Shown: in pieces, positions 1-16,187 of the stretch
Position numbering within the stretch: position 1 is the stretch's first letter
How the letters are laid out: every line of letters begins with the position of its first letter
Source of the DNA: Candidatus Methanomethylophilaceae archaeon
GTDB lineage: Archaea; Thermoplasmatota; Thermoplasmata; Methanomassiliicoccales; Methanomethylophilaceae
Length of the DNA stretch: 16,187 nucleotides
Assembly (NCBI GenBank): GCA_034006405.1
Contig: JAVESW010000020.1
Location: 1 to 16,187, forward strand
Reading direction: 5' to 3'
The notes under the pieces: model-generated
What the model saw: the letters and a program-made list of their open reading frames with translations, nothing else
Database searches by the model: none
What the model was told of the DNA's origin: nothing
Program-made: the position numbers and the translations under genes

Positions 1-155
1 CACCTGGTAACACCATAGACTGCGAGTTAAGTAATAACATCGTGTTAATAATTCTAAGATAACAAATAAAAATATCTGCACAACGTAATACAAGTTGACC
101 TAAAAACAATACCGCCAGTACATGAACCCCGGCAAACTTACTAACTGTGATTTTA
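1..155 (-). CDS. Possible 5' part of a membrane/secreted protein gene running off the window start (MNKITVSKFAGVHVLAVLFLGQLVLRC...)
   Basis: ATG (reverse complement of 153-155) opens a frame that stays open to position 1. The N-terminus is hydrophobic and resembles a signal peptide or TM segment. It is not in the ORF track because it is shorter than 60 aa. No RBS or promoter checked. Confidence 0.2.
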
Positions 156-214
156 TTCATCAATACACAACTCTTTGGAAAAACAAAACACGCTGGAGAT
201 GAAAACACACACAT

Positions 215-1183
215 CTAAACAGCGACAAACATTTCCGATTTATTTGTTAATGTAGTTATTATAATACATATAATTTGGTATTCAAAAATGCGACTAAATA
301 CCTGCATCAAAATAACCAACGAGGAAGGAAAAACCCTCAACGGCATCGCCGAAAACCCCGGCTTCATCAGCCCCACCGACCTCATCACCGCCTGGGTCCA
401 CCCCCCCATCTGCAAAAAGGCAACATACGGCGAACCGTCCCCTGACCACGTCGCCGAACGGACGACATCATAATAATGACGCGAATATCTTAAGGGGACC
501 TGCTTCCCTTCCGGAAGATTTGCCACACTATGAAGGATGAGGATCTTTTCCCAGAACGTTCGTTCGGGATGTACGGTTAAAACATCGGTTGACTTTTGCC
601 CGAACAGGTTCGGATATTTTTCGGCAGAATACGGCTGGATCATCTCCCAGCCGGCTGGAGTGCATGCTGCAAGAGGACCTATCTCCAGACGTATCTCCTG
701 AAGGATCGATGCATCGGAAAAACCATTTGGATACCTGAAGATTATGGTCTGCTTATCATTATCCAGGATCCCCATATCTACCGAAATGCCAAGTTCCTCT
801 GACAAATCATTTCGGATCTGCGGGAGAAAGAGATCCTTGAGAAATATCTCTGCACGGCGGTCAGCCTCTTTGTTAAAGTGATCCTGCCGATTCTTTGTCC
901 GATCCTTCCAGGGTTCGTCTTTTTCATAATCCAGAATACACCAATCAAGAATCAGATCGATATCCTCAGAAAAACGATCAATCAGCCCGTATGCTTTTGA
1001 TAAACTCGTTCCTCCCTTGAAGGTCAGATTATTTTTCCAGGGACATTCGTGAAATAGATAATCCAGCATCCAGCAGACCCAGAAGTCTTTCTCAATAATT
1101 GCCTCATTGATCCCCATTTTGTCGGCAGTGTTCCTGAATAATGCTTCACGATCTTCTGCCGGGCGTTTTGCAATATTTTTCAT
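215..1183 (-). CDS. abiEii: AbiEii/AbiGii-family nucleotidyltransferase toxin (DUF1814) of a type IV toxin-antitoxin system
   Basis: 322-aa ORF with hallmarks of the family: N-terminal EKDFWVCWMLDYLF, the nucleotidyltransferase motif FKGGTSLSKAYGLIDRFSEDIDL, and a C-terminal RYSRHYYDV. Its start lies 6 nt after the stop of the upstream antitoxin-like gene on the same strand. The last ~25 aa (AT-rich, IICIIITTL...) may be read-through rather than true coding. Confidence 0.75.
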   Translation of the reverse strand: MKNIAKRPAEDREALFRNTADKMGINEAIIEKDFWVCWMLDYLFHECPWKNNLTFKGGTSLSKAYGLIDRFSEDIDLILDWCILDYEKDEPWKDRTKNRQDHFNKEADRRAEIFLKDLFLPQIRNDLSEELGISVDMGILDNDKQTIIFRYPNGFSDASILQEIRLEIGPLAACTPAGWEMIQPYSAEKYPNLFGQKSTDVLTVHPERTFWEKILILHSVANLPEGKQVPLRYSRHYYDVVRSATWSGDGSPYVAFLQMGGWTQAVMRSVGLMKPGFSAMPLRVFPSSLVILMQVFSRIFEYQIICIIITTLTNKSEMFVAV

Positions 1184-1189
1184 GGTTTT

Positions 1190-1795
1190 TTATGCACATA
1201 TTTGTCTGACCGTTCCGGAGATCCAGACAGATGAGCGCTTTGTGTCCTCTAAGAGGGATGTTTTTTCTCCAGGGGTGAGCCTGTCGGATAATTGTCTGAT
1301 GAATTTTTCATTCATCTTATCTTTTCCGATCGCTTTCAATGCCTGAATGATAAGTGCGGATTTTTCTGAAAGATTTGTGATGTCTTTATTTGATGTATGC
1401 TTGAATTGTATCGTGACATTTCCGTATGCGTATTTTTTGTAGGGGCCGTCGGAAGCATATGTCCATGAGGCGGGGACCTGGGTGGATATTCCGAGCATAT
1501 TGAGGGCAGCATCTTCATAGGGGACAATTGTCCAACCGAAATTGCGTGCAAGAGCTTTTGCTATTTCATGGGGCGAGGGAGCGACGTATTCATTAAGAAA
1601 TGTGTTGTAGGCGGGATATTCGTATATGCCCCACATGATCCGGCGGATCGTTTTGTCTTGAACTAGCCGTGATAATACTTTTTTTATCGTTGGGATCGGG
1701 GCGATGTCGGTAAAATCAGAGATGACGAATATTGTGCCTTTCTTTGATGTGGTTATTCGCTCTTTGATTTTTTCATGATAGGTTTCTTTCCGCAT
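1190..1795 (-). CDS. abiEi: AbiEi-like (DUF6088-type) antitoxin / transcriptional regulator partnered with AbiEii
   Basis: The ORF is open to 1843, but the likely start is the internal Met at 1795 (MRKETYHEKIKERI...). The TIFVISDF...VLSRLVQDKTIRRIMWGIYEYP stretch matches the N-terminal region of AbiEi antitoxins. Gene order (antitoxin immediately upstream, co-directional, 6-nt gap to toxin) is the canonical AbiE arrangement. An AT-rich TATA-like stretch (minus-strand aataatatata, about 1825-1838) sits just upstream. Confidence 0.6.
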   Translation of the reverse strand: MRKETYHEKIKERITTSKKGTIFVISDFTDIAPIPTIKKVLSRLVQDKTIRRIMWGIYEYPAYNTFLNEYVAPSPHEIAKALARNFGWTIVPYEDAALNMLGISTQVPASWTYASDGPYKKYAYGNVTIQFKHTSNKDITNLSEKSALIIQALKAIGKDKMNEKFIRQLSDRLTPGEKTSLLEDTKRSSVWISGTVRQICA

Positions 1796-1975
1796 TATCG
1801 TGCGTATAGTTATGTCACTAAAAGTATATATTATTGGTGACAAGAGGGAGTTTGTAATATGGAGTGGGGATAAGAAAAATCAACCGTGTTCGCCGACTAT
1901 CGGTTGGTTCTCCGATCCAGCCTGACTTTGACAGTTAGCTGAAAGTATCCAGAAGGCCCAACCGATAAAACTGAT

Positions 1976-2504
1976 GTACTTCGATTTCGTGTACGGCATT
2001 TGTGTGAGAGTATGAGAAAAACCAACCGCGAATCGGCGCGAATCCGCCCTTCGGGCGAGATTAATCGGATTTGCTTATCCTCACTCTCGCTCGTTGGGTC
2101 TGGTCGCAAGGCAAATCCTTGCTCCGCTAAGGGCGAGCCTGTCGGCTCACCCCGCACGACCCAACGGCTCGTCCCTTCATCGGGATCGTTCGGGCAAATC
2201 CTGTCGCCGCCCCAGCGGCTCCCATGAGGAAGAGACTCATCGAGCAGTCCTAAATCTGAAAAATGTTCTTTTGCTACCCATCCTGAAATGAGATGGAGAA
2301 GGAAATCATCATTGGGGGGCGCCGGGGCGCCGACAGGATTTGCCCGAACGATCCCGATGAGGGATGAGCAAGACAGCGAAGCTGGATTGCGAAAGTGAGG
2401 ATAAGCAAATCCGATTTTTTTCGCCCGAAGGGCGGATTTGCGCCGATTCGCGGTTGGTTTTATCTCTTGTGTCTACACTAATGCCGTACACGAAATCGAA
2501 GTAC
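1976..2504. repeat. Large imperfect inverted-repeat element: left arm ~1976-2212 and right arm ~2325-2504 around a ~110-bp spacer. Candidate MITE-like or snap-back noncoding element.
   Basis: Seen directly. 1976-1999 (gtacttcgatttcgtgtacggcat) is the exact reverse complement of 2481-2504. aaaaccaaccgcgaatcggcgcgaatccgcccttcgggcga (about 2025-2060) is mirrored at about 2420-2460. cccttcatcgggatcgttcgggcaaatcctgtcg (about 2173-2207) is mirrored at about 2331-2365. All ORFs called across it (1897..2157, 2000..2227, 2094..2291, 2309..2491) are mutually overlapping and low-complexity, consistent with noncoding sequence. Confidence 0.75.
2091..2170. repeat. ~80-bp segment present only in the left arm of the inverted repeat (nested insertion). 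It carries a GC-rich hairpin, gcaaggcaaatccttgc at 2106-2122, that recurs elsewhere in the window.
   Basis: The right arm has only ~24 bp (2365-2388) at the corresponding position. The hairpin core gcaagg-caaaN-ccttgc recurs at 14471-14487 and, reverse-complemented, at 9990-10006. Confidence 0.55.
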
Positions 2505-2560
2505 GTCTTATAATTACGTCAATTTTTTTCGGTTAAGATTGCCTCGCGTAACTCCTATTC

Positions 2561-2570
2561 AAAAAAAAAA
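2561..2570 (-). terminator. T10 tract on the minus strand, about 28 nt downstream of the last minus-strand ORF of the cluster. Archaeal-type poly-T terminator.
   Basis: A10 on the plus strand at 2561-2570 is T10 on the minus strand. Archaeal transcription termination typically uses oligo-T tracts. Confidence 0.45.
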
Positions 2571-2597
2571 CACAAATAAGAGATAGAAGTAGAGAGA

Positions 2598-2834
2598 TCA
2601 ACGCTCCTCATCTAATTCATCTACTCTTACTCTATCAGAAAGGGAACAGCGGTTCATTACCGGATCCCAGATTTCACAGGCATCTTTAAAACAGATTCCA
2701 GGAACCTGATCTAATGTTGCACAGTAACCGAGAGTAAATGGACACAATTTATGATTATTATCGGCAAAGACCATACGATTTGAGATATGGTCATACAGTT
2801 GGAGTCTGCCGTGTTCATCAGTCCATTTACGCAT
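2598..2834 (-). CDS. Small Cys-rich hypothetical protein (78 aa, 5 Cys), last gene of the minus-strand operon
   Basis: Its ATG (reverse complement of 2832-2834) lies immediately after the TGA of the upstream SPFH gene (2838-2840), implying translational coupling. The poly-T terminator follows. No recognisable family; it could be spurious. Confidence 0.35.
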   Translation of the reverse strand: MRKWTDEHGRLQLYDHISNRMVFADNNHKLCPFTLGYCATLDQVPGICFKDACEIWDPVMNRCSLSDRVRVDELDEER

Positions 2835-2837
2835 ATT

Positions 2838-4469
2838 TCATTCCTGTTTCTTCCCGCAGCTTGGACAGAAAACATCTCCGTTTGGAACATTCGCTGAACA
2901 GTATTGACATTGTGTACTTCCTTCAGGAGCGACATTAACAACAACCGGCGCCCCCATGCCCCCTGTAACAACGGTTGCCCCGGGATTTTGAGCCGTAGAG
3001 CGGGCAGTCGCCGTATTCCCCATAGCATTCAGCGCAGAATTCATTACCTCCTTCATCTGCTCGGCATTCTCCTTATATTGACTCTGCATCATCATGTTGA
3101 ATGCCTGCTGATCCTTGATGCGCAATTCGTTCAATTGTTCAACTGATTCAAGTTTGGCACGAGTTGCTAATGCCTCGGCAGCTGCCTTCGGGTCTTTTGC
3201 ATTCATCGCAAGGATCTGTTCTGGCGTCAGGCTGTTTGCTCTCTTTGCAAGTTCAAGCTGAACGAGGGCGCCGACCTTCTGATCATCGACCAGAGAAATG
3301 AGCACTTCGATCGATGCCTCTGAGAGATTTGCGATCTTTTGTCTCTCATCCTCGCGTTTGATCGCCTTGTTTTGTCTTTTGAACTCCAGTAGCTGCTCGA
3401 TCTCCTTGCGGTCTTTTTCCAGTTCGTGATCATGTCTTGCAGAATCACGAGCAAGCTCATGACCTAAATTCGCATCAGCTCTCTGGTTCCCCAATTCCTG
3501 ATCAAGGGATTTTATGGTATGGTCCGCATTAATCTGACCAACGGCATCTTCCGTTCCTGCTTCACGCAGATAGGCTTTCTTTTCATACTCTGCTTTGGCT
3601 TTGCCCACTTCGATCTGCAAACTCTCGCGTGCTCCAAGAACCTCTTTCCAGGCTCCTTCATCAAAACCCACACAGTTCAGATGAGAAATCTCTATACCCC
3701 TGTTACCAAAGTTTGCATTCAGATTTTTCTTGAACTCATTACTCAATTCCTGACTGAGAACTGCATTTCCGTACAGTTCTTCGATATTATATTGGGATAT
3801 TTTATTCTGGGCAATATTTTTGAGTTCTGCATGAATGCAGTTCTCGATGTCCGCAAGACTAACGTGCTGTTCACGTTTCAGATAGTTTTCAAGAAAAGCG
3901 ATCGGATCTTTGATCTGTGCCGTCACTTTACCTGCAGCTCCAACGGATATTGCATTCTTTGAGCGTAACTCACCTTTTGGAATCATGAAGGTGAGAGGAA
4001 TCTCTCCGGCATCAACAAGAATAACCGTTGTTCGCTCATCAAGTCTCAACTGACCAATGGTATCAAAGATGTTTCCAAGATTGTATGCGCCTGCAGGAAG
4101 TGTTCCTTTGTAAATTCCTCCCTGAAGAAGAATGGCTTTTGTTCCCTGTTCTACAGTGAGTCGTTTTGCAAAGACACCTCGGAGATCCTGAATATCAAAT
4201 CTCTGCGCGAAGTCGCCCGGCATTCTCATCCACTGACGATTTTTGCCTAGTTCTTTGGAGGTGTCGGCAATTCGTGTTGTTTGCGGCGATTCCAAGAGCT
4301 TTGCACCGCATTTTCCACAAAATGCAGCTCCCTGATTTAGTTTTGCACCACATACAGGACAGGTGCCACTTTCCGTTCCTCCAAGTCTTTTACCGCACGC
4401 TCCGCAAAACTGACTTCCGGCGGGGTTTTCATGACCACAGGAACAGGTAATTTTTTTATTAAACAGCAT
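2838..4469 (-). CDS. SPFH/Band-7 (stomatin/flotillin-like; Band_7_1 / YdjI-like) protein with N-terminal tandem zinc ribbons and a C-terminal zinc ribbon
   Basis: 543 aa. The N-terminus has three CxxC...CxxC pairs (CSCGHENPAGSQFCGACG, CPVCGAKLNQGAAFCGKCG). The C-terminus has CQYCSANVPNGDVFCPSCG. The central region follows the SPFH pattern (TTVILVDAGEIPLTFMIPKGELRSKNAISVGAAGKVTAQIKDPIAFLENY ... NFGNRGIEISHLNCVGFD), followed by a long E/A/K-rich, flotillin-like coiled coil. Start is ATG at 4467-4469. Confidence 0.6.
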   Translation of the reverse strand: MLFNKKITCSCGHENPAGSQFCGACGKRLGGTESGTCPVCGAKLNQGAAFCGKCGAKLLESPQTTRIADTSKELGKNRQWMRMPGDFAQRFDIQDLRGVFAKRLTVEQGTKAILLQGGIYKGTLPAGAYNLGNIFDTIGQLRLDERTTVILVDAGEIPLTFMIPKGELRSKNAISVGAAGKVTAQIKDPIAFLENYLKREQHVSLADIENCIHAELKNIAQNKISQYNIEELYGNAVLSQELSNEFKKNLNANFGNRGIEISHLNCVGFDEGAWKEVLGARESLQIEVGKAKAEYEKKAYLREAGTEDAVGQINADHTIKSLDQELGNQRADANLGHELARDSARHDHELEKDRKEIEQLLEFKRQNKAIKREDERQKIANLSEASIEVLISLVDDQKVGALVQLELAKRANSLTPEQILAMNAKDPKAAAEALATRAKLESVEQLNELRIKDQQAFNMMMQSQYKENAEQMKEVMNSALNAMGNTATARSTAQNPGATVVTGGMGAPVVVNVAPEGSTQCQYCSANVPNGDVFCPSCGKKQE

Positions 4470-4514
4470 TATAACTCCAATTCAATAAGTAATCTGTTAT
4501 TAGCTCCAGGACAC

Positions 4515-5078
4515 TTAAATTCTAGGCTCCAGAATGAGATTTTCCACCTCAATCTTTGCAGAAGCAATACTTTCATCATCTACCCTTAGTGCTTTCATAA
4601 GACCCAGAATTTTATCATATTCATCAGATGATCCATTATTTGTTGTGGCAAGGATTTCAGTGATCCGCTTTTTTTCGGTTTCTGCCTGAACCTCCGTATT
4701 CTCACGCTCTTTCAACAGCTGATCTACATCGATCTTACTGAATATGTTGTGTTTTTGATGTGCCTGGTCTTTCTTTTCCTCTTTTATCCGTAGAAGATTT
4801 GCGACTGCCATCTGTTTGTTTTCGGTTGCGAGGATCTGCTGGAGGAGTTCATTTTTTATGAGCATTTGATTCGTTACTTGCCGGGCTGCAAACTGAGTTT
4901 CGATTTCTGATGCAGCATTTTTTCCTGCATAGAGATTTGCTTCAATTTTTTCGTCAGCTTCTTTCATTTGTTTCATAAGAGTGGAATATTGGTATTCCAG
5001 CTCAGCGGCCGTTATGCGCAGATCACCAGAGGAGATCTTGTCAAGGCCGTTTTTCCGTCCAAAGATCCCGCGGGCCAT
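4515..5078 (-). CDS. ESCRT-III/Snf7 (CdvB)- or PspA-like small coiled-coil protein, paralog 2
   Basis: 187 aa, starting MARGIFGRK (compare MxxFGK/MGIFSR N-termini of Snf7 and PspA). Predicted long helical hairpin, then an acidic C-terminus with an amphipathic helix (DEYDKILGLMKALRVDDESIASAKIEVENL) resembling a MIT-interacting motif. The ATG sits 2 nt after the stop of the upstream paralog, so the two are coupled. Assigned from architecture only. Confidence 0.45.
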   Translation of the reverse strand: MARGIFGRKNGLDKISSGDLRITAAELEYQYSTLMKQMKEADEKIEANLYAGKNAASEIETQFAARQVTNQMLIKNELLQQILATENKQMAVANLLRIKEEKKDQAHQKHNIFSKIDVDQLLKERENTEVQAETEKKRITEILATTNNGSSDEYDKILGLMKALRVDDESIASAKIEVENLILEPRI

Positions 5079-5080
5079 TT

Positions 5081-5698
5081 TTAGAACTCACTTTTTTCTA
5101 AGGATTTTTCGATGTCTTTCTCGATCGAGAGCATGCTTTCCGCTTCGGATACATTCATACTGCCTGCCTCAACACTGTTCCAGATATCAAACATCTGCCT
5201 TTCTCCTTCGTCAACATCAGAATCAGAAGCCGTGGTTTCGTCAAGTGCAACGATGTTGTTGAGATTTTCGAGAACTTTCTCAAAATTATTCCCGGACAGG
5301 TTGACTTTGATGAGGGACTCCTCGAAGCTCTTAGGAGAGAGACTCTGAATTGTTTTCCAGATCTGAGTGTTCTCCAGATCACGCTGATACGTTTTGAGGA
5401 TGAGGAGGTTGGACACAAACATGTACTGTTTGTGTAAGGTCAGGAAGTTCTTGATTTTGAGTTTTCCGCTCATATCAAGTTGTTTTAACTCCTGCGCGAT
5501 CATCTTTTTCTTGATCAGATCGGCTCCTATACCCTCATTAAAAAGGGATTTTTTCGCTTTTTCAATTGTCTCGATCTCTTTTCTGAGACGATTGATCCTG
5601 ATTTTGAGTCTGAGCTCTTCTTCCTGGAGTTCTGTGCTCGTGAATTTGTCGATCGCAGTATTTTTTTTGAACGGATTTTTCAGTTCCATTTTTGTCAC
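5081..5698 (-). CDS. ESCRT-III/Snf7 (CdvB)- or PspA-like small coiled-coil protein, paralog 1
   Basis: 205 aa. The ORF begins with GTG at 5698 and the first ATG is at 5689 (MELKNPFKK...). It has a basic N-terminal helix (ELRLKIRINRLRKEIETIEKAKK), a second long helix, and a strongly acidic C-terminus (DETTASDSDVDEGERQMFDIWNSVEAGSMNVSEAESMLSIEKDIEKSLEKSEF), typical of ESCRT-III autoinhibitory/MIM tails. A minus-strand TATA-like atttatatc (5722-5730) lies about 25-35 nt upstream. Confidence 0.45.
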   Translation of the reverse strand: MTKMELKNPFKKNTAIDKFTSTELQEEELRLKIRINRLRKEIETIEKAKKSLFNEGIGADLIKKKMIAQELKQLDMSGKLKIKNFLTLHKQYMFVSNLLILKTYQRDLENTQIWKTIQSLSPKSFEESLIKVNLSGNNFEKVLENLNNIVALDETTASDSDVDEGERQMFDIWNSVEAGSMNVSEAESMLSIEKDIEKSLEKSEF

Positions 5699-5828
5699 AA
5701 GGATTTCATTGGTTTTTCATCGATATAAATCTATTCTCCAAAACGGATTATAAATATAATAACCTTAAAATCGAATGTCCAATGTGGTGATAGAAATATA
5801 TAGTCATAAAACATATTCCTTATTTAAT
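5699..5828. promoter_or_regulatory. AT-rich divergent promoter region between the minus-strand ESCRT-III-like/SPFH operon and the plus-strand TPR/MIT-AAA/Sel1 operon
   Basis: TATA-like boxes on both strands (5722-5730 for the minus operon; ttataaatataat at 5748-5760 and gaaatatatag at 5794-5804 for the plus operon). Their spacing is consistent with leaderless or short-leader archaeal transcripts starting at 5689/5698 and at 5775 or 5829. Confidence 0.4.
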
Positions 5829-6344
5829 ATGGATTATCTGATTTTGGTAGATTATCAGTCCGATGCGGAGCGTAAACGGATAGATTACGCTATTGAACGC
5901 TGGAAGGATAAGGGGAAAATACATAAAACGAAAGGAACGGTGATCCATTATGCCGGAGATGATGTGGATGATTTTCTTGATGATCTTTATTCCCGTCTGA
6001 GTGTTGGAACCGGATCCGTTCATATTTTTGCAGGAGACATCTATTCTCCTGATATCAATGAGCAAACAACCCAGCTGAAATATACTACGACTATAGATTC
6101 AACTGCGGTTGAGAATTTCCTGAAATATCTCATGAATAAACTCGGGGCTTCGTTCGAAGGAACAAAACAGGGAATCAAATCATATACCGCATACACAAAG
6201 AAAGGACAGGCAGGGATCGATGTTACTTTAACGGCTGGAGATAAGACGGCTGTTTTAGTTGTTGTGCGGGGGTACGGGGACGTAGTTTCGTTTATTGCTG
6301 GGAGAATCGATAAGGAACTGAAGGTTTTCCTAGAGGTAGAGTGA
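5775..6344 (+). CDS. Hypothetical protein, first gene of the plus-strand operon
   Basis: 189-aa ORF. An alternative leaderless start at ATG 5829 (MDYLILVDYQSD...) is equally plausible. The stop (6342-6344) lies 3 nt before the next ATG (6348). No family recognised; the N-terminal YLILVDYQSDAERKRIDYAIERW has only a faint Cas2-like flavour. Confidence 0.55.
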   Translation: MSNVVIEIYSHKTYSLFNMDYLILVDYQSDAERKRIDYAIERWKDKGKIHKTKGTVIHYAGDDVDDFLDDLYSRLSVGTGSVHIFAGDIYSPDINEQTTQLKYTTTIDSTAVENFLKYLMNKLGASFEGTKQGIKSYTAYTKKGQAGIDVTLTAGDKTAVLVVVRGYGDVVSFIAGRIDKELKVFLEVE

Positions 6345-6347
6345 ACA

Positions 6348-7082
6348 ATGATAAAAACTGAACGCTATCAAATTTTGTACAATGAAGGCAGAATGAATTT
6401 GAACAGAGGAAGATACACGGATGCTCTCAAATCATTTGAAAATGCAAGACGCGAATTGGATAATTCATATGTATATTCCGGAATTGGGCGTGCATATTAT
6501 GGTCTTGGAAAATACAGCGATGCTCTGAAAAATTTTGAAATAGCATGCATGAGATACTCTGGAAATATTCAGGCAACTCACTGGATGGCAAAGACTCTCG
6601 GAAAAATGAAGCGCTATAACGAGGCTGAAACACTGTTTAATGTGGTGTTGAGAAGATTAGGGAACGGGCCTGTAAATTTCTATCAGGAAGTCTTTGCCGA
6701 CTATGAAGATATGAAAAATGAAAGAGCTGGAATCAAACCTAGGGATTCGTTTTCTCAACCTCTGATGTCATATTCTTTGAACAAAGATTCGTCTACAAAA
6801 ATAATTTTCAACGGTGATATTTCTGCCCCTGTAAATATTGGGGGAGTCCAGGCAACTGATAACGCAATACTGAATCGTCCGGTAATAATGAGAGAGCCCG
6901 GTACTGGCTGCAATGTCCCAATTGAACAAATCATCCAAAGATCCGAAGAGCGAAATACCGTGGATATAAAACCAACAGGTATCCTTTCACGTATTATTAA
7001 GAAAGAAACGTGTGCGAATTGTGGGGCACCGACTCAGGAAGATCAACACTATTGTAACAAGTGCGGGAGGAAACTCCAATGA
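6348..7082 (+). CDS. TPR-repeat protein with a conserved C-terminal linker motif (GGVQATDNAILNRPV) and a C-terminal zinc ribbon (CANCG...YCNKCG)
   Basis: 244 aa. The N-terminal ~120 aa hold three TPR-like units (YTDALKSFENA..., YSDALKNFEIA..., YNEAETLFNVV...). The C-terminal CxxC-x10-CxxC motif is at the end. Its TGA forms an ATGA overlap with the downstream AAA ATPase start. Confidence 0.75.
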   Translation: MIKTERYQILYNEGRMNLNRGRYTDALKSFENARRELDNSYVYSGIGRAYYGLGKYSDALKNFEIACMRYSGNIQATHWMAKTLGKMKRYNEAETLFNVVLRRLGNGPVNFYQEVFADYEDMKNERAGIKPRDSFSQPLMSYSLNKDSSTKIIFNGDISAPVNIGGVQATDNAILNRPVIMREPGTGCNVPIEQIIQRSEERNTVDIKPTGILSRIIKKETCANCGAPTQEDQHYCNKCGRKLQ

Positions 7083-8248
7083 AAATCGATCTCAGCGGAC
7101 CTCTATATGATGCCCTGAAAAAAGCCACCGCAGAGTATGCATCCCTGATTGAGAAAAATGACCTTCCCGGAGCCACAAAAAAAGCTGCTGAGATCGCGAG
7201 GTTCTATCATGAACTTGCAAACATGAATCCCGTGAACAAAAAAGAATATCTCGAGCGTGCAGCAAAATGGGAGAGAGTATCATCTGGAAAAATACGATCA
7301 AAACAAAAACCGTCCCAGTCACCTCATACTGAAACCGAGAAAGAAGAGGAAAATGAAATGAGCCAAAAAGCCTCCTCTCTTATCAAGACCTCCAATGTCA
7401 AATGGTCCGATATCGGCGGGCTTGATTCTGTAAAAAAACTGATGATGGAAACGGTGGTGATCGCAGGTCTCCAAAAACCCGAGTCCATCAAACCCTGGAA
7501 AGGCATTCTTCTCTTTGGACCTCCGGGGACCGGGAAAACCCTTCTTGCGGCTGCGGCGGCAGGAAGTCTGCATGCAACCTTCTATGATGTGAAATCGGAG
7601 AGTGTGCTCTCAAAATATTTCGGTGAATCTTCAAAACTGATTTCTGCGCTCTACAACTCGGCAAGAGATCACTCCCCCTCGATCGTTTTCATTGATGAGT
7701 TCGATGCTCTCAGTCAGTCCCGGGACGGGGAAACAAGCGAGGCGACGCGTAAAGTCCTCTCCAGCCTCCTTACAGAATTGGATGGGCTTTCCGACAAGAA
7801 AAGTGATCAGCTTCTCCTCACTCTTGCAGCGACAAATACCCCGTGGGATCTGGATACAGCAGTTTTATCCCGTTTTCCACGGCGGATCTATGTTCCTCTT
7901 CCGGATCAGAAAGCGTGTAAGGAGATCATAAAGATCCAGACAAAAGGCATGGACATCTCAGGAGTTTCTCTTGAGAGCATTTCCGAAAAGTGTGCGGAGA
8001 TGCTCTACTCAGGACGGGATATTTCCAACTTCTGTCAGCAGGCGATATGGACGATGATCCATAGAGTGAACCCAGATCTCTACAAAATGGCTGAATTATC
8101 ATTTGATGAACTGAAAATGCGGAATTTGCAGACGATCCCTCTTGCTGATGATGATTTTCGTGAAGCTTTTATGAAGATCCGCTCACCAATAACAAAAAAT
8201 AAGATTGAACAATACGAACAATGGAACGATGAGTGTGGTGAAGTGTAA
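7079..8248 (+). CDS. Vps4/CdvC-like meiotic-clade AAA+ ATPase with an N-terminal MIT domain
   Basis: The ORF track starts at GTG 7061, but ATG 7079 has a strong GGAGG at 7066-7070 and forms an ATGA overlap with the upstream stop. The N-terminal ~70 aa (LYDALKKATAEYASLIEKNDLPGATKKAAEIARFYHELANMNPVNKKEYLERAAKWERV) fit the three-helix MIT pattern of Vps4. The AAA core has Walker A GPPGTGKT and Walker B IVFIDEFDAL, and the Vps4/katanin-specific stretch LAATNTPWDLDTAVLSRFPRRIYVPLPD (compare Vps4 [28 protein letters not shown]). Confidence 0.85.
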   Translation: MKIDLSGPLYDALKKATAEYASLIEKNDLPGATKKAAEIARFYHELANMNPVNKKEYLERAAKWERVSSGKIRSKQKPSQSPHTETEKEEENEMSQKASSLIKTSNVKWSDIGGLDSVKKLMMETVVIAGLQKPESIKPWKGILLFGPPGTGKTLLAAAAAGSLHATFYDVKSESVLSKYFGESSKLISALYNSARDHSPSIVFIDEFDALSQSRDGETSEATRKVLSSLLTELDGLSDKKSDQLLLTLAATNTPWDLDTAVLSRFPRRIYVPLPDQKACKEIIKIQTKGMDISGVSLESISEKCAEMLYSGRDISNFCQQAIWTMIHRVNPDLYKMAELSFDELKMRNLQTIPLADDDFREAFMKIRSPITKNKIEQYEQWNDECGEV

Positions 8249-8250
8249 AG

Positions 8251-9864
8251 ATGGGATTTAGCTTTTTTAATAAGGAAAAACGAGCAGCGGAACAGTACAC
8301 GAAAGCAGCAGAACAGGGAGATGCACGTGCACAATTCAATCTTGGAGTGTGCTATGCCCTTGGGATGGGGGTGGAGAAAGACCAGAAAAAAGCGGTATAT
8401 TGGTACACGAAAGCAGCAGAACAGGGACATGCAGATGCACAAAATTATCTCGGGTTGTACTATGATTTTGAGGATGAGGAGAAGGATAGGGAGGAGAAAG
8501 AATGGGTTTCCAGTACAAGAGCAAGGGCAGAACAGGGAGATGCTGATACACAAAATCATCTCGGGATGTGCTATGACTTTGAGATGGGGGTGAAGAAAGA
8601 CCAAAAAAAAGCGGTATATTGGTACACAAAAGCAGCGGAGCAGGGAAATGCGTTTGCACAAAATTTTCTCGGTGAGCACTATAAGGGGGGTGTGGGAGTG
8701 GAAAAAGACCAGAAAAAAGCGGTATATTGGTACACAAAAGCAGCAGACCAGGGAGATGCACGTGCGGGATATGCACGTGCACAAGTCAATCTCGGGGTGT
8801 GCTATGAGAGGGGTGTGGGGGTGGAGAAAGACCCGAAAAAAGCGATATATTGGTACATGAAAGCAGCAGAACAGGGAGATGCTGATGCACAAGTCAATCT
8901 CGGGGTGTGCTATGAGAGGGGTGTGGGGGTGGAGAAAGACCCGAAAAAAGCGGTGGAGTGGTGGACAAAAGCAGCAGAACCACGCCCAACATTATCGAGA
9001 GATGTAGTAGACCCGGGAAATGAAGAGGCACAAACCAATCTCGGGTGGTGCTATGAAAATGGGGTGGGTGTAGAAAAAGACCAGAAAAAAGCGGTGTATT
9101 GGTACACAAAAGCAGCAGACGAGGGAGGTGAACGTGCAGGATATGCACGTGAGGGATATGCACGTGCACAAAATAATCTCGGGTTGTGCTATGAAAATGG
9201 GGTGGGGGTGGAGAAAGACCAGAAAAAAGCAGTATATTGGTACACGAAAGCAGCAGAGCAGGGAAATGCAATGGCACAAGATAATCTTGGGAGGTGCTAT
9301 GAGAGGGGTGTGGGGGTGGAGAAAGACCTGAAAAAAGTTGTATATTGGTACACAAAAGCAGCGGAGCAGGGACATGCTGATGCACAATTCAATCTCGGGT
9401 CGTGCTATGAGAATGGGGTGGGTGTGGAAAAAGATCTGAAAAAAGCGGTGATGTGGTTTACCAAAGCAGCGGAGCAGGGAAATGCACGTGCACAAACTAA
9501 TCTAGAGTTGTGTTATAAGAATGGGGTGGAAAAAGACCAGAAAAATGCGGGATATGGTTACACGAAAGAAGCAGAACAAGGAGATGCTGATGCACAAACC
9601 AATCTCGGGTTGTGCTATGAATTGGGGGAGGCGGTAGAAAAAGACCTGAAAAAAATTGTGTACAATGTAAACTATTTTTCGGCGGAAAAAATAATTCAAG
9701 GAAATATCGGTGTCTATGCAACAGATGATGCGATCGTCCATCGTCCGGTTGTGGGTGAGAAGGGATCAGATGATCCGAAAAATATCTTTTGCCCGTATTG
9801 CGGCAGACAACTTCCAGACGATGCAAGATTCTGCACTGGGTGCGGAAAACAAATTAGTGGATAA
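8251..9864 (+). CDS. Sel1-repeat (SLR) protein with about 13 tandem repeats, the conserved linker motif (GVYATDDAIVHRPV) and a C-terminal zinc ribbon (CPYCGRQLPDDARFCTGCG)
   Basis: 537 aa. The canonical Sel1 consensus recurs (AQxNLGxCYExGxGVEKDxKKAVYWYTKAAEQGxAxAQ). Its ATG is 3 nt after the AAA ATPase stop, so they are coupled. The many antisense ORFs over this region are artefacts of the DNA-level tandem repeat. Confidence 0.85.
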   Translation: MGFSFFNKEKRAAEQYTKAAEQGDARAQFNLGVCYALGMGVEKDQKKAVYWYTKAAEQGHADAQNYLGLYYDFEDEEKDREEKEWVSSTRARAEQGDADTQNHLGMCYDFEMGVKKDQKKAVYWYTKAAEQGNAFAQNFLGEHYKGGVGVEKDQKKAVYWYTKAADQGDARAGYARAQVNLGVCYERGVGVEKDPKKAIYWYMKAAEQGDADAQVNLGVCYERGVGVEKDPKKAVEWWTKAAEPRPTLSRDVVDPGNEEAQTNLGWCYENGVGVEKDQKKAVYWYTKAADEGGERAGYAREGYARAQNNLGLCYENGVGVEKDQKKAVYWYTKAAEQGNAMAQDNLGRCYERGVGVEKDLKKVVYWYTKAAEQGHADAQFNLGSCYENGVGVEKDLKKAVMWFTKAAEQGNARAQTNLELCYKNGVEKDQKNAGYGYTKEAEQGDADAQTNLGLCYELGEAVEKDLKKIVYNVNYFSAEKIIQGNIGVYATDDAIVHRPVVGEKGSDDPKNIFCPYCGRQLPDDARFCTGCGKQISG

Positions 9865-10474
9865 TTATTCCATCTTTATCCCGTCATGTTTTTGCCTGCT
9901 CTCCTCGCGGCGTGTCTTTCTTACAATGACTGGGTTCAGCATACACAAACGCTGCATCCTGGAGCAAAGCGAGCGAAACGAAGCGGAAAGCAAGGCTTTG
10001 CCTTGCGCACTGCCTTGTTCAATTTTGAGACCTTTCAGGTCAAGCTGCCTCTGAAATTCCTGCCAAACCAATTTGTCAACGCCTGATTCGGACATGCGTT
10101 CCCGAAATAACCAGATCGTTGAATTGTCAGGTATTTTGTCAGGACACACAAGAGGCCGCAAGCTAGAACTTGCTCACCGTTTCGGGCTAATGCCCTCACT
10201 TACAATGCCAAAAGGAGAGACGATCATAGATTTCACGTTCAACGGCGAGATCAGACAGATTATACCAGACTACCAGAAGCTGAATCTTGAACATGAGTAT
10301 TACATCGACATTGGGATGACCGCCTTTGTCGGATTTGTTCGAATACATGGATTCAAGAAGAGGGCGAAACACATCCCAATCAAGAGTTTTACCAACGTCG
10401 GAGAGACGGTCGCCAAGTTTTTCATAACGCTCGTGATATGCCTGGTTGAGACCAAAACTGCTGAAAGTCCCCAT
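9865..10474 (-). pseudogene. Remnant of an IS5-family (DDE) transposase gene: N-terminal portion only, split across two frames
   Basis: 10196..10474 (-) encodes the InsH-like N-terminal domain (LDWDVFRPLLESMYSNKSDKGGHPNVDVILMFKIQLLVVWYNLSDLAVEREIYDRLSF). 9865..10161 (-) continues in another frame with the IS5 signature PDNSTIWLFRERMSESGVDKLVWQEFQRQLDLKGLKIEQG. Similarity is then lost where the GC-rich hairpin repeat (9990-10006) sits. The catalytic DDE region is absent. Confidence 0.6.
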
Positions 10475-10517
10475 ACATAAGAGCCAACGTACGGAGAGAA
10501 AGTACTTTCTGTCAGAA

Positions 10518-10524
10518 AAAAAGG
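10518..10524 (-). terminator. T7 tract on the minus strand, about 40 nt downstream of the TIR-protein gene stop
   Basis: A7 on the plus strand at 10518-10524. Archaeal oligo-T terminator. Confidence 0.35.
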
Positions 10525-10560
10525 TTGTTAGAAATTCTCTTATTTGTTTCTTTGATGATA

Positions 10561-12897
10561 TTATTTAAATGGATTGTATGTCAGCGATATTAACCAACTG
10601 AGAGGCATACTAAGTATGAATCCACATATTGGTCCTCCAATCCATACACTTACTACTTGAATCCAGCCAGGAATATTCCATCCATCACCCTGTGTACCCA
10701 TAACAATTGCAAACACAATAAACATAACTACCACCATGCCAATAACTGTAACCCCAATATCAGACGCTTGTTGATGATCTCGGCTCATGGAAATGTACTC
10801 ACCACGCTTCTTATGCATGTATGACAGAGTATCTTTTGCATCTTTGTATTTTGAATACTCTTTTAATGATGATACGGCTTTATTATAATTATTGGTAAAA
10901 GCATTCTTTGCATAATTATAATTATCCTGATTATCCTTTATAAAGGAGTTCTGAATTAACAAATTTAAATAATCATCAAATTCAGAACGTATTGAGACAC
11001 ATACATGTTTACATTGTTCTTTACGTATTGGTTCTAAACATTGCTGAGCTAACTCACTTGAGTCCCTGTAACCATCCAGTGAAATAAATAGTGTTTGAGC
11101 ACGTGAATAATCACCAGATTCCATCGCTCTCTTTGCATCTATATAAATCCTCTCAGTATCCAGAGCGAGACATTTATTCGCCAGTTCAGACGAATCCTTA
11201 TAATTCCCTAAGGAGAGGGATTCATTCCGAGCACGGATATAGTCACCACCATTCATTAAAGCAATTGTATCTTTGTATTTTTTTTCAGTCTCCAACTCGA
11301 TACATTTTTTCACCAACTCTGCTGAGTCCTTGTACTCTTTTAACGATAAAAATACTTCACGGGCACTAAGATAAACCCCCATATTCATCATATTGATTGC
11401 ATCCGTATATTTCTTATCAATATCCAGTGCCGTACATTTCTTTGCCAGTTCAACTGAATCTTTATAACCCTTTAATGATTCAAAAATACCACGAGCAGTT
11501 ATATAATAGCCACCGTTCATAGTATTTTTTGCATCTATATAAATCCTCTCAGTATCCAGAGCGAGACATTTATTCGCCAGTTCAGACGAATCCCTATGGT
11601 CTTTGATTTTAAGGAATTTCTCCCTCGCCTCCATAAATTTATTGGAATTCAGGATTTCCTTTGCTTCAGCATACCAGACATCATGATTCTGATAGAGATA
11701 CTGTTCAAGAGTCTGTTTATACTCTGCATCAGCAAAACGAATGGCTTTCTTAAATAGGTCTTCATCCCGCAAATATATTTTAAGTTTTGTTAATTCATCT
11801 GGCGTGCGGACATTTTTTTGAACCATCAGTTTTCCTATGTAGGCTTGTGAGTATTCGGGATCGAAATCCAATGCTCGCTCAAGTAATTCATCTGCCCTGC
11901 TGATTTCTCTTTCCTCTAAGAAAAGGAAAGCACGTTTTACTAAGGGTGCTGCATTACTATCTGATTTTGAAGATGCAGATGCAGCAGATGTTTGTTCTGT
12001 TCCAACCAGTTTTTTCAGATTTCTGGTTAAATCAGGCATAAACGCAATATTAGACATATCCAACGCTTGAAGATGTGAGAACTCATCCGGCAAATCATAT
12101 GCATCCATATCCCTGAAACAAGGAATAAGAGTTTTTTTCTGACTCTTATCTATTTTCATCATGTGCAAATAACGTGACCACTCATTTTTAACCCAGATGG
12201 CATTGAAATATTCCTGCCTCGTTCCAAGAACAAGCATCACTTTTGCAGAAGATAAAGCTGCATAAATATATGGTTCATATTCTACACCAAGCTTGTCTTC
12301 AAGTGTGATAGCAGCATAGAACGTTTTCAAACCAGAATTAGTCAGTTCATGATAAATTTCATTGGCAATTACGCTGTCACGTGTTTTCTGACCATTTTCA
12401 TCTTTTTCCTTGTAACAGATAAAAACATCAAATGGCTTCTCAGATTTAACAATATCTAGAATCTTTCGTTGGAGATCATTGATTTCTTTTGCCTGAATCT
12501 CATAAACCAACTTGGCAGTTGAATCTGCATTCTGAAGTGTAGCAATGTAGTCTGAGTCAGTTAAAATAGATTCGAGTTGTGTTCTATGACATGTTGGGTG
12601 TCTGTTTCCAGTTTGAGTATCCTCAACATATTCTACACCATACTTACATAGAACAATCCCCCAATGTGCCTCTGCTTGAGTGTTATCAATGTCTAAAATT
12701 TTTTCATAAGCATCAACTGCTTTATCAAATTCACATTTTATGCGTAGATTATTTGCACGGTTGAAAAGATTGATGACAATATCATCACCACTTGTTGAAA
12801 GGGTCTGTTCCGTACCGCAATTATCACAAATGATAACTGAAACACCATTTGGAACATCCAAATTGCCACCACACATTTTACATTTGAATTGTGTCAT
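10561..12897 (-). CDS. Multidomain protein: N-terminal zinc ribbon, TPR-like helix pair, TIR domain, at least five tandem 44-aa repeats, and two C-terminal transmembrane helices
   Basis: 778 aa. Zinc ribbon: CKMCGGNLDVPNGVSVIICDNCG. TIR signature: FDVFICYKEKDENGQKTRDSVIANEIYHELTNSGLKTFYAAITLEDKLGVEYEPYIYAALSSAKVMLVLGTRQEYFNAIWVKNEWSRY. The 44-aa repeat recurs as YKDSxELAxKCxxLDxEKxYxDAxxxMNxGxYxxARxxFxSLxx. C-terminal hydrophobic stretches are VTVIGMVVVMFIVFAIVMG and IQVVSVWIGGPICGFILSMPLSWLISL. The region is AT-rich compared with upstream genes. Confidence 0.8.
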   Translation of the reverse strand: MTQFKCKMCGGNLDVPNGVSVIICDNCGTEQTLSTSGDDIVINLFNRANNLRIKCEFDKAVDAYEKILDIDNTQAEAHWGIVLCKYGVEYVEDTQTGNRHPTCHRTQLESILTDSDYIATLQNADSTAKLVYEIQAKEINDLQRKILDIVKSEKPFDVFICYKEKDENGQKTRDSVIANEIYHELTNSGLKTFYAAITLEDKLGVEYEPYIYAALSSAKVMLVLGTRQEYFNAIWVKNEWSRYLHMMKIDKSQKKTLIPCFRDMDAYDLPDEFSHLQALDMSNIAFMPDLTRNLKKLVGTEQTSAASASSKSDSNAAPLVKRAFLFLEEREISRADELLERALDFDPEYSQAYIGKLMVQKNVRTPDELTKLKIYLRDEDLFKKAIRFADAEYKQTLEQYLYQNHDVWYAEAKEILNSNKFMEAREKFLKIKDHRDSSELANKCLALDTERIYIDAKNTMNGGYYITARGIFESLKGYKDSVELAKKCTALDIDKKYTDAINMMNMGVYLSAREVFLSLKEYKDSAELVKKCIELETEKKYKDTIALMNGGDYIRARNESLSLGNYKDSSELANKCLALDTERIYIDAKRAMESGDYSRAQTLFISLDGYRDSSELAQQCLEPIRKEQCKHVCVSIRSEFDDYLNLLIQNSFIKDNQDNYNYAKNAFTNNYNKAVSSLKEYSKYKDAKDTLSYMHKKRGEYISMSRDHQQASDIGVTVIGMVVVMFIVFAIVMGTQGDGWNIPGWIQVVSVWIGGPICGFILSMPLSWLISLTYNPFK

Positions 12898-12964
12898 AGT
12901 TTATCATCATATATCTATATTATATCTCAAGGTTATTTTATATTTATTATCAGAATGATTATTA

Positions 12965-13008
12965 TAGAGTCTGTCCAATCGTAATGTGAATCTGTTGGAC
13001 AGACTCTA
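12965..13008. promoter_or_regulatory. Perfect 14-bp inverted repeat (tagagtctgtccaa-N16-ttggacagactcta) in the AT-rich divergent intergenic region between the TIR-protein gene and the Sel1 paralog. Candidate operator.
   Basis: Seen directly at 12965-12978 and 12995-13008. Both flanking genes are transcribed away from it, so it is not a terminator. It is surrounded by TATA-like AT-rich sequence. Confidence 0.35.
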
Positions 13009-13090
13009 CTAAATTATATAAAACACATCAGATATTTAATATGAATAATATACATAATAACTAATATTGATATTATAAGAGGTTATTAAA

Positions 13091-14062
13091 ATGTATCCGA
13101 GTGATTCAACCACAAACTTATCTGACAAATTTAATAATGAGAATAAACATGATGAATTGGAAAAGCAATTAGCATTATATTCCTGTTATTTGGATGGCTC
13201 ATGCGGATTTGAAAAAAATCCTGAAAAAGGACTATCATTAATTATTAAAATTGCAGAACAAGATAATGTAAATGCCCAGATTCTGTTAGCTGCCCTATAT
13301 TATGCAGGTGAGAAAGTTAGATTGAATCCAGAAGCTGCTTTCTATTGGTACTCTAAAGCAGCAGAACAAGACAATACAACTGCACAGTATAAATTAGGCT
13401 ATTTTTATAAAAATGGAATTGGTGTTGATAAAAATCTTCAAATATCAAAATATTGGTATACTAAAGCAGCAAAGAAAGGACATACAGTATCACAAAAAGA
13501 ACTTGGTGATATTTACAAAAAAAGTAATAATGTAGAAGATTTAATATCAGCTATTTATTGGTATACTAAAGCAGCAGAACTTGGAAATATAGATGCTCAA
13601 AATTCATTAGGAATTTGTTATGCTAATGGAACCGGTGTTGAAGAAGATGCTGAAAAAGCAGTATCTCTATTTACAAAAGCGGCCAAAAAAGGAAATGCTG
13701 ATGCACAGTATAATTTAGGAATATGTTATTTCAATGGATTCGGTGTTGATAAAAATAAAATAAGAGTTAAAGAATGGATTGAAAAATCAATAGAACAAAA
13801 CTACGAGCCTGCACTTAATTTTGCTGAAAATCATCCAGAACTTAATTTCAAAAATACACAAAGCATAGTCTCTAATATTTACAATGTAACTGGAGATTAT
13901 ATTCAGGATAACCATGGTGTTATTGCAAAAGATGATGCCATAGTATATCGTACAAATCTAAATAATGAACAAGCTACCACCCCATCTTTTTGTTCTCAAT
14001 GCGGATGTCCGGCAATAACAGGTGACATATTCTGCAGAAAGTGTGGTGGAAAATTACAATGA
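13091..14062 (+). CDS. Sel1-repeat protein paralog with the conserved linker motif (GVIAKDDAIVYRT) and a C-terminal zinc ribbon (CSQCGCPAITGDIFCRKCG)
   Basis: 323 aa. Sel1 consensus units (AQYKLGYFYKNGIGVDKNLQISKYWYTKAAKKGH..., AQNSLGICYANGTGVEEDAEKAVSLFTKAAKKGNADAQYNLGICYFNGFGVDKN). Same domain order as 8251..9864, but with a strongly AT-biased codon choice. Confidence 0.85.
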   Translation: MYPSDSTTNLSDKFNNENKHDELEKQLALYSCYLDGSCGFEKNPEKGLSLIIKIAEQDNVNAQILLAALYYAGEKVRLNPEAAFYWYSKAAEQDNTTAQYKLGYFYKNGIGVDKNLQISKYWYTKAAKKGHTVSQKELGDIYKKSNNVEDLISAIYWYTKAAELGNIDAQNSLGICYANGTGVEEDAEKAVSLFTKAAKKGNADAQYNLGICYFNGFGVDKNKIRVKEWIEKSIEQNYEPALNFAENHPELNFKNTQSIVSNIYNVTGDYIQDNHGVIAKDDAIVYRTNLNNEQATTPSFCSQCGCPAITGDIFCRKCGGKLQ

Positions 14063-14172
14063 ATGTATTCTATTATAATATAGATTGCAATAGAATACAT
14101 ATGATGATATTGTAAGGATTTTGATAGAAGTAAATGCAATTCTGAATAAAAACGAATGATACACATTCCAAG

Positions 14173-14382
14173 TTAGATAATGAGTAATAAATATAGTCTT
14201 TCATACAAAATAGGATTTATGAATACGCCTACGACGATTGCAATGAGGCCGAAGATCGCAATAAGGTCCCCATAGCCGATACGCAGAGCGATACGATATG
14301 CACCCCGCCCAACTGATTCTTTTCTTTTTCGTGTTTTCGTGGATTTTTTTGTGAATTTCGTGTGATGATTTATACCATCCAA
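14173..14382 (-). CDS. Possible small membrane protein (69 aa; basic N-terminus plus one TM helix)
   Basis: ORF only. The K/R-rich N-terminus is followed by LIAIFGLIAIVVGVFINPIL. No clear promoter or RBS. It lies convergent to the Sel1 paralog and could be spurious. Confidence 0.2.
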   Translation of the reverse strand: MDGINHHTKFTKKSTKTRKRKESVGRGAYRIALRIGYGDLIAIFGLIAIVVGVFINPILYERLYLLLII

Positions 14383-14454
14383 AGAATCCCGCTTGAAATG
14401 CGTAGATATGACACAGAAAAGCCGCTGATATTTATCTCAAATATACGATATCTC

Positions 14455-14585
14455 GACTGCGGGCCGACTCGCAAGGCAAAGCCTTGCTCGGCTGAGGCCA
14501 TCCCTTGGGGGCAGCCCGCCTCAGCTAAGATCGCCGGTTATGCCGTCGATCCGCCTCCGCGCCGGATCACAAACACTTCCCGCAC
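14455..14585. repeat. GC-rich structured repeat block in AT-rich surroundings, related to the nested segment at 2091-2170
   Basis: It shares gcaaggcaaagccttgctcggctgagg with 2106-2132 (gcaaggcaaatccttgctccgctaagg). It also contains an internal hairpin: gctgaggc, a loop, then gcctcagc. ORF 14362..14592 across it is low-complexity. Confidence 0.5.
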
Positions 14586-14872
14586 CCCATAATCAAGGAT
14601 TTGCAGCACTAAAAATACAATTTAATTGGTATTATTAGTGCAATCCATTGAATTTTTGTGCAAGATGAATATTTTTAGTGCCAACAGATTTTTAACAAGC
14701 AAATATTTATGATAGTGGAAATGAAAGTATCAACTATAGTTGAATTTAGTAACTTTGTTCAACTTGTCACAAAGAAATTCTTGTATTTGTTTCTAAATAT
14801 CCTAAGAGGGGATATACAGAACATAAAATACATTATAAATCATCTGTAAAATTTAAATTATGGAGATAAAAA

Positions 14873-15016
14873 ATGAAAGACGGTAAAGGTGCAATTAAAG
14901 ACAGAGATCAAGTTTACAATTCAAAAACAGGTCGATGGGTTAAAAGAGATGAAAATGGAAAATTTATGAGTGTAAAATTTGATGATAAACCATACAAGAG
15001 TGTGAGAAAGAAATAA
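14873..15016 (+). CDS. Small basic hypothetical protein (47 aa: MKDGKGAIKDRDQVYNSKTGRWVKRDENGKFMSVKFDDKPYKSVRKK)
   Basis: ATG at 14873 is preceded by GGAG at 14862-14865 with a 7-nt spacing. The frame is clean and ends at TAA 15014-15016. It is not in the ORF track because of its size. It sits alone in a ~2-kb AT-rich gene-poor tract. Confidence 0.4.
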   Translation: MKDGKGAIKDRDQVYNSKTGRWVKRDENGKFMSVKFDDKPYKSVRKK

Positions 15017-15289
15017 TTCTTATCAAATTATCAATAACTGATAAAATCGAATTGTACGAGTTGTTTTTAATATCATAAGATAAACTTGTTTTTAAATACA
15101 AATATATATGGTGCTTATTGGGGTATCCTAATTATAGATTACAGCACACGATGATGAAATATCTCTCACCTAAATTAGGATGATTGTGAGAGAGAGATAA
15201 TATAATAAAAATAATCCGTGATGATACATCTTGCGTCCATTTTTTCATATATCCAATGCACAAAGAAACCACACACCCCGAAATCAGAA

Positions 15290-15490
15290 AATGAATAATA
15301 AACAAAAAGAAAAACCCGCACGCGGGTTTGTCCCCAGCATTTTTCCAGACGGCGTGCGATTCCTGCGTAGGCGATCAGCCGGAGCAGAGCACGACGGCGC
15401 AAGGAAAATGCGATTCGCGTTAATTCGCGGAGATTCGCGGTTCTTTTATTTTTGAGCCACACCTAACATTACATGAAATCGAAGTACACT
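15290..15490 (-). repeat. Diverged single-arm copy (minus orientation) of the terminal part of the 1976-2504 inverted-repeat element
   Basis: The reverse complement of 15469-15487 (gtgtacttcgatttcatg) matches the element terminus gtacttcgatttcgtg (1976-1991). The reverse complement of about 15420-15450 (aaagaaccgcgaatctccgcgaatt...) matches aaaaccaaccgcgaatcggcgcgaat (about 2025-2052). The block is GC-rich in AT-rich context and ends with the hairpin cccgcacgcggg plus a T-run on the minus strand (15303-15330). ORFs 15175..15462 (-) and 15231..15455 (+) over it are likely spurious. Confidence 0.5.
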
Positions 15491-16056
15491 TCATAAAACA
15501 ATAACTCCAAAATTCATCCAAAAATATCATCTTGAATCTTCTTATAGCACCCCTCTAAAAACTGCCCGATATAATTTTTATGCGCGGTTAATTTTCTCAC
15601 TCTTATCTGCGAAATCCAAAATAATCGATCATAATTATTCAGAACCTGCCGTTTCGTAATGAATTTCTATCTATATATTAATGCCTCATCTCACCAAACA
15701 CTATTCTAAAATTCCTATCGTACAAAAAATATGCATATATTTATACGTATCGAATTGAATTTTATATATGTAATGTTAAATTATAACTCAATTTATGAAT
15801 TATCAAAAAACAGCGTCTTAAATGATCAAATACTAAACGTAAATCTTGAAGGTATTGGATTGATATTTCCAGATGTAAGTCCCGAACCAATCATCAAAAT
15901 TCTCATTCCCATATTCATAGGGATAATTGGCATACTGCTTCTACAGTTCCCCAGAACAAACTAGGATCAGGGTCGCACTGAATCTTAGTTATAATCTGGT
16001 TCCCCATTTTGAATATACTACTTTATCCCCCTTCACCCCAAATAGTACCCACACCA

Positions 16057-16187
16057 ATGAAAGGCGGAGAAGAAGAATTCAAATATAAACAGTGCCTCAT
16101 CCTCAGAAGCGACCTAAAACTCAGCTGCGGAAAAATGTGTGCCCAGGCAGCCCATGCCTCCATCGGCGCCTACGAAAAAGCCTCCCT
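16057..16187 (+). CDS. pth2: Peptidyl-tRNA hydrolase, archaeal/eukaryotic Pth2 type (5' part; continues past the window end)
   Basis: Translation [43 protein letters not shown] matches the conserved Pth2 N-terminus (compare the Pth2 pattern ...VIRxDLxMGKGKxAAQxxHAxxxAY...). TATA-like aatatact lies about 40 nt upstream. Confidence 0.7.

What the first reader, a model, noticed from the sequence alone, without database searches (positions are those of the whole stretch)
1976..2504. ~530-bp snap-back inverted-repeat element with a nested 80-bp insertion; related copies at three other sites
Near-perfect terminal inverted repeats (24/24 at the tips; long internal matches) flank a ~110-bp spacer. 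The left arm contains about 80 bp (2091-2170) that the right arm lacks. This segment carries the hairpin gcaagg-caaaN-ccttgc, which recurs at 14471-14487 and, inverted, at 9990-10006 inside the transposase remnant. A diverged single arm of the large element recurs at 15290-15490 on the opposite strand. Together these indicate one or two families of small non-autonomous mobile or structured RNA elements that preferentially occupy intergenic or decaying DNA. The element also separates the TA module from the ESCRT-like operon.
Basis: seen in the sequence. Interest (0 to 1): 0.6.

Follow-up and report, generated by a model that had tools for sequence, protein, structure and literature searches.

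The report
Archaeal MITE from an IS701-type transposon
The snap-back repeat is real, but it is a worn-out copy of a small non-coding "hitch-hiker" transposon (a MITE) that is abundant in Methanocorpusculum archaea, carries the end sequences of an ISMhu9-like IS701-family insertion sequence, and inserts just behind gene terminators, so it is an ordinary kind of element, although its interior holds unexplained GC-rich hairpin cassettes.

Summary
Window 1973-2507 is a near-perfect inverted repeat (RNA fold -390.7 kcal/mol, z = -27).

The tips at 1976 and 2504 are not the true ends. Related copies in at least 9 Methanocorpusculum genomes end about 53 nt further out, in 16-bp terminal inverted repeats TAGGAGTTACGCGGTG...CACCGCGTAACTCCTA. 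There are 77 such pairs. They are often flanked by 6-bp A/T-rich direct repeats (consensus TTNNAA) immediately after T-run terminators.

The same repeats bound 1.06-1.3-kb insertion sequences that encode IS701-family transposases. An intact ISMhu9-like copy (L239 2099-3207) shares its first ~58 nt with the repeat family.

The window copy spans about 1922-2557. It has a good right end, a degenerate left end and no target duplication. It is identical or nearly so (100%, 100% and 99.9%) in three other assemblies, so it is probably immobile.

The "nested 80-bp insertion" occupies a variable site found throughout the family, which holds 24 to 126 nt. It consists of ~50-nt GC-rich hairpin cassettes with clear stem covariation. 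These cassettes also explain the hairpins at 9990 and 14471. Their mechanism is unknown.

The arm at 15290-15490 is half of a sister subfamily element.

Verdict: a new member of a known kind.

The parts
1922..1975 (+). Degenerate left terminal region of the MITE. CTGACTTTGACAGT stands in the place of the TIR TAGGACTTACGCGGT, followed by a 16-nt extra block and the IS-left-end-like tract CCCAACCGATAAAACTGAT, which lacks about 13 nt.
   Evidence: Alignment A3. This variant is shared only with L018 7540-7598. Repeat coverage from other genomes starts abruptly at 1972.
1976..1994 (+). It occupies the position of the subterminal hairpin TTGTACTTTATGAAACCACAGTACAA that lies just upstream of the transposase ATG in the parent IS.
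2018..2090 (+). Outer left arm of the internal palindrome (AAACCAACCGCGAATCGGCGCGAATCC ... CCTCACTCTCGC). It includes the GCCC-TTCG-GGC hairpin at 2046-2056.
   Evidence: Inverted repeat I1. Conserved in all full copies (A1).
2091..2172 (+). Variable cassette site, form Y. A palindromic backbone (TCGTTGGGTC ... GACCCAACGGCTCG) carries one type-1 hairpin cassette in its loop: hairpin GCAAGGCAAATCCTTGC at 2106-2122 and second hairpin GGGCGAGCC-TGTC-GGCTCACCC at 2131-2152.
2173..2224 (+). Inner left arm, with the local 5-bp stem GCCGC-CCCA-GCGGC.
   Evidence: Inverted repeat I2. Compensated arm-to-arm difference.
2225..2312 (.). Central A/T-rich loop. Its sequence is not conserved between subfamilies.
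   Evidence: A1.
2313..2363 (+). Inner right arm. Its local stem is the alternative compensated version (GGCGC ... GCGCC on the minus strand).
2365..2388 (-). Variable cassette site, short form X (AATCCAGCTTCGCTGTCTTGCTCA on the minus strand).
2389..2461 (+). Outer right arm of the internal palindrome.
   Evidence: Inverted repeat I1.
2486..2504 (-).
2505..2557 (-). IS-left-end-type terminal region ending in the terminal inverted repeat. The minus strand of 2542-2557 reads TAGGAGTTACGCGAGG, matching the family TIR TAGGAGTTACGCGGTG at 14 of 16 positions.
   Evidence: Homologous to the first ~58 nt of the intact IS in L239.
2561..2570 (-). T10 run (A10 on the plus strand). This is the oligo-T terminator of the minus-strand operon (78-aa ORF 2598-2834 and the SPFH/zinc-ribbon gene 2838-4469). 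The MITE end abuts it, as is typical for the family.
9967..10010 (-). A 44-nt hairpin cassette (GCAAGGCAAAGCCTTGC plus TTTCCGCTTCG..CTCGCTTTG on the minus strand) inserted in a DUF772 (IS5/IS1182-like) transposase-remnant repeat. It is absent from six other copies of that repeat.
   Evidence: A2.
14467..14566 (+). Tandem type-1 hairpin cassettes (GCAAGGCAAAGCCTTGC at 14471-14487, followed by TCGGCTGAGG-hairpin-CCGCC units). They belong to a fragment of a second repeat family (class 2, see 14304-14391).
15282..15496 (+). Half of a subfamily-1b palindromic MITE: one arm with CGCGAAT repeats plus a T module at 15470-15487. It is truncated at the centre of the palindrome and just outside T, so it has no TIR.
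   Evidence: alignment A4.

Best explanation
The element is a decayed copy of a MITE, a miniature non-autonomous DNA transposon. The family is abundant in the archaeal genus Methanocorpusculum and derives from an ISMhu9-like insertion sequence of the IS701 family.

Shown:
- Family members are bounded by 16-bp terminal inverted repeats TAGGA(G/C)TTACGCGGTG.
- The same repeats bound 1.06-1.3-kb ISs that encode IS701-family DDE transposases.
- The first ~58 nt of an intact IS, up to the hairpin in front of its start codon, are homologous to the outer ~58 nt of the MITE.
- Many copies are flanked by 6-bp A/T-rich direct repeats (TTNNAA-like) and sit directly after oligo-T terminators.
- Orthologous sites without the element exist.

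Inferred:
- The IS transposase binds the terminal repeats in trans and inserts the element with a 6-bp staggered cut at A/T-rich sites next to terminators. Such sites are harmless to the host.
- The interior is not IS-derived. It is a long palindrome that grew by adding GC-rich hairpins.
- The window copy (about 1922-2557) has one good end, one degenerate end and no target duplication, and it is the same in four assemblies. It is therefore most likely a fixed, immobile relic.
- Its only plausible present effect is as a 636-bp strongly self-pairing spacer between the terminator of the SPFH operon and the promoter of the AbiE toxin-antitoxin operon.
For: - Copy number and taxonomic range. The tip motif gives 114+ stretches, mostly in at least 9 Methanocorpusculum genomes. 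The TIR gives 120+ metagenome stretches.
- True ends. Sequence outside the 'tip' is conserved for about 53 nt and then stops at TAGGAGTTACGCGG, right after a gene stop and a T-run. 38 TIR pairs were found in the genome loci and 77 once the metagenome loci were added. Sizes run from 105 to about 1370 bp.
- Target duplication. Exact flanking direct repeats of 4 bp or more occur in 25 of 77 pairs. The mode is 6 bp (15 pairs), against about 1.1 expected when flanks are paired with a different element.
- Flank consensus T6-NN-AA next to the TIR. A T5+ run lies within 16 nt of 51 of 134 ends, against 7 of 134 in a control window further out.
- Empty sites. L069 is empty where L091 is filled, and L079 is empty where L014 is filled.
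- Autonomous ISs with identical TIRs: L190 87-1152, L161 11674-12749, L235 154-1210, L166 744-2045. The first three ORFs pass the NCBIfam equivalog NF049921 'IS701 family transposase' (327-378 bits, cut-off 250); L166 scores 143 bits, below the cut-off. All four hit Pfam DDE_Tnp_1 and DDE_5.
- Low-GC IS copies (L133, L204, L170) and the intact L239 2099-3207 (331-aa transposase P0121, 336 bits) share their left end with the MITE through ...GTTGTACTT.
- The contig carrying L239 continues into MITE-like sequence resembling window 15300-15345.
- NCBI names a 77%-identical fragment from 'Methanocorpusculaceae archaeon Ag1' as 'IS701 family transposase ISMhu9'.
- ISPlag1, an ISMhu9 relative, has the TIR CAGGACTTACGC... 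(PMC2464740).
- No coding capacity: the ORFs inside the element have no Pfam hits.
Against: - The window copy itself fails two MITE criteria. Its left TIR is only a weak match (about 10 of 15 positions, plus an insertion), and no target-site duplication flanks it.
- No intact transposase was found in the ~0.6 Mb of Methanocorpusculum genome loci sampled (tblastn). Three IS copies from landfill and digester metagenomes are pseudogenes. Current mobility in the window's genome is therefore unproven.
- The 6-bp duplication differs from the 4 bp I recall for IS701 proper (from memory, not tested).
- The interior palindrome and its hairpins are not explained by the IS origin.
Confidence: 0.85

Rival explanations
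1. The element is a gene for, or part of, a structured non-coding RNA (a long hairpin RNA or a set of small hairpins) that is kept for an RNA-level function such as 3' end protection, antisense regulation or protein binding. On this view its spread is secondary.
For: - Very stable fold.
- The arms are 80-90% conserved between species while the loop is not.
- Local 5-bp stems stay paired through compensated changes even though this breaks arm-to-arm pairing. This holds in 39 of 44 copies, and three further independent compensated variants exist.
- The hairpin cassettes show covariation. 143 of 162 GCAA-NN-N5-NN-TTGC matches are complementary in the variable stem, with 5 stem variants. RNAalifold finds 5 of 12 pairs with changes on both sides.
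- GCCC-TTCG-GGC tetraloop-type hairpins are present.
Against: - No Rfam family matches. The only hit is a chance mir-616 alignment at 31 bits against a gathering score of 100.
- TIRs, target duplications, homology to the IS end and empty sites already explain the distribution.
- The X-type arm on its own folds no better than shuffled sequence (z = -0.66).
- Copies lie after T-run terminators, so transcription would depend on read-through.
- No promoter or expression data are available.
- Compensated changes in palindromes can also arise at the DNA level by template switching within the hairpin.
Confidence: 0.07
2. The essential mobile units are the ~50-nt GC-rich hairpin cassettes. They would be an archaeal analogue of bacterial REP/BIME elements, moved by a single-strand-DNA (HUH/Y1-type) enzyme or by another loop-targeting mechanism. 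The large snap-back would then be only a platform that accumulated them.
For: - Cassettes are present or absent at the same site in otherwise homologous repeats. The site holds 24-25 nt, a bare 29-30-nt palindrome, or 50-126 nt with 1-3 cassettes.
- A 44-nt cassette sits in the window's DUF772 remnant and is absent from 6 other copies.
- In L021 a type-2 cassette lies inside the loop of a type-1 cassette's second hairpin, in unique intergenic DNA.
- 15 of 114 cassette sites are not next to other repeats.
- First and second hairpins recombine freely.
- There are 145 copies of the head hairpin in 607 kb, against 3 in 221 kb of unrelated loci.
Against: - No terminal repeats, consistent target duplication or conserved cleavage motif was found.
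- The insertion in the DUF772 remnant replaces about 7 nt rather than being a clean insertion.
- No partner enzyme was identified, and none was systematically searched for.
- 99 of 114 cassette sites adjoin other repeats. Spread by gene conversion or template switching between MITE copies is an alternative.
- This rival does not contradict the MITE explanation for the 636-bp element. It concerns only the interior.
Confidence: 0.1
3. The element is a local inverted segmental duplication with no family behind it.
For: Only the window-internal repeat pattern.
Against: Hundreds of related copies with defined ends exist in many genomes and metagenomes.
Confidence: 0.01

Closest known systems
ISMhu9 (IS701 family, Methanospirillum hungatei JF-1) and its relative ISPlag1 (Planktothrix)
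   Same: The TIR signature (T/C)AGGACTTACGC is shared; the ISPlag1 TIR is CAGGACTTACGCAAGC... (PMC2464740). ISs with exactly the window family's TIR encode transposases that pass the NCBIfam IS701 equivalog. NCBI names a Methanocorpusculaceae fragment 'ISMhu9'. The left ~58 nt of the intact IS in L239 are homologous to the MITE end.
   Different: The window element has no transposase and is 636 bp rather than about 1.1 kb. Its interior is unrelated to the IS. The flanking duplication in the family is mostly 6 bp. I could not read the ISMhu9 reference sequence itself.
Prokaryotic MITEs in general (for example Correia elements of Neisseria, RUP of pneumococcus, and the Sulfolobus SM1-SM4 and haloarchaeal MITEs listed in reviews of archaeal ISs; named from my own knowledge)
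   Same: Small and non-coding, with TIRs borrowed from an IS, target-site duplications, many dispersed intergenic copies and a strongly self-complementary sequence.
   Different: This is a host genus (Methanocorpusculum, Methanomicrobiales) and parent family (IS701/ISMhu9-like) for which the literature searches found no described MITE. The ends are asymmetric in most copies: a long IS-left-end module on one side and a bare TIR on the other. There is a marked preference for the 3' side of oligo-T terminators.
Modular extragenic repeats of bacteria: BOX elements (boxA-boxB-boxC) and BIME/REP clusters (from my own knowledge)
   Same: The interior is a mosaic of short GC-rich hairpin modules. These vary in number and order between copies, sit behind genes, and keep their stems paired while the sequence changes.
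   Different: The conserved GTAG head of REPs is absent; the conserved head here is GCAA..TTGC. No RAYT-type gene is known or was found. The modules are mostly embedded in TIR-bounded MITEs rather than free-standing. The host is an archaeon.

Membership tests
MITE derived from an IS701-family (ISMhu9-like) insertion sequence | Terminal inverted repeats matching those of an autonomous IS | tested here: met
   For the family, TAGGA(G/C)TTACGCGGTG bounds both the MITEs and the transposase-encoding ISs. The left ~58 nt are homologous. In the window copy, the right TIR matches at 14 of 16 positions (2542-2557) and the left end is degenerate (1922-1935, about 10 of 15).
MITE derived from an IS701-family (ISMhu9-like) insertion sequence | Target-site duplication flanking the element | tested here: inconclusive
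   Met for the family: 25 of 77 pairs have exact direct repeats of 4 bp or more, with a mode of 6 bp (15 pairs, about 1.1 expected). Not met for the window copy: there is no direct repeat around 1922/2557.
MITE derived from an IS701-family (ISMhu9-like) insertion sequence | Small size and no transposase coding capacity | tested here: met
   636 bp. The internal ORFs (60-86 aa) have no Pfam hits. tblastn with the transposase finds nothing in the window.
MITE derived from an IS701-family (ISMhu9-like) insertion sequence | Many dispersed copies, with presence/absence polymorphism | tested here: met
There are two pairs of filled and empty orthologous sites between species. The window copy itself is fixed: it is 100%, 100% and 99.9% identical in three other assemblies that cover it fully.
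MITE derived from an IS701-family (ISMhu9-like) insertion sequence | A cognate active transposase in the same genome or lineage | tested here: inconclusive
   An intact 331-aa gene lies on metagenome contig L239, next to MITE-like sequence. A fragment is annotated in Methanocorpusculaceae archaeon Ag1. Copies L133, L204 and L170 are pseudogenes. None was found in the sampled genome loci.
IS701 family (for the parent IS) | DDE transposase matching the curated family model above its cut-off | tested here: met
   NF049921 scores 336.5 bits (P0121) and 327-378 bits (L190, L161, L235) against a cut-off of 250.
Any Rfam RNA family | A covariance-model match at or above the gathering score | tested here: not met
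   The only hit with E <= 1 in the whole window is mir-616 at 31.1 bits against a gathering score of 100. It is an alignment to the generic hairpin.
REP/BIME-type extragenic palindromes (for the hairpin cassettes) | Short GC-rich imperfect palindromes, extragenic, in variable clusters | tested here: met
REP/BIME-type extragenic palindromes (for the hairpin cassettes) | A conserved GTAG-type head and an associated RAYT (Y1 transposase) gene | not tested
   The conserved head seen here is GCAA..TTGC and the linker is TCNGCTRAGG, not GTAG.

The most novel reading that the evidence does not exclude
The ~50-nt GC-rich hairpin cassettes consist of the head hairpin GCAA-NN-loop-NN-TTGC, a conserved linker and a second hairpin that varies in sequence but stays paired. 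On the most novel reading, they are an independent class of tiny mobile or self-propagating structured elements in an archaeon. They would insert preferentially into the loops of existing hairpins, including each other, MITE palindromes and an IS remnant. That would make them an archaeal counterpart of REP/BIME systems, with an unknown enzyme or an RNA- or DNA-hairpin-templated mechanism.
Probability: 0.25. Interest if true: 0.65.

Novelty: new member of a known kind. Interest (0 to 1): 0.35.

Why it matters
As a MITE the element is ordinary. It still has practical and modest biological value.
- It defines a repeat family, apparently undescribed in the searchable literature, that fills intergenic DNA in Methanocorpusculum. 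This genus of gut and digester methanogens is known mostly from MAGs, where such repeats break assemblies.
- It links that family to an ISMhu9-like IS701 element.
- It shows a clear preference for inserting directly behind archaeal oligo-T terminators, a safe-haven strategy that could be tested experimentally.

The more interesting lead is secondary: the covarying hairpin cassettes nested in hairpin loops, for which no mechanism is known.

Tried and rejected
- Rfam scan of the whole window at E <= 1: only a chance miRNA hairpin hit.
- IS256-family IS next to the AbiE module in a sister contig (L116, about 10470-11970, 8-bp duplication ACCAGGTG) as parent: rejected because its TIRs are unrelated.
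- DUF772 (IS5/IS1182-like) remnant at 9861-10539 as parent: rejected because its ends are unrelated. In L058 it is itself inserted into a MITE end.
- Viral or proviral origin: the TIR has no match in IMG/VR.
- Replication origin (inverted ORB-type repeats): rejected on copy number and on the lack of an ORB-like motif (reasoning only).
- N-runs inside related loci looked like deliberate masking. They are confined almost entirely to scaffolded UBA MAGs and interrupt repeats, so I take them to be assembly gaps.
- Orientation of copies relative to neighbouring genes, using naive ORF calls: too noisy in this ~50% GC background to use.
- Search for long TIR-bounded elements with ORFs among the genome loci: none found. 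The parent IS was found only after the metagenome scan.
- Look-up of the contig encoding the 'ISMhu9' fragment P0218: not on record.
- Literature searches for a described MITE in Methanocorpusculum, in Methanomicrobiales, or derived from IS701 in archaea: nothing relevant.
Full report
**The observation**

The inverted repeat is real and far beyond chance. Three blocks of arms pair across the element: 1973-2005/2475-2507, 2018-2090/2389-2461 and 2174-2224/2313-2363, at 90-94% complementarity. The first 25 nt inward from 1976 and from 2504 are identical. The central spacer is 88 nt. The left arm holds 82 nt (2091-2172) where the right arm holds an unrelated 24 nt (2365-2388).

As a single strand, the segment I later assign to the whole element (1922-2557) folds at -390.7 kcal/mol, against -203 for shuffles (z = -27). 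The tip motif occurs three times in the window, against 0.01 expected. The three 'related sites' all exist as described.

**Where the window comes from, and how many copies there are**

Most are from at least 9 Methanocorpusculum genomes, archaeal methanogens of the order Methanomicrobiales. The few bacterial hits show no further similarity. Two 'Bacilli' MAG contigs carry the same repeat sequences as the Methanocorpusculum loci (L024 matches M. parvum L006 at the repeat), so they are probably mis-binned.

The window's own genome is not among the species representatives. However, the same 801 bp around the element (window 1850-2650) recur at 100%, 100% and 99.9% identity in three other metagenome assemblies. 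A fourth, short contig ends inside the element.

**The true ends**

When all tip occurrences are aligned with their flanks, the sequence outside the tip is also conserved, for about 53 nt. It then stops at TAGGAGTTACGCGG, which typically follows a gene's stop codon and a run of T.

Searching for this outer motif gives 38 inward-facing pairs in the genome loci and 77 when the metagenome loci are included. Their sizes run from 105 bp (L111 4141-4245) to about 1.37 kb, and most are 470-680 bp.

These are 16-bp terminal inverted repeats, TAGGA(G/C)TTACGCGGTG ... CACCGCGTAA(C/G)TCCTA. The other side is a bare TIR. A minority, including the window copy, carry T on both sides.

In the window:
- The right end is intact. 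The TIR lies at 2542-2557, immediately followed by A10, which is the T10 terminator of the minus-strand operon (78-aa ORF and the SPFH/zinc-ribbon gene).
- The left end is degenerate. CTGACTTTGACAGT (1922-1935) stands where the TIR should be, followed by an extra 16 nt and a shortened flank. This variant is shared only with L018.
- Repeat coverage from other genomes accordingly begins abruptly at 1972 and ends at about 2560-2571.

**Evidence for transposition**

With the boundary set at TAGG/CCTA, 25 of 77 pairs are flanked by exact direct repeats of 4 bp or more. The mode is sharp at 6 bp: 15 pairs, against about 1.1 expected when left flanks are paired with the right flanks of other elements. 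The duplicated hexamers are A/T-rich and resemble TTNNAA (TTTAAA, TTAAAA, TTGAAA, TTAGAA, TTTATT and others).

The oriented flank consensus is T6-NN-AA next to the TIR. A T5+ run lies within 16 nt of 51 of 134 ends, against 7 of 134 in a control window 40-56 nt away.

Two orthologous comparisons show a filled site in one species and an empty site in another. In both, the T-run is already present at the empty site (L091 vs L069, L014 vs L079). Insertion therefore targets the A/T-rich stretch directly behind archaeal oligo-T terminators.

**The parent element**

None of the transposase genes near the window fits. The IS256-family IS in the sister contig L116 has different ends. The DUF772 remnant at 9861-10539 is a separate multi-copy repeat.

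A metagenome scan with the TIR returned, besides many MITEs, elements of 1.06-1.3 kb with the same TIRs and one long ORF: L190, L161, L235, L166 and L138. Three of these ORFs (L190, L161, L235) pass the curated NCBIfam equivalog 'IS701 family transposase' (NF049921, 327-378 bits against a cut-off of 250). L166 scores 143 bits, below the cut-off. All four tested ORFs hit Pfam DDE_Tnp_1 and DDE_5.

Three low-GC copies (L133, L204, L170) and one intact copy (L239 2099-3207, 1109 bp, 331-aa transposase P0121, 336 bits) have a left end that matches the MITE end through about 58 nt. The shared tract is TAGGACTTACGCGGTGTGCTCTCAACCGAAAAGCTCACGTAC.CTCAGGTTGTACTT.

At that point the IS continues with TATGAAACCACAGTACAACCATC-ATG, a small hairpin just before the start codon. 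The MITE continues with CGATTTCGTGTAC. The short MITE end corresponds to the IS right end (...AACACCGCGTAAGTCCTA).

Three further observations tie the parent to the ISMhu9 group:
- The L239 contig runs on into sequence resembling window 15300-15345, which places this IS in the same kind of genome.
- NCBI annotates a 77%-identical fragment from 'Methanocorpusculaceae archaeon Ag1' as 'IS701 family transposase ISMhu9'.
- A published ISMhu9 relative, ISPlag1, has the TIR CAGGACTTACGC... (PMC2464740).

L133, L204 and L170 are pseudogenes, and L133 and L204 share a frameshift and stop codons. tblastn finds no transposase in the ~0.6 Mb of sampled Methanocorpusculum genome loci. Whether the window's genome still has an active source is therefore open.

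**The interior and the 'nested insertion'**

The interior is not IS-derived. It is a long palindrome whose outermost part (AACCGCGAATC ... GATTCGCGGTT) is also present in short family members.

Between CCTCACTCTCGC and CCCTTCATCGGGA lies a variable site, which takes several forms:
- X: a 24-25-nt sequence, AATCCAGCTTCGCTGTCTTGCTCA.
- X2: a different 24-25-nt sequence.
- Y0: a bare 29-30-nt palindrome, TCGTTGGGTCTGATCGACCCAACGGCTCG.
- X2 or Y0 with one to three ~50-nt cassettes in the loop, giving 50-126 nt.

Most copies have X on one arm and another form on the other arm. The window has Y with one cassette on the left and X on the right. It belongs to a polymorphic cassette site of the whole family, not to an event in this copy.

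**The hairpin cassettes**

Perfect GCAA-NN-loop-NN-TTGC hairpins occur 145 times in 607 kb of Methanocorpusculum loci, against 3 times in 221 kb of unrelated loci. Of 162 matches selected without any pairing requirement on the variable stem positions, 143 are fully complementary. Five stem variants are used (AT 46, GC 32, AC 29, GG 27, AG 8).

Two cassette types follow this head:
- Type 1: TC-N-GCT-R-AGG, then a second hairpin whose sequence differs widely but stays paired, then CCGCC.
- Type 2: TCTCCGACTCG, then GGGTCTTCGACCC, then CTCGCTTGAAT.

First and second hairpins occur in many combinations. RNAalifold on 52 distinct type-1 cassettes finds 5 of 12 pairs with changes on both sides.

Evidence that the cassettes move, or are copied, on their own:
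- Window 9967-10010 is a 44-nt cassette absent from six other copies of the DUF772 remnant.
- In L021 a type-2 cassette lies inside the loop of a type-1 cassette's second hairpin, in unique intergenic DNA.
- 15 of 114 cassette sites do not adjoin other repeats.

I found no terminal repeats, no consistent duplication and no partner enzyme, so the mechanism is unexplained.

A related detail concerns the inner 5-bp stem of the big palindrome. It differs between the two arms in a compensated way in 39 of 44 copies (GCCGC..GCGGC versus GGCGC..GCGCC), and three further compensated variants exist. This keeps the local hairpins at the expense of arm-to-arm pairing. It points to a constraint on small hairpins, at the DNA or RNA level, rather than on the long snap-back. 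The X-type arm on its own folds no better than shuffles (z = -0.66), and the Y-type arm does so only moderately (z = -3.6).

- 15282-15496 is one arm, plus a T module, of a sister palindromic subfamily (1b; complete examples are L056 5537-6018 and L030 4027-4497). It is cut at the palindrome centre and just outside T, so it has no TIR.
- 14304-14391 plus 14467-14566 is a fragment of a further family (class 2). Complete members are 700-870-bp palindromes (L083 290-981, L045 5041-5909) that carry the T module at their very tips, repeated CACGAAA motifs and cassettes.

**How the element most likely works**

- Shown: homology to the IS ends, TIRs, target duplications, the terminator-adjacent target, empty sites, abundance and the absence of coding capacity.
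- Inferred: an ISMhu9-like DDE transposase recognises the TIRs in trans and integrates the element with a 6-bp staggered cut.

The window copy has lost one TIR and has no duplication, and it is the same in four assemblies. It is probably a fixed relic. It lies between the T10 terminator of the SPFH operon and the promoter region of the AbiEi/AbiEii operon (a TATA-like AATAATATATAC near 1825-1850 on the minus strand). There it may act as a self-pairing spacer or insulator. That role is speculation.

**Comparison with known elements, and novelty**

The element behaves like a MITE and meets the family-level criteria for one. The window copy itself is a degenerate member. The parent type is IS701/ISMhu9-like. 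The literature searches found no description of this repeat family or of IS701-derived MITEs in archaea, and Rfam has nothing.

I file it as a new member of a known kind, with interest 0.35. The most novel reading still open is that the hairpin cassettes are an independent, loop-targeting class of tiny elements, an archaeal analogue of REP/BIME. I give that reading a probability of about 0.25.

Noticed in passing
window 9861-10539: The DUF772 (IS5/IS1182-like) 'transposase remnant' is itself a multi-copy ~680-bp repeat. It is 93-95% identical in other Methanocorpusculum genomes, often with two copies per 8-kb locus (L056, L058). In L058 one copy is inserted into the outer end of a snap-back MITE.
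   Followed up: partly
window 14304-14391 and 14467-14566; L083 290-981; L045 5041-5909; L075 2220-3961: This is a second repeat family ('class 2'): 700-870-bp palindromes with the same T module at the very tips, flanked by a T-run on one side and an A-run on the other. They contain iteron-like CACGAAA / TTTCGTG repeats, G-rich palindromes (CCCCTGTCCCCC...GGGGGCAGGGG) and a conserved central segment (AGGTGAGTGTATTGGAGTTTATGTCA.TCAAAATAATACGGC). In the window the T module is missing between two positions which, in L075, are 12-bp direct repeats (CCAAAGAATCCC). The nature of this family is unknown.
   Followed up: partly
L021 3097-3200: One hairpin cassette is nested inside the loop of another cassette's hairpin, in otherwise unique intergenic DNA just before an A8 run.
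   Followed up: partly
window 215-1843 (minus strand): The 'TA module' is an AbiE system. AbiEii is the nucleotidyltransferase toxin (PF08843; PADLOC AbiEii, E = 3e-74). AbiEi is the antitoxin (DUF6088; PADLOC AbiEi, E = 1.4e-64).
   Followed up: yes
window 2838-8248, 8251-9864, 10561-14062: The neighbourhood looks like a defence or stress island rather than a demonstrated ESCRT operon. It contains an SPFH/Band-7 protein with N- and C-terminal zinc ribbons. It has an AAA ATPase whose best PADLOC hits are IetA (E = 7e-36), with only a weak Vps4_C hit (E = 5e-4). It also has TPR and Sel1-repeat proteins ending in zinc ribbons, and a TIR-domain TPR protein. The proteins at 4515-5078, 5081-5698 and 5775-6344 have no Pfam or PADLOC hit.
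   Followed up: no
L116 about 10470-11970, compared with L115: An IS256-family IS (Transposase_mut/MULE, 8-bp duplication ACCAGGTG) lies just beyond AbiEii in one assembly of this locus but not in another. This is an insertion polymorphism within the population.
   Followed up: partly
L133 813-1171, L204 746-1366, L170 2490-3377: The ISMhu9-like IS copies from landfill and digester metagenomes are pseudogenes. L133 and L204 share the same frameshift and stop codons, which suggests that defunct copies were themselves propagated or inherited.
   Followed up: partly
L013, L050, L059, L062, L064, L069, L070, L075, L080, L081, L090: Runs of N (100-330 nt) in scaffolded UBA MAGs fall inside class-2 and cassette repeats. 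These repeats evidently break short-read assemblies of Methanocorpusculum.
   Followed up: partly
window 8260-9662 and 13343-13773: 108-nt periodic direct repeats (families D1-D8) are simply the Sel1-repeat units of the two Sel1 proteins.
   Followed up: yes

What the first reader, a model, noticed from the sequence alone, without database searches (positions are those of the whole stretch)
4515..5698. Two tandem, coupled ESCRT-III/PspA-like paralogs with acidic C-terminal tails
Both proteins (205 and 187 aa) have a basic N-terminal helix, long predicted coiled-coil hairpins, and a strongly acidic C-terminal region ending in an amphipathic helix. This is the ESCRT-III autoinhibition plus MIM layout. 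One starts MARGIFGRK, reminiscent of Snf7/PspA N-terminal membrane-binding motifs. Paired paralogs resemble the CdvB-paralog or Vipp1-paralog situation, where one nucleates and the other remodels.
Basis: inference. Interest (0 to 1): 0.6.

Follow-up and report, generated by a model that had tools for sequence, protein, structure and literature searches.

The report
Tandem archaeal ESCRT-III (Snf7-like) gene pair

Summary
Two coding genes lie on the minus strand: A (5081-5689, 202 aa from the ATG that homologues use) and B (4515-5078, 187 aa). Two bases separate A's stop from B's start.

Neither protein hits Pfam Snf7 or PspA directly. A and B are nevertheless true paralogues (hhalign 99.7%, E 2e-25, end to end) once B's fast-evolving family is collected from 23 related loci.

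Several weak, concordant signals link both to ESCRT-III:
- Family members give sub-threshold, full-length Pfam Snf7 hits.
- A profile hit to CdvB falls in register.
- hhalign against eukaryotic ESCRT-III gives E 3e-4 (A) and 2e-3 (B), against 0.07-0.6 for reversed controls.
- Foldseek top ranks are CdvB/CdvB2 for A and CHMP1B, Vipp1 and Snf7 for B.
- A Vps4-like AAA ATPase accompanies the pair in every related locus with enough sequence.

Makarova et al. 2024 (mBio) already list the inferred Methanocorpusculum orthologue of A as arCOG09747 "Snf7 family protein". They also list the tandem partner family arCOG09749, the SPFH protein and the Cas2-like protein as parts of the euryarchaeal "Main"-clade ESCRT system.

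MIT and MIM could not be confirmed, and function remains untested. Verdict: interpretation supported, already known, moderate-to-low interest.

The parts
5081..5689 (-). Gene A: ESCRT-III/Snf7-superfamily protein, 202 aa (205 aa if the upstream GTG 5698 is used). By inference it belongs to arCOG09747. It evolves slowly.
   Evidence: - ORF and start position.
- Homologues: 153 and 136 representatives.
- AF2 model: pLDDT 78, pTM 0.67, hairpin 21-103, disordered acidic linker 153-162, C-terminal helices 165-204.
- A3 family profile against PDB: CdvB (9s9j) E 0.039, in register.
- hhalign against eukaryotic ESCRT-III: E 3e-4 over 120 columns.
- Foldseek: CdvB/CdvB2 take 9 of the top 11 ranks, all with E >= 0.3.
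- Literature: WP_042699366 (M. bavaricum) is listed as arCOG09747 'Snf7 family protein'. Its accession number lies between B's orthologue WP_042699363 and the Cas2-like protein WP_042699369.
4515..5078 (-). Gene B: fast-evolving ESCRT-III paralogue of A, 187 aa, with N-terminal MARGIFGRK (an alpha-0-like MxxxFGxK motif). It is probably a diverged member of arCOG09749.
   Evidence: - ORF.
- The start lies 2 nt after A's stop.
- A homologous gene sits directly downstream of A in 23 distinct loci.
- hhalign of the A family against the B family: 99.7%, E 1.8e-25, 190 columns.
- hhalign of the B family against eukaryotic ESCRT-III: E 2.3e-3 over 142 columns, against 0.59 for the reversed control.
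- Foldseek top hits: CHMP1B E 9e-3 with probability 1.00, then Vipp1, CHMP2A-CHMP3, Asgard ESCRT-IIIB and Snf7 core.
- UniRef names the M. parvum orthologue 'PspA/IM30 family protein'.
2838..4469 (-). Zinc-ribbon / SPFH (Band 7) / coiled-coil / zinc-ribbon protein, 543 aa, in the same operon downstream of B. It matches arCOG15283, 'SPFH family protein, ESCRT system component'.
   Evidence: - Pfam: Band_7 E 2.9e-10, Zn_Ribbon_1 E 3e-15.
- It is conserved downstream of B in Methanocorpusculum, Methanoplanus, Methanoculleus, Methanocalculus and Methanogenium loci.
- Literature listing for Methanocorpusculum.
2598..2834 (-). Small Cys-containing ORF (78 aa) that follows the SPFH gene. It is conserved in Methanocorpusculum-type loci. 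Function is unknown.
   Evidence: - ORF.
- A 78-aa gene occupies the same position in L001-L004.
- tblastn finds 83-84% identity in L001-L004 and L009, and 68% in L011.
- No family hit.
5775..6344 (+). Divergently transcribed 189-aa protein. By position it is probably arCOG08177 (inactivated Cas2-like domain plus TBP-fold DUF3568 domain), an ESCRT-system component.
   Evidence: - ORF. No direct Pfam hit.
- It is conserved immediately upstream of A and divergent from it in most Methanomicrobiales loci: 44-94% identity in L001-L011 and L013-L020.
- Its N-terminus contains AERKRIDY, a motif that also appears in many rows of the paper's Fig. S3 text for arCOG08177. The held text of that figure is garbled, with repeated rows, so this is only a pointer.
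- M. bavaricum WP_042699369 is listed as arCOG08177. By accession order it would sit at this position.
6348..7082 (+). TPR protein with a C-terminal zinc ribbon, 244 aa. It is a variable-copy adaptor-like gene between the Cas2-like gene and the ATPase.
   Evidence: - Pfam: TPR_2 E 1.3e-11, Zn_Ribbon_1 E 2.5e-5.
- One to three such genes occupy this position in L001-L004.
7079..8248 (+). Vps4/CdvC-like AAA+ ATPase, 389 aa from ATG 7079 (395 aa from GTG 7061). A conserved roughly 70-residue N-terminal domain is present (predicted helical from sequence pattern only); whether it is an MIT domain is unconfirmed.
   Evidence: - Pfam: AAA E 2e-36; Vps4_C 20.5 bits against a 21.3-bit cut-off.
- NCBIfam: CdvC 186 bits and CDC48 200 bits, both below their cut-offs.
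- It is found next to A in 29 of 30 related loci; the exception, L012, is a 2.2-kb contig.
- M. bavaricum WP_042700467 is placed in the Vps4 tree.
- MIT was not detected.
8251..9864 (+). Sel1-repeat protein with a C-terminal zinc ribbon, 537 aa. It follows the ATPase, and its repeat number varies between related loci.
   Evidence: - Pfam: Sel1 E 6e-123 over 10 repeats, Zn_Ribbon_1 E 3.8e-8.
- Homologues lie downstream of the ATPase in L002, L003, L004 and L009.

Best explanation
A and B are two diverged paralogues of the ESCRT-III (Snf7/CdvB) superfamily and are expressed from one operon.

Proposed mechanism:
- By analogy with characterised ESCRT-III proteins, each is a helical-hairpin protein.
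- Each would bind the cytoplasmic face of the membrane through its basic N-terminal half and its MxxxFGxK-type N-terminus.
- Together they would co-polymerise into filaments that bend or repair membrane.
- The Vps4-like AAA+ ATPase encoded across the divergent promoter would remodel or disassemble the polymer, probably by engaging the acidic C-terminal tail.
- The zinc-ribbon/SPFH protein in the same operon would act as a membrane-domain scaffold or recruiter. The Cas2-like/TBP-fold protein and the TPR/Sel1 zinc-ribbon proteins would act as adaptors.
- Makarova et al. 2024 report that archaea with these complex ESCRT systems also keep a mostly complete FtsZ division machinery. The likely role is therefore vesicle formation, protein sorting or membrane repair rather than cell division.

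Shown here: the genes, their paralogy, their conserved linkage to the ATPase, SPFH and Cas2-like genes, and an ESCRT-III-like predicted fold.

Inferred: homology to Snf7 (from several weak concordant signals plus the published arCOG assignment), co-polymerisation, tail-ATPase contact, and the cellular role.
For: Paralogy:
- hhalign of the A family against the B family gives 99.7%, E 1.8e-25, over 190 colinear columns.

Link to Snf7:
- 3 of 96 A-family members hit Pfam Snf7. Individual scans show P0204 at E 3.4e-4 covering profile positions 4-166 of 171, and P0158 at E 0.04 covering 5-151.
- The A3 profile hits CdvB (9s9j) at E 0.039 in the same register, 22-89 against 23-93.
- hhalign against an alignment of five Pfam-verified eukaryotic ESCRT-III proteins gives E 3e-4 over 120 columns for A and E 2.3e-3 over 142 columns for B. 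Reversed-sequence controls give E 0.07-0.6 over 12-30 columns.

Fold:
- The AF2 models show a long hairpin, further helices and, in A, a disordered acidic linker.
- In Foldseek against PDB, CdvB/CdvB2 fill 9 of the top 11 ranks for A.
- For B, CHMP1B gives E 9e-3, probability 1.00, TM about 0.5. Vipp1, PspA-type Vipp1 rings, CHMP2A-CHMP3, Asgard ESCRT-IIIB and Snf7 core are all in the top 15.

Context:
- The A-B pair occurs with a Vps4-like AAA gene in 29 of 30 loci across Methanomicrobiales, Archaeoglobi and a Thermoplasmatales bin. In Methanoregula and Archaeoglobi the order is a co-directional A-B-AAA.

Literature:
- Makarova et al. 2024 (PMC10936438) define the euryarchaeal 'Main' Vps4 clade, which includes Methanomicrobiales.
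- They list arCOG09747 and arCOG09749 as 'Snf7 family protein'. The two are tandem in Thermococcus gammatolerans and carry adjacent accessions in Methanoplanus limicola.
- They list arCOG08177 and the SPFH family arCOG15283 as ESCRT components, with Methanocorpusculum entries.
Against: - Neither A nor B reaches any Pfam, NCBIfam or PADLOC threshold on its own.
- The best Snf7 score in the family is 20.8 bits, against a 27.3-bit cut-off.
- hhalign probabilities against ESCRT-III are only 40% (A) and 12% (B), and my reference alignment had just five sequences.
- All Foldseek E-values for A are >= 0.3.
- B's model has low confidence after residue 100.
- An MIT domain on the ATPase was not detectable, so the proposed tail-ATPase contact has no support here.
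- By sequence the ATPase scores at least as well against Cdc48/VAT and katanin as against CdvC.
- The identification of A with WP_042699366 rests on accession order, not on a sequence I could read.
Confidence: 0.8

Rival explanations
1. A and B are PspA/IM30/Vipp1-type proteins, the bacterial branch of the superfamily. They would act as a membrane-stress or repair pair recruited by the SPFH protein, as PspA is by YdjI in Bacillus subtilis, and would work independently of the ATPase.
For: - An SPFH protein with zinc ribbons is in the same operon. The Makarova paper cites the B. subtilis YdjI-PspA link.
- UniRef names the M. parvum B orthologue 'PspA/IM30 family protein'.
- Vipp1/PspA structures are among B's top Foldseek hits.
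- A review states that some Methanotecta acquired PspA from bacteria.
Against: - There is no PF04012 hit for A or B. PspA_IM30 is not among the 25 most-matched families listed for the 96 A-family or 24 B-family members.
- hhalign against E. coli PspA is no better than the reversed control.
- Sequence-level signals point to Snf7/CdvB instead.
- A Vps4-like ATPase is tightly linked in all lineages.
Confidence: 0.08
2. A and B are generic coiled-coil proteins, such as the 'chromosome assembly protein' of the NCBI annotation or an SMC-like accessory. On this view the resemblance to ESCRT-III is compositional only.
For: - NCBI and UniRef names for A homologues read 'chromosome assembly protein'.
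- Rad50 and SNAP-25 coiled-coil hits have E-values similar to the CdvB hit in PDB profile searches.
Against: - The alignments to ESCRT-III are colinear over 120-142 columns, whereas the reversed controls align over only 12-30 columns.
- Foldseek top ranks are enriched in ESCRT-III out of 350,000 chains.
- Linkage to a Vps4-like ATPase is conserved.
- Both families carry an ESCRT-III-like N-terminal MxxxFGxK motif.
- The arCOG assignment agrees.
Confidence: 0.04
3. The locus is a membrane-acting conflict or defence system rather than a housekeeping one. The ESCRT-III pair, SPFH protein and ATPase would respond to invasion, with the variable TPR/Sel1 zinc-ribbon proteins as sensors.
For: - The A-like domain is fused to SPFH and TIR in P0183 and to TIR in P0191.
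- The number and length of the TPR/Sel1 zinc-ribbon genes vary between close relatives.
- The ATPase hits PADLOC IetA models at E 7e-36.
- The window also holds a TIR protein and an AbiEi-like gene.
Against: - The TIR protein has no homologue in the 30 related loci. It lies beyond IS fragments in DNA of lower GC.
- A and B have no PADLOC hits.
- The IetA hit reflects the shared AAA fold.
- The locus is chromosomal and conserved across orders, next to core genes such as the mcr operon in L001.
- A is highly conserved, unlike typical defence genes.
Confidence: 0.08

Closest known systems
Euryarchaeal 'Main'-clade ESCRT system: Snf7-family proteins arCOG09747 and arCOG09749 (Makarova et al. 2024, mBio, PMC10936438)
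   Same: - The gene set matches: two tandem roughly 200-aa Snf7-family genes, a Vps4-family ATPase, the Cas2-like/TBP-fold arCOG08177 protein and the SPFH arCOG15283 protein.
- Methanocorpusculum and Methanoplanus entries are tabulated. A is 82% identical to the Methanocorpusculum protein.
   Different: - No clear arCOG09748 (roughly 600-aa wH-domain protein) is evident in this window. TPR and Sel1 zinc-ribbon proteins occupy that space.
- No kinase or phosphatase genes are in the window, although Methanoplanus and Methanoculleus loci have them.
- The Methanocorpusculum-type B orthologue (WP_042699363) does not appear in the stored part of Table S1, so B may have escaped the arCOG09749 assignment.
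Crenarchaeal CdvB / CdvB1 / CdvB2 with CdvC (Cdv cell-division system)
   Same: - Multiple ESCRT-III paralogues work with a Vps4-type ATPase.
- These are the best sequence-profile and Foldseek matches for A.
   Different: - There is no CdvA and no winged-helix extension on A or B.
- According to the cited paper, archaea with these systems also keep FtsZ, so a division role is unlikely.
- Sequence similarity is marginal: E 0.039.
Eukaryotic ESCRT-III (CHMP1B, CHMP2A/3, CHMP4/Snf7)
   Same: - The layout is shared: N-terminal MxxxFGxK-type motif, long alpha1-alpha2 hairpin, acidic C-terminal part.
- The alignment is colinear over 120-142 columns.
- Open-state CHMP1B is B's best structural match.
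   Different: - Pfam Snf7 scores are below threshold.
- A MIM and an MIT partner were not demonstrated.
- No ESCRT-I/II or ubiquitin machinery is in the locus.
Bacterial PspA/Vipp1 with an SPFH partner (B. subtilis ydjFGHI)
   Same: An ESCRT-III-superfamily protein is encoded alongside SPFH and zinc-ribbon proteins, suggesting the SPFH protein recruits it to the membrane.
   Different: - No PspA_IM30 profile signal; PspA_IM30 is absent from the most-matched families listed for family members.
- An AAA+ Vps4-like ATPase is present, which PspA systems lack.

Membership tests
ESCRT-III / Snf7 (Pfam PF03357) | Sequence match to the Snf7 profile at or above the curated threshold | tested here: not met
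   - A and B have no Snf7 hit at E <= 1.
- The best family member, P0204, scores 20.8 bits against a 27.3-bit cut-off, E 3.4e-4, but covers profile positions 4-166 of 171.
- 3 of 96 A-family members hit Snf7 at E <= 0.1.
ESCRT-III / Snf7 (Pfam PF03357) | Profile-profile homology to bona fide ESCRT-III proteins | tested here: inconclusive
   - hhalign against five Pfam-verified eukaryotic ESCRT-III proteins: A3 E 3e-4 (probability 40%, 120 columns); B family E 2.3e-3 (probability 12%, 142 columns).
- Reversed controls: E 0.07-0.6 over 12-30 columns.
- PDB profile search: CdvB E 0.039 in register.
- A full HHpred search against Pfam/PDB70 could not be run.
ESCRT-III / Snf7 (Pfam PF03357) | ESCRT-III fold: long alpha1-alpha2 hairpin followed by shorter helices and a flexible acidic C-terminal region | tested here: met
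   - AF2 models.
- Foldseek top ranks are ESCRT-III-superfamily structures for both. For B: CHMP1B E 9e-3, probability 1.00, TM about 0.5; Snf7 core TMt 0.66. For A: CdvB/CdvB2 fill 9 of the top 11 ranks, but with E >= 0.3.
ESCRT-III / Snf7 (Pfam PF03357) | Genomic or functional coupling to a Vps4-family AAA+ ATPase | tested here: met
   - An AAA gene 51-88% identical to the window's lies next to A in 29 of 30 loci.
- In Methanoregula and Archaeoglobi the order is a co-directional A-B-AAA.
- Physical interaction was not tested.
ESCRT-III / Snf7 (Pfam PF03357) | C-terminal MIM that binds the MIT domain of Vps4 | tested here: inconclusive
   - A ends in a conserved amphipathic S-I-E-K-D-I-E-K-S-L-E-K helix.
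- No MIT domain was detectable in the ATPase N-terminus by Pfam, PDB profile search or hhalign; the hhalign result equalled its reversed control.
- No complex prediction was available.
ESCRT-III / Snf7 (Pfam PF03357) | Polymerisation on membranes and membrane remodelling | not testable with these tools
   This needs biochemistry, electron microscopy or genetics.
arCOG09747 / arCOG09749 (euryarchaeal Snf7-family pair) | Orthology to tabulated members and the same locus architecture | tested here: met
   - A is 82% identical to the Methanocorpusculum protein P0016.
- M. bavaricum WP_042699366 (arCOG09747) lies by accession order between B's orthologue WP_042699363 and arCOG08177 WP_042699369.
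- M. limicola has adjacent accessions for arCOG09749 and arCOG09747.
- B's family includes the Methanoplanus B-position gene.
- The accession-order step is inference.
PspA / IM30 / Vipp1 (Pfam PF04012) | Sequence match to the PspA_IM30 profile | tested here: not met
   - No hit for A or B. PspA_IM30 is not among the 25 most-matched families listed for the 96 A-family or 24 B-family members.
- hhalign against E. coli PspA gives E 0.04-0.24, no better than the reversed control.
Vps4 / CdvC (neighbouring ATPase) | Single AAA+ domain, Vps4 C-terminal helix and N-terminal MIT domain | tested here: inconclusive
   - AAA E 2e-36. Vps4_C scores 20.5 bits against a 21.3-bit cut-off.
- NCBIfam CdvC scores 186 bits against a 650-bit cut-off.
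- MIT was not detected.
- The literature places the Methanocorpusculum orthologue in the Vps4 tree.

The most novel reading that the evidence does not exclude
The slow-evolving A and fast-evolving B may form an obligate ESCRT-III heteropolymer. It would be directed by a zinc-ribbon/SPFH scaffold and a variable set of TPR/Sel1 zinc-ribbon proteins that share a common C-terminal docking module. Together these would make a cargo- or threat-sensing membrane system in methanogens, possibly with an immune role. The immune idea is hinted at by fusions of the A-like domain to SPFH and TIR elsewhere. This would go beyond the generic 'vesicle formation' role now assumed.
Probability: 0.12. Interest if true: 0.65.

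Novelty: already known. Interest (0 to 1): 0.3.

Why it matters
The euryarchaeal ESCRT-like systems are known only from comparative genomics. No member has been studied experimentally.

This window adds little beyond that catalogue. Three points are useful:
- B, annotated 'hypothetical protein' in most records, is a genuine and very fast-evolving ESCRT-III paralogue of A.
- The NCBI name 'chromosome assembly protein' for A is probably a misnomer.
- The A-B-Vps4 triad is the conserved core across Methanomicrobiales and Archaeoglobi; a Thermoplasmatales-labelled bin has A and the ATPase but no B.

If studied, the pair would offer a compact two-subunit ESCRT-III system with an SPFH partner in FtsZ-containing archaea. 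That bears on what ESCRT-III did before it was recruited for cell division or endosomal sorting.

Tried and rejected
Searches that gave nothing:
- Direct Pfam, NCBIfam and PADLOC scans of A and B gave no hits.
- BLASTP of A against B gave nothing.
- hhalign of the shallow A2 and A1 alignments gave 5%. Paralogy only appeared after B-position genes were collected from related loci.
- The afdb50 fold library was unavailable.

Searches that failed or were wasted:
A2 worked.
- The last homologue search, with a 71-aa CdvB fragment, returned a single partial protein and was effectively wasted. I replaced it with eukaryotic ESCRT-III sequences recalled from memory and verified against Pfam.

MIT detection on the ATPase N-terminus:
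- phmmer, a family profile against PDB, a Pfam scan of 15 orthologues and hhalign against Vps4 MIT sequences all failed.

Context checks:
- The context of the SPFH/A-like/TIR fusion P0183 was too short to interpret.
- The window contains no tRNA or Rfam family.

Readings considered and rejected:
- PspA-type proteins, generic coiled-coil or SMC-like proteins, and a defence-island component. The TIR gene is not part of the conserved locus.
Full report
**What is in the sequence**

The minus strand carries an operon of four ORFs:
- A, 5081-5698 as listed.
- B, 4515-5078.
- A 543-aa protein, 2838-4469.
- A 78-aa ORF, 2598-2834.

All 35 aligned homologues of A begin at the position of ATG 5689 (MELKN...). 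A is therefore most likely 202 aa, not 205. A's TAA and B's ATG are two bases apart.

Four genes are transcribed divergently from the same intergenic region:
- A 189-aa protein (5775-6344).
- A TPR/zinc-ribbon protein (6348-7082).
- An AAA+ ATPase (7061/7079-8248).
- A Sel1/zinc-ribbon protein (8251-9864).

Pfam finds Band_7/SPFH plus zinc ribbons in the 543-aa protein. In the ATPase it finds AAA (E 2e-36) and a near-threshold Vps4_C match. It finds nothing for A, B or the 189-aa protein. NCBIfam and PADLOC add nothing for A or B.

**Are they real genes, and whose?**

- A is 100% identical to a protein of a MAG labelled Methanomethylophilaceae. It is 82% identical to a Methanocorpusculum protein.
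- A has 153 homologues down to 58% identity in Methanocalculus, Methanoplanus and Methanoculleus. Many are named 'chromosome assembly protein'.
- B has only 12 close homologues.
- The same divergent locus sits on long chromosomal contigs of Methanocorpusculum, next to the mcr operon in L001. It also occurs in Methanoplanus endosymbiosus and Methanoculleus.
- A genome scan found 23 more loci. They include Methanoregula, Methanogenium, Archaeoglobi and a Thermoplasmatales bin.

**A and B are paralogues**

- BLASTP and shallow profile comparison saw no similarity between A and B.
- I extracted the ORF directly downstream of each A homologue. A 183-226-aa gene is there in nearly every locus that has sequence, starting from 4 bases before A's stop to 45 bases after it.
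- These genes form one family with the window's B. phmmer gives E 1e-5 to 1e-23 against the distant members, and jackhmmer recovers all of them (alignment A5).
- hhalign of a strict A-family alignment (A4) against this B family gives 99.7% probability, E 1.8e-25, over 190 colinear columns.
- A is conserved at 44-88% identity across orders. B drops to 15-30% between genera.

**Link to ESCRT-III**

No single test is decisive, but the tests agree.

- An exhaustive profile search with the A family found 136 representatives, almost all about 200 aa.
- Three of 96 hit Pfam Snf7. Individual scans show P0204 at E 3.4e-4 and P0158 at E 0.04. Both cover nearly the whole Snf7 model but fall below its cut-off.
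- The broad A profile hits Sulfolobus CdvB (9s9j) at E 0.039 in the same register. Unrelated coiled coils score similarly.
- The B profile hits no ESCRT-III protein in PDB sequences.
- I could not retrieve an archaeal Snf7 alignment.
- hhalign against that ESCRT-III alignment gives E 3e-4 for A (120 columns, residues about 31-159 against 24-150). It gives E 2.3e-3 for B (142 columns).
- Reversed-sequence controls give E 0.07-0.6 over 12-30 columns. PspA gives nothing above its own reversed control.

**Structure**

- The AlphaFold model of A has pLDDT 78 and pTM 0.67. It shows a hairpin (21-56, 61-103), short helices to residue 152, a disordered acidic linker (153-162) and C-terminal helices.
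- The model of B is confident only for the hairpin (17-53, 58-115), which continues as an extended helix.
- Foldseek on A gives no significant E-value, but CdvB/CdvB2 fill 9 of the top 11 ranks out of 350,000 chains.
- Foldseek on B ranks open-state CHMP1B first (E 9e-3, probability 1.00, TM about 0.5). Vipp1, CHMP2A-CHMP3, Asgard ESCRT-IIIB and Snf7 core follow.

At the sequence level both families begin with an MxxxFGxK-type motif: MARGIFGRK in B, MGFLSSLFG in its relatives, and M....F.K.N.ID in A. From my own knowledge, this resembles the N-termini of CHMP2A, CHMP3, CHMP4B, Snf7 and PspA; compare the sequences used.

It matches only weakly for B.

**Context**

- A Vps4-like AAA gene accompanies A in 29 of 30 loci. 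The exception is a 2.2-kb contig.
- In Methanoregula and Archaeoglobi the three genes run A-B-AAA on one strand.
- The SPFH protein and the 189-aa protein are conserved in the Methanocorpusculum/Methanomicrobiaceae-type loci.
The ATPase has a conserved N-terminal domain of about 70 residues, but four tests found no MIT relationship: phmmer, a profile against PDB, Pfam scans of 15 orthologues, and hhalign against Vps4 MIT sequences.
- By sequence the ATPase is about equally close to Cdc48/VAT D2, katanin and CdvC.

**Comparison with what is known**

Makarova et al. 2024 (mBio, PMC10936438) describe a 'Main' clade of euryarchaeal Vps4 systems. It covers Thermococcales, Methanococcales, Methanomicrobiales and Halobacteriales. 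It contains Vps4, ESCRT-III, arCOG08177 (inactivated Cas2 plus TBP-fold domain) and arCOG09748, often with kinases and phosphatases.

Their tables list the following:
- arCOG09747 and arCOG09749 as 'Snf7 family protein'. The two genes are tandem and overlapping in Thermococcus gammatolerans, and they carry adjacent accessions in Methanoplanus limicola.
- For Methanocorpusculum bavaricum: Vps4 WP_042700467, arCOG08177 WP_042699369, arCOG09747 WP_042699366 and SPFH arCOG15283 WP_042699360.

B's M. bavaricum orthologue is WP_042699363. The accession order 360-363-366-369 therefore reproduces the window's gene order SPFH-B-A-Cas2-like. This makes A the arCOG09747 member by inference.

WP_042699363 itself does not appear in the stored part of Table S1. 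The Methanocorpusculum-type B may thus have escaped assignment. UniRef does call the M. parvum copy 'PspA/IM30 family protein'.

The Methanoplanus and Methanoculleus loci also carry the kinase and PP2C phosphatase genes that the paper describes.

**Mechanism**

The best-supported reading is as follows:
- A and B form an ESCRT-III-type co-polymer on the cytoplasmic membrane face.
- The Vps4-like ATPase remodels it.
- The zinc-ribbon/SPFH protein acts as scaffold or recruiter. This parallels the SPFH-PspA link in B. subtilis that the paper cites.
- The Cas2-like and TPR/Sel1 zinc-ribbon proteins act as adaptors.

The paper argues that such systems in FtsZ-bearing euryarchaea serve vesicle formation or protein sorting rather than division. 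All of this is inference; nothing functional has been tested.

**Rivals**

- PspA-type pair: about 0.08. There is no PF04012 signal, and a Vps4-like ATPase is linked.
- Generic coiled coil or 'chromosome assembly': about 0.04.
- Defence system: about 0.08. The A-like domain is fused to SPFH and TIR in P0183 and P0191. However, the window's TIR gene is absent from all related loci and lies beyond IS fragments in lower-GC DNA.

**Verdict**

The finding is already known from comparative genomics. Interest is about 0.3. The modest additions are the explicit demonstration that B is an ESCRT-III paralogue of A and that A-B-Vps4 is the conserved core.

Noticed in passing
window 1973-2507: A nested, imperfect inverted repeat of about 535 nt: arms 1973-2005/2475-2507, 2018-2090/2389-2461 and 2174-2224/2313-2363, 90-94% complementary. 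It lies between the 78-aa ORF and an AbiEi-like gene. No tRNA or Rfam family is found there. It may be two inverted copies of a small repeat element.
   Followed up: partly
window 6348-7082, 8251-9864 and 13091-14062 (C-termini): Three TPR/Sel1 repeat proteins end in the same module: a 'G..(D/N)(D/N)A(I/V)(L/V)xR(P/T)' motif followed by a CxxC...CxxC zinc ribbon. tblastn finds the same tail in several related loci. It may be a common docking module for variable adaptors of the system.
   Followed up: partly
P0183 (792 aa; L031 1076-3454) and P0191 (730 aa): The A-like ESCRT-III domain occurs fused to an N-terminal SPFH domain and a C-terminal TIR domain (P0183), or to TIR alone (P0191). The one available contig is short, with a NIF-phosphatase gene as neighbour. 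This hints at an effector-coupled version of the SPFH/ESCRT-III pairing.
   Followed up: partly
window 9865-10474 and 10561-12897: IS5-like transposase fragments are followed by a 778-aa protein with a zinc ribbon, TPR, a TIR domain, repeats and a likely C-terminal membrane segment. GC drops from about 0.45 to 0.35 here. The TIR protein has no homologue in the 30 related loci, so this looks like a separate inserted region.
   Followed up: partly
window 215-1843 (minus strand): A 217-aa AbiEi-like antitoxin (NCBIfam TAA_AbiEi, E 1.2e-5) lies upstream of a 322-aa ORF with no family hit that, from my reading of its sequence only, might be an AbiEii-type toxin. This may be a type IV toxin-antitoxin pair flanking the ESCRT locus.
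   Followed up: no
window 2598-2834 (minus strand): A conserved 78-aa Cys-containing ORF lies directly after the SPFH gene. It is 83-84% identical in L001-L004 and L009 and 68% in L011. It has no family hit, and its role in the operon is unknown.
   Followed up: partly
L010 3751-4170: In one related contig, binned as Cloacimonadota and probably mis-binned, an extra 139-aa ORF sits between the A and B homologues. Several other contigs carrying this archaeal locus are labelled as bacterial bins (Paludibacter, Spirochaetaceae, Clostridia, Bacilli), which suggests binning errors.
   Followed up: no
L021-L029 (e.g. L023 7001-9458): In Methanoregula and Archaeoglobi the core is a co-directional A-B-AAA operon. 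tblastn finds no SPFH gene there, and a Cas2-like gene only weakly in two Archaeoglobi loci (L024, L027). This indicates a minimal three-gene version of the system.
   Followed up: partly

Follow-up and report, generated by a model that had tools for sequence, protein, structure and literature searches.

The gene at 7079-8248 of the window (the whole stretch of DNA analysed, 16,187 nt) encodes an AAA ATPase and is embedded between genes for repeat proteins with zinc ribbons (ZnR), which raises the question of what kind of ATPase this is and with which partners it works. An earlier note had described it as a Vps4-like enzyme with an MIT-like N-terminus, made stoichiometrically with its two neighbours. 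The features of the locus are given below, with the basis of each in brackets.

2838..4469, minus strand: YdjI-like SPFH-ZnR protein (Pfam Band_7 2.9e-10, Band_7_1 5.5e-4, DZR 4.6e-12)
4515..5078, minus strand: putative ESCRT-III-like protein B, 187 aa, N-terminus GIFGRKNGLDKI (BLASTP to T. profundus gene)
5081..5698, minus strand: putative ESCRT-III-like (Snf7-family) protein A, 202-205 aa (BLASTP to T. profundus gene; charge profile)
5699..5828, no strand: AT-rich divergent intergenic region between two operons (sequence reading)
5829..6344, plus strand: arCOG08177-like ESCRT accessory protein (BLASTP to T. profundus arCOG08177)
6348..7082, plus strand: TPR-ZnR protein, 244 aa (Pfam TPR_2 1.3e-11, Zn_Ribbon_1 2.5e-5; module alignment)
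6852..6881, plus strand: motif core ATDNAILNRP of the TPR-ZnR gene (regular-expression scan)
7079..8248, plus strand: Vps4-like AAA+ ATPase, 389 aa (Pfam, NCBIfam, PDB hits, NJ tree)
7094..7285, plus strand: predicted MIT-like three-helix bundle, residues 6-69 of the ATPase (predicted structure)
7505..7900, plus strand: AAA cassette core of the ATPase (Pfam AAA, residues 143-274; motif comparison across clades)
8093..8239, plus strand: Vps4_C-type C-terminal helix region, IEQYEQWNDECG (Pfam Vps4_C, residues 339-387; katanin alignment)
8251..9864, plus strand: Sel1-ZnR protein, 9 Sel1 repeats, 537 aa (Pfam Sel1 5.9e-123, Zn_Ribbon_1 3.8e-8)
9718-9747, plus strand: motif in the 537-aa Sel1-ZnR gene (regular-expression scan)
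10561..12897, minus strand: protein with N-terminal ZnR, TPR, TIR, helical repeats and two C-terminal TM, 778 aa (Pfam TIR_2 2.6e-11)
13091..14062, plus strand: second Sel1-ZnR protein, 323 aa (Pfam Sel1 9.4e-51)
13925-13954, plus strand: motif in the 323-aa Sel1-ZnR gene (regular-expression scan)

The ATPase gene is the third of a tight four-gene operon, preceded by the arCOG08177-like and TPR-ZnR genes and followed by that of the larger Sel1-ZnR protein. A second operon, divergent from the first, comprises the genes of ESCRT-III-like proteins A and B and of the SPFH-ZnR protein, which lie 1.4 kb upstream of the ATPase gene on the opposite strand. The intergenic region 5699-5828 contains a TATA-like TTTATATC on the minus strand (5729-5722) and TTATAAATATAA (5748-5759), from which candidate promoters are inferred. 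Rfam and tRNA scans of the whole window gave no matches. Of all the proteins encoded at the locus, the 778-aa TIR protein alone has TM-like segments.

The coordinates of the ATPase gene and both of its junctions had been given exactly. At its start, the ATG (7079-7081) and the TGA (7080-7082) that ends the upstream gene (6348-7082) overlap, forming the ATGA described; at its end, the TAA (8246-8248) is separated by 2 nt from the ATG of the downstream gene at 8251. GGGAGG is found at 7065-7070, 8 nt ahead of the ATPase ATG. Given that all of the aligned homologues (28/28) begin with MKIDL, the ATG at 7079 is the true start, and not the GTG at 7061 of the mechanical ORF. The 4-nt overlap between the TPR(-ZnR) and ATPase genes is repeated in four related loci (L086, L088, L093, and L094), and the tight packing is therefore conserved and no chance feature of the window. 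This overlap shows co-transcription and makes translational coupling possible; the stoichiometric synthesis that the earlier note had read from it goes too far. Depending on the locus, the ATPase gene is surrounded by two to four TPR/Sel1-ZnR genes, a variation that speaks against a fixed 1:1:1 complex.

It is clear from its motifs that the protein has a single AAA+ cassette, with intact Walker A (GPPGTGKT) and Walker B (FIDEFD), an aromatic pore loop (KYFG), and a sensor-1/SRH stretch (ATNTPWDLD..LSRF) that retains the SRH arginine. The Walker A, Walker B, pore loop 1, and SRH motifs are invariant across the family. Pfam matches AAA at 1.9e-36 and Vps4_C with 20.6 bits, slightly below the cut-off of 21.3, and Vps4_C is also present in the precomputed Pfam matches of many homologues. 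Both the aromatic pore loop and the Vps4_C-type helix, which had been named as checks of the assignment, are found in the protein. NCBIfam CdvC matches residues 67-384 with 186 bits, and the Vps4 of Thermococcus and Archaeoglobus are 59-63% identical to the ATPase over the full length.

The signature TNTPWDLDTAVLSRFPRRIYVPLPD, taken in the earlier note as specific to Vps4, is indeed present, but it is a mark of the meiotic clade and not of Vps4 specifically because katanin has the same form. In the alignment, the form PWD.D...(S/R)RF is common to Asgard and TACK Vps4/CdvC and missing from Cdc48 D1/D2. The single SRH arginine (LSRF, not RRF) was considered as a peculiarity of the family and rejected, given that Asgard Vps4 have the same. 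An NJ tree confined to the ATPase family, Asgard and TACK Vps4, and Cdc48 D1 and D2 (87 sequences, 261 columns, Kimura distances) supports the family at 100% and splits all of the Vps4-like sequences from Cdc48 D1 and D2 at 100% bootstrap. The alignment and phylogeny therefore set the ATPase apart from Cdc48, and the claim of a Vps4-like AAA ATPase of the meiotic clade is supported.

Within this clade, katanin p60 is the top single-domain PDB match, with 197 bits, a pairwise score above the 186 bits of NCBIfam CdvC. The sequence alignments to PDB entries run end to end, including the C-terminal helix, for katanin, spastin, FIGL1, and CdvC; the helix IEQYEQWNDECG aligns with katanin LEKYEKWMVEFG, is present in Asgard Vps4, and is missing in Cdc48 D1. 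Foldseek with the full AF2 model, the large AAA subdomain of which has low confidence, ranks 19 meiotic-clade chains above any Cdc48. The fact that the top PDB matches in sequence and fold are katanin, spastin, and FIGL1, not Vps4, would suit a dedicated unfoldase or chaperone that acts, in the manner of katanin and spastin, on the solenoid ZnR neighbours or another cytoplasmic polymer and has no membrane role, the coiled-coil neighbours being SMC-like and structural. This is improbable in our view, given that the NJ tree groups the ATPase with the Vps4 of Asgard and TACK archaea, that the MLSRF and YExWxxxFG motifs are common to it and Asgard Vps4, and that an SPFH protein and Snf7-family arCOGs are its neighbours in conserved synteny.

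Other identities were considered and rejected. A phage origin was discarded because tblastn against phage records gave generic FtsH-like AAA matches only, and the defence ATPases IetA and TRIP13 because the similarity is that of AAA proteins in general. For IetA, the PADLOC match (122 bits) covers the AAA core alone, the NCBIfam IteA score is 114.6 bits against a cut-off of 510, and no protease, such as an IetS partner, is present in the window.

The MIT-like bundle of the earlier note stands as a fold but not as a sequence match. Three helices are confidently predicted at the N-terminus of the ATPase (H6-25, H29-49, and H51-69; pLDDT 82.7), which would fold as an MIT-like three-helix bundle, while MIT was not detected by Pfam on 23 N-termini, by PDB profile search, or by hhalign against Asgard/TACK MIT. 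The MIT call rests on the predicted structure because these searches were negative or insignificant.

It had also been proposed that cdvB-like genes be sought elsewhere in the genome; they were found, but within the window itself, at 4515-5698 on the minus strand. Protein A matches the T. profundus gene at L001 2808-3422 (BLASTP 2e-54), and protein B the second T. profundus Snf7-family gene, at L001 3422-4036 (BLASTP 2e-6); these genes are arCOG09747/09749 in Table S1 of Makarova et al. 2024 (PMC10936438). The fold was also sought by sequence with a family alignment and with an 85-member ESCRT-III-like alignment built from an exhaustive search of representatives; Pfam Snf7 matches four of the 85 members of the protein A family. 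The PDB profile search with the ESCRT-III-like family finds CdvB weakly (E 0.036), and hhalign against bathyarchaeal CdvB is in register over 153 columns, but with E 0.026 and a probability below 2%. With this weak direct signal, the 205-aa and 187-aa proteins are putatively assigned to ESCRT-III from the published arCOG annotation and the T. profundus homology.

Typical ESCRT-III proteins have a charge split, basic at the N-terminus and acidic at the C-terminus, and a short basic-hydrophobic N-terminal motif. In protein A, the N-terminal half is basic (+10) and the C-terminal half acidic (-13), with EAESMLSIEKDIEKSLEKSEF as the acidic C-terminal helix of the 205-aa protein, and the ESCRT-III-like proteins of the locus carry a short basic-hydrophobic N-terminal motif. 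Both properties speak against an unfoldase acting on cytoplasmic structures, in favor of which one may cite the statistically weak ESCRT-III homology and the NCBI name of the 205-aa family, 'chromosome assembly protein'. Paired ESCRT-III-like genes are also found in L002, L085, L088, L092, and L094.

The arCOG08177-like gene, directly upstream in the operon, is read from 5775 in the mechanical ORF, with the ATG at 5829 as the likely start; its counterpart in L090 has a gene call of 171 aa. The protein matches the T. profundus arCOG08177 gene, which is listed in Table S1 of PMC10936438, with a BLASTP value of 2e-40 and 37% identity over 168 aa. The arCOG08177 proteins consist of an inactivated Cas2-like N-terminus and a TBP-fold domain/DUF3568 (PMC10936438), an architecture that may be extended by homology to the protein of the window.

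The SPFH-ZnR gene lies 45 nt downstream of that of ESCRT-III-like protein B and has orthologues at the same position in L085, L092, and L094. It encodes two N-terminal zinc ribbons, an SPFH/Band 7 domain, a coiled coil, and a C-terminal zinc ribbon, and no TM or hydrophobic segment was found in the protein. YdjI, an SPFH protein that is likewise soluble and ends in a zinc finger, is needed to bring PspA to the membrane (PMC8581546). The SPFH-ZnR protein has the properties of a YdjI-type partner: it lacks a TM segment, its C-terminus carries a zinc ribbon, and its gene adjoins that of a putative polymer-forming protein.

The repeat genes flanking the ATPase gene had been recognized correctly, with TPR and Zn_Ribbon_1 upstream and nine Sel1 repeats and Zn_Ribbon_1 downstream, and such genes are its conserved partners in related loci. 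The C-terminus of the TPR-ZnR protein comprises the motif ATDNAILNRP, an amphipathic GILSRIIKK stretch, and the zinc ribbon; the motif lies within a longer conserved IxFNGDxxAPVNIGGxQATDxAIxNRP. Both Sel1 proteins (537 aa and 323 aa) carry the same motif and end in a zinc ribbon. A regular-expression scan of all the loci compared found the motif restricted to ESCRT loci of the ZnR type. This tail of ATDDAIxNRP plus zinc ribbon, common to the TPR/Sel1 proteins, is previously undescribed. The TPR/Sel1-ZnR genes also show a recombination scar.

At least six related loci from metagenomes repeat the arrangement with SPFH-ZnR and TPR/Sel1-ZnR genes, conservation of the neighbourhood being judged on metagenomic contigs. 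The full layout (SPFH-ZnR, two ESCRT-III-like, divergent arCOG08177-like, TPR(-ZnR), and Vps4) is found in L085 and L094, and the same core with a different gene order in L092; L088, L086/87, and L093 show those parts of it that are within reach of the contigs. The Vps4 of these loci are 58-79% identical to the ATPase of the window.

The 778-aa TIR protein keeps its position in L089-L091, and in L002-L004 three TIR proteins flank the ESCRT core. An AbiE toxin-antitoxin pair adjoins the locus, and a transposase was seen beside it in one contig. In both their varying number and their recombination scar, the TPR/Sel1-ZnR genes resemble the sensor arrays known from defence systems. The family is also rare, with a patchy occurrence (131 clusters in 1.84 billion representatives). 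All of this could point to an antiviral or conflict system, with the TPR/Sel1-ZnR proteins as variable sensors, TIR as an NAD+-consuming effector, and the AAA, ESCRT-III-like, and SPFH proteins as a membrane effector or repair arm. Nonetheless, such a system is unlikely. The TIR protein is missing from L086, L093, and L094 and is probably a strain-specific accessory, and the AbiE pair is a variable flank, missing in L091. The PADLOC and IteA scores of the ATPase reflect generic AAA similarity, the other genes have no PADLOC match save weak Sel1-repeat matches to PtuA models, and the core has its homologue in a chromosomal ESCRT system that is conserved widely.

A Cdv-like cell-division machine was also considered, since crenarchaea divide by an apparatus with Vps4/CdvC and ESCRT-III paralogues at its core (PMC5840170), and is highly improbable. 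Three bathyarchaeal CdvA sequences (PRC barrel and coiled coil), used as tblastn queries, gave no match below E = 1. The region around the locus is variable, its family is rare, and Makarova et al. (PMC10936438) argue that euryarchaea with complete FtsZ machinery employ these systems for a purpose other than division. The ATPase is probably the Vps4 (ESCRT-IV) of the ESCRT-like membrane-remodelling system of the euryarchaeal 'Main clade', in a variant with another accessory set.

For this Main-clade Vps4, the established Vps4/ESCRT-III mechanism suggests that the two Snf7-family proteins would polymerise on a membrane, where the soluble SPFH-ZnR protein may help to position them, as YdjI does for PspA. 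The Vps4 hexamer would dock through its MIT domain on the acidic C-terminal helix of the ESCRT-III-like subunits and thread them through its pore, leading to polymer turnover and membrane scission or repair. More speculatively, the TPR/Sel1 solenoids could be interchangeable adaptors for cargo or stress sensing that plug in through their shared C-terminal module of ATDDAIxNRP motif, linker, and zinc ribbon. We know of no experimentally demonstrated function for any Main-clade euryarchaeal ESCRT system. In T. kodakarensis, disruption of Vps4 homologues left vesicle production unaffected (unpublished result in the review PMC10117752).

That TIR proteins recur as neighbours is a hint of a possible link to immunity. 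One may imagine an ESCRT-III/Vps4/SPFH machine wired to immunity or stress sensing, in which diversifying solenoids detect a viral protein or envelope damage, dock through the ATDDAIxNRP and zinc-ribbon handle, and direct repair, vesicle shedding or, with TIR, abortive infection; the chances of this are small, and, if true, it would be an archaeal counterpart of the eukaryotic ESCRT repair of immune pores. In such a machine, the handle might be a new kind of MIT-interacting motif. Because the adaptors share a small, easily mutated handle, hypotheses on its interaction with the MIT domain, the TBP domain, or SPFH are directly testable. Reviews up to 2021 still stated that euryarchaea lack ESCRT-III, and the public labels 'ATP-binding protein' and 'chromosome assembly protein' can now be corrected.

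Compared with known systems, the ATPase is a genuine Vps4-like enzyme, probably of a euryarchaeal ESCRT family that has already been published, and the novelty lies in its helper proteins with zinc-ribbon tags. The earlier note had held that the arrangement is not seen in Cdv or Asgard loci; TPR/Sel1-ZnR neighbours are indeed lacking in the cdv loci of TACK archaea and in the Asgard loci compared, but the gene is not without a place, since it probably belongs to the published Main-clade system (PMC10936438). With crenarchaeal CdvABC, Asgard, and eukaryotic Vps4-ESCRT-III systems, the locus shares the MIT-like, AAA cassette, and C-terminal helix layout and the adjacent ESCRT-III genes, and with Asgard Vps4 the LSRF form of the SRH. 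It differs in lacking CdvA, ESCRT-I, ESCRT-II, and ubiquitin components and in an MIT unrecognisable by sequence; the Vps4-type beta domain is also missing from the AF2 model, a difference of low weight.

The Main clade combines Vps4 arCOG01307, Snf7-family arCOG09747/09749/07402, arCOG08177, and arCOG09748, with or without a Ser/Thr kinase and a phosphatase (PMC10936438). The Vps4, the two adjacent Snf7-family genes, and the arCOG08177-like gene of the window are homologous to its members. The Vps4, arCOG08177, and arCOG09747 genes of a close relative, Methanocorpusculum bavaricum, are in Table S1 of that work. The arCOG09748 protein with a C-terminal winged helix is said to occur in all Main-clade systems (PMC10936438). 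Tblastn with the T. profundus query found none in the window, L085, L086, L088, L089, or L002, and did find it in L005, L006, and L007. Its gene could lie in another part of the genome; M. bavaricum does not appear in the arCOG09748 list either (PMC10936438). The membrane Ser/Thr kinase and PP2C phosphatase, frequent and non-universal in the clade (PMC10936438), had no match in the window or sister loci; a PP2C/kinase-like gene lies 7 kb away in L093. Instead of arCOG09748 and kinases, the window and its sister loci have the SPFH-ZnR protein, two to four TPR/Sel1-ZnR proteins and sometimes TIR, which are absent from the discussion of the Main clade in the main text of PMC10936438. The variant is thus compact, with seven to nine genes, the winged-helix/kinase module being swapped for a YdjI-like SPFH protein and handle-sharing adaptors.

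The Meth_adaptin system of Methanosalsum zhilinae (PMC10936438) also has, next to Vps4 and ESCRT-III, a protein with SPFH, coiled coil, and zinc ribbon and a further accessory protein that bears a zinc ribbon. However, its Vps4 belongs to another clade, adaptin-appendage, GOLD, and ProX proteins take the place of TPR/Sel1 as accessories, and arCOG08177 is missing. In the pspA-ydjGHI operon of B. subtilis, the SPFH protein YdjI is likewise paired with a polymer-forming protein, although this system is bacterial and without a Vps4-type ATPase, its polymer is PspA and not Snf7-like, and its membrane receptors YdjG and YdjH have no evident counterpart in the window. The variant connects the Vps4 systems of archaea with the PspA-SPFH stress systems of bacteria, in support of an ancient partnership of SPFH and ESCRT-III proteins.

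The Vps4-like AAA ATPase is the third of four genes in a plus-strand operon (5829-9864), with spacers of 3 nt, -4 nt, and 2 nt. A minus-strand operon diverges from it, running from 5698 down to 2838 in the order ESCRT-III-like A, a 2-nt spacer, ESCRT-III-like B, a 45-nt spacer, and a gene for an SPFH protein. The 130-bp intergenic region between the two operons is AT-rich and, by direct reading, contains putative TATA-like elements on both strands. The core of this system is homologous to the published Main-clade ESCRT system of archaea, which consists of Vps4, Snf7-family proteins, arCOG08177 (inactivated Cas2 plus a TBP fold), and arCOG09748 (winged helix), and is often accompanied by Ser/Thr kinase and phosphatase genes (Makarova et al., mBio 2024, PMC10936438). 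Table S1 of that work lists genes of Thermococcus profundus, and also Vps4, arCOG08177, and arCOG09747 of Methanocorpusculum bavaricum (PMC10936438). The T. profundus locus (L001) is a Main-clade ESCRT system that encodes, 5' of Vps4, proteins of 171 aa and 615 aa, two more of about 205 aa each, kinases, and a PP2C phosphatase. The core genes of the window are the following:

4515-5078, minus strand: ESCRT-III-like B (BLASTP 2e-6 to the second Snf7-family protein of T. profundus)
5081-5698, minus strand: ESCRT-III-like A (BLASTP 2e-54 to the first Snf7-family protein of T. profundus)
5775/5829-6344, plus strand: arCOG08177-like gene (BLASTP 2e-40 to the T. profundus arCOG08177 protein)
7079-8248, plus strand: Vps4-like ATPase, 389 codons (ATG 7079-7081, TAA 8246-8248)

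Given that these neighbors match the T. profundus Snf7-family proteins, the cdvB-like genes that the earlier note would have sought elsewhere in the genome do exist, but in the window itself, 1.4 kb upstream of the ATPase and on the opposite strand.

The ATPase was said to be embedded between two zinc-ribbon repeat proteins, and Pfam supports all three architectures: TPR plus zinc ribbon (ZnR) for gene 6348-7082, AAA (1.9e-36) with a sub-threshold Vps4_C match (20.6 bits versus a cut-off of 21.3) for the ATPase, and nine Sel1 repeats plus zinc ribbon for gene 8251-9864. Both junctions were also described correctly, as the ATG at 7079-7081 overlaps the upstream TGA at 7080-7082, and two bases separate the TAA at 8246-8248 from the Sel1-ZnR ATG at 8251. 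A mechanical ORF list opens the ATPase frame at GTG 7061. The correct start is ATG 7079, given that all 28 aligned homologues begin with 'MKIDL/MKVDL' and that GGGAGG lies 8 nt 5' of this ATG. In the Sel1 gene, GC skew is extreme (up to +0.39) and is accompanied by AT skew, and many spurious long opposite-strand ORFs are found there (e.g., 8080-8892 and 8894-9385).

The ATPase itself belongs to a known family, with intact motifs and abundant, conserved homologues; Thermococcus and Archaeoglobus proteins are 59-63% identical over the full length, and Pfam Vps4_C is present in many of them. Its NCBIfam scores for Cdc48-D2 (200 bits), CdvC (186 bits, nearly full length), and PAN (176 bits) are alike and all far under the family cut-offs. 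In the PDB sequence search, the top single-domain match is katanin p60 (197 bits, residues 102-386), while Cdc48/VAT domains reach at most about 159 bits each, and the second region of homology (SRH) lacks the two-residue 'PG' insert of Cdc48. Katanin is also the top match of the last 138 residues alone (67 bits), with an end-to-end alignment through 'IEQYEQWNDECG' against 'LEKYEKWMVEFG'; spastin, fidgetin-like 1, and archaeal CdvC (4lcb) align end to end with this region as well. When the full AF2 model, which has only moderate confidence (pLDDT 69.8), is the query, Foldseek places 19 meiotic-clade chains (katanin, spastin, FIGL1, and Vps4) ahead of the first Cdc48.

A neighbor-joining tree was built from 87 AAA cassettes (261 columns, 100 bootstraps), comprising family members, Asgard Vps4, bathyarchaeal/TACK CdvC, and Cdc48 D1 and D2 from a genome scan. 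The family is monophyletic at 100%, is joined by a diverged Thermococcus paralogue at 100%, and forms with Asgard and TACK Vps4/CdvC a clade split from Cdc48, again at 100%. Motifs in common with Asgard Vps4 are 'ATNxPWD(L/I)D' and the 'YExW..FG' helix, and the SRH form 'LSRF' is that of Asgard, TACK having 'RRF'. The references of this tree are Asgard and TACK Vps4/CdvC and Cdc48, with no PAN, katanin, spastin, or eukaryotic Vps4, and for this reason placement inside Vps4, more narrowly than 'meiotic clade', depends on the affinity to the Asgard/TACK sequences and on the gene neighborhood. An identity of the ATPase as IetA/IteA was rejected, given that the PADLOC and NCBIfam similarity is of a generic AAA kind.

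The proposed N-terminal MIT-like bundle holds at the level of predicted fold but not of sequence detection. None of 23 family N-termini matches Pfam MIT, the PDB profile search with the family N-terminus found no MIT domain, and hhalign against an Asgard/TACK MIT-region alignment gives a probability of 2.9%, yet in register helix for helix. The AF2 model of the isolated N-terminus (23-sequence alignment; pLDDT 82.7, pTM 0.69) has three helices, at 6-25, 29-49, and 51-69. Among the Foldseek matches, only archaeal Vps4 MIT domains and MITD1 reach a TM of some 0.7 or above under both normalizations, with insignificant E-values for this very small domain. By its modeled structure the N-terminus is MIT-like, while it is not recognizably MIT by sequence.

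For the ESCRT-III-like proteins, the published Snf7-family assignment is accepted here on support weaker than wished, and the ESCRT-III fold is putative. The 205-aa family of ESCRT-III-like A, which NCBI names 'chromosome assembly protein', has no Pfam match as a family; Snf7 matches 4 of its 85 members (best E 3.4e-4). An exhaustive profile search of 1.84 billion representatives returned only 131 clusters, nearly all of about 200 aa. The 85-member alignment pairs with bathyarchaeal CdvB/ESCRT-III over 153 columns in register (hhalign E 0.026, probability 1.9%), most of these reference sequences matching Pfam Snf7 themselves, mostly under its cut-off. CdvB (9s9j) was found in register in the PDB search at E 0.036. 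ESCRT-III proteins typically have a basic N-terminal half, an acidic C-terminal half, and a short basic-hydrophobic N-terminal motif. The charge split of ESCRT-III-like A (+10 and -13 in the N- and C-terminal halves) and the N-terminal motifs 'GIFGRKNG' and 'NPFKKNTA' fit this pattern.

The three TPR/Sel1 proteins of the window share their C-terminal module with eleven others from sister loci: a motif, a linker of 33-85 residues, and a CxxCG...CxxCG zinc ribbon, hereafter the handle. The motif reads 'I-x-I-x-G-(D/N)-x-x-A-P-(V/I)-N-(I/V)-G-G-x-Q-A-T-D-D-A-I-x-N-R-P' in the TPR class and 'IQGN(I/V)GVYA(T/K)DDAIVxRP' in the Sel1 class. Elements of the handle in the window are:

6852-6881, 9718-9747, and 13925-13954, plus strand: conserved motif with core 'ATDDAIxNRP' (preceded by 'IxIxGDxxAPVNIGGxQ' in the TPR class)
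7010-7040, plus strand: pre-ribbon stretch 'GILSRIIKK' (L086/L088 equivalents 'GFFSKIFGSKK' and 'GFLSKFLGRKK')

The motif has no Pfam match and, in a regular-expression scan of all 94 fetched loci, was found only in ESCRT loci that carry such proteins (ZnR-type loci). Among 5.8 billion proteins, a word-indexed search retrieved no more than ten clusters; TPR or Sel1 repeats or a zinc ribbon are present in the top six, and the others match mainly the ribbon. TPR-class linkers carry 'G(F/I)(F/L)S(K/R)I(F/I)..KK' directly before the ribbon. This stretch resembles the ESCRT-III-like N-termini 'GIFGRKNGLDKI' and 'SLFSKFFGKKNPLDI', and may be an amphipathic membrane-binding helix common to both.

The copy number of TPR/Sel1-ZnR genes differs among loci, and in L088 a 121-aa chimeric ORF (2661-3026, plus strand), in which a Vps4-MIT-like fragment is fused to an arCOG08177-like C-terminal part, sits within an array of three TPR-ZnR paralogues and looks like a recombination scar. 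Together these indicate that the adaptor array is being reshuffled, which argues against the earlier reading that the ATPase and two adaptors are made stoichiometrically, and fits interchangeable adaptors docking by a common handle to a putative partner.

The variant layout with its ZnR-type accessory set is conserved across loci, and the Vps4 proteins of the window-like loci form a derived subclade in the neighbor-joining tree:

L085: one strand, Sel1-ZnR, SPFH-ZnR, two ESCRT-III-like; other strand, arCOG08177-like, three TPR genes, Vps4
L086/87 and L093: TPR-ZnR, Vps4, then one or two more TPR-ZnR genes
L088: one strand, two ESCRT-III-like; other strand, arCOG08177-like, three TPR-ZnR, Vps4, Sel1-like ZnR
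L092: arCOG08177-like, Vps4, two ESCRT-III-like genes, SPFH-ZnR
L094: one strand, SPFH-ZnR, two ESCRT-III-like; other strand, arCOG08177-like, two TPR genes, Vps4

In L092 (1-9000), the Vps4 locus adjoins another AAA gene, divergent and of 581 aa, a TPR protein of 844 aa, and a cluster of small genes with NikA-like and HNH_3 matches, a neighborhood that suggests a mobile element. The nearest cultured relatives are Methanocorpusculum, and an ESCRT-III-like A gene 100% identical to that of the window is found in a MAG with the label Ca. Methanomethylophilaceae. The close-homologue records P0006, P0011, P0121, P0142, and P0144 lie on near-identical contigs under conflicting names (Paludibacter, Bacteroidales, Cloacimonetes, Ca. 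Methanomethylophilaceae, or Methanocorpusculum); the bacterial labels are implausible, and several of the conflicts are probably binning errors.

Beyond the operons lie two further features:

215-1843, minus strand: AbiEii/AbiEi toxin-antitoxin pair, at the left end
10561-12897, minus strand: TIR protein of 778 aa, between two Sel1-ZnR genes

The TIR protein combines a zinc ribbon at the N-terminus with TPR, a TIR domain, helical repeats, and two predicted C-terminal TM segments (about residues 706-765); no other protein of the locus is predicted to be integral to the membrane. Its position is kept in three independent contigs. It also contains about five repeats of a 40-residue unit, 'DSxELAxKCxALDTExxYxDA'. 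No TIR proteins were found in L086, L093, and L094, while three surround the ESCRT core in L002-L004, a more distant branch whose Vps4 is 61% identical. There, two ESCRT-III-like genes and Vps4 are flanked by TIR-methyltransferase, TIR-LRR, and ThsB-like TIR proteins, with a short DZR/SPFH-like protein and RyR-domain and TrkA_N proteins nearby. Contig L091, otherwise identical, lacks the AbiE pair, and in L090 a MULE transposase comes after it, so the pair is a variable flank outside the system. AbiEii is matched over residues 1-242 of 322 only, and its C-terminal part looks frameshifted or replaced. A defense role of the locus is possible, though this TIR and island association is all that speaks for it.

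By analogy with PspA/YdjI, SPFH-ZnR would nucleate or position polymers of ESCRT-III-like A/B on the membrane. Hexameric Vps4 would then bind these polymers via its MIT domain and pull subunits through its pore, as in the Vps4/ESCRT-III mechanism, and this extraction would lead to membrane remodeling, repair, or vesicle release. More speculatively, the TPR/Sel1-ZnR proteins might choose cargo or sense signals, plugging in by the shared handle, and the TIR-TM protein of some strains might supply a membrane anchor or effector.

Compared with the published Main clade, the window and its sister loci lack the winged-helix arCOG09748 and the kinase and have a different accessory set instead. In tblastn searches with the T. 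profundus proteins, both were found in the classical Main-clade loci L005-L007 (Archaeoglobus, Methanothermococcus, and a Methanomicrobiaceae MAG) and neither in the window or sister loci; the arCOG09748 list of Table S1 does not include M. bavaricum either (PMC10936438). The SPFH protein has two zinc ribbons at the N-terminus, then a Band 7 domain, a coiled coil, and a further zinc ribbon at the C-terminus, with no TM segment found. It shares this architecture with YdjI of Bacillus subtilis, an SPFH protein that is soluble, ends in a zinc finger, and is needed by PspA to reach the membrane (PMC8581546). Makarova et al. noted an SPFH, coiled-coil, and zinc-ribbon protein only in the separate 'Meth_adaptin' clade, and for the Main clade, TPR, Sel1, and TIR partners go unmentioned in their main text (PMC10936438). 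The accessory variant overturns nothing, and offers a compact, testable way into euryarchaeal ESCRT function. While the system core is already published, its accessory configuration is, as far as could be found in the literature consulted, new: it combines a YdjI-like SPFH-ZnR protein with TPR/Sel1 adaptors that bear a novel handle of motif plus ribbon, has lost the winged-helix and kinase module, and occasionally includes TIR partners.

Follow-up and report, generated by a model that had tools for sequence, protein, structure and literature searches.

Euryarchaeal ESCRT systems of the "Main" clade combine Vps4 and ESCRT-III with proteins of arCOG08177 and arCOG09748, often together with a kinase and a phosphatase (Makarova 2024, mBio, PMC10936438), and the "Meth_adaptin" ESCRT systems include an SPFH–coiled coil–zinc ribbon protein (Makarova 2024, PMC10936438). 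The second domain of arCOG08177 has the TBP fold, which it shares with the adaptin appendage (Makarova 2024, PMC10936438). For M. parvum XII, Table S1 of that study gives 1 Vps4 and 1 SPFH protein in a genome-level listing (Makarova 2024, PMC10936438). The text and text-form supplements of the study never name Sel1, mention TPR only in other contexts and describe no shared C-terminal motif (PMC10936438).

The stretch of DNA analyzed here (the window; 16,187 nucleotides from Candidatus Methanomethylophilaceae archaeon, GCA_034006405.1 JAVESW010000020.1) carries a Methanocorpusculum-type ESCRT-like locus with a core of an SPFH–zinc ribbon protein, 2 ESCRT-III-like proteins, an arCOG08177-type protein and a Vps4-like AAA ATPase. 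The core proteins are 78% to 92% identical to their counterparts in the M. parvum locus (L011). The presence of Vps4-like AAA, ESCRT-III-like, arCOG08177-type and SPFH–coiled coil–zinc ribbon proteins matches the euryarchaeal ESCRT systems of Makarova 2024, and relatives of the locus resemble the Main clade further in carrying a kinase (Methanoplanus and Methanocalculus) and, in Methanoplanus, also a PP2C phosphatase. Unlike those systems, the window shows neither an arCOG09748-like winged-helix protein nor an adaptin-appendage protein; judged by domain content, no ORF of the window or of the M. parvum locus corresponds to arCOG09748 (helical–coiled coil–globular–winged helix). The variable positions are instead occupied by proteins bearing a common C-terminal tail.

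Core genes of the ESCRT-like locus

The SPFH/Band_7 protein (2838–4469, minus strand), of the arCOG15283 type, contains a coiled coil and 3 zinc ribbons, 2 N-terminal and 1 C-terminal; Pfam returned Band_7 at 40.9 bits (cut-off 23.6) as well as DZR and Zn_Ribbon_1, and its identity to the SPFH protein of the M. parvum locus is 92%. Next to it lie 2 genes on the same strand. The first, E3a (4515–5078, minus strand), encodes a small coiled-coil protein of 187 aa that is presumed to be ESCRT-III-like, going by its position and size. The second, E3b (5081–5698, minus strand; 205 aa), is tentatively assigned to the ESCRT-III-like proteins from its predicted structure, a long α1–α2 hairpin followed by short helices, for which the best 9 Foldseek matches in PDB are all archaeal CdvB or CdvB2, with weak E values of 0.13 to 0.5. 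A profile search against PDB likewise reached CdvB weakly (E = 1.3), and no Snf7 match was found in Pfam. The arCOG08177-type protein (5775–6344, plus strand; 189 aa), whose gene immediately precedes the first tail gene, has no Pfam match; it has the segments AERKRIDY and QTTQLKYTTT...NKLGASFEGT in common with the row for M. bavaricum in the arCOG08177 alignment of Fig. S3, as compared by eye on machine-read text. Proteins of this type consist of an inactivated Cas2-like N-terminal domain and a TBP/DUF3568-like domain.

The Vps4-like AAA ATPase (7061–8248, plus strand; likely true start at ATG 7079) is encoded between 2 of the tail genes and is 78.5% identical to the AAA protein of the M. parvum locus. 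It consists of a helical N-terminal domain of approximately 70 aa, an AAA domain (125.8 bits) and a weak Vps4_C domain (20.5 bits versus a cut-off of 21.3), and it scores 186 against the NCBIfam CdvC model, the cut-off of which is 650. Pore loop 1 reads SKYFGES, which belongs to the K-[WY]-x-G-E type characteristic of the Vps4/meiotic clade and is invariant across the family. Vps4-family ATPases of archaeal ESCRT systems are recognized by a MIT domain or by their ESCRT neighbors; here, Pfam and PDB sequence searches gave no match to a MIT domain in the N-terminal domain. The locus also bears duplication scars, namely a chimera of AAA residues 1 to 69 with arCOG08177 residues 130 to 189 and an 83-aa remnant of the AAA N-terminal domain, and an AbiEii/DUF6088 gene pair is located at the left end of the window.

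A bipartite C-terminal module on 3 proteins

According to the initial annotation, 3 proteins of the window with differing repeat scaffolds end with the same short motif followed by a zinc ribbon. Six-frame regular-expression searches, Pfam and BLASTP with the tails alone bear this out, and an ORF check returned the same gene boundaries; the scaffolds do differ, but they are of 2 types, TPR in the first protein and Sel1 in the other 2. Protein A (6348–7082, plus strand; 244 aa) has a TPR head (TPR_2/TPR_1 in Pfam) and a type-A tail with a long linker. Its core motif, GGVQATDNAILNRP (6840–6881, plus strand), was located by regular expression and aligned with the other tails, and its C-terminal zinc ribbon, CANCG...YCNKCGRKLQ (7011–7079, plus strand; Zn_Ribbon_1 in Pfam), comes after GILSRII, a conserved element of type-A tails. 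Protein B (8251–9864, plus strand; 537 aa) carries 9 Sel1 repeats and a type-B tail with the extended motif IVYNVNYFSAEKIIQGNIGVYATDDAIVHRP (9655–9747, plus strand; core at 9709–9747) and the C-terminal zinc ribbon CPYCG...FCTGCGKQISG (9790–9861, plus strand). Protein C (13091–14062, plus strand; 323 aa) combines 5 Sel1 repeats with a divergent tail, consisting of the core motif GVIAKDDAIVYRT (13916–13954, plus strand) and a C-terminal zinc ribbon, CSQCG...FCRKCGGKLQ (13991–14059, plus strand), recognized by Pfam, if weakly, and in the AlphaFold model. The gene for protein C sits in an AT-rich island, next to a gene for a TIR protein.

The consensus of the 3 proteins is G-V-x-A-[TK]-D-[DN]-A-I-[VL]-x-R, followed by a single C-terminal CxxC-Xn-CxxC zinc ribbon, and the near-invariant core of the module is G-[VI]-x-A-[KT]-D-D-A-[IV]-[VL]-N-R-[PAS]. 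The pattern A[TKS]D[DN]A[IV][VLI].R occurs in the six frames of the window only at 6852–6878, 9718–9744 and 13925–13951, each time with a terminal CxxC-X10-CxxC downstream (7011–7064, 9790–9843 and 13991–14044 in A, B and C, respectively). The module is thus bipartite, with a β-prone linear motif of approximately 28 residues, a variable linker of 10 to 50 residues and one Zn_Ribbon_1 at the extreme C-terminus. In the sequence logo, the core columns reach 3 to 4.3 bits and the flanks are variable; hydrophobic residues alternate with G/N turns (IVYNISGGSVNLGNGVQVIDSIMNRAGIG). The last 23 or so residues of each tail form an ordinary zinc ribbon, CxxCG-x7-8-[FY]CxxCG, scoring 33.3 bits in B, 24.4 in A and 17.3 in C against a gathering cut-off of 25 for Zn_Ribbon_1 (PF13240). 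The upstream motif is additional to the Zn_Ribbon_1 and DZR (PF12773) families and matches no Pfam or NCBIfam model.

The similarity of the tails is significant (tail-only BLASTP: E = 1e-6 for A versus B and 2e-9 for C versus B), and the concern that the motif might be mere background of zinc-ribbon proteins proved unfounded: a motif-only HMM, from which the zinc ribbon had been removed, scores members at 53 to 65 bits and approximately 185 unrelated zinc-ribbon proteins at no more than 2.4 bits, with the motif found in none of those sampled. Synonymous codons differ among the motifs of A, B and C, which argues for selection at the protein level rather than recent copying of DNA. In an AlphaFold2 model of protein C, the Sel1 solenoid has a pLDDT above 90, the zinc ribbon approximately 70 and the motif segment (residues 257 to 295) approximately 32. 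The segment is hence predicted to be disordered on its own, the behavior of a linear motif that folds upon binding, although with only 7 sequences in the alignment the low pLDDT may reflect shallow data instead of disorder.

Distribution of the tail

A search for further proteins ending in this module, as had been proposed, yielded 48 distinct tails in 43 related loci, all C-terminal and each followed by 1 zinc ribbon. The heads are of at least 6 unrelated kinds, including TPR, Sel1, membrane, helical and β-helix-like ones. The membrane heads comprise a multi-pass protein and 2 single-pass arrangements, Flg_new×4–TM and signal peptide–PKD×2–TM, and in other Methanomicrobiales the tails are attached to a helical domain of approximately 200 aa or to a β-helix-like domain. 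Most Methanocorpusculum tails have a single motif copy; the distant homologues in other Methanomicrobiales carry 1 to 3 degenerate copies, x-D-S-[IV]-[IVLM]-N-R-S, before the zinc ribbon. The number of Sel1 repeats is highly variable, with ORFs of 157 to 736 aa. The strict pattern was confirmed in 5 loci among 185,579 species genomes and in 23 among metagenomes, all methanogen-type and all carrying tail genes of this family, and was absent from the viral contigs searched.

In every related contig that is long enough, the tail genes adjoin the gene for the Vps4-like AAA or for SPFH, and where a contig extends to the AAA gene, they lie immediately beside it. A 2.7-kb contig that encodes one of the tail-bearing membrane proteins shows no system genes (L034). 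In the long loci, the genes are arranged as SPFH<-E3a<-E3b | arCOG08177->tail->AAA->tail(->tail). In Methanoculleus, a TPR protein without the tail is found at the equivalent position; the system can therefore also work with tail-less TPR proteins. Heads and tails evolve separately: paralogues within 1 locus (L009) have heads that are 29% and tails that are 76% identical, whereas orthologues in L009 and L011 have heads that are 83.5% and tails that are 54% identical.

A putative docking tag and its candidate receptors

A common docking or targeting function would lead one to expect a portable tag with a strong neighborhood association. Such a function had been suggested for the 3 tails, and this part of the suggestion holds up, with a conserved portable tag and a strong association, whereas the TIR protein as a general partner does not. 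We lean toward regarding the tail as a putative portable tag for docking to, or engagement by, the ESCRT-like machine; any binding, the receptor and the consequence for a tagged protein are what we infer. The 3 tails would be copies of one bipartite C-terminal module that marks the variable accessory proteins or clients of an ESCRT-like system for membrane remodelling in Methanomicrobiales and ties very different heads to 1 invariant component of the machine. Among these heads, the TPR and Sel1 solenoids would bind other proteins, and there are membrane proteins with PKD or Flg_new domains on the extracellular side. The SHP box, VIM and VBM are short docking motifs of Cdc48/p97 adaptors, and DPF/W and FxDxF are appendage-binding motifs of clathrin accessory proteins. 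In both of these cases, to which the tail bears no sequence relationship, varied substrate-binding heads likewise carry one short motif that competes for a single hub.

Because AAA, arCOG08177, SPFH and ESCRT-III-like proteins are present in all long loci, co-occurrence cannot single out one of them as the receptor. SPFH, which the initial annotation had named, is a possible candidate, as are AAA and the arCOG08177 protein, which it had not singled out. Our preference for the AAA ATPase itself, tentative and held at less than an even chance, stems from the resemblance of the core D-A-I-V-N-R to DEIVNKVL, a Vps2 peptide bound as a β-strand in the Vps4 pore groove (PMC12254338, PMC5716660); the resemblance, noticed post hoc, spans 6 residues. 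The conserved Vps4-type pore loop 1 of AAA accords with this reading. The class 1 pockets of the groove tolerate acidic side chains and the class 2 pockets basic ones (PMC12254338, PMC5716660), which would suit the invariant D and R, 5 positions apart. The gene layout points the same way, with AAA coupled in translation to both flanking tail genes: the 3' end of A overlaps the AAA start (ATGA), a GGAGG ribosome-binding site lies within the last codons of A, and B starts 3 nucleotides past the AAA stop. The Vps4 pore has, however, been reported to take many sequences (PMC12254338), and in view of this promiscuity a near-invariant 12-residue motif fits a structured site better. The 1 to 3 motif copies in distant homologues suggest multivalent binding to an oligomer.

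If AAA is the receptor, the pore might take up the motif as an extended β-strand, in the way in which Vps4 takes up Vps2 DEIVNKVL, and the zinc ribbon might act as a C-terminal MIT-binding handle, like the MIM of ESCRT-III subunits. As in the recruitment of Vps4 to ESCRT-III through MIM and Vps2, a short C-terminal element would bring clients to the ATPase and the engagement segment lies tens of residues before the handle; unlike there, the handle is a zinc ribbon rather than a helix, the carriers are not ESCRT-III subunits, and sequence searches find no MIT domain in AAA, which speaks against this receptor. MIM1 is an amphipathic helix, (D/E)xxLxxRLxxL(K/R), and MIM2 a Pro-rich strand. On inspection, the logo of the tail, G-h-x-A-K/T-D-D-A-I-V-N-R-P, contains neither LxxRLxxL nor a Pro-rich run, and identity with either MIM was rejected. 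It is conceivable, if rather doubtful, that the tail is the first recognizable tag to address clients or cargo to a prokaryotic ESCRT system, with the motif engaged in the ATPase pore in the manner of DEIVNKVL. The Vps4-like ATPase or the SPFH–ESCRT-III assembly would then receive any carrier, soluble TPR/Sel1 adaptors and PKD/Flg_new membrane proteins included, and the system would be a sorting or extraction machine with a client list readable from the genome.

Docking of the tag to the TBP-like domain of arCOG08177 or to SPFH, rather than to AAA, strikes us as unlikely. It would accord with the location of the arCOG08177 gene, which in all long loci immediately precedes the first tail gene, and with the TBP fold common to this protein and the adaptin appendage, the platform of which binds short motifs of many accessory proteins. 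SPFH, for its part, is found in all long loci, the gene for a tail-bearing Flg_new membrane protein directly follows it in L036, and the ancestral tail carrier of approximately 300 aa comes after it in other Methanomicrobiales; its C-terminus combines a conserved β-prone segment, G[AS]TVV..GG..P[VI][VI][VI]N, with a zinc ribbon. This C-terminus gives no match to the motif HMM, though, and the tightest gene coupling is that of AAA, whose reading frame overlaps or abuts a tail gene at either end.

The β-prone character of the motif also raises the question of homotypic co-assembly, in which the carriers would bind one another through a common β-strand or β-solenoid segment and form a mixed scaffold, which AAA could later dismantle. 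Several adjacent genes carry the one motif with its alternating hydrophobics and G/N turns, 2 or 3 pseudo-repeats are joined by short linkers in distant homologues, the monomer model of C shows a disordered motif, and tails are more similar within a locus than between orthologues. HET-s and BASS motifs, common to the N-terminus of NLR/STAND proteins and the C-terminus of effectors, form β-solenoid amyloids. The tail is like these amyloid signalling motifs in being short, β-prone, G/N-rich, borne by neighboring genes and in part pseudo-repeated. Unlike them, it is always C-terminal and followed by a zinc ribbon, and the partner is absent, with no STAND/NLR protein among the genes of the window (Pfam) and none seen in the related loci. 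Moreover, most Methanocorpusculum tails have 1 copy, and with its invariant acidic and basic residues and the Pro that follows, the motif is more reminiscent of a recognition site, which makes co-assembly quite improbable.

Still less credible is a tail without any function of its own, that is, a generic zinc ribbon and linker inherited by paralogues and homogenized by gene conversion or cassette duplication. Zn_Ribbon_1 is extremely common (a tail profile gave 16,284 library matches at E ≤ 0.001), the AAA::arCOG08177 chimera and the AAA-N remnant attest to duplication, and type-A tails are near-identical in DNA within and between loci. Yet the residues are kept in A, B and C despite synonymous differences, the conserved part is the motif rather than the zinc ribbon or linker, it is missing from the unrelated zinc-ribbon proteins sampled, and its degenerate form is retained across genera on unrelated heads.

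Finally, a tie of the carriers to the TIR protein or to a wider anti-virus role of the island is extremely unlikely: C adjoins the TIR gene, an AbiEii/DUF6088 pair is present, Sel1 repeat number varies and AAA gives IetA-family matches in PADLOC, but these matches reflect generic AAA similarity, PADLOC found no defense system in the window, and the TIR protein has no motif and a zinc ribbon of another type. This protein (zinc ribbon–TPR–TIR–repeat–TM; 10561–12897, minus strand) occurs only in the window and its lineage (L001 to L006) and is found neither in M. parvum nor in any other tail locus. Accordingly, TIR, which the initial annotation offered as one possible common partner, is unlikely to be a general one; it is lineage-specific cargo of the island, outside the conserved system. 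The island itself is real, with a GC content of 0.29 to 0.30 at 13001–14000 versus 0.43 to 0.50 at 7000–10000. Remnants of a DUF772 transposase (9865–10480, minus strand) lie between B and the island, and in M. parvum the place held by these remnants is taken by a gene for a 461-aa TPR protein with the tail.

A C-terminal tag shared by proteins with different heads

Three forward-strand genes of the window, delimited by ORF and Pfam analysis, encode a TPR protein (A, 6348-7082, 244 aa), a protein with 9 Sel1 repeats (B, 8251-9864, 537 aa) and a protein with 5 Sel1 repeats (C, 13091-14062, 323 aa). As proposed in the initial annotation, all three end in the same module, hereafter the tail, composed of a core motif G-V-x-A-[TK]-D-[DN]-A-I-[VL]-x-R, a linker and a terminal zinc ribbon; the rest of each protein is referred to as the head. 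The proposal is borne out by the ORFs, by a six-frame regular-expression search of the whole window, in which A[TKS]D[DN]A[IV][VLI].R was found only at 6852-6878, 9718-9744 and 13925-13951, each time 5' of a terminal CxxC-X10-CxxC, and by BLASTP of the tails alone (A versus B, E = 1e-6; C versus B, E = 2e-9). The terminal ribbons of A, B and C score 24.4, 33.3 and 17.3 bits, respectively, against Pfam Zn_Ribbon_1 (cut-off 25). Synonymous positions in the motif codons differ among the three genes; thus, the likeness of the tails is kept at the protein level. The heads had been described as differing in type, which holds for TPR versus Sel1, but Pfam recognizes two types in the window rather than three. 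The AlphaFold2 model of C displays a confident Sel1 solenoid, a zinc ribbon with pLDDT of approximately 70 and a motif segment (257-295) with pLDDT of approximately 32, consistent with a linear motif ordering upon binding, although the alignment of only seven rows weakens the inference of disorder. The Sel1 repeats of B (8260-9662) are 108-nt units with 60-86% DNA identity, and homologues of B range from 396 to 736 aa, so that the repeat number shifts fast among otherwise close loci.

Every ORF of 43 related loci (L001-L043) was screened with an HMM of the motif from which the zinc ribbon had been left out. The 81 matches in L001-L038 and the window, together with those in L039-L043, collapse to 48 distinct tails, all 48 being C-terminal and followed by one zinc ribbon. 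The information content of the motif columns, from G(-5) to R(+6), is 3-4.3 bits, with variable flanks. In Methanocorpusculum-type loci, type A tails carry the motif IIIYGDNNAPVNxGG[IV]QATDDAILNRP, a 30-50-residue linker, the element G[IF][IF]S[RK]IF and the ribbon C.[ND]CG...YCN.CGRKL[QE]; their heads are small TPR proteins or a multi-pass membrane protein, and their genes, in one to three copies, are always flanked by those for the arCOG08177 protein and AAA. Type B tails combine the motif NVTYLSAETxIQGN[IV]GVYA[KT]DDAIVNRP with a short linker and YCPxCGxKLPxxARFCxGCGK, and are carried by Sel1 proteins of very variable repeat number encoded directly 3' of AAA. Other tail types exist in these loci, including that of C and one on a 461-aa TPR protein (HYHVTGSFFAGNVGVLAKDDAVVNRANIG). 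Locus L009 has five tail genes around AAA, one of which encodes the multi-pass membrane protein (3018-3941). Two further tail-ended proteins are single-pass: one, encoded next to an SPFH gene in L036, has four Flg_new repeats, a transmembrane (TM) helix and a coiled coil, and the other, in L034, has a signal peptide, two PKD domains and a TM helix. In both, basic residues follow the TM helix, which puts the tail on the cytoplasmic side. A zinc ribbon–TM–PEGA-repeat protein is encoded after the tail genes of L009 (8925-10331).

The zinc ribbon of the tails is ordinary. By contrast, the possibility that the motif is common background in zinc-ribbon proteins of this clade can be set aside: its HMM scores at most 2.4 bits on approximately 185 unrelated zinc-ribbon proteins (the best 150 matches of a full HMMER scan with the tail profile plus 38 short zinc-ribbon proteins) versus 53-65 bits on members, the AAA gene is abutted by tail genes in every contig reaching far enough (the exception being C, located 5 kb off in the same neighbourhood), and a scan of viral contigs for relatives of the tail found none. 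In the full HMMER scan, the motif was present in 3 of the 150 best matches, the rest of which were dominated by multi-zinc-ribbon proteins; any weaker members with a single copy would lie below its cut-off. Word-index searches with tail alignments returned short proteins only, which, except for fragments P0001 and P0152, were generic zinc-ribbon proteins and hence say little on tail distribution. Among 185,579 species, each represented by one genome, no more than five loci matched the pattern A[TK]DDA[IV][VL][NH]R[PAS], one of them in the isolate Methanocorpusculum parvum XII and the others on short contigs of metagenome-assembled genomes (MAGs), several with implausible bins. Contigs bearing the locus are assigned to MAGs labelled Acholeplasmataceae, Bacilli, Paludibacter, Cloacimonetes and Methanomethylophilaceae (including L012 and L013), probably through mis-binning. 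At least 16 metagenome contigs carry the window locus in nearly identical form. Neither Pfam nor NCBIfam contains the motif, its combination with the ribbon or its spread over unrelated heads, and none of these is mentioned in the ESCRT papers examined, including Makarova et al. 2024 (PMC10936438).

Modular evolution of the tail

Heads and tails evolve separately, with the tails following the locus rather than the head: two L009 paralogues have heads 29% but tails 76% identical, whereas for orthologues in L009 and the M. parvum locus (L011) identity is 83.5% between heads and only 54% between tails. Such tracking is what co-evolution of the tails with a common partner, or their homogenisation against one, would produce. 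At the DNA level, the type A ribbon ends in codons (…TGCGGGAGGAAACTCCAATGA) that do not vary across loci (window 7040-7082; L009 and L011), and these hold a GGAGG ribosome-binding site and an ATGA stop/start overlap with the AAA gene. Accordingly, AAA probably starts at the ATG at 7079 and not at the GTG at 7061, and the CGRKLQ ending is under dual constraint. Intact chimeric ORFs of 121-128 aa, joining AAA residues 1-69 to the last 60 residues (130-189) of the arCOG08177 protein, are located between extra tail genes in L015 (2398-2781) and L042 (8155-8538); each has the look of a junction left where the arCOG08177–tail–AAA unit was duplicated in tandem. L009 has an 83-aa remnant of the AAA N-terminus beginning MKIDLSGPL (2804-3055).

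The taxonomic range of the tail is narrow: the motif is clear only in Methanocorpusculum and its close relatives, and other Methanomicrobiales have it in degenerate form. Loci of Methanoplanus endosymbiosus, Methanoculleus and Methanocalculus, obtained via homologues of E3b, a candidate ESCRT-III-like protein, have kept the core genes. There, the tail carriers are a conserved helical protein of approximately 300 aa encoded downstream of SPFH and a β-helix-like protein, both ending in 1 to 3 looser copies of the motif (for instance, GVQVIDSIMNRAGI, GIQVYDSVVNRSAVGG and, in three copies, AVISDSIINRSTI) with one zinc ribbon after them. The motif can be generalised as Q-[IV]-[IV]-Y-x-h-x-G-G-x-h-x-h-G-x-G-h-x-h-x-D-[DS]-[AS]-[IVL]-[IVLM]-[NS]-R-[SPAT]. 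Methanocorpusculum loci have no helical carrier, and the Methanoculleus TPR protein in the position of A has no tail; hence, the tail on TPR and Sel1 proteins looks like a development, in the Methanocorpusculum lineage, of an older module. The Methanoplanus and Methanocalculus loci resemble the 'Main' clade of Makarova et al. in encoding a Ser/Thr kinase, of the β-propeller or NHL type and, in Methanoplanus, bearing PEGA repeats, and that of Methanoplanus also encodes a PP2C phosphatase.

The ESCRT-like core and candidate partners of the tail

The core genes of the window encode an SPFH protein (2838-4469, reverse strand), two small proteins, E3a (4515-5078, reverse) and E3b (5081-5698, reverse), a 189-aa protein of the arCOG08177 type (5775-6344, forward) and an AAA ATPase (7061-8248 as annotated, forward). 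In the M. parvum locus, where the order is the same and the core proteins are 78-92% identical, the SPFH–zinc ribbon protein (543 aa) and proteins of 187 aa and 204 aa are encoded leftward, followed rightward by a 187-aa protein, a TPR-tail protein (282 aa), AAA (394 aa), a Sel1-tail protein (625 aa) and the 461-aa TPR-tail protein. For the genome of M. parvum XII, Makarova et al. 2024 (PMC10936438) list a Vps4, of arCOG01307, and an SPFH protein, of arCOG15283 ('ESCRT system component'), and they describe arCOG08177 as combining an inactivated Cas2 domain with a TBP/DUF3568 domain. By eye, in the machine-read text of Fig. S3 of that paper, the 189-aa protein has AERKRIDY and QTTQLKYTTT...NKLGASFEGT in common with the M. 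bavaricum arCOG08177 row. Already catalogued, the system belongs with the euryarchaeal ESCRT-like systems for which a computational description appeared in 2024.

Searches of Pfam (E ≤ 10), NCBIfam, PADLOC and PDB sequences returned nothing for E3a, E3b (205 aa), the 189-aa protein or the N-domain of AAA; for E3b, which has no Pfam domain, a profile search against PDB matched CdvB weakly (E = 1.3). The AlphaFold2 model of E3b (mean pLDDT 74) shows short helices after a long α1-α2 hairpin, and its best nine Foldseek matches in PDB are Sulfolobus CdvB and CdvB2 (E = 0.13-0.5, probability up to 0.96); E3b is a candidate, not a proven, ESCRT-III-like protein. The E3b family spans Methanomicrobiales, and its NCBI name, 'chromosome assembly protein', looks like a misnomer. 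The ATPase has one AAA domain, a weak Vps4_C match and a pore loop, SKYFGES, of the Vps4/meiotic-clade type. The identification of SPFH, ESCRT-III-like and AAA proteins in the initial annotation was essentially right, but the MIT domain assigned to AAA has no sequence match in the helical N-domain of approximately 70 residues. A 78-aa Cys-containing ORF directly downstream of the SPFH gene (2598-2834, reverse), which has no family match and whose position is taken by a called gene of 78 aa in two Methanocorpusculum scaffolds (L042 and L043), may be a further conserved component.

The tail is a portable, selected, system-specific C-terminal tag. As for its binding partner, which we infer, the AAA ATPase is the favoured candidate receptor. 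Its gene is coupled to the tail genes through the GGAGG site and ATGA overlap in A and through B, which starts 3 nt after the AAA stop. The layout of segment, linker and C-terminal handle parallels that of ESCRT-III subunits, whose C-terminal MIT-binding handle (MIM) serves their recruitment by Vps4 and in which Vps4 engages an upstream segment. The core D-A-I-V-N-R is similar to DEIVNKVL, a yeast Vps2 peptide that occupies the Vps4 groove as a β-strand (PMC12254338, PMC5716660); the two invariant residues, D and R, are five positions apart and would fit pockets reported to tolerate acidic and basic side chains, respectively (PMC12254338, PMC5716660), and the conserved K-Y-F-G-E-S pore loop would suit AAA as the receptor. 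Against this reading count the shortness of the DEIVNKVL likeness, found post hoc, and the absence of an MIT match in the AAA sequence. Furthermore, the Vps4 pore is reported to take many sequences (PMC12254338), so that a near-invariant motif argues for a structured site and against docking in the AAA pore. The TBP-like domain of the arCOG08177 protein is a serious alternative, and so is the SPFH C-terminus. The latter resembles the tail in layout, having a β-prone stretch and a ribbon, but not in sequence: considered as a fourth tail member, it was rejected, its zinc ribbon being present and the motif absent. SPFH C-termini of all genera (window 2838-2990; L039-L043) share G[AS]TVV[TAS]GG…P[VIT][VI][VI]N followed by the zinc ribbon. 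Homotypic β-assembly of the tails would be a more unusual alternative, but a less likely one. The TIR protein (10561-12897, reverse), which had also been suggested, is ruled out as a general partner by its restriction to the lineage of the window. SHP-box and MIM1 consensus sequences were rejected by inspection as matches to the motif.

Euryarchaeal ESCRT-like parts have been listed by computational surveys, while their interactions 'remain to be elucidated' (Makarova 2024, PMC10936438). The tail, short, near-invariant and portable, occurs on each of the variable proteins of the locus; it is a concrete handle on accessory attachment, sets out a candidate repertoire of clients and adaptors from sequence alone and offers a peptide for binding and pull-down work (GVYAKDDAIVNRPVV). 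Its relevance to archaeal cell biology is that it would make the clients of the system predictable and testable; the tail also suggests a link between membrane proteins with extracellular adhesin-like domains and the ESCRT-like machine. The tail is a candidate recruitment tag for the AAA/ESCRT machine distinct from MIM and, if the Vps4-like ATPase is the receptor, would represent a recruitment code other than MIT-MIM.

The AT-rich island and the left end of the window

In the window's lineage (L001-L006), the TIR gene is located with C in an AT-rich island (10500-14100, GC 0.29-0.38) behind DUF772 transposase fragments (9865-10480), in the place taken in M. parvum by the 461-aa TPR-tail gene, after the Sel1-tail gene. 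Within the TIR gene lie three 164-nt repeats (11038-11597), and its product has a hydrophobic C-terminus. At the left end (215-1843, reverse), a gene resembling AbiEii toxins (Pfam, 109.6 bits) forms a pair with a DUF6088 gene. The AbiEii match spans only profile positions 3-170 of 238 and the C-terminal third of the ORF looks unrelated, suggesting that the gene is frameshifted or truncated. A GC-rich near-palindrome (2018-2461), with 73-nt arms 93% complementary and nested 51-nt arms 90% complementary, separates this pair from the ESCRT-like locus. tRNA and Rfam scans of the window, the near-palindrome included, were empty. Peptide-like strings similar to those of the near-palindrome occur at the edge of the M. 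parvum locus, and the near-palindrome may be a repeated element.

Follow-up and report, generated by a model that had tools for sequence, protein, structure and literature searches.

TIR enzymes play a central part in bacterial, plant, and animal immunity. To our knowledge, the prokaryotic TIR systems described so far operate in the cytoplasm and respond to triggers within the cell. ThsB acts together with ThsA; SpbK, a prophage-sensing protein, is soluble. AbTir and the archaeal TIR NADase TcpO are likewise soluble and join a coiled-coil to a TIR domain (TcpO TIR residues 204 to 341; PMC10022894). Two other described systems bear on the locus analyzed here. In multicellular bacteria, conflict systems that have TIR or other effectors use C-lectin "antigen sensors" diversified by DGRs (PMC10907252, PMC7159879), and the PspA membrane-stress pathway involves SPFH proteins of the YdjI type (PMC11237479, PMC10936438).

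The window, that is, the whole 16,187-nucleotide stretch of DNA that we analyzed, encodes a TIR protein whose architecture had not been recognized among the described TIR systems in the original prediction. Our comparisons agree. PADLOC gave no match for the protein. No ThsA or ThsB match and no SIR2 or SLOG gene, which would indicate Thoeris, was found in the window, and neither the protein nor its neighbors matched a CD-NTase, pyrimidine cyclase, SAVED, STING, or cNMP-binding domain, as looked for in CBASS and Pycsar. The window contains neither pAgo nor APAZ, and the likeness to SPARTA is confined to the TIR fold.

Architecture of the TIR protein

The features discussed below are as follows, in window coordinates.

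10561–12897, minus strand: complete open reading frame (ORF) of the TIR protein, 778 residues, ATG start
12793–12897, minus strand: N-terminal C4 zinc ribbon, residues 1 to 35 (C6, C9, C24, C27)
12442–12783, minus strand: TPR-like unit, β-hairpin, and two helices (Pfam, AF2, and conservation)
12004–12441, minus strand: TIR domain, residues 153 to 298 (Pfam match at residues 158 to 283, 12049–12426)
12193–12195, minus strand: W235 codon, in the WVKNEW motif
12181–12183, minus strand: E239 codon (GAG), catalytic-type glutamate in WVKNEW
11956–12003, minus strand: Ser/Ala-rich disordered linker, residues 299 to 314 (AF2 pLDDT <50)
11674–11955, minus strand: second TPR-like helical segment, residues 315 to 408 (weak TPR_14/TPR_19 matches and AF2)
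11014–11673, minus strand: five 44-residue repeats, residues 409 to 628, with an exact 44-residue period
10759–11013, minus strand: post-repeat helical region, residues 629 to 713, K/R-rich just before the first hydrophobic segment
10582–10758, minus strand: two hydrophobic segments, residues 714 to 734 and ∼745 to 772 (hydropathy)
10500–16187, no strand: low-GC island (GC 0.29 to 0.39), with no DNA similarity to the GPch4 locus

The ATG at 12897 is the true start of the ORF; the JGI call (771 residues) begins at M8, which cuts off the zinc ligand C6. The overall layout is ZnR–TPR–TIR–TPR–five 44-residue repeats–two hydrophobic segments. The zinc ribbon gave a weak match to a Pfam zinc-ribbon model and is predicted by AF2 to fold into two β-hairpins; three of its cysteines are invariant and one is nearly invariant among 79 homologs. 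It is followed by a three-helix TPR-like unit (residues 39 to 85; TPR_2, 26.7 bits at residues 44 to 72), a β-hairpin (residues 88 to 103) with the conserved motif CKYG.EYVED...PTCHRT, and two helices (residues 115 to 152). In the AF2 model, the zinc ribbon, TPR unit, β-hairpin, and TIR domain are predicted to pack as one compact module (pTM of 0.80 for the N-module).

The TIR domain matched TIR_2 (PF13676) at residues 158 to 283 with 44.5 bits against a cut-off of 28 bits. Foldseek searches with the full-length model were dominated by TPR solenoids and were uninformative on the TIR domain, so residues 1 to 300 were modeled separately (AF2 pLDDT of 89, pTM of 0.80). With this model Foldseek returned the L6, SARM1, MyD88, TRR-2, and SPARTA TIR structures at a probability of 1.0, with target TM-scores of ∼0.6 to 0.7. 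A phmmer search of the whole protein against the PDB returned designed TPRs and a weak match to a TLR TIR domain, and nothing else. The profile match and the modeled fold thus bear out the TIR domain of the original prediction. Its WVKNEW stretch (residues 235 to 240) holds a WxxxE motif (W235 and E239). W235 is kept in 79/79 homologs and E239 in 78/79, and in the profile alignment E239 lines up with the Glu in both TLR "WCQYEL" and BtpA "WPAREL". The glutamate is therefore present at the catalytic position, as had been proposed as a check. To judge from the sequences, the near-invariance of Glu and Trp argues for enzymatic activity.

A colinear relative from Eubacterium eligens, EUBELI_RS07950 (C4Z355), is 37% identical to the window protein over 393 residues. 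Its isolated TIR domain, assayed as two constructs in Escherichia coli lysates, was negative in both and gave no NADase product (PMC9092222, Table S2); 28 of the 152 domains in that screen were active, and its authors allow for false negatives (PMC9092222). With a TIR domain of the same family inactive in lysates, the "NADase effector" of the original prediction is unproven. The structure and family of the TIR protein are well supported; its NADase activity and its role in defense are inferred.

The 44-residue repeats, whose class had been left for structure prediction to decide, are real: there are five copies with an exact period and pairwise identities of 34 to 59%. Each unit is modeled as a helix of ∼25 residues, a helix of ∼10 residues, and a G-Y-K-D-S loop. 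TRF found no tandem repeat in the DNA, the repetition being visible in the protein only; units 1 and 4 share a 70-nt stretch at 98.6% identity (11528–11597 and 11132–11201). Residues 409 to 628 matched no Pfam TPR model at E ≤ 0.01 and gave only a sub-threshold, BamD-like NCBIfam match. The best PDB matches of the full-length model were TPR solenoids (E ∼ 1e-4), with low TM-scores. TPRs are helix-turn-helix units of 34 residues, and the array here has a period of 44; in the model, the repeats may build a TPR-like solenoid stalk. A degenerate sixth repeat may lie near residues ∼657 to 700. A search with the repeat region alone found at least four proteins, including TIR-less proteins on the same scaffold. 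In the consensus of homologs, the second TPR-like segment is kept family-wide. TPR-like helices therefore flank the TIR domain on both sides (residues 39 to 85 and 315 to 408), a feature that the original prediction missed.

The predicted C-terminal double transmembrane (TM) anchor was recovered as two hydrophobic segments, with a hydropathy of 3.0 for residues 714 to 734 and 1.8 for residues ∼745 to 772, the second being weaker and only moderately hydrophobic. The loop between them is short and uncharged; the prediction is of a membrane hairpin that keeps both termini cytoplasmic and leaves no ectodomain. Of the 120 best homologs, 119 have one or more predicted TM segments behind the head. 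In the 77 single-TM members, K+R stands at 6.7 before the TM segment versus 1.4 after it, and the median tail is 328 residues long; this asymmetry places the TIR domain inside the cell and the tail outside.

Family and operon context

At E ≤ 1e-30, residues 1 to 300 match 3,929 clusters of 50% identity; the match is N-terminal in every case and mostly in Clostridia. A saturated search yielded more than 7,998 family proteins, and more than 600 stretches were found in species-representative genomes, again for the most part from Clostridia. The window protein has the colinear ∼300-residue head, the helical stalk, and the one or more TM segments that define the family. These ZnR–TPR–TIR membrane proteins constitute a very large, uncharacterized family, defined in this analysis. 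Our literature search found neither the architecture nor the operon described, and NCBIfam has no family model for the TIR protein or for its SPFH and 4-TM partners. All parts of the architecture first proposed (zinc ribbon, TIR domain, 44-residue array, and TM anchor) are real; it is not unusual in nature, however, with no fewer than 3,929 clusters (50% identity) representing it. The family is abundant in gut and rumen Clostridia, and its conserved, catalytic-type TIR head is positioned at the membrane.

Residues 1 to 299 are 78% identical to P0002, and identity reaches 65 to 83% in the TIR region compared to 40 to 55% over whole proteins. So conserved a head would fit a housekeeping or signaling enzyme as well as an immune effector.

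In relatives the operon runs from a YdjI-type SPFH/zinc-ribbon protein through a ∼233-residue 4-TM protein to one to five TIR paralogs. The SPFH partner is a Band_7_1 protein with zinc ribbons, encoded alongside small membrane proteins, and the 4-TM protein has a cytosolic tail bearing an RYSDP motif. The SPFH protein is present in 60/81 loci and the 4-TM protein in 57/81, and the operon was also seen at the loci of the nearest relatives and at archaeal loci; the E. eligens locus is one example of a complete operon. The 4-TM partner has no conserved stretch to search by, and the SPFH partner was used as the seed for a reciprocal test in metagenomes. In this test the 4-TM gene was found at 65/65 loci and the TIR gene at 52/65; most of the 13 loci without a TIR gene carry TIR-less proteins with a zinc ribbon and a TPR at the N terminus. 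No PADLOC model matched the SPFH or the 4-TM protein of the relatives.

Many paralogs carry variable outer domains, and the Pfam domains of these relatives include C-lectin–like DUF6273, RCC1, and Glug. At two loci the outer domains are diversified by DGR retroelements, with bAvd and RT genes and a 127-nt VR/TR pair whose mismatches fall at TR adenines (16/17 and 24/26). A raw listing of neighbors, taken at operon loci alone, contains integrases, resolvases, Hhe, PD-T4-6, MkoA, and pAgo/SIR2. The operon system appears to be a new type of membrane-based machinery for sensing or immunity.

The window copy and its possible roles

No homolog of the SPFH or 4-TM partner was found in any frame of the window. 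The SPFH protein that the window does encode was considered as the canonical partner and rejected, since it is similar through its zinc ribbons only; it is a Band_7 protein (PF01145) of a different subfamily and belongs to the conserved host module beside the TIR gene (SPFH-ZnR / Vps4-like AAA / TPR-ZnR / Sel1), in which the SPFH-ZnR protein is encoded at 2838–4469 and the AAA protein at 7061–8248. The strain-specific island sits between this module and Pth2, and comprises the TIR gene, a Sel1-ZnR gene (13091–14062, plus strand), and ∼2 kb of low-coding DNA. Consistent with the AT-rich island of the original prediction, the GC content of the TIR gene (0.36), the Sel1 gene (0.32), and the tail (0.36) is under that of the host SPFH gene (0.46) and Pth2 (0.555). 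The Methanocorpusculum isolate GPch4 has the neighboring module without the TIR gene, which makes the gene accessory in Methanocorpusculum. Another Methanocorpusculum contig carries a further, independent TIR+SPFH cassette, lodged within this same module. A TIR profile match, the glutamate, and an accessory gene, absent from GPch4, were thus all found, and none of the three speaks against the original prediction. The neighboring 13091–14062 gene encodes a Sel1 protein with a C-terminal zinc ribbon. It does adjoin the TIR gene as a Sel1-ZnR paralog, the paralogy being to 8251–9864 and not to the TIR gene, but the neighborhood is not conserved: the gene is absent at all other loci compared and was rejected as a conserved partner. 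The window also encodes AbiE; tRNA and Rfam scans of the window gave no match.

The best explanation, on which we are about evenly divided between belief and doubt, is a joint one: the protein is a cytoplasm-facing, membrane-tethered TIR protein that serves as a trigger-dependent effector or sensor, and the window copy is a solo paralog without an ectodomain, carried in Methanocorpusculum by a low-GC island that was acquired horizontally. According to this model, the SPFH/4-TM pair would form a membrane platform, with the zinc-ribbon/TPR-led proteins as its clients. The head, joined to the C-terminal membrane hairpin by a predicted TPR-like stalk that includes the five 44-residue repeats, would be silent alone, and a membrane or surface event would cluster it and switch it on. 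The active TIR head would then cleave NAD+ via E239, leading to NAD+ depletion or an ADPR-type signal, most likely in a conflict or defense response. We count against this explanation that the window copy has no ectodomain and no canonical partners, that the EUBELI_RS07950 TIR domain was negative as a NADase, that PADLOC matched none of the TIR, SPFH, and 4-TM proteins, and that the second hydrophobic segment is only moderately hydrophobic. [quoted passage not shown] If active, the system would reveal how prokaryotes link events at their surface or membrane to NAD+-based signaling, would explain a large block of gut "TIR domain-containing proteins" currently scored inactive, and would document that a system of this kind had passed into methanogenic archaea.

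A broader proposal, which we put forward tentatively and consider possible at a probability well short of even, is that the SPFH/4-TM/ZnR-TIR operons represent a new, very widespread class of transmembrane innate-immune receptors in gut Clostridia and methanogenic archaea. An SPFH platform in the membrane would carry arrays of TIR proteins whose variable and sometimes DGR-hypermutated outer domains would sense phages or other cells at the surface, and whose TIR heads would respond by NAD+ signaling or cell death. If true, prokaryotes would have a functional counterpart of Toll-like receptors with diversification built in, and the window gene would belong to it as a member that lacks an ectodomain and moved into an archaeon.

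We regard it as unlikely that the protein is instead a component of envelope or membrane homeostasis, its TIR head working with the YdjI-type SPFH and 4-TM proteins in membrane-stress signaling or microdomain organization, whether as a regulated, NAD-linked signaling enzyme or as a purely oligomerizing scaffold. The PspA-pathway role of YdjI-type SPFH proteins would fit this, as would the SPFH / Vps4-like AAA module that the window copy adjoins, the inactivity of the EUBELI_RS07950 relative as a NADase, and the near-absence of the family among 2.9 million viral contigs, where 2 loci were found. Conservation of the head and of the SPFH protein is also very strong, unlike that of a typical arms-race effector. 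However, the almost invariant catalytic Glu and Trp favor enzymatic activity, and tandem paralogs with hypervariable outer domains, in some cases diversified by DGRs, suggest that a changing target is being recognized. Moreover, the gene is accessory, on a low-GC island in Methanocorpusculum, and integrases and defense genes flank the operon.

Still less would we expect the gene to be an orphaned passenger of horizontal transfer, a solo copy without SPFH/4-TM and with little or no function. This would account for the missing partner homologs in the window, for a low-GC island that runs on into ∼2 kb of low-coding DNA, and for a GPch4 locus without the TIR gene. Yet the 778-codon ORF is intact and retains all conserved head residues, and the gene is identical on at least three independent contigs. 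About one-quarter of family loci likewise have no adjacent partners, so partners may be encoded elsewhere, and ectodomain-less 2-TM members are the sole TIR gene in some complete operons.

A secreted, host-directed Tcp-type factor blocking animal TLR signaling (as TcpC, BtpA, and TirS), which a gut- or digester-associated source and a modeled TIR fold like those of MyD88 and TLRs might suggest, is extremely improbable, given a methanogen as host, no signal peptide or secretion-system context, and a cytoplasmic zinc ribbon and positive-inside pattern that put the TIR domain inside the cell.

Comparison with described systems

With AbTir, BtpA, TcpO, ThsB, SpbK, SARM1, and the plant TIRs, the cytoplasm-facing TIR protein that we favor shares the flavodoxin-like TIR fold and the W-x-x-x-E motif with the Glu at the catalytic position, and TIR_2 matches the window protein. 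The ZnR-TPR head, 44-residue stalk, membrane anchor, and SPFH/4-TM partners occur in none of AbTir, BtpA, TcpO, ThsB, or SpbK. TcpO was considered as a family member and rejected, as its architecture differs (PMC10022894), and BcTir/Tpr was set apart as a different two-gene system.

The Band_7_1 SPFH/zinc-ribbon partner of the relatives resembles YdjI of the Bacillus subtilis ydjFGHI-type PspA/SPFH operons. In that comparison no PspA, YdjG, or YdjH homologs were detected, and the client here is a TIR protein. Like the DGR-diversified conflict systems, some relatives pair a conserved TIR end with a DGR-hypermutated, C-lectin–type (DUF6273) sensor end. Those systems, however, have STAND NTPase or MoxR-vWA ternary cores (PMC10907252, PMC7159879), whereas the ZnR–TPR–TIR family has no NTPase and consists of type-II membrane proteins that have SPFH/4-TM partners and occur in Clostridia and methanogens. 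A C-lectin domain is lacking in the window protein. Relative to animal Toll-like receptors, the topology is reversed, with the TIR domain N-terminal, the Glu is retained, homology is confined to the TIR domain, and the window protein has no ectodomain. By analogy only, the single-TM relatives resemble these receptors in their build, which combines a variable ectodomain of repeat or lectin type with a single TM helix and a cytoplasmic TIR domain.

Domain anatomy and predicted fold of the TIR protein

The protein under study is encoded by an intact open reading frame:

10561-12897, minus strand: TIR gene, 778 aa

The original prediction described a protein running from a zinc ribbon through a TIR domain and 44-aa repeats to a transmembrane (TM) anchor. 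This order was borne out: four cysteines (C6, C9, C24 and C27) open the protein, TIR_2 (PF13676) matches residues 158 to 283 (44.5 bits; gathering score, 28), five repeats follow, and two hydrophobic segments form the C-terminal end. Pfam searches also returned a weak zinc-ribbon match (residues 3 to 34), a near-threshold TPR_2 match (residues 44 to 72) and weak TPR matches (residues 319 to 355). The JGI gene call begins at M8, yielding a 771-aa protein that drops C6; because K5-C6-K7 is kept in homologs, we take the ATG at 12897 as the true start.

The repeats have an exact 44-aa period across residues 409 to 628, with pairwise identities of 34 to 59%, and a degenerate sixth may follow. TRF detected no DNA-level tandem repeat in the gene. 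A 70-nt stretch shared by units 1 and 4 (11528-11597 and 11132-11201) is 98.6% identical, far above the 43 to 67% DNA identity of the units overall, which suggests recent intragenic conversion or duplication. The hydrophobic pair (residues 714 to 734, strong; ∼745 to 772, moderate) is preceded by a K/R-rich stretch, and a short uncharged loop separates its segments.

An AlphaFold2 model of the whole protein, built from a 79-sequence alignment (mean pLDDT 87), opens with the zinc ribbon and a TPR unit of three helices. Next come a conserved β-hairpin, two helices and the TIR domain, followed by a disordered Ser/Ala linker and a long all-helical region. Each 44-aa unit pairs a long helix (∼25 residues) with a short one (∼10 residues) and has a loop bearing G-Y-K-D-S. 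The top PDB matches of the full model were TPR solenoids (Ctr9, Ski3, P58IPK and designed CTPRs; E ∼1e-4, low TM-scores), which argues that the repeats are TPR-like in their predicted fold; none of the Pfam TPR models recognizes them. Residues 1 to 300 modeled alone gave a pLDDT of 89 and a pTM of 0.80, values indicating that this head is probably one compact unit, and its top PDB matches were the TIR domains of flax L6, SARM1, MyD88, Hydra TRR-2 and SPARTA TIR-APAZ (probability 1.0 each). In a profile of the TIR region, E239 of the W235-V-K-N-E239-W motif aligned with the Glu of the TLR TIR motif WCQYEL and with that of Brucella BtpA, WPAREL; this is where TIR NADases have their catalytic Glu. 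Of the 79 homologs, all keep W235 and 78 keep E239.

Family, topology and partner operon in relatives

The family is large. Searching with the whole protein scored at least 7,998 proteins, and a phmmer search of residues 1 to 300 against 1.84 billion cluster representatives returned 3,929 at E ≤ 1e-30, the match always being N-terminal. A one-genome-per-species scan gave at least 600 matches; those listed were nearly all from Clostridia (Acutalibacteraceae, Oscillospiraceae, Lachnospiraceae and Ruminococcus), and none was more than 56% identical to the query. A relative was encoded on just 2 of the 2.9 million viral contigs searched. TIR regions are 65 to 83% identical where whole proteins are only 40 to 55% identical. 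Such strong conservation of the head favors the main rival to an immune reading, namely that the family has a non-immune role in membrane homeostasis or signaling; the invariance of the catalytic residues argues against it.

TM segments are predicted after the head in 119 of the 120 best homologs, either as a C-terminal pair, as in the query, or as a single segment followed by a long tail. In 77 single-TM members (median tail, 328 aa), K+R is 6.7 before the segment versus 1.4 after it, an imbalance that places the TIR domain in the cytoplasm and the tail outside the cell. These tails bear DUF6273, RCC1, Glug or FtsK-gamma domains. GYKDS-type repeats were found on either side of the membrane among homologs, and also in TIR-less proteins with the same zinc ribbon, helical stalk and TM segment.

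At two relatives' loci, L017 and L021, bAvd and reverse-transcriptase genes come after a TIR–TM–DUF6273 gene. This gene has a 127-nt variable repeat at its 3′ end, and the matching template repeat lies between the other two:

L017:10421-10547 and 11114-11240: variable and template repeat
L021:6520-6646 and 7213-7339: variable and template repeat

Mismatches fall at template adenines in 16 of 17 and 24 of 26 cases in the two pairs, the signature of a DGR, so that some members of the family are DGR targets. DUF6273 has been reported as a C-lectin-like DGR target (PMC10743442).

Clustering the ORFs of 81 loci defined two neighbor families, partner 1 (median 426 aa; 60/81 loci) and partner 2 (∼233 aa; 57/81 loci). 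All lie on one strand, with partner 1 leading, partner 2 second and the TIR paralogs (one to five) last. The leading protein belongs to the Band_7_1 type (PF13421, YdjI-type) of SPFH proteins and carries zinc ribbons. Four TM helices make up the membrane part of partner 2, whose cytosolic helical tail has an RYSDP motif with SDP invariant; the protein matched nothing in Pfam, NCBIfam or PADLOC. The operon is present at the nearest relatives (P0002 and P0004) and at archaeal loci L082-L085; the partners in all of these form a clade apart from those of the Lachnospiraceae locus L013. In the reciprocal test, metagenome loci seeded on partner 1 contained partner 2 in 65 of 65 cases and a TIR gene in 52. 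At most of the 13 TIR-less loci, partner 2 is followed by a gene whose product opens with a similar zinc ribbon and TPR and has a body other than TIR. The constancy of the partners and these substitutes point to a putative core platform with zinc-ribbon/TPR-led clients, TIR being the main one. TIR-less operon proteins of this kind include L141:8861-10753, L152:8860-10770 and L168:5998-7986, and several end in a Ribosomal_L12-C-like domain.

Phage integrase (5), resolvase (4) and bAvd (3) were the commonest Pfam families in the 149 genes lying no more than two places from an operon, and strong single PADLOC matches nearby comprised Hhe, PD-T4-6, PDC-S37, PDC-S01, MkoA, pAgo and SIR2. These counts, which cover operon neighbors alone, suggest mobile or defense-rich surroundings. 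A non-immune role is made less likely by paralog arrays that are hypervariable and by a context that is accessory and mobile.

Host module and the window copy

The same locus was found on several metagenome contigs. At 90% identity, the flanking Pth2 clusters with its counterparts from Methanocorpusculum parvum, M. labreanum and M. bavaricum, and the SPFH/zinc-ribbon protein at 2838-4469 shares a 90% cluster with Methanocorpusculum isolate proteins, indicating that the host, judged by its proteins, is a Methanocorpusculum archaeon. NCBI deposits of identical proteins come from MAGs named Methanomethylophilaceae, Bacilli, Methanosarcinaceae and Cloacimonadota, which looks like systematic mis-binning of a low-GC Methanocorpusculum region. 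The isolate GPch4 matches the window at 88.5% DNA identity over 2565-6333 and 74% over 6813-9654, with no DNA match from ∼9700 onward; it carries the conserved module below without any TIR gene.

2598-9864: host module, eight genes in two divergent arms, conserved in Methanocorpusculum (74 to 88% DNA identity in GPch4)
Arm one, first gene: 187-189-aa protein
6348-7082: arm one, TPR–zinc ribbon protein
7061-8248: arm one, Vps4/CdvC-like AAA protein
8251-9864: arm one, Sel1x9–zinc ribbon protein
5081-5698 and 4515-5078: arm two, coiled-coil proteins (∼190-200 aa)
2838-4469: arm two, DZR–SPFH–zinc ribbon protein
2598-2834: arm two, 78-aa Cys-rich protein

Archaeal Vps4/ESCRT-like systems with SPFH proteins have been described (PMC10936438), and the module may be related to them; its coiled-coil proteins matched no Snf7 or PspA profile. 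Adjoining it are AbiEii (215-1183) and AbiEi-DUF6088 (1190-1843), a toxin–antitoxin or abortive-infection pair followed on sister contigs by a transposase or a 2,101-aa ORF. Between AbiEi and the 78-aa gene, 1973-2507 holds repeated segments of ∼60-120 nt at ∼89% identity (1973-2090 versus 2389-2507, among others), which also occur in GPch4 and at locus L003. A common tail, G(V/I)xAxDDAIVxR plus a linker and a CxxC...CxxC zinc ribbon, ends four otherwise different proteins and could be a shared docking module:

6348-7082: TPR protein
8251-9864: Sel1 protein
13091-14062: Sel1 protein
L003:2691-3707: Band_7_1 SPFH protein

The AT-rich island noted in the original prediction is real and accessory: GC is 0.36 in the TIR gene, 0.32 in the Sel1–zinc ribbon gene (13091-14062) and 0.36 in the 2-kb tail, versus 0.46 in the host SPFH gene and 0.555 in Pth2. 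The tail between the Sel1 gene and Pth2 (14063-16187, ∼2.1 kb, 36% GC) contains no ORF above 95 aa, tRNA or Rfam match.

Homologs of partners 1 and 2 are absent from every reading frame of the window. The SPFH protein encoded here was rejected as partner 1, since it belongs to another subfamily (Band_7, PF01145) and resembles it through zinc ribbons only. The Sel1–zinc ribbon gene, singled out earlier as a neighbor, lies beside a TIR gene at no other locus compared. On this gene content, the window copy is solo, as are about a quarter of family loci, and it has no ectodomain; at L092, a two-TM member is the sole TIR of a complete operon. The flanks of locus L003 (JAQVBA010000085.1; MAG label Acholeplasmataceae) match the window proteins 2838-4469 and 2598-2834 at 96.7% and 83% identity, respectively, which makes the contig Methanocorpusculum despite its label. 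A 35% GC cassette of a different TIR gene (47% identical) and a Band_7_1 gene is inserted there, between the two host genes. The family has thus settled next to this host SPFH/AAA module on two or more occasions, which could reflect a functional link or a mere insertion hotspot.

Proposed mechanism and relation to known systems

We propose that the SPFH/four-TM pair would form a membrane platform onto which zinc ribbon and TPR would dock clients. The TIR head would be silent alone; an event at the membrane or surface would cluster it and so switch it on, its putative output being NAD+ cleavage in a conflict or defense setting. Weagley et al. 2022 (PMC9092222) saw no NADase product from either of two constructs of the TIR domain of Eubacterium eligens EUBELI_RS07950/C4Z355, a result that favors the non-immune alternative; this protein is colinear with the query (37% identity over 393 aa), and both have the WVKNEW motif. 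Child gut metagenome members of the family are labeled "Inactive" in a table of that study, where the family is unnamed. Its lysate screen found 28 of 152 domains active, and the authors admit possible false negatives. Of the original prediction, the observations stand, and the reading as a candidate defense/NADase effector is partly upheld.

Thoeris, CBASS, Pycsar and SPARTA were rejected for the TIR gene because no ThsA, CD-NTase, SAVED, STING or pAgo is present here. PADLOC has no model for the protein, and no account of the system turned up in full-text searches pairing TIR with SPFH, zinc ribbon, transmembrane or DGR, in keeping with the initial remark that the architecture was not recognized from described TIR systems. 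Fusions of TIR effectors to C-lectin sensors that DGRs target are known solely from multicellular bacteria, in STAND or ternary systems (PMC10907252). The interest lies chiefly at the level of the family, the window gene being a solo member without partners, and the protein is a novel form of TIR-based systems.
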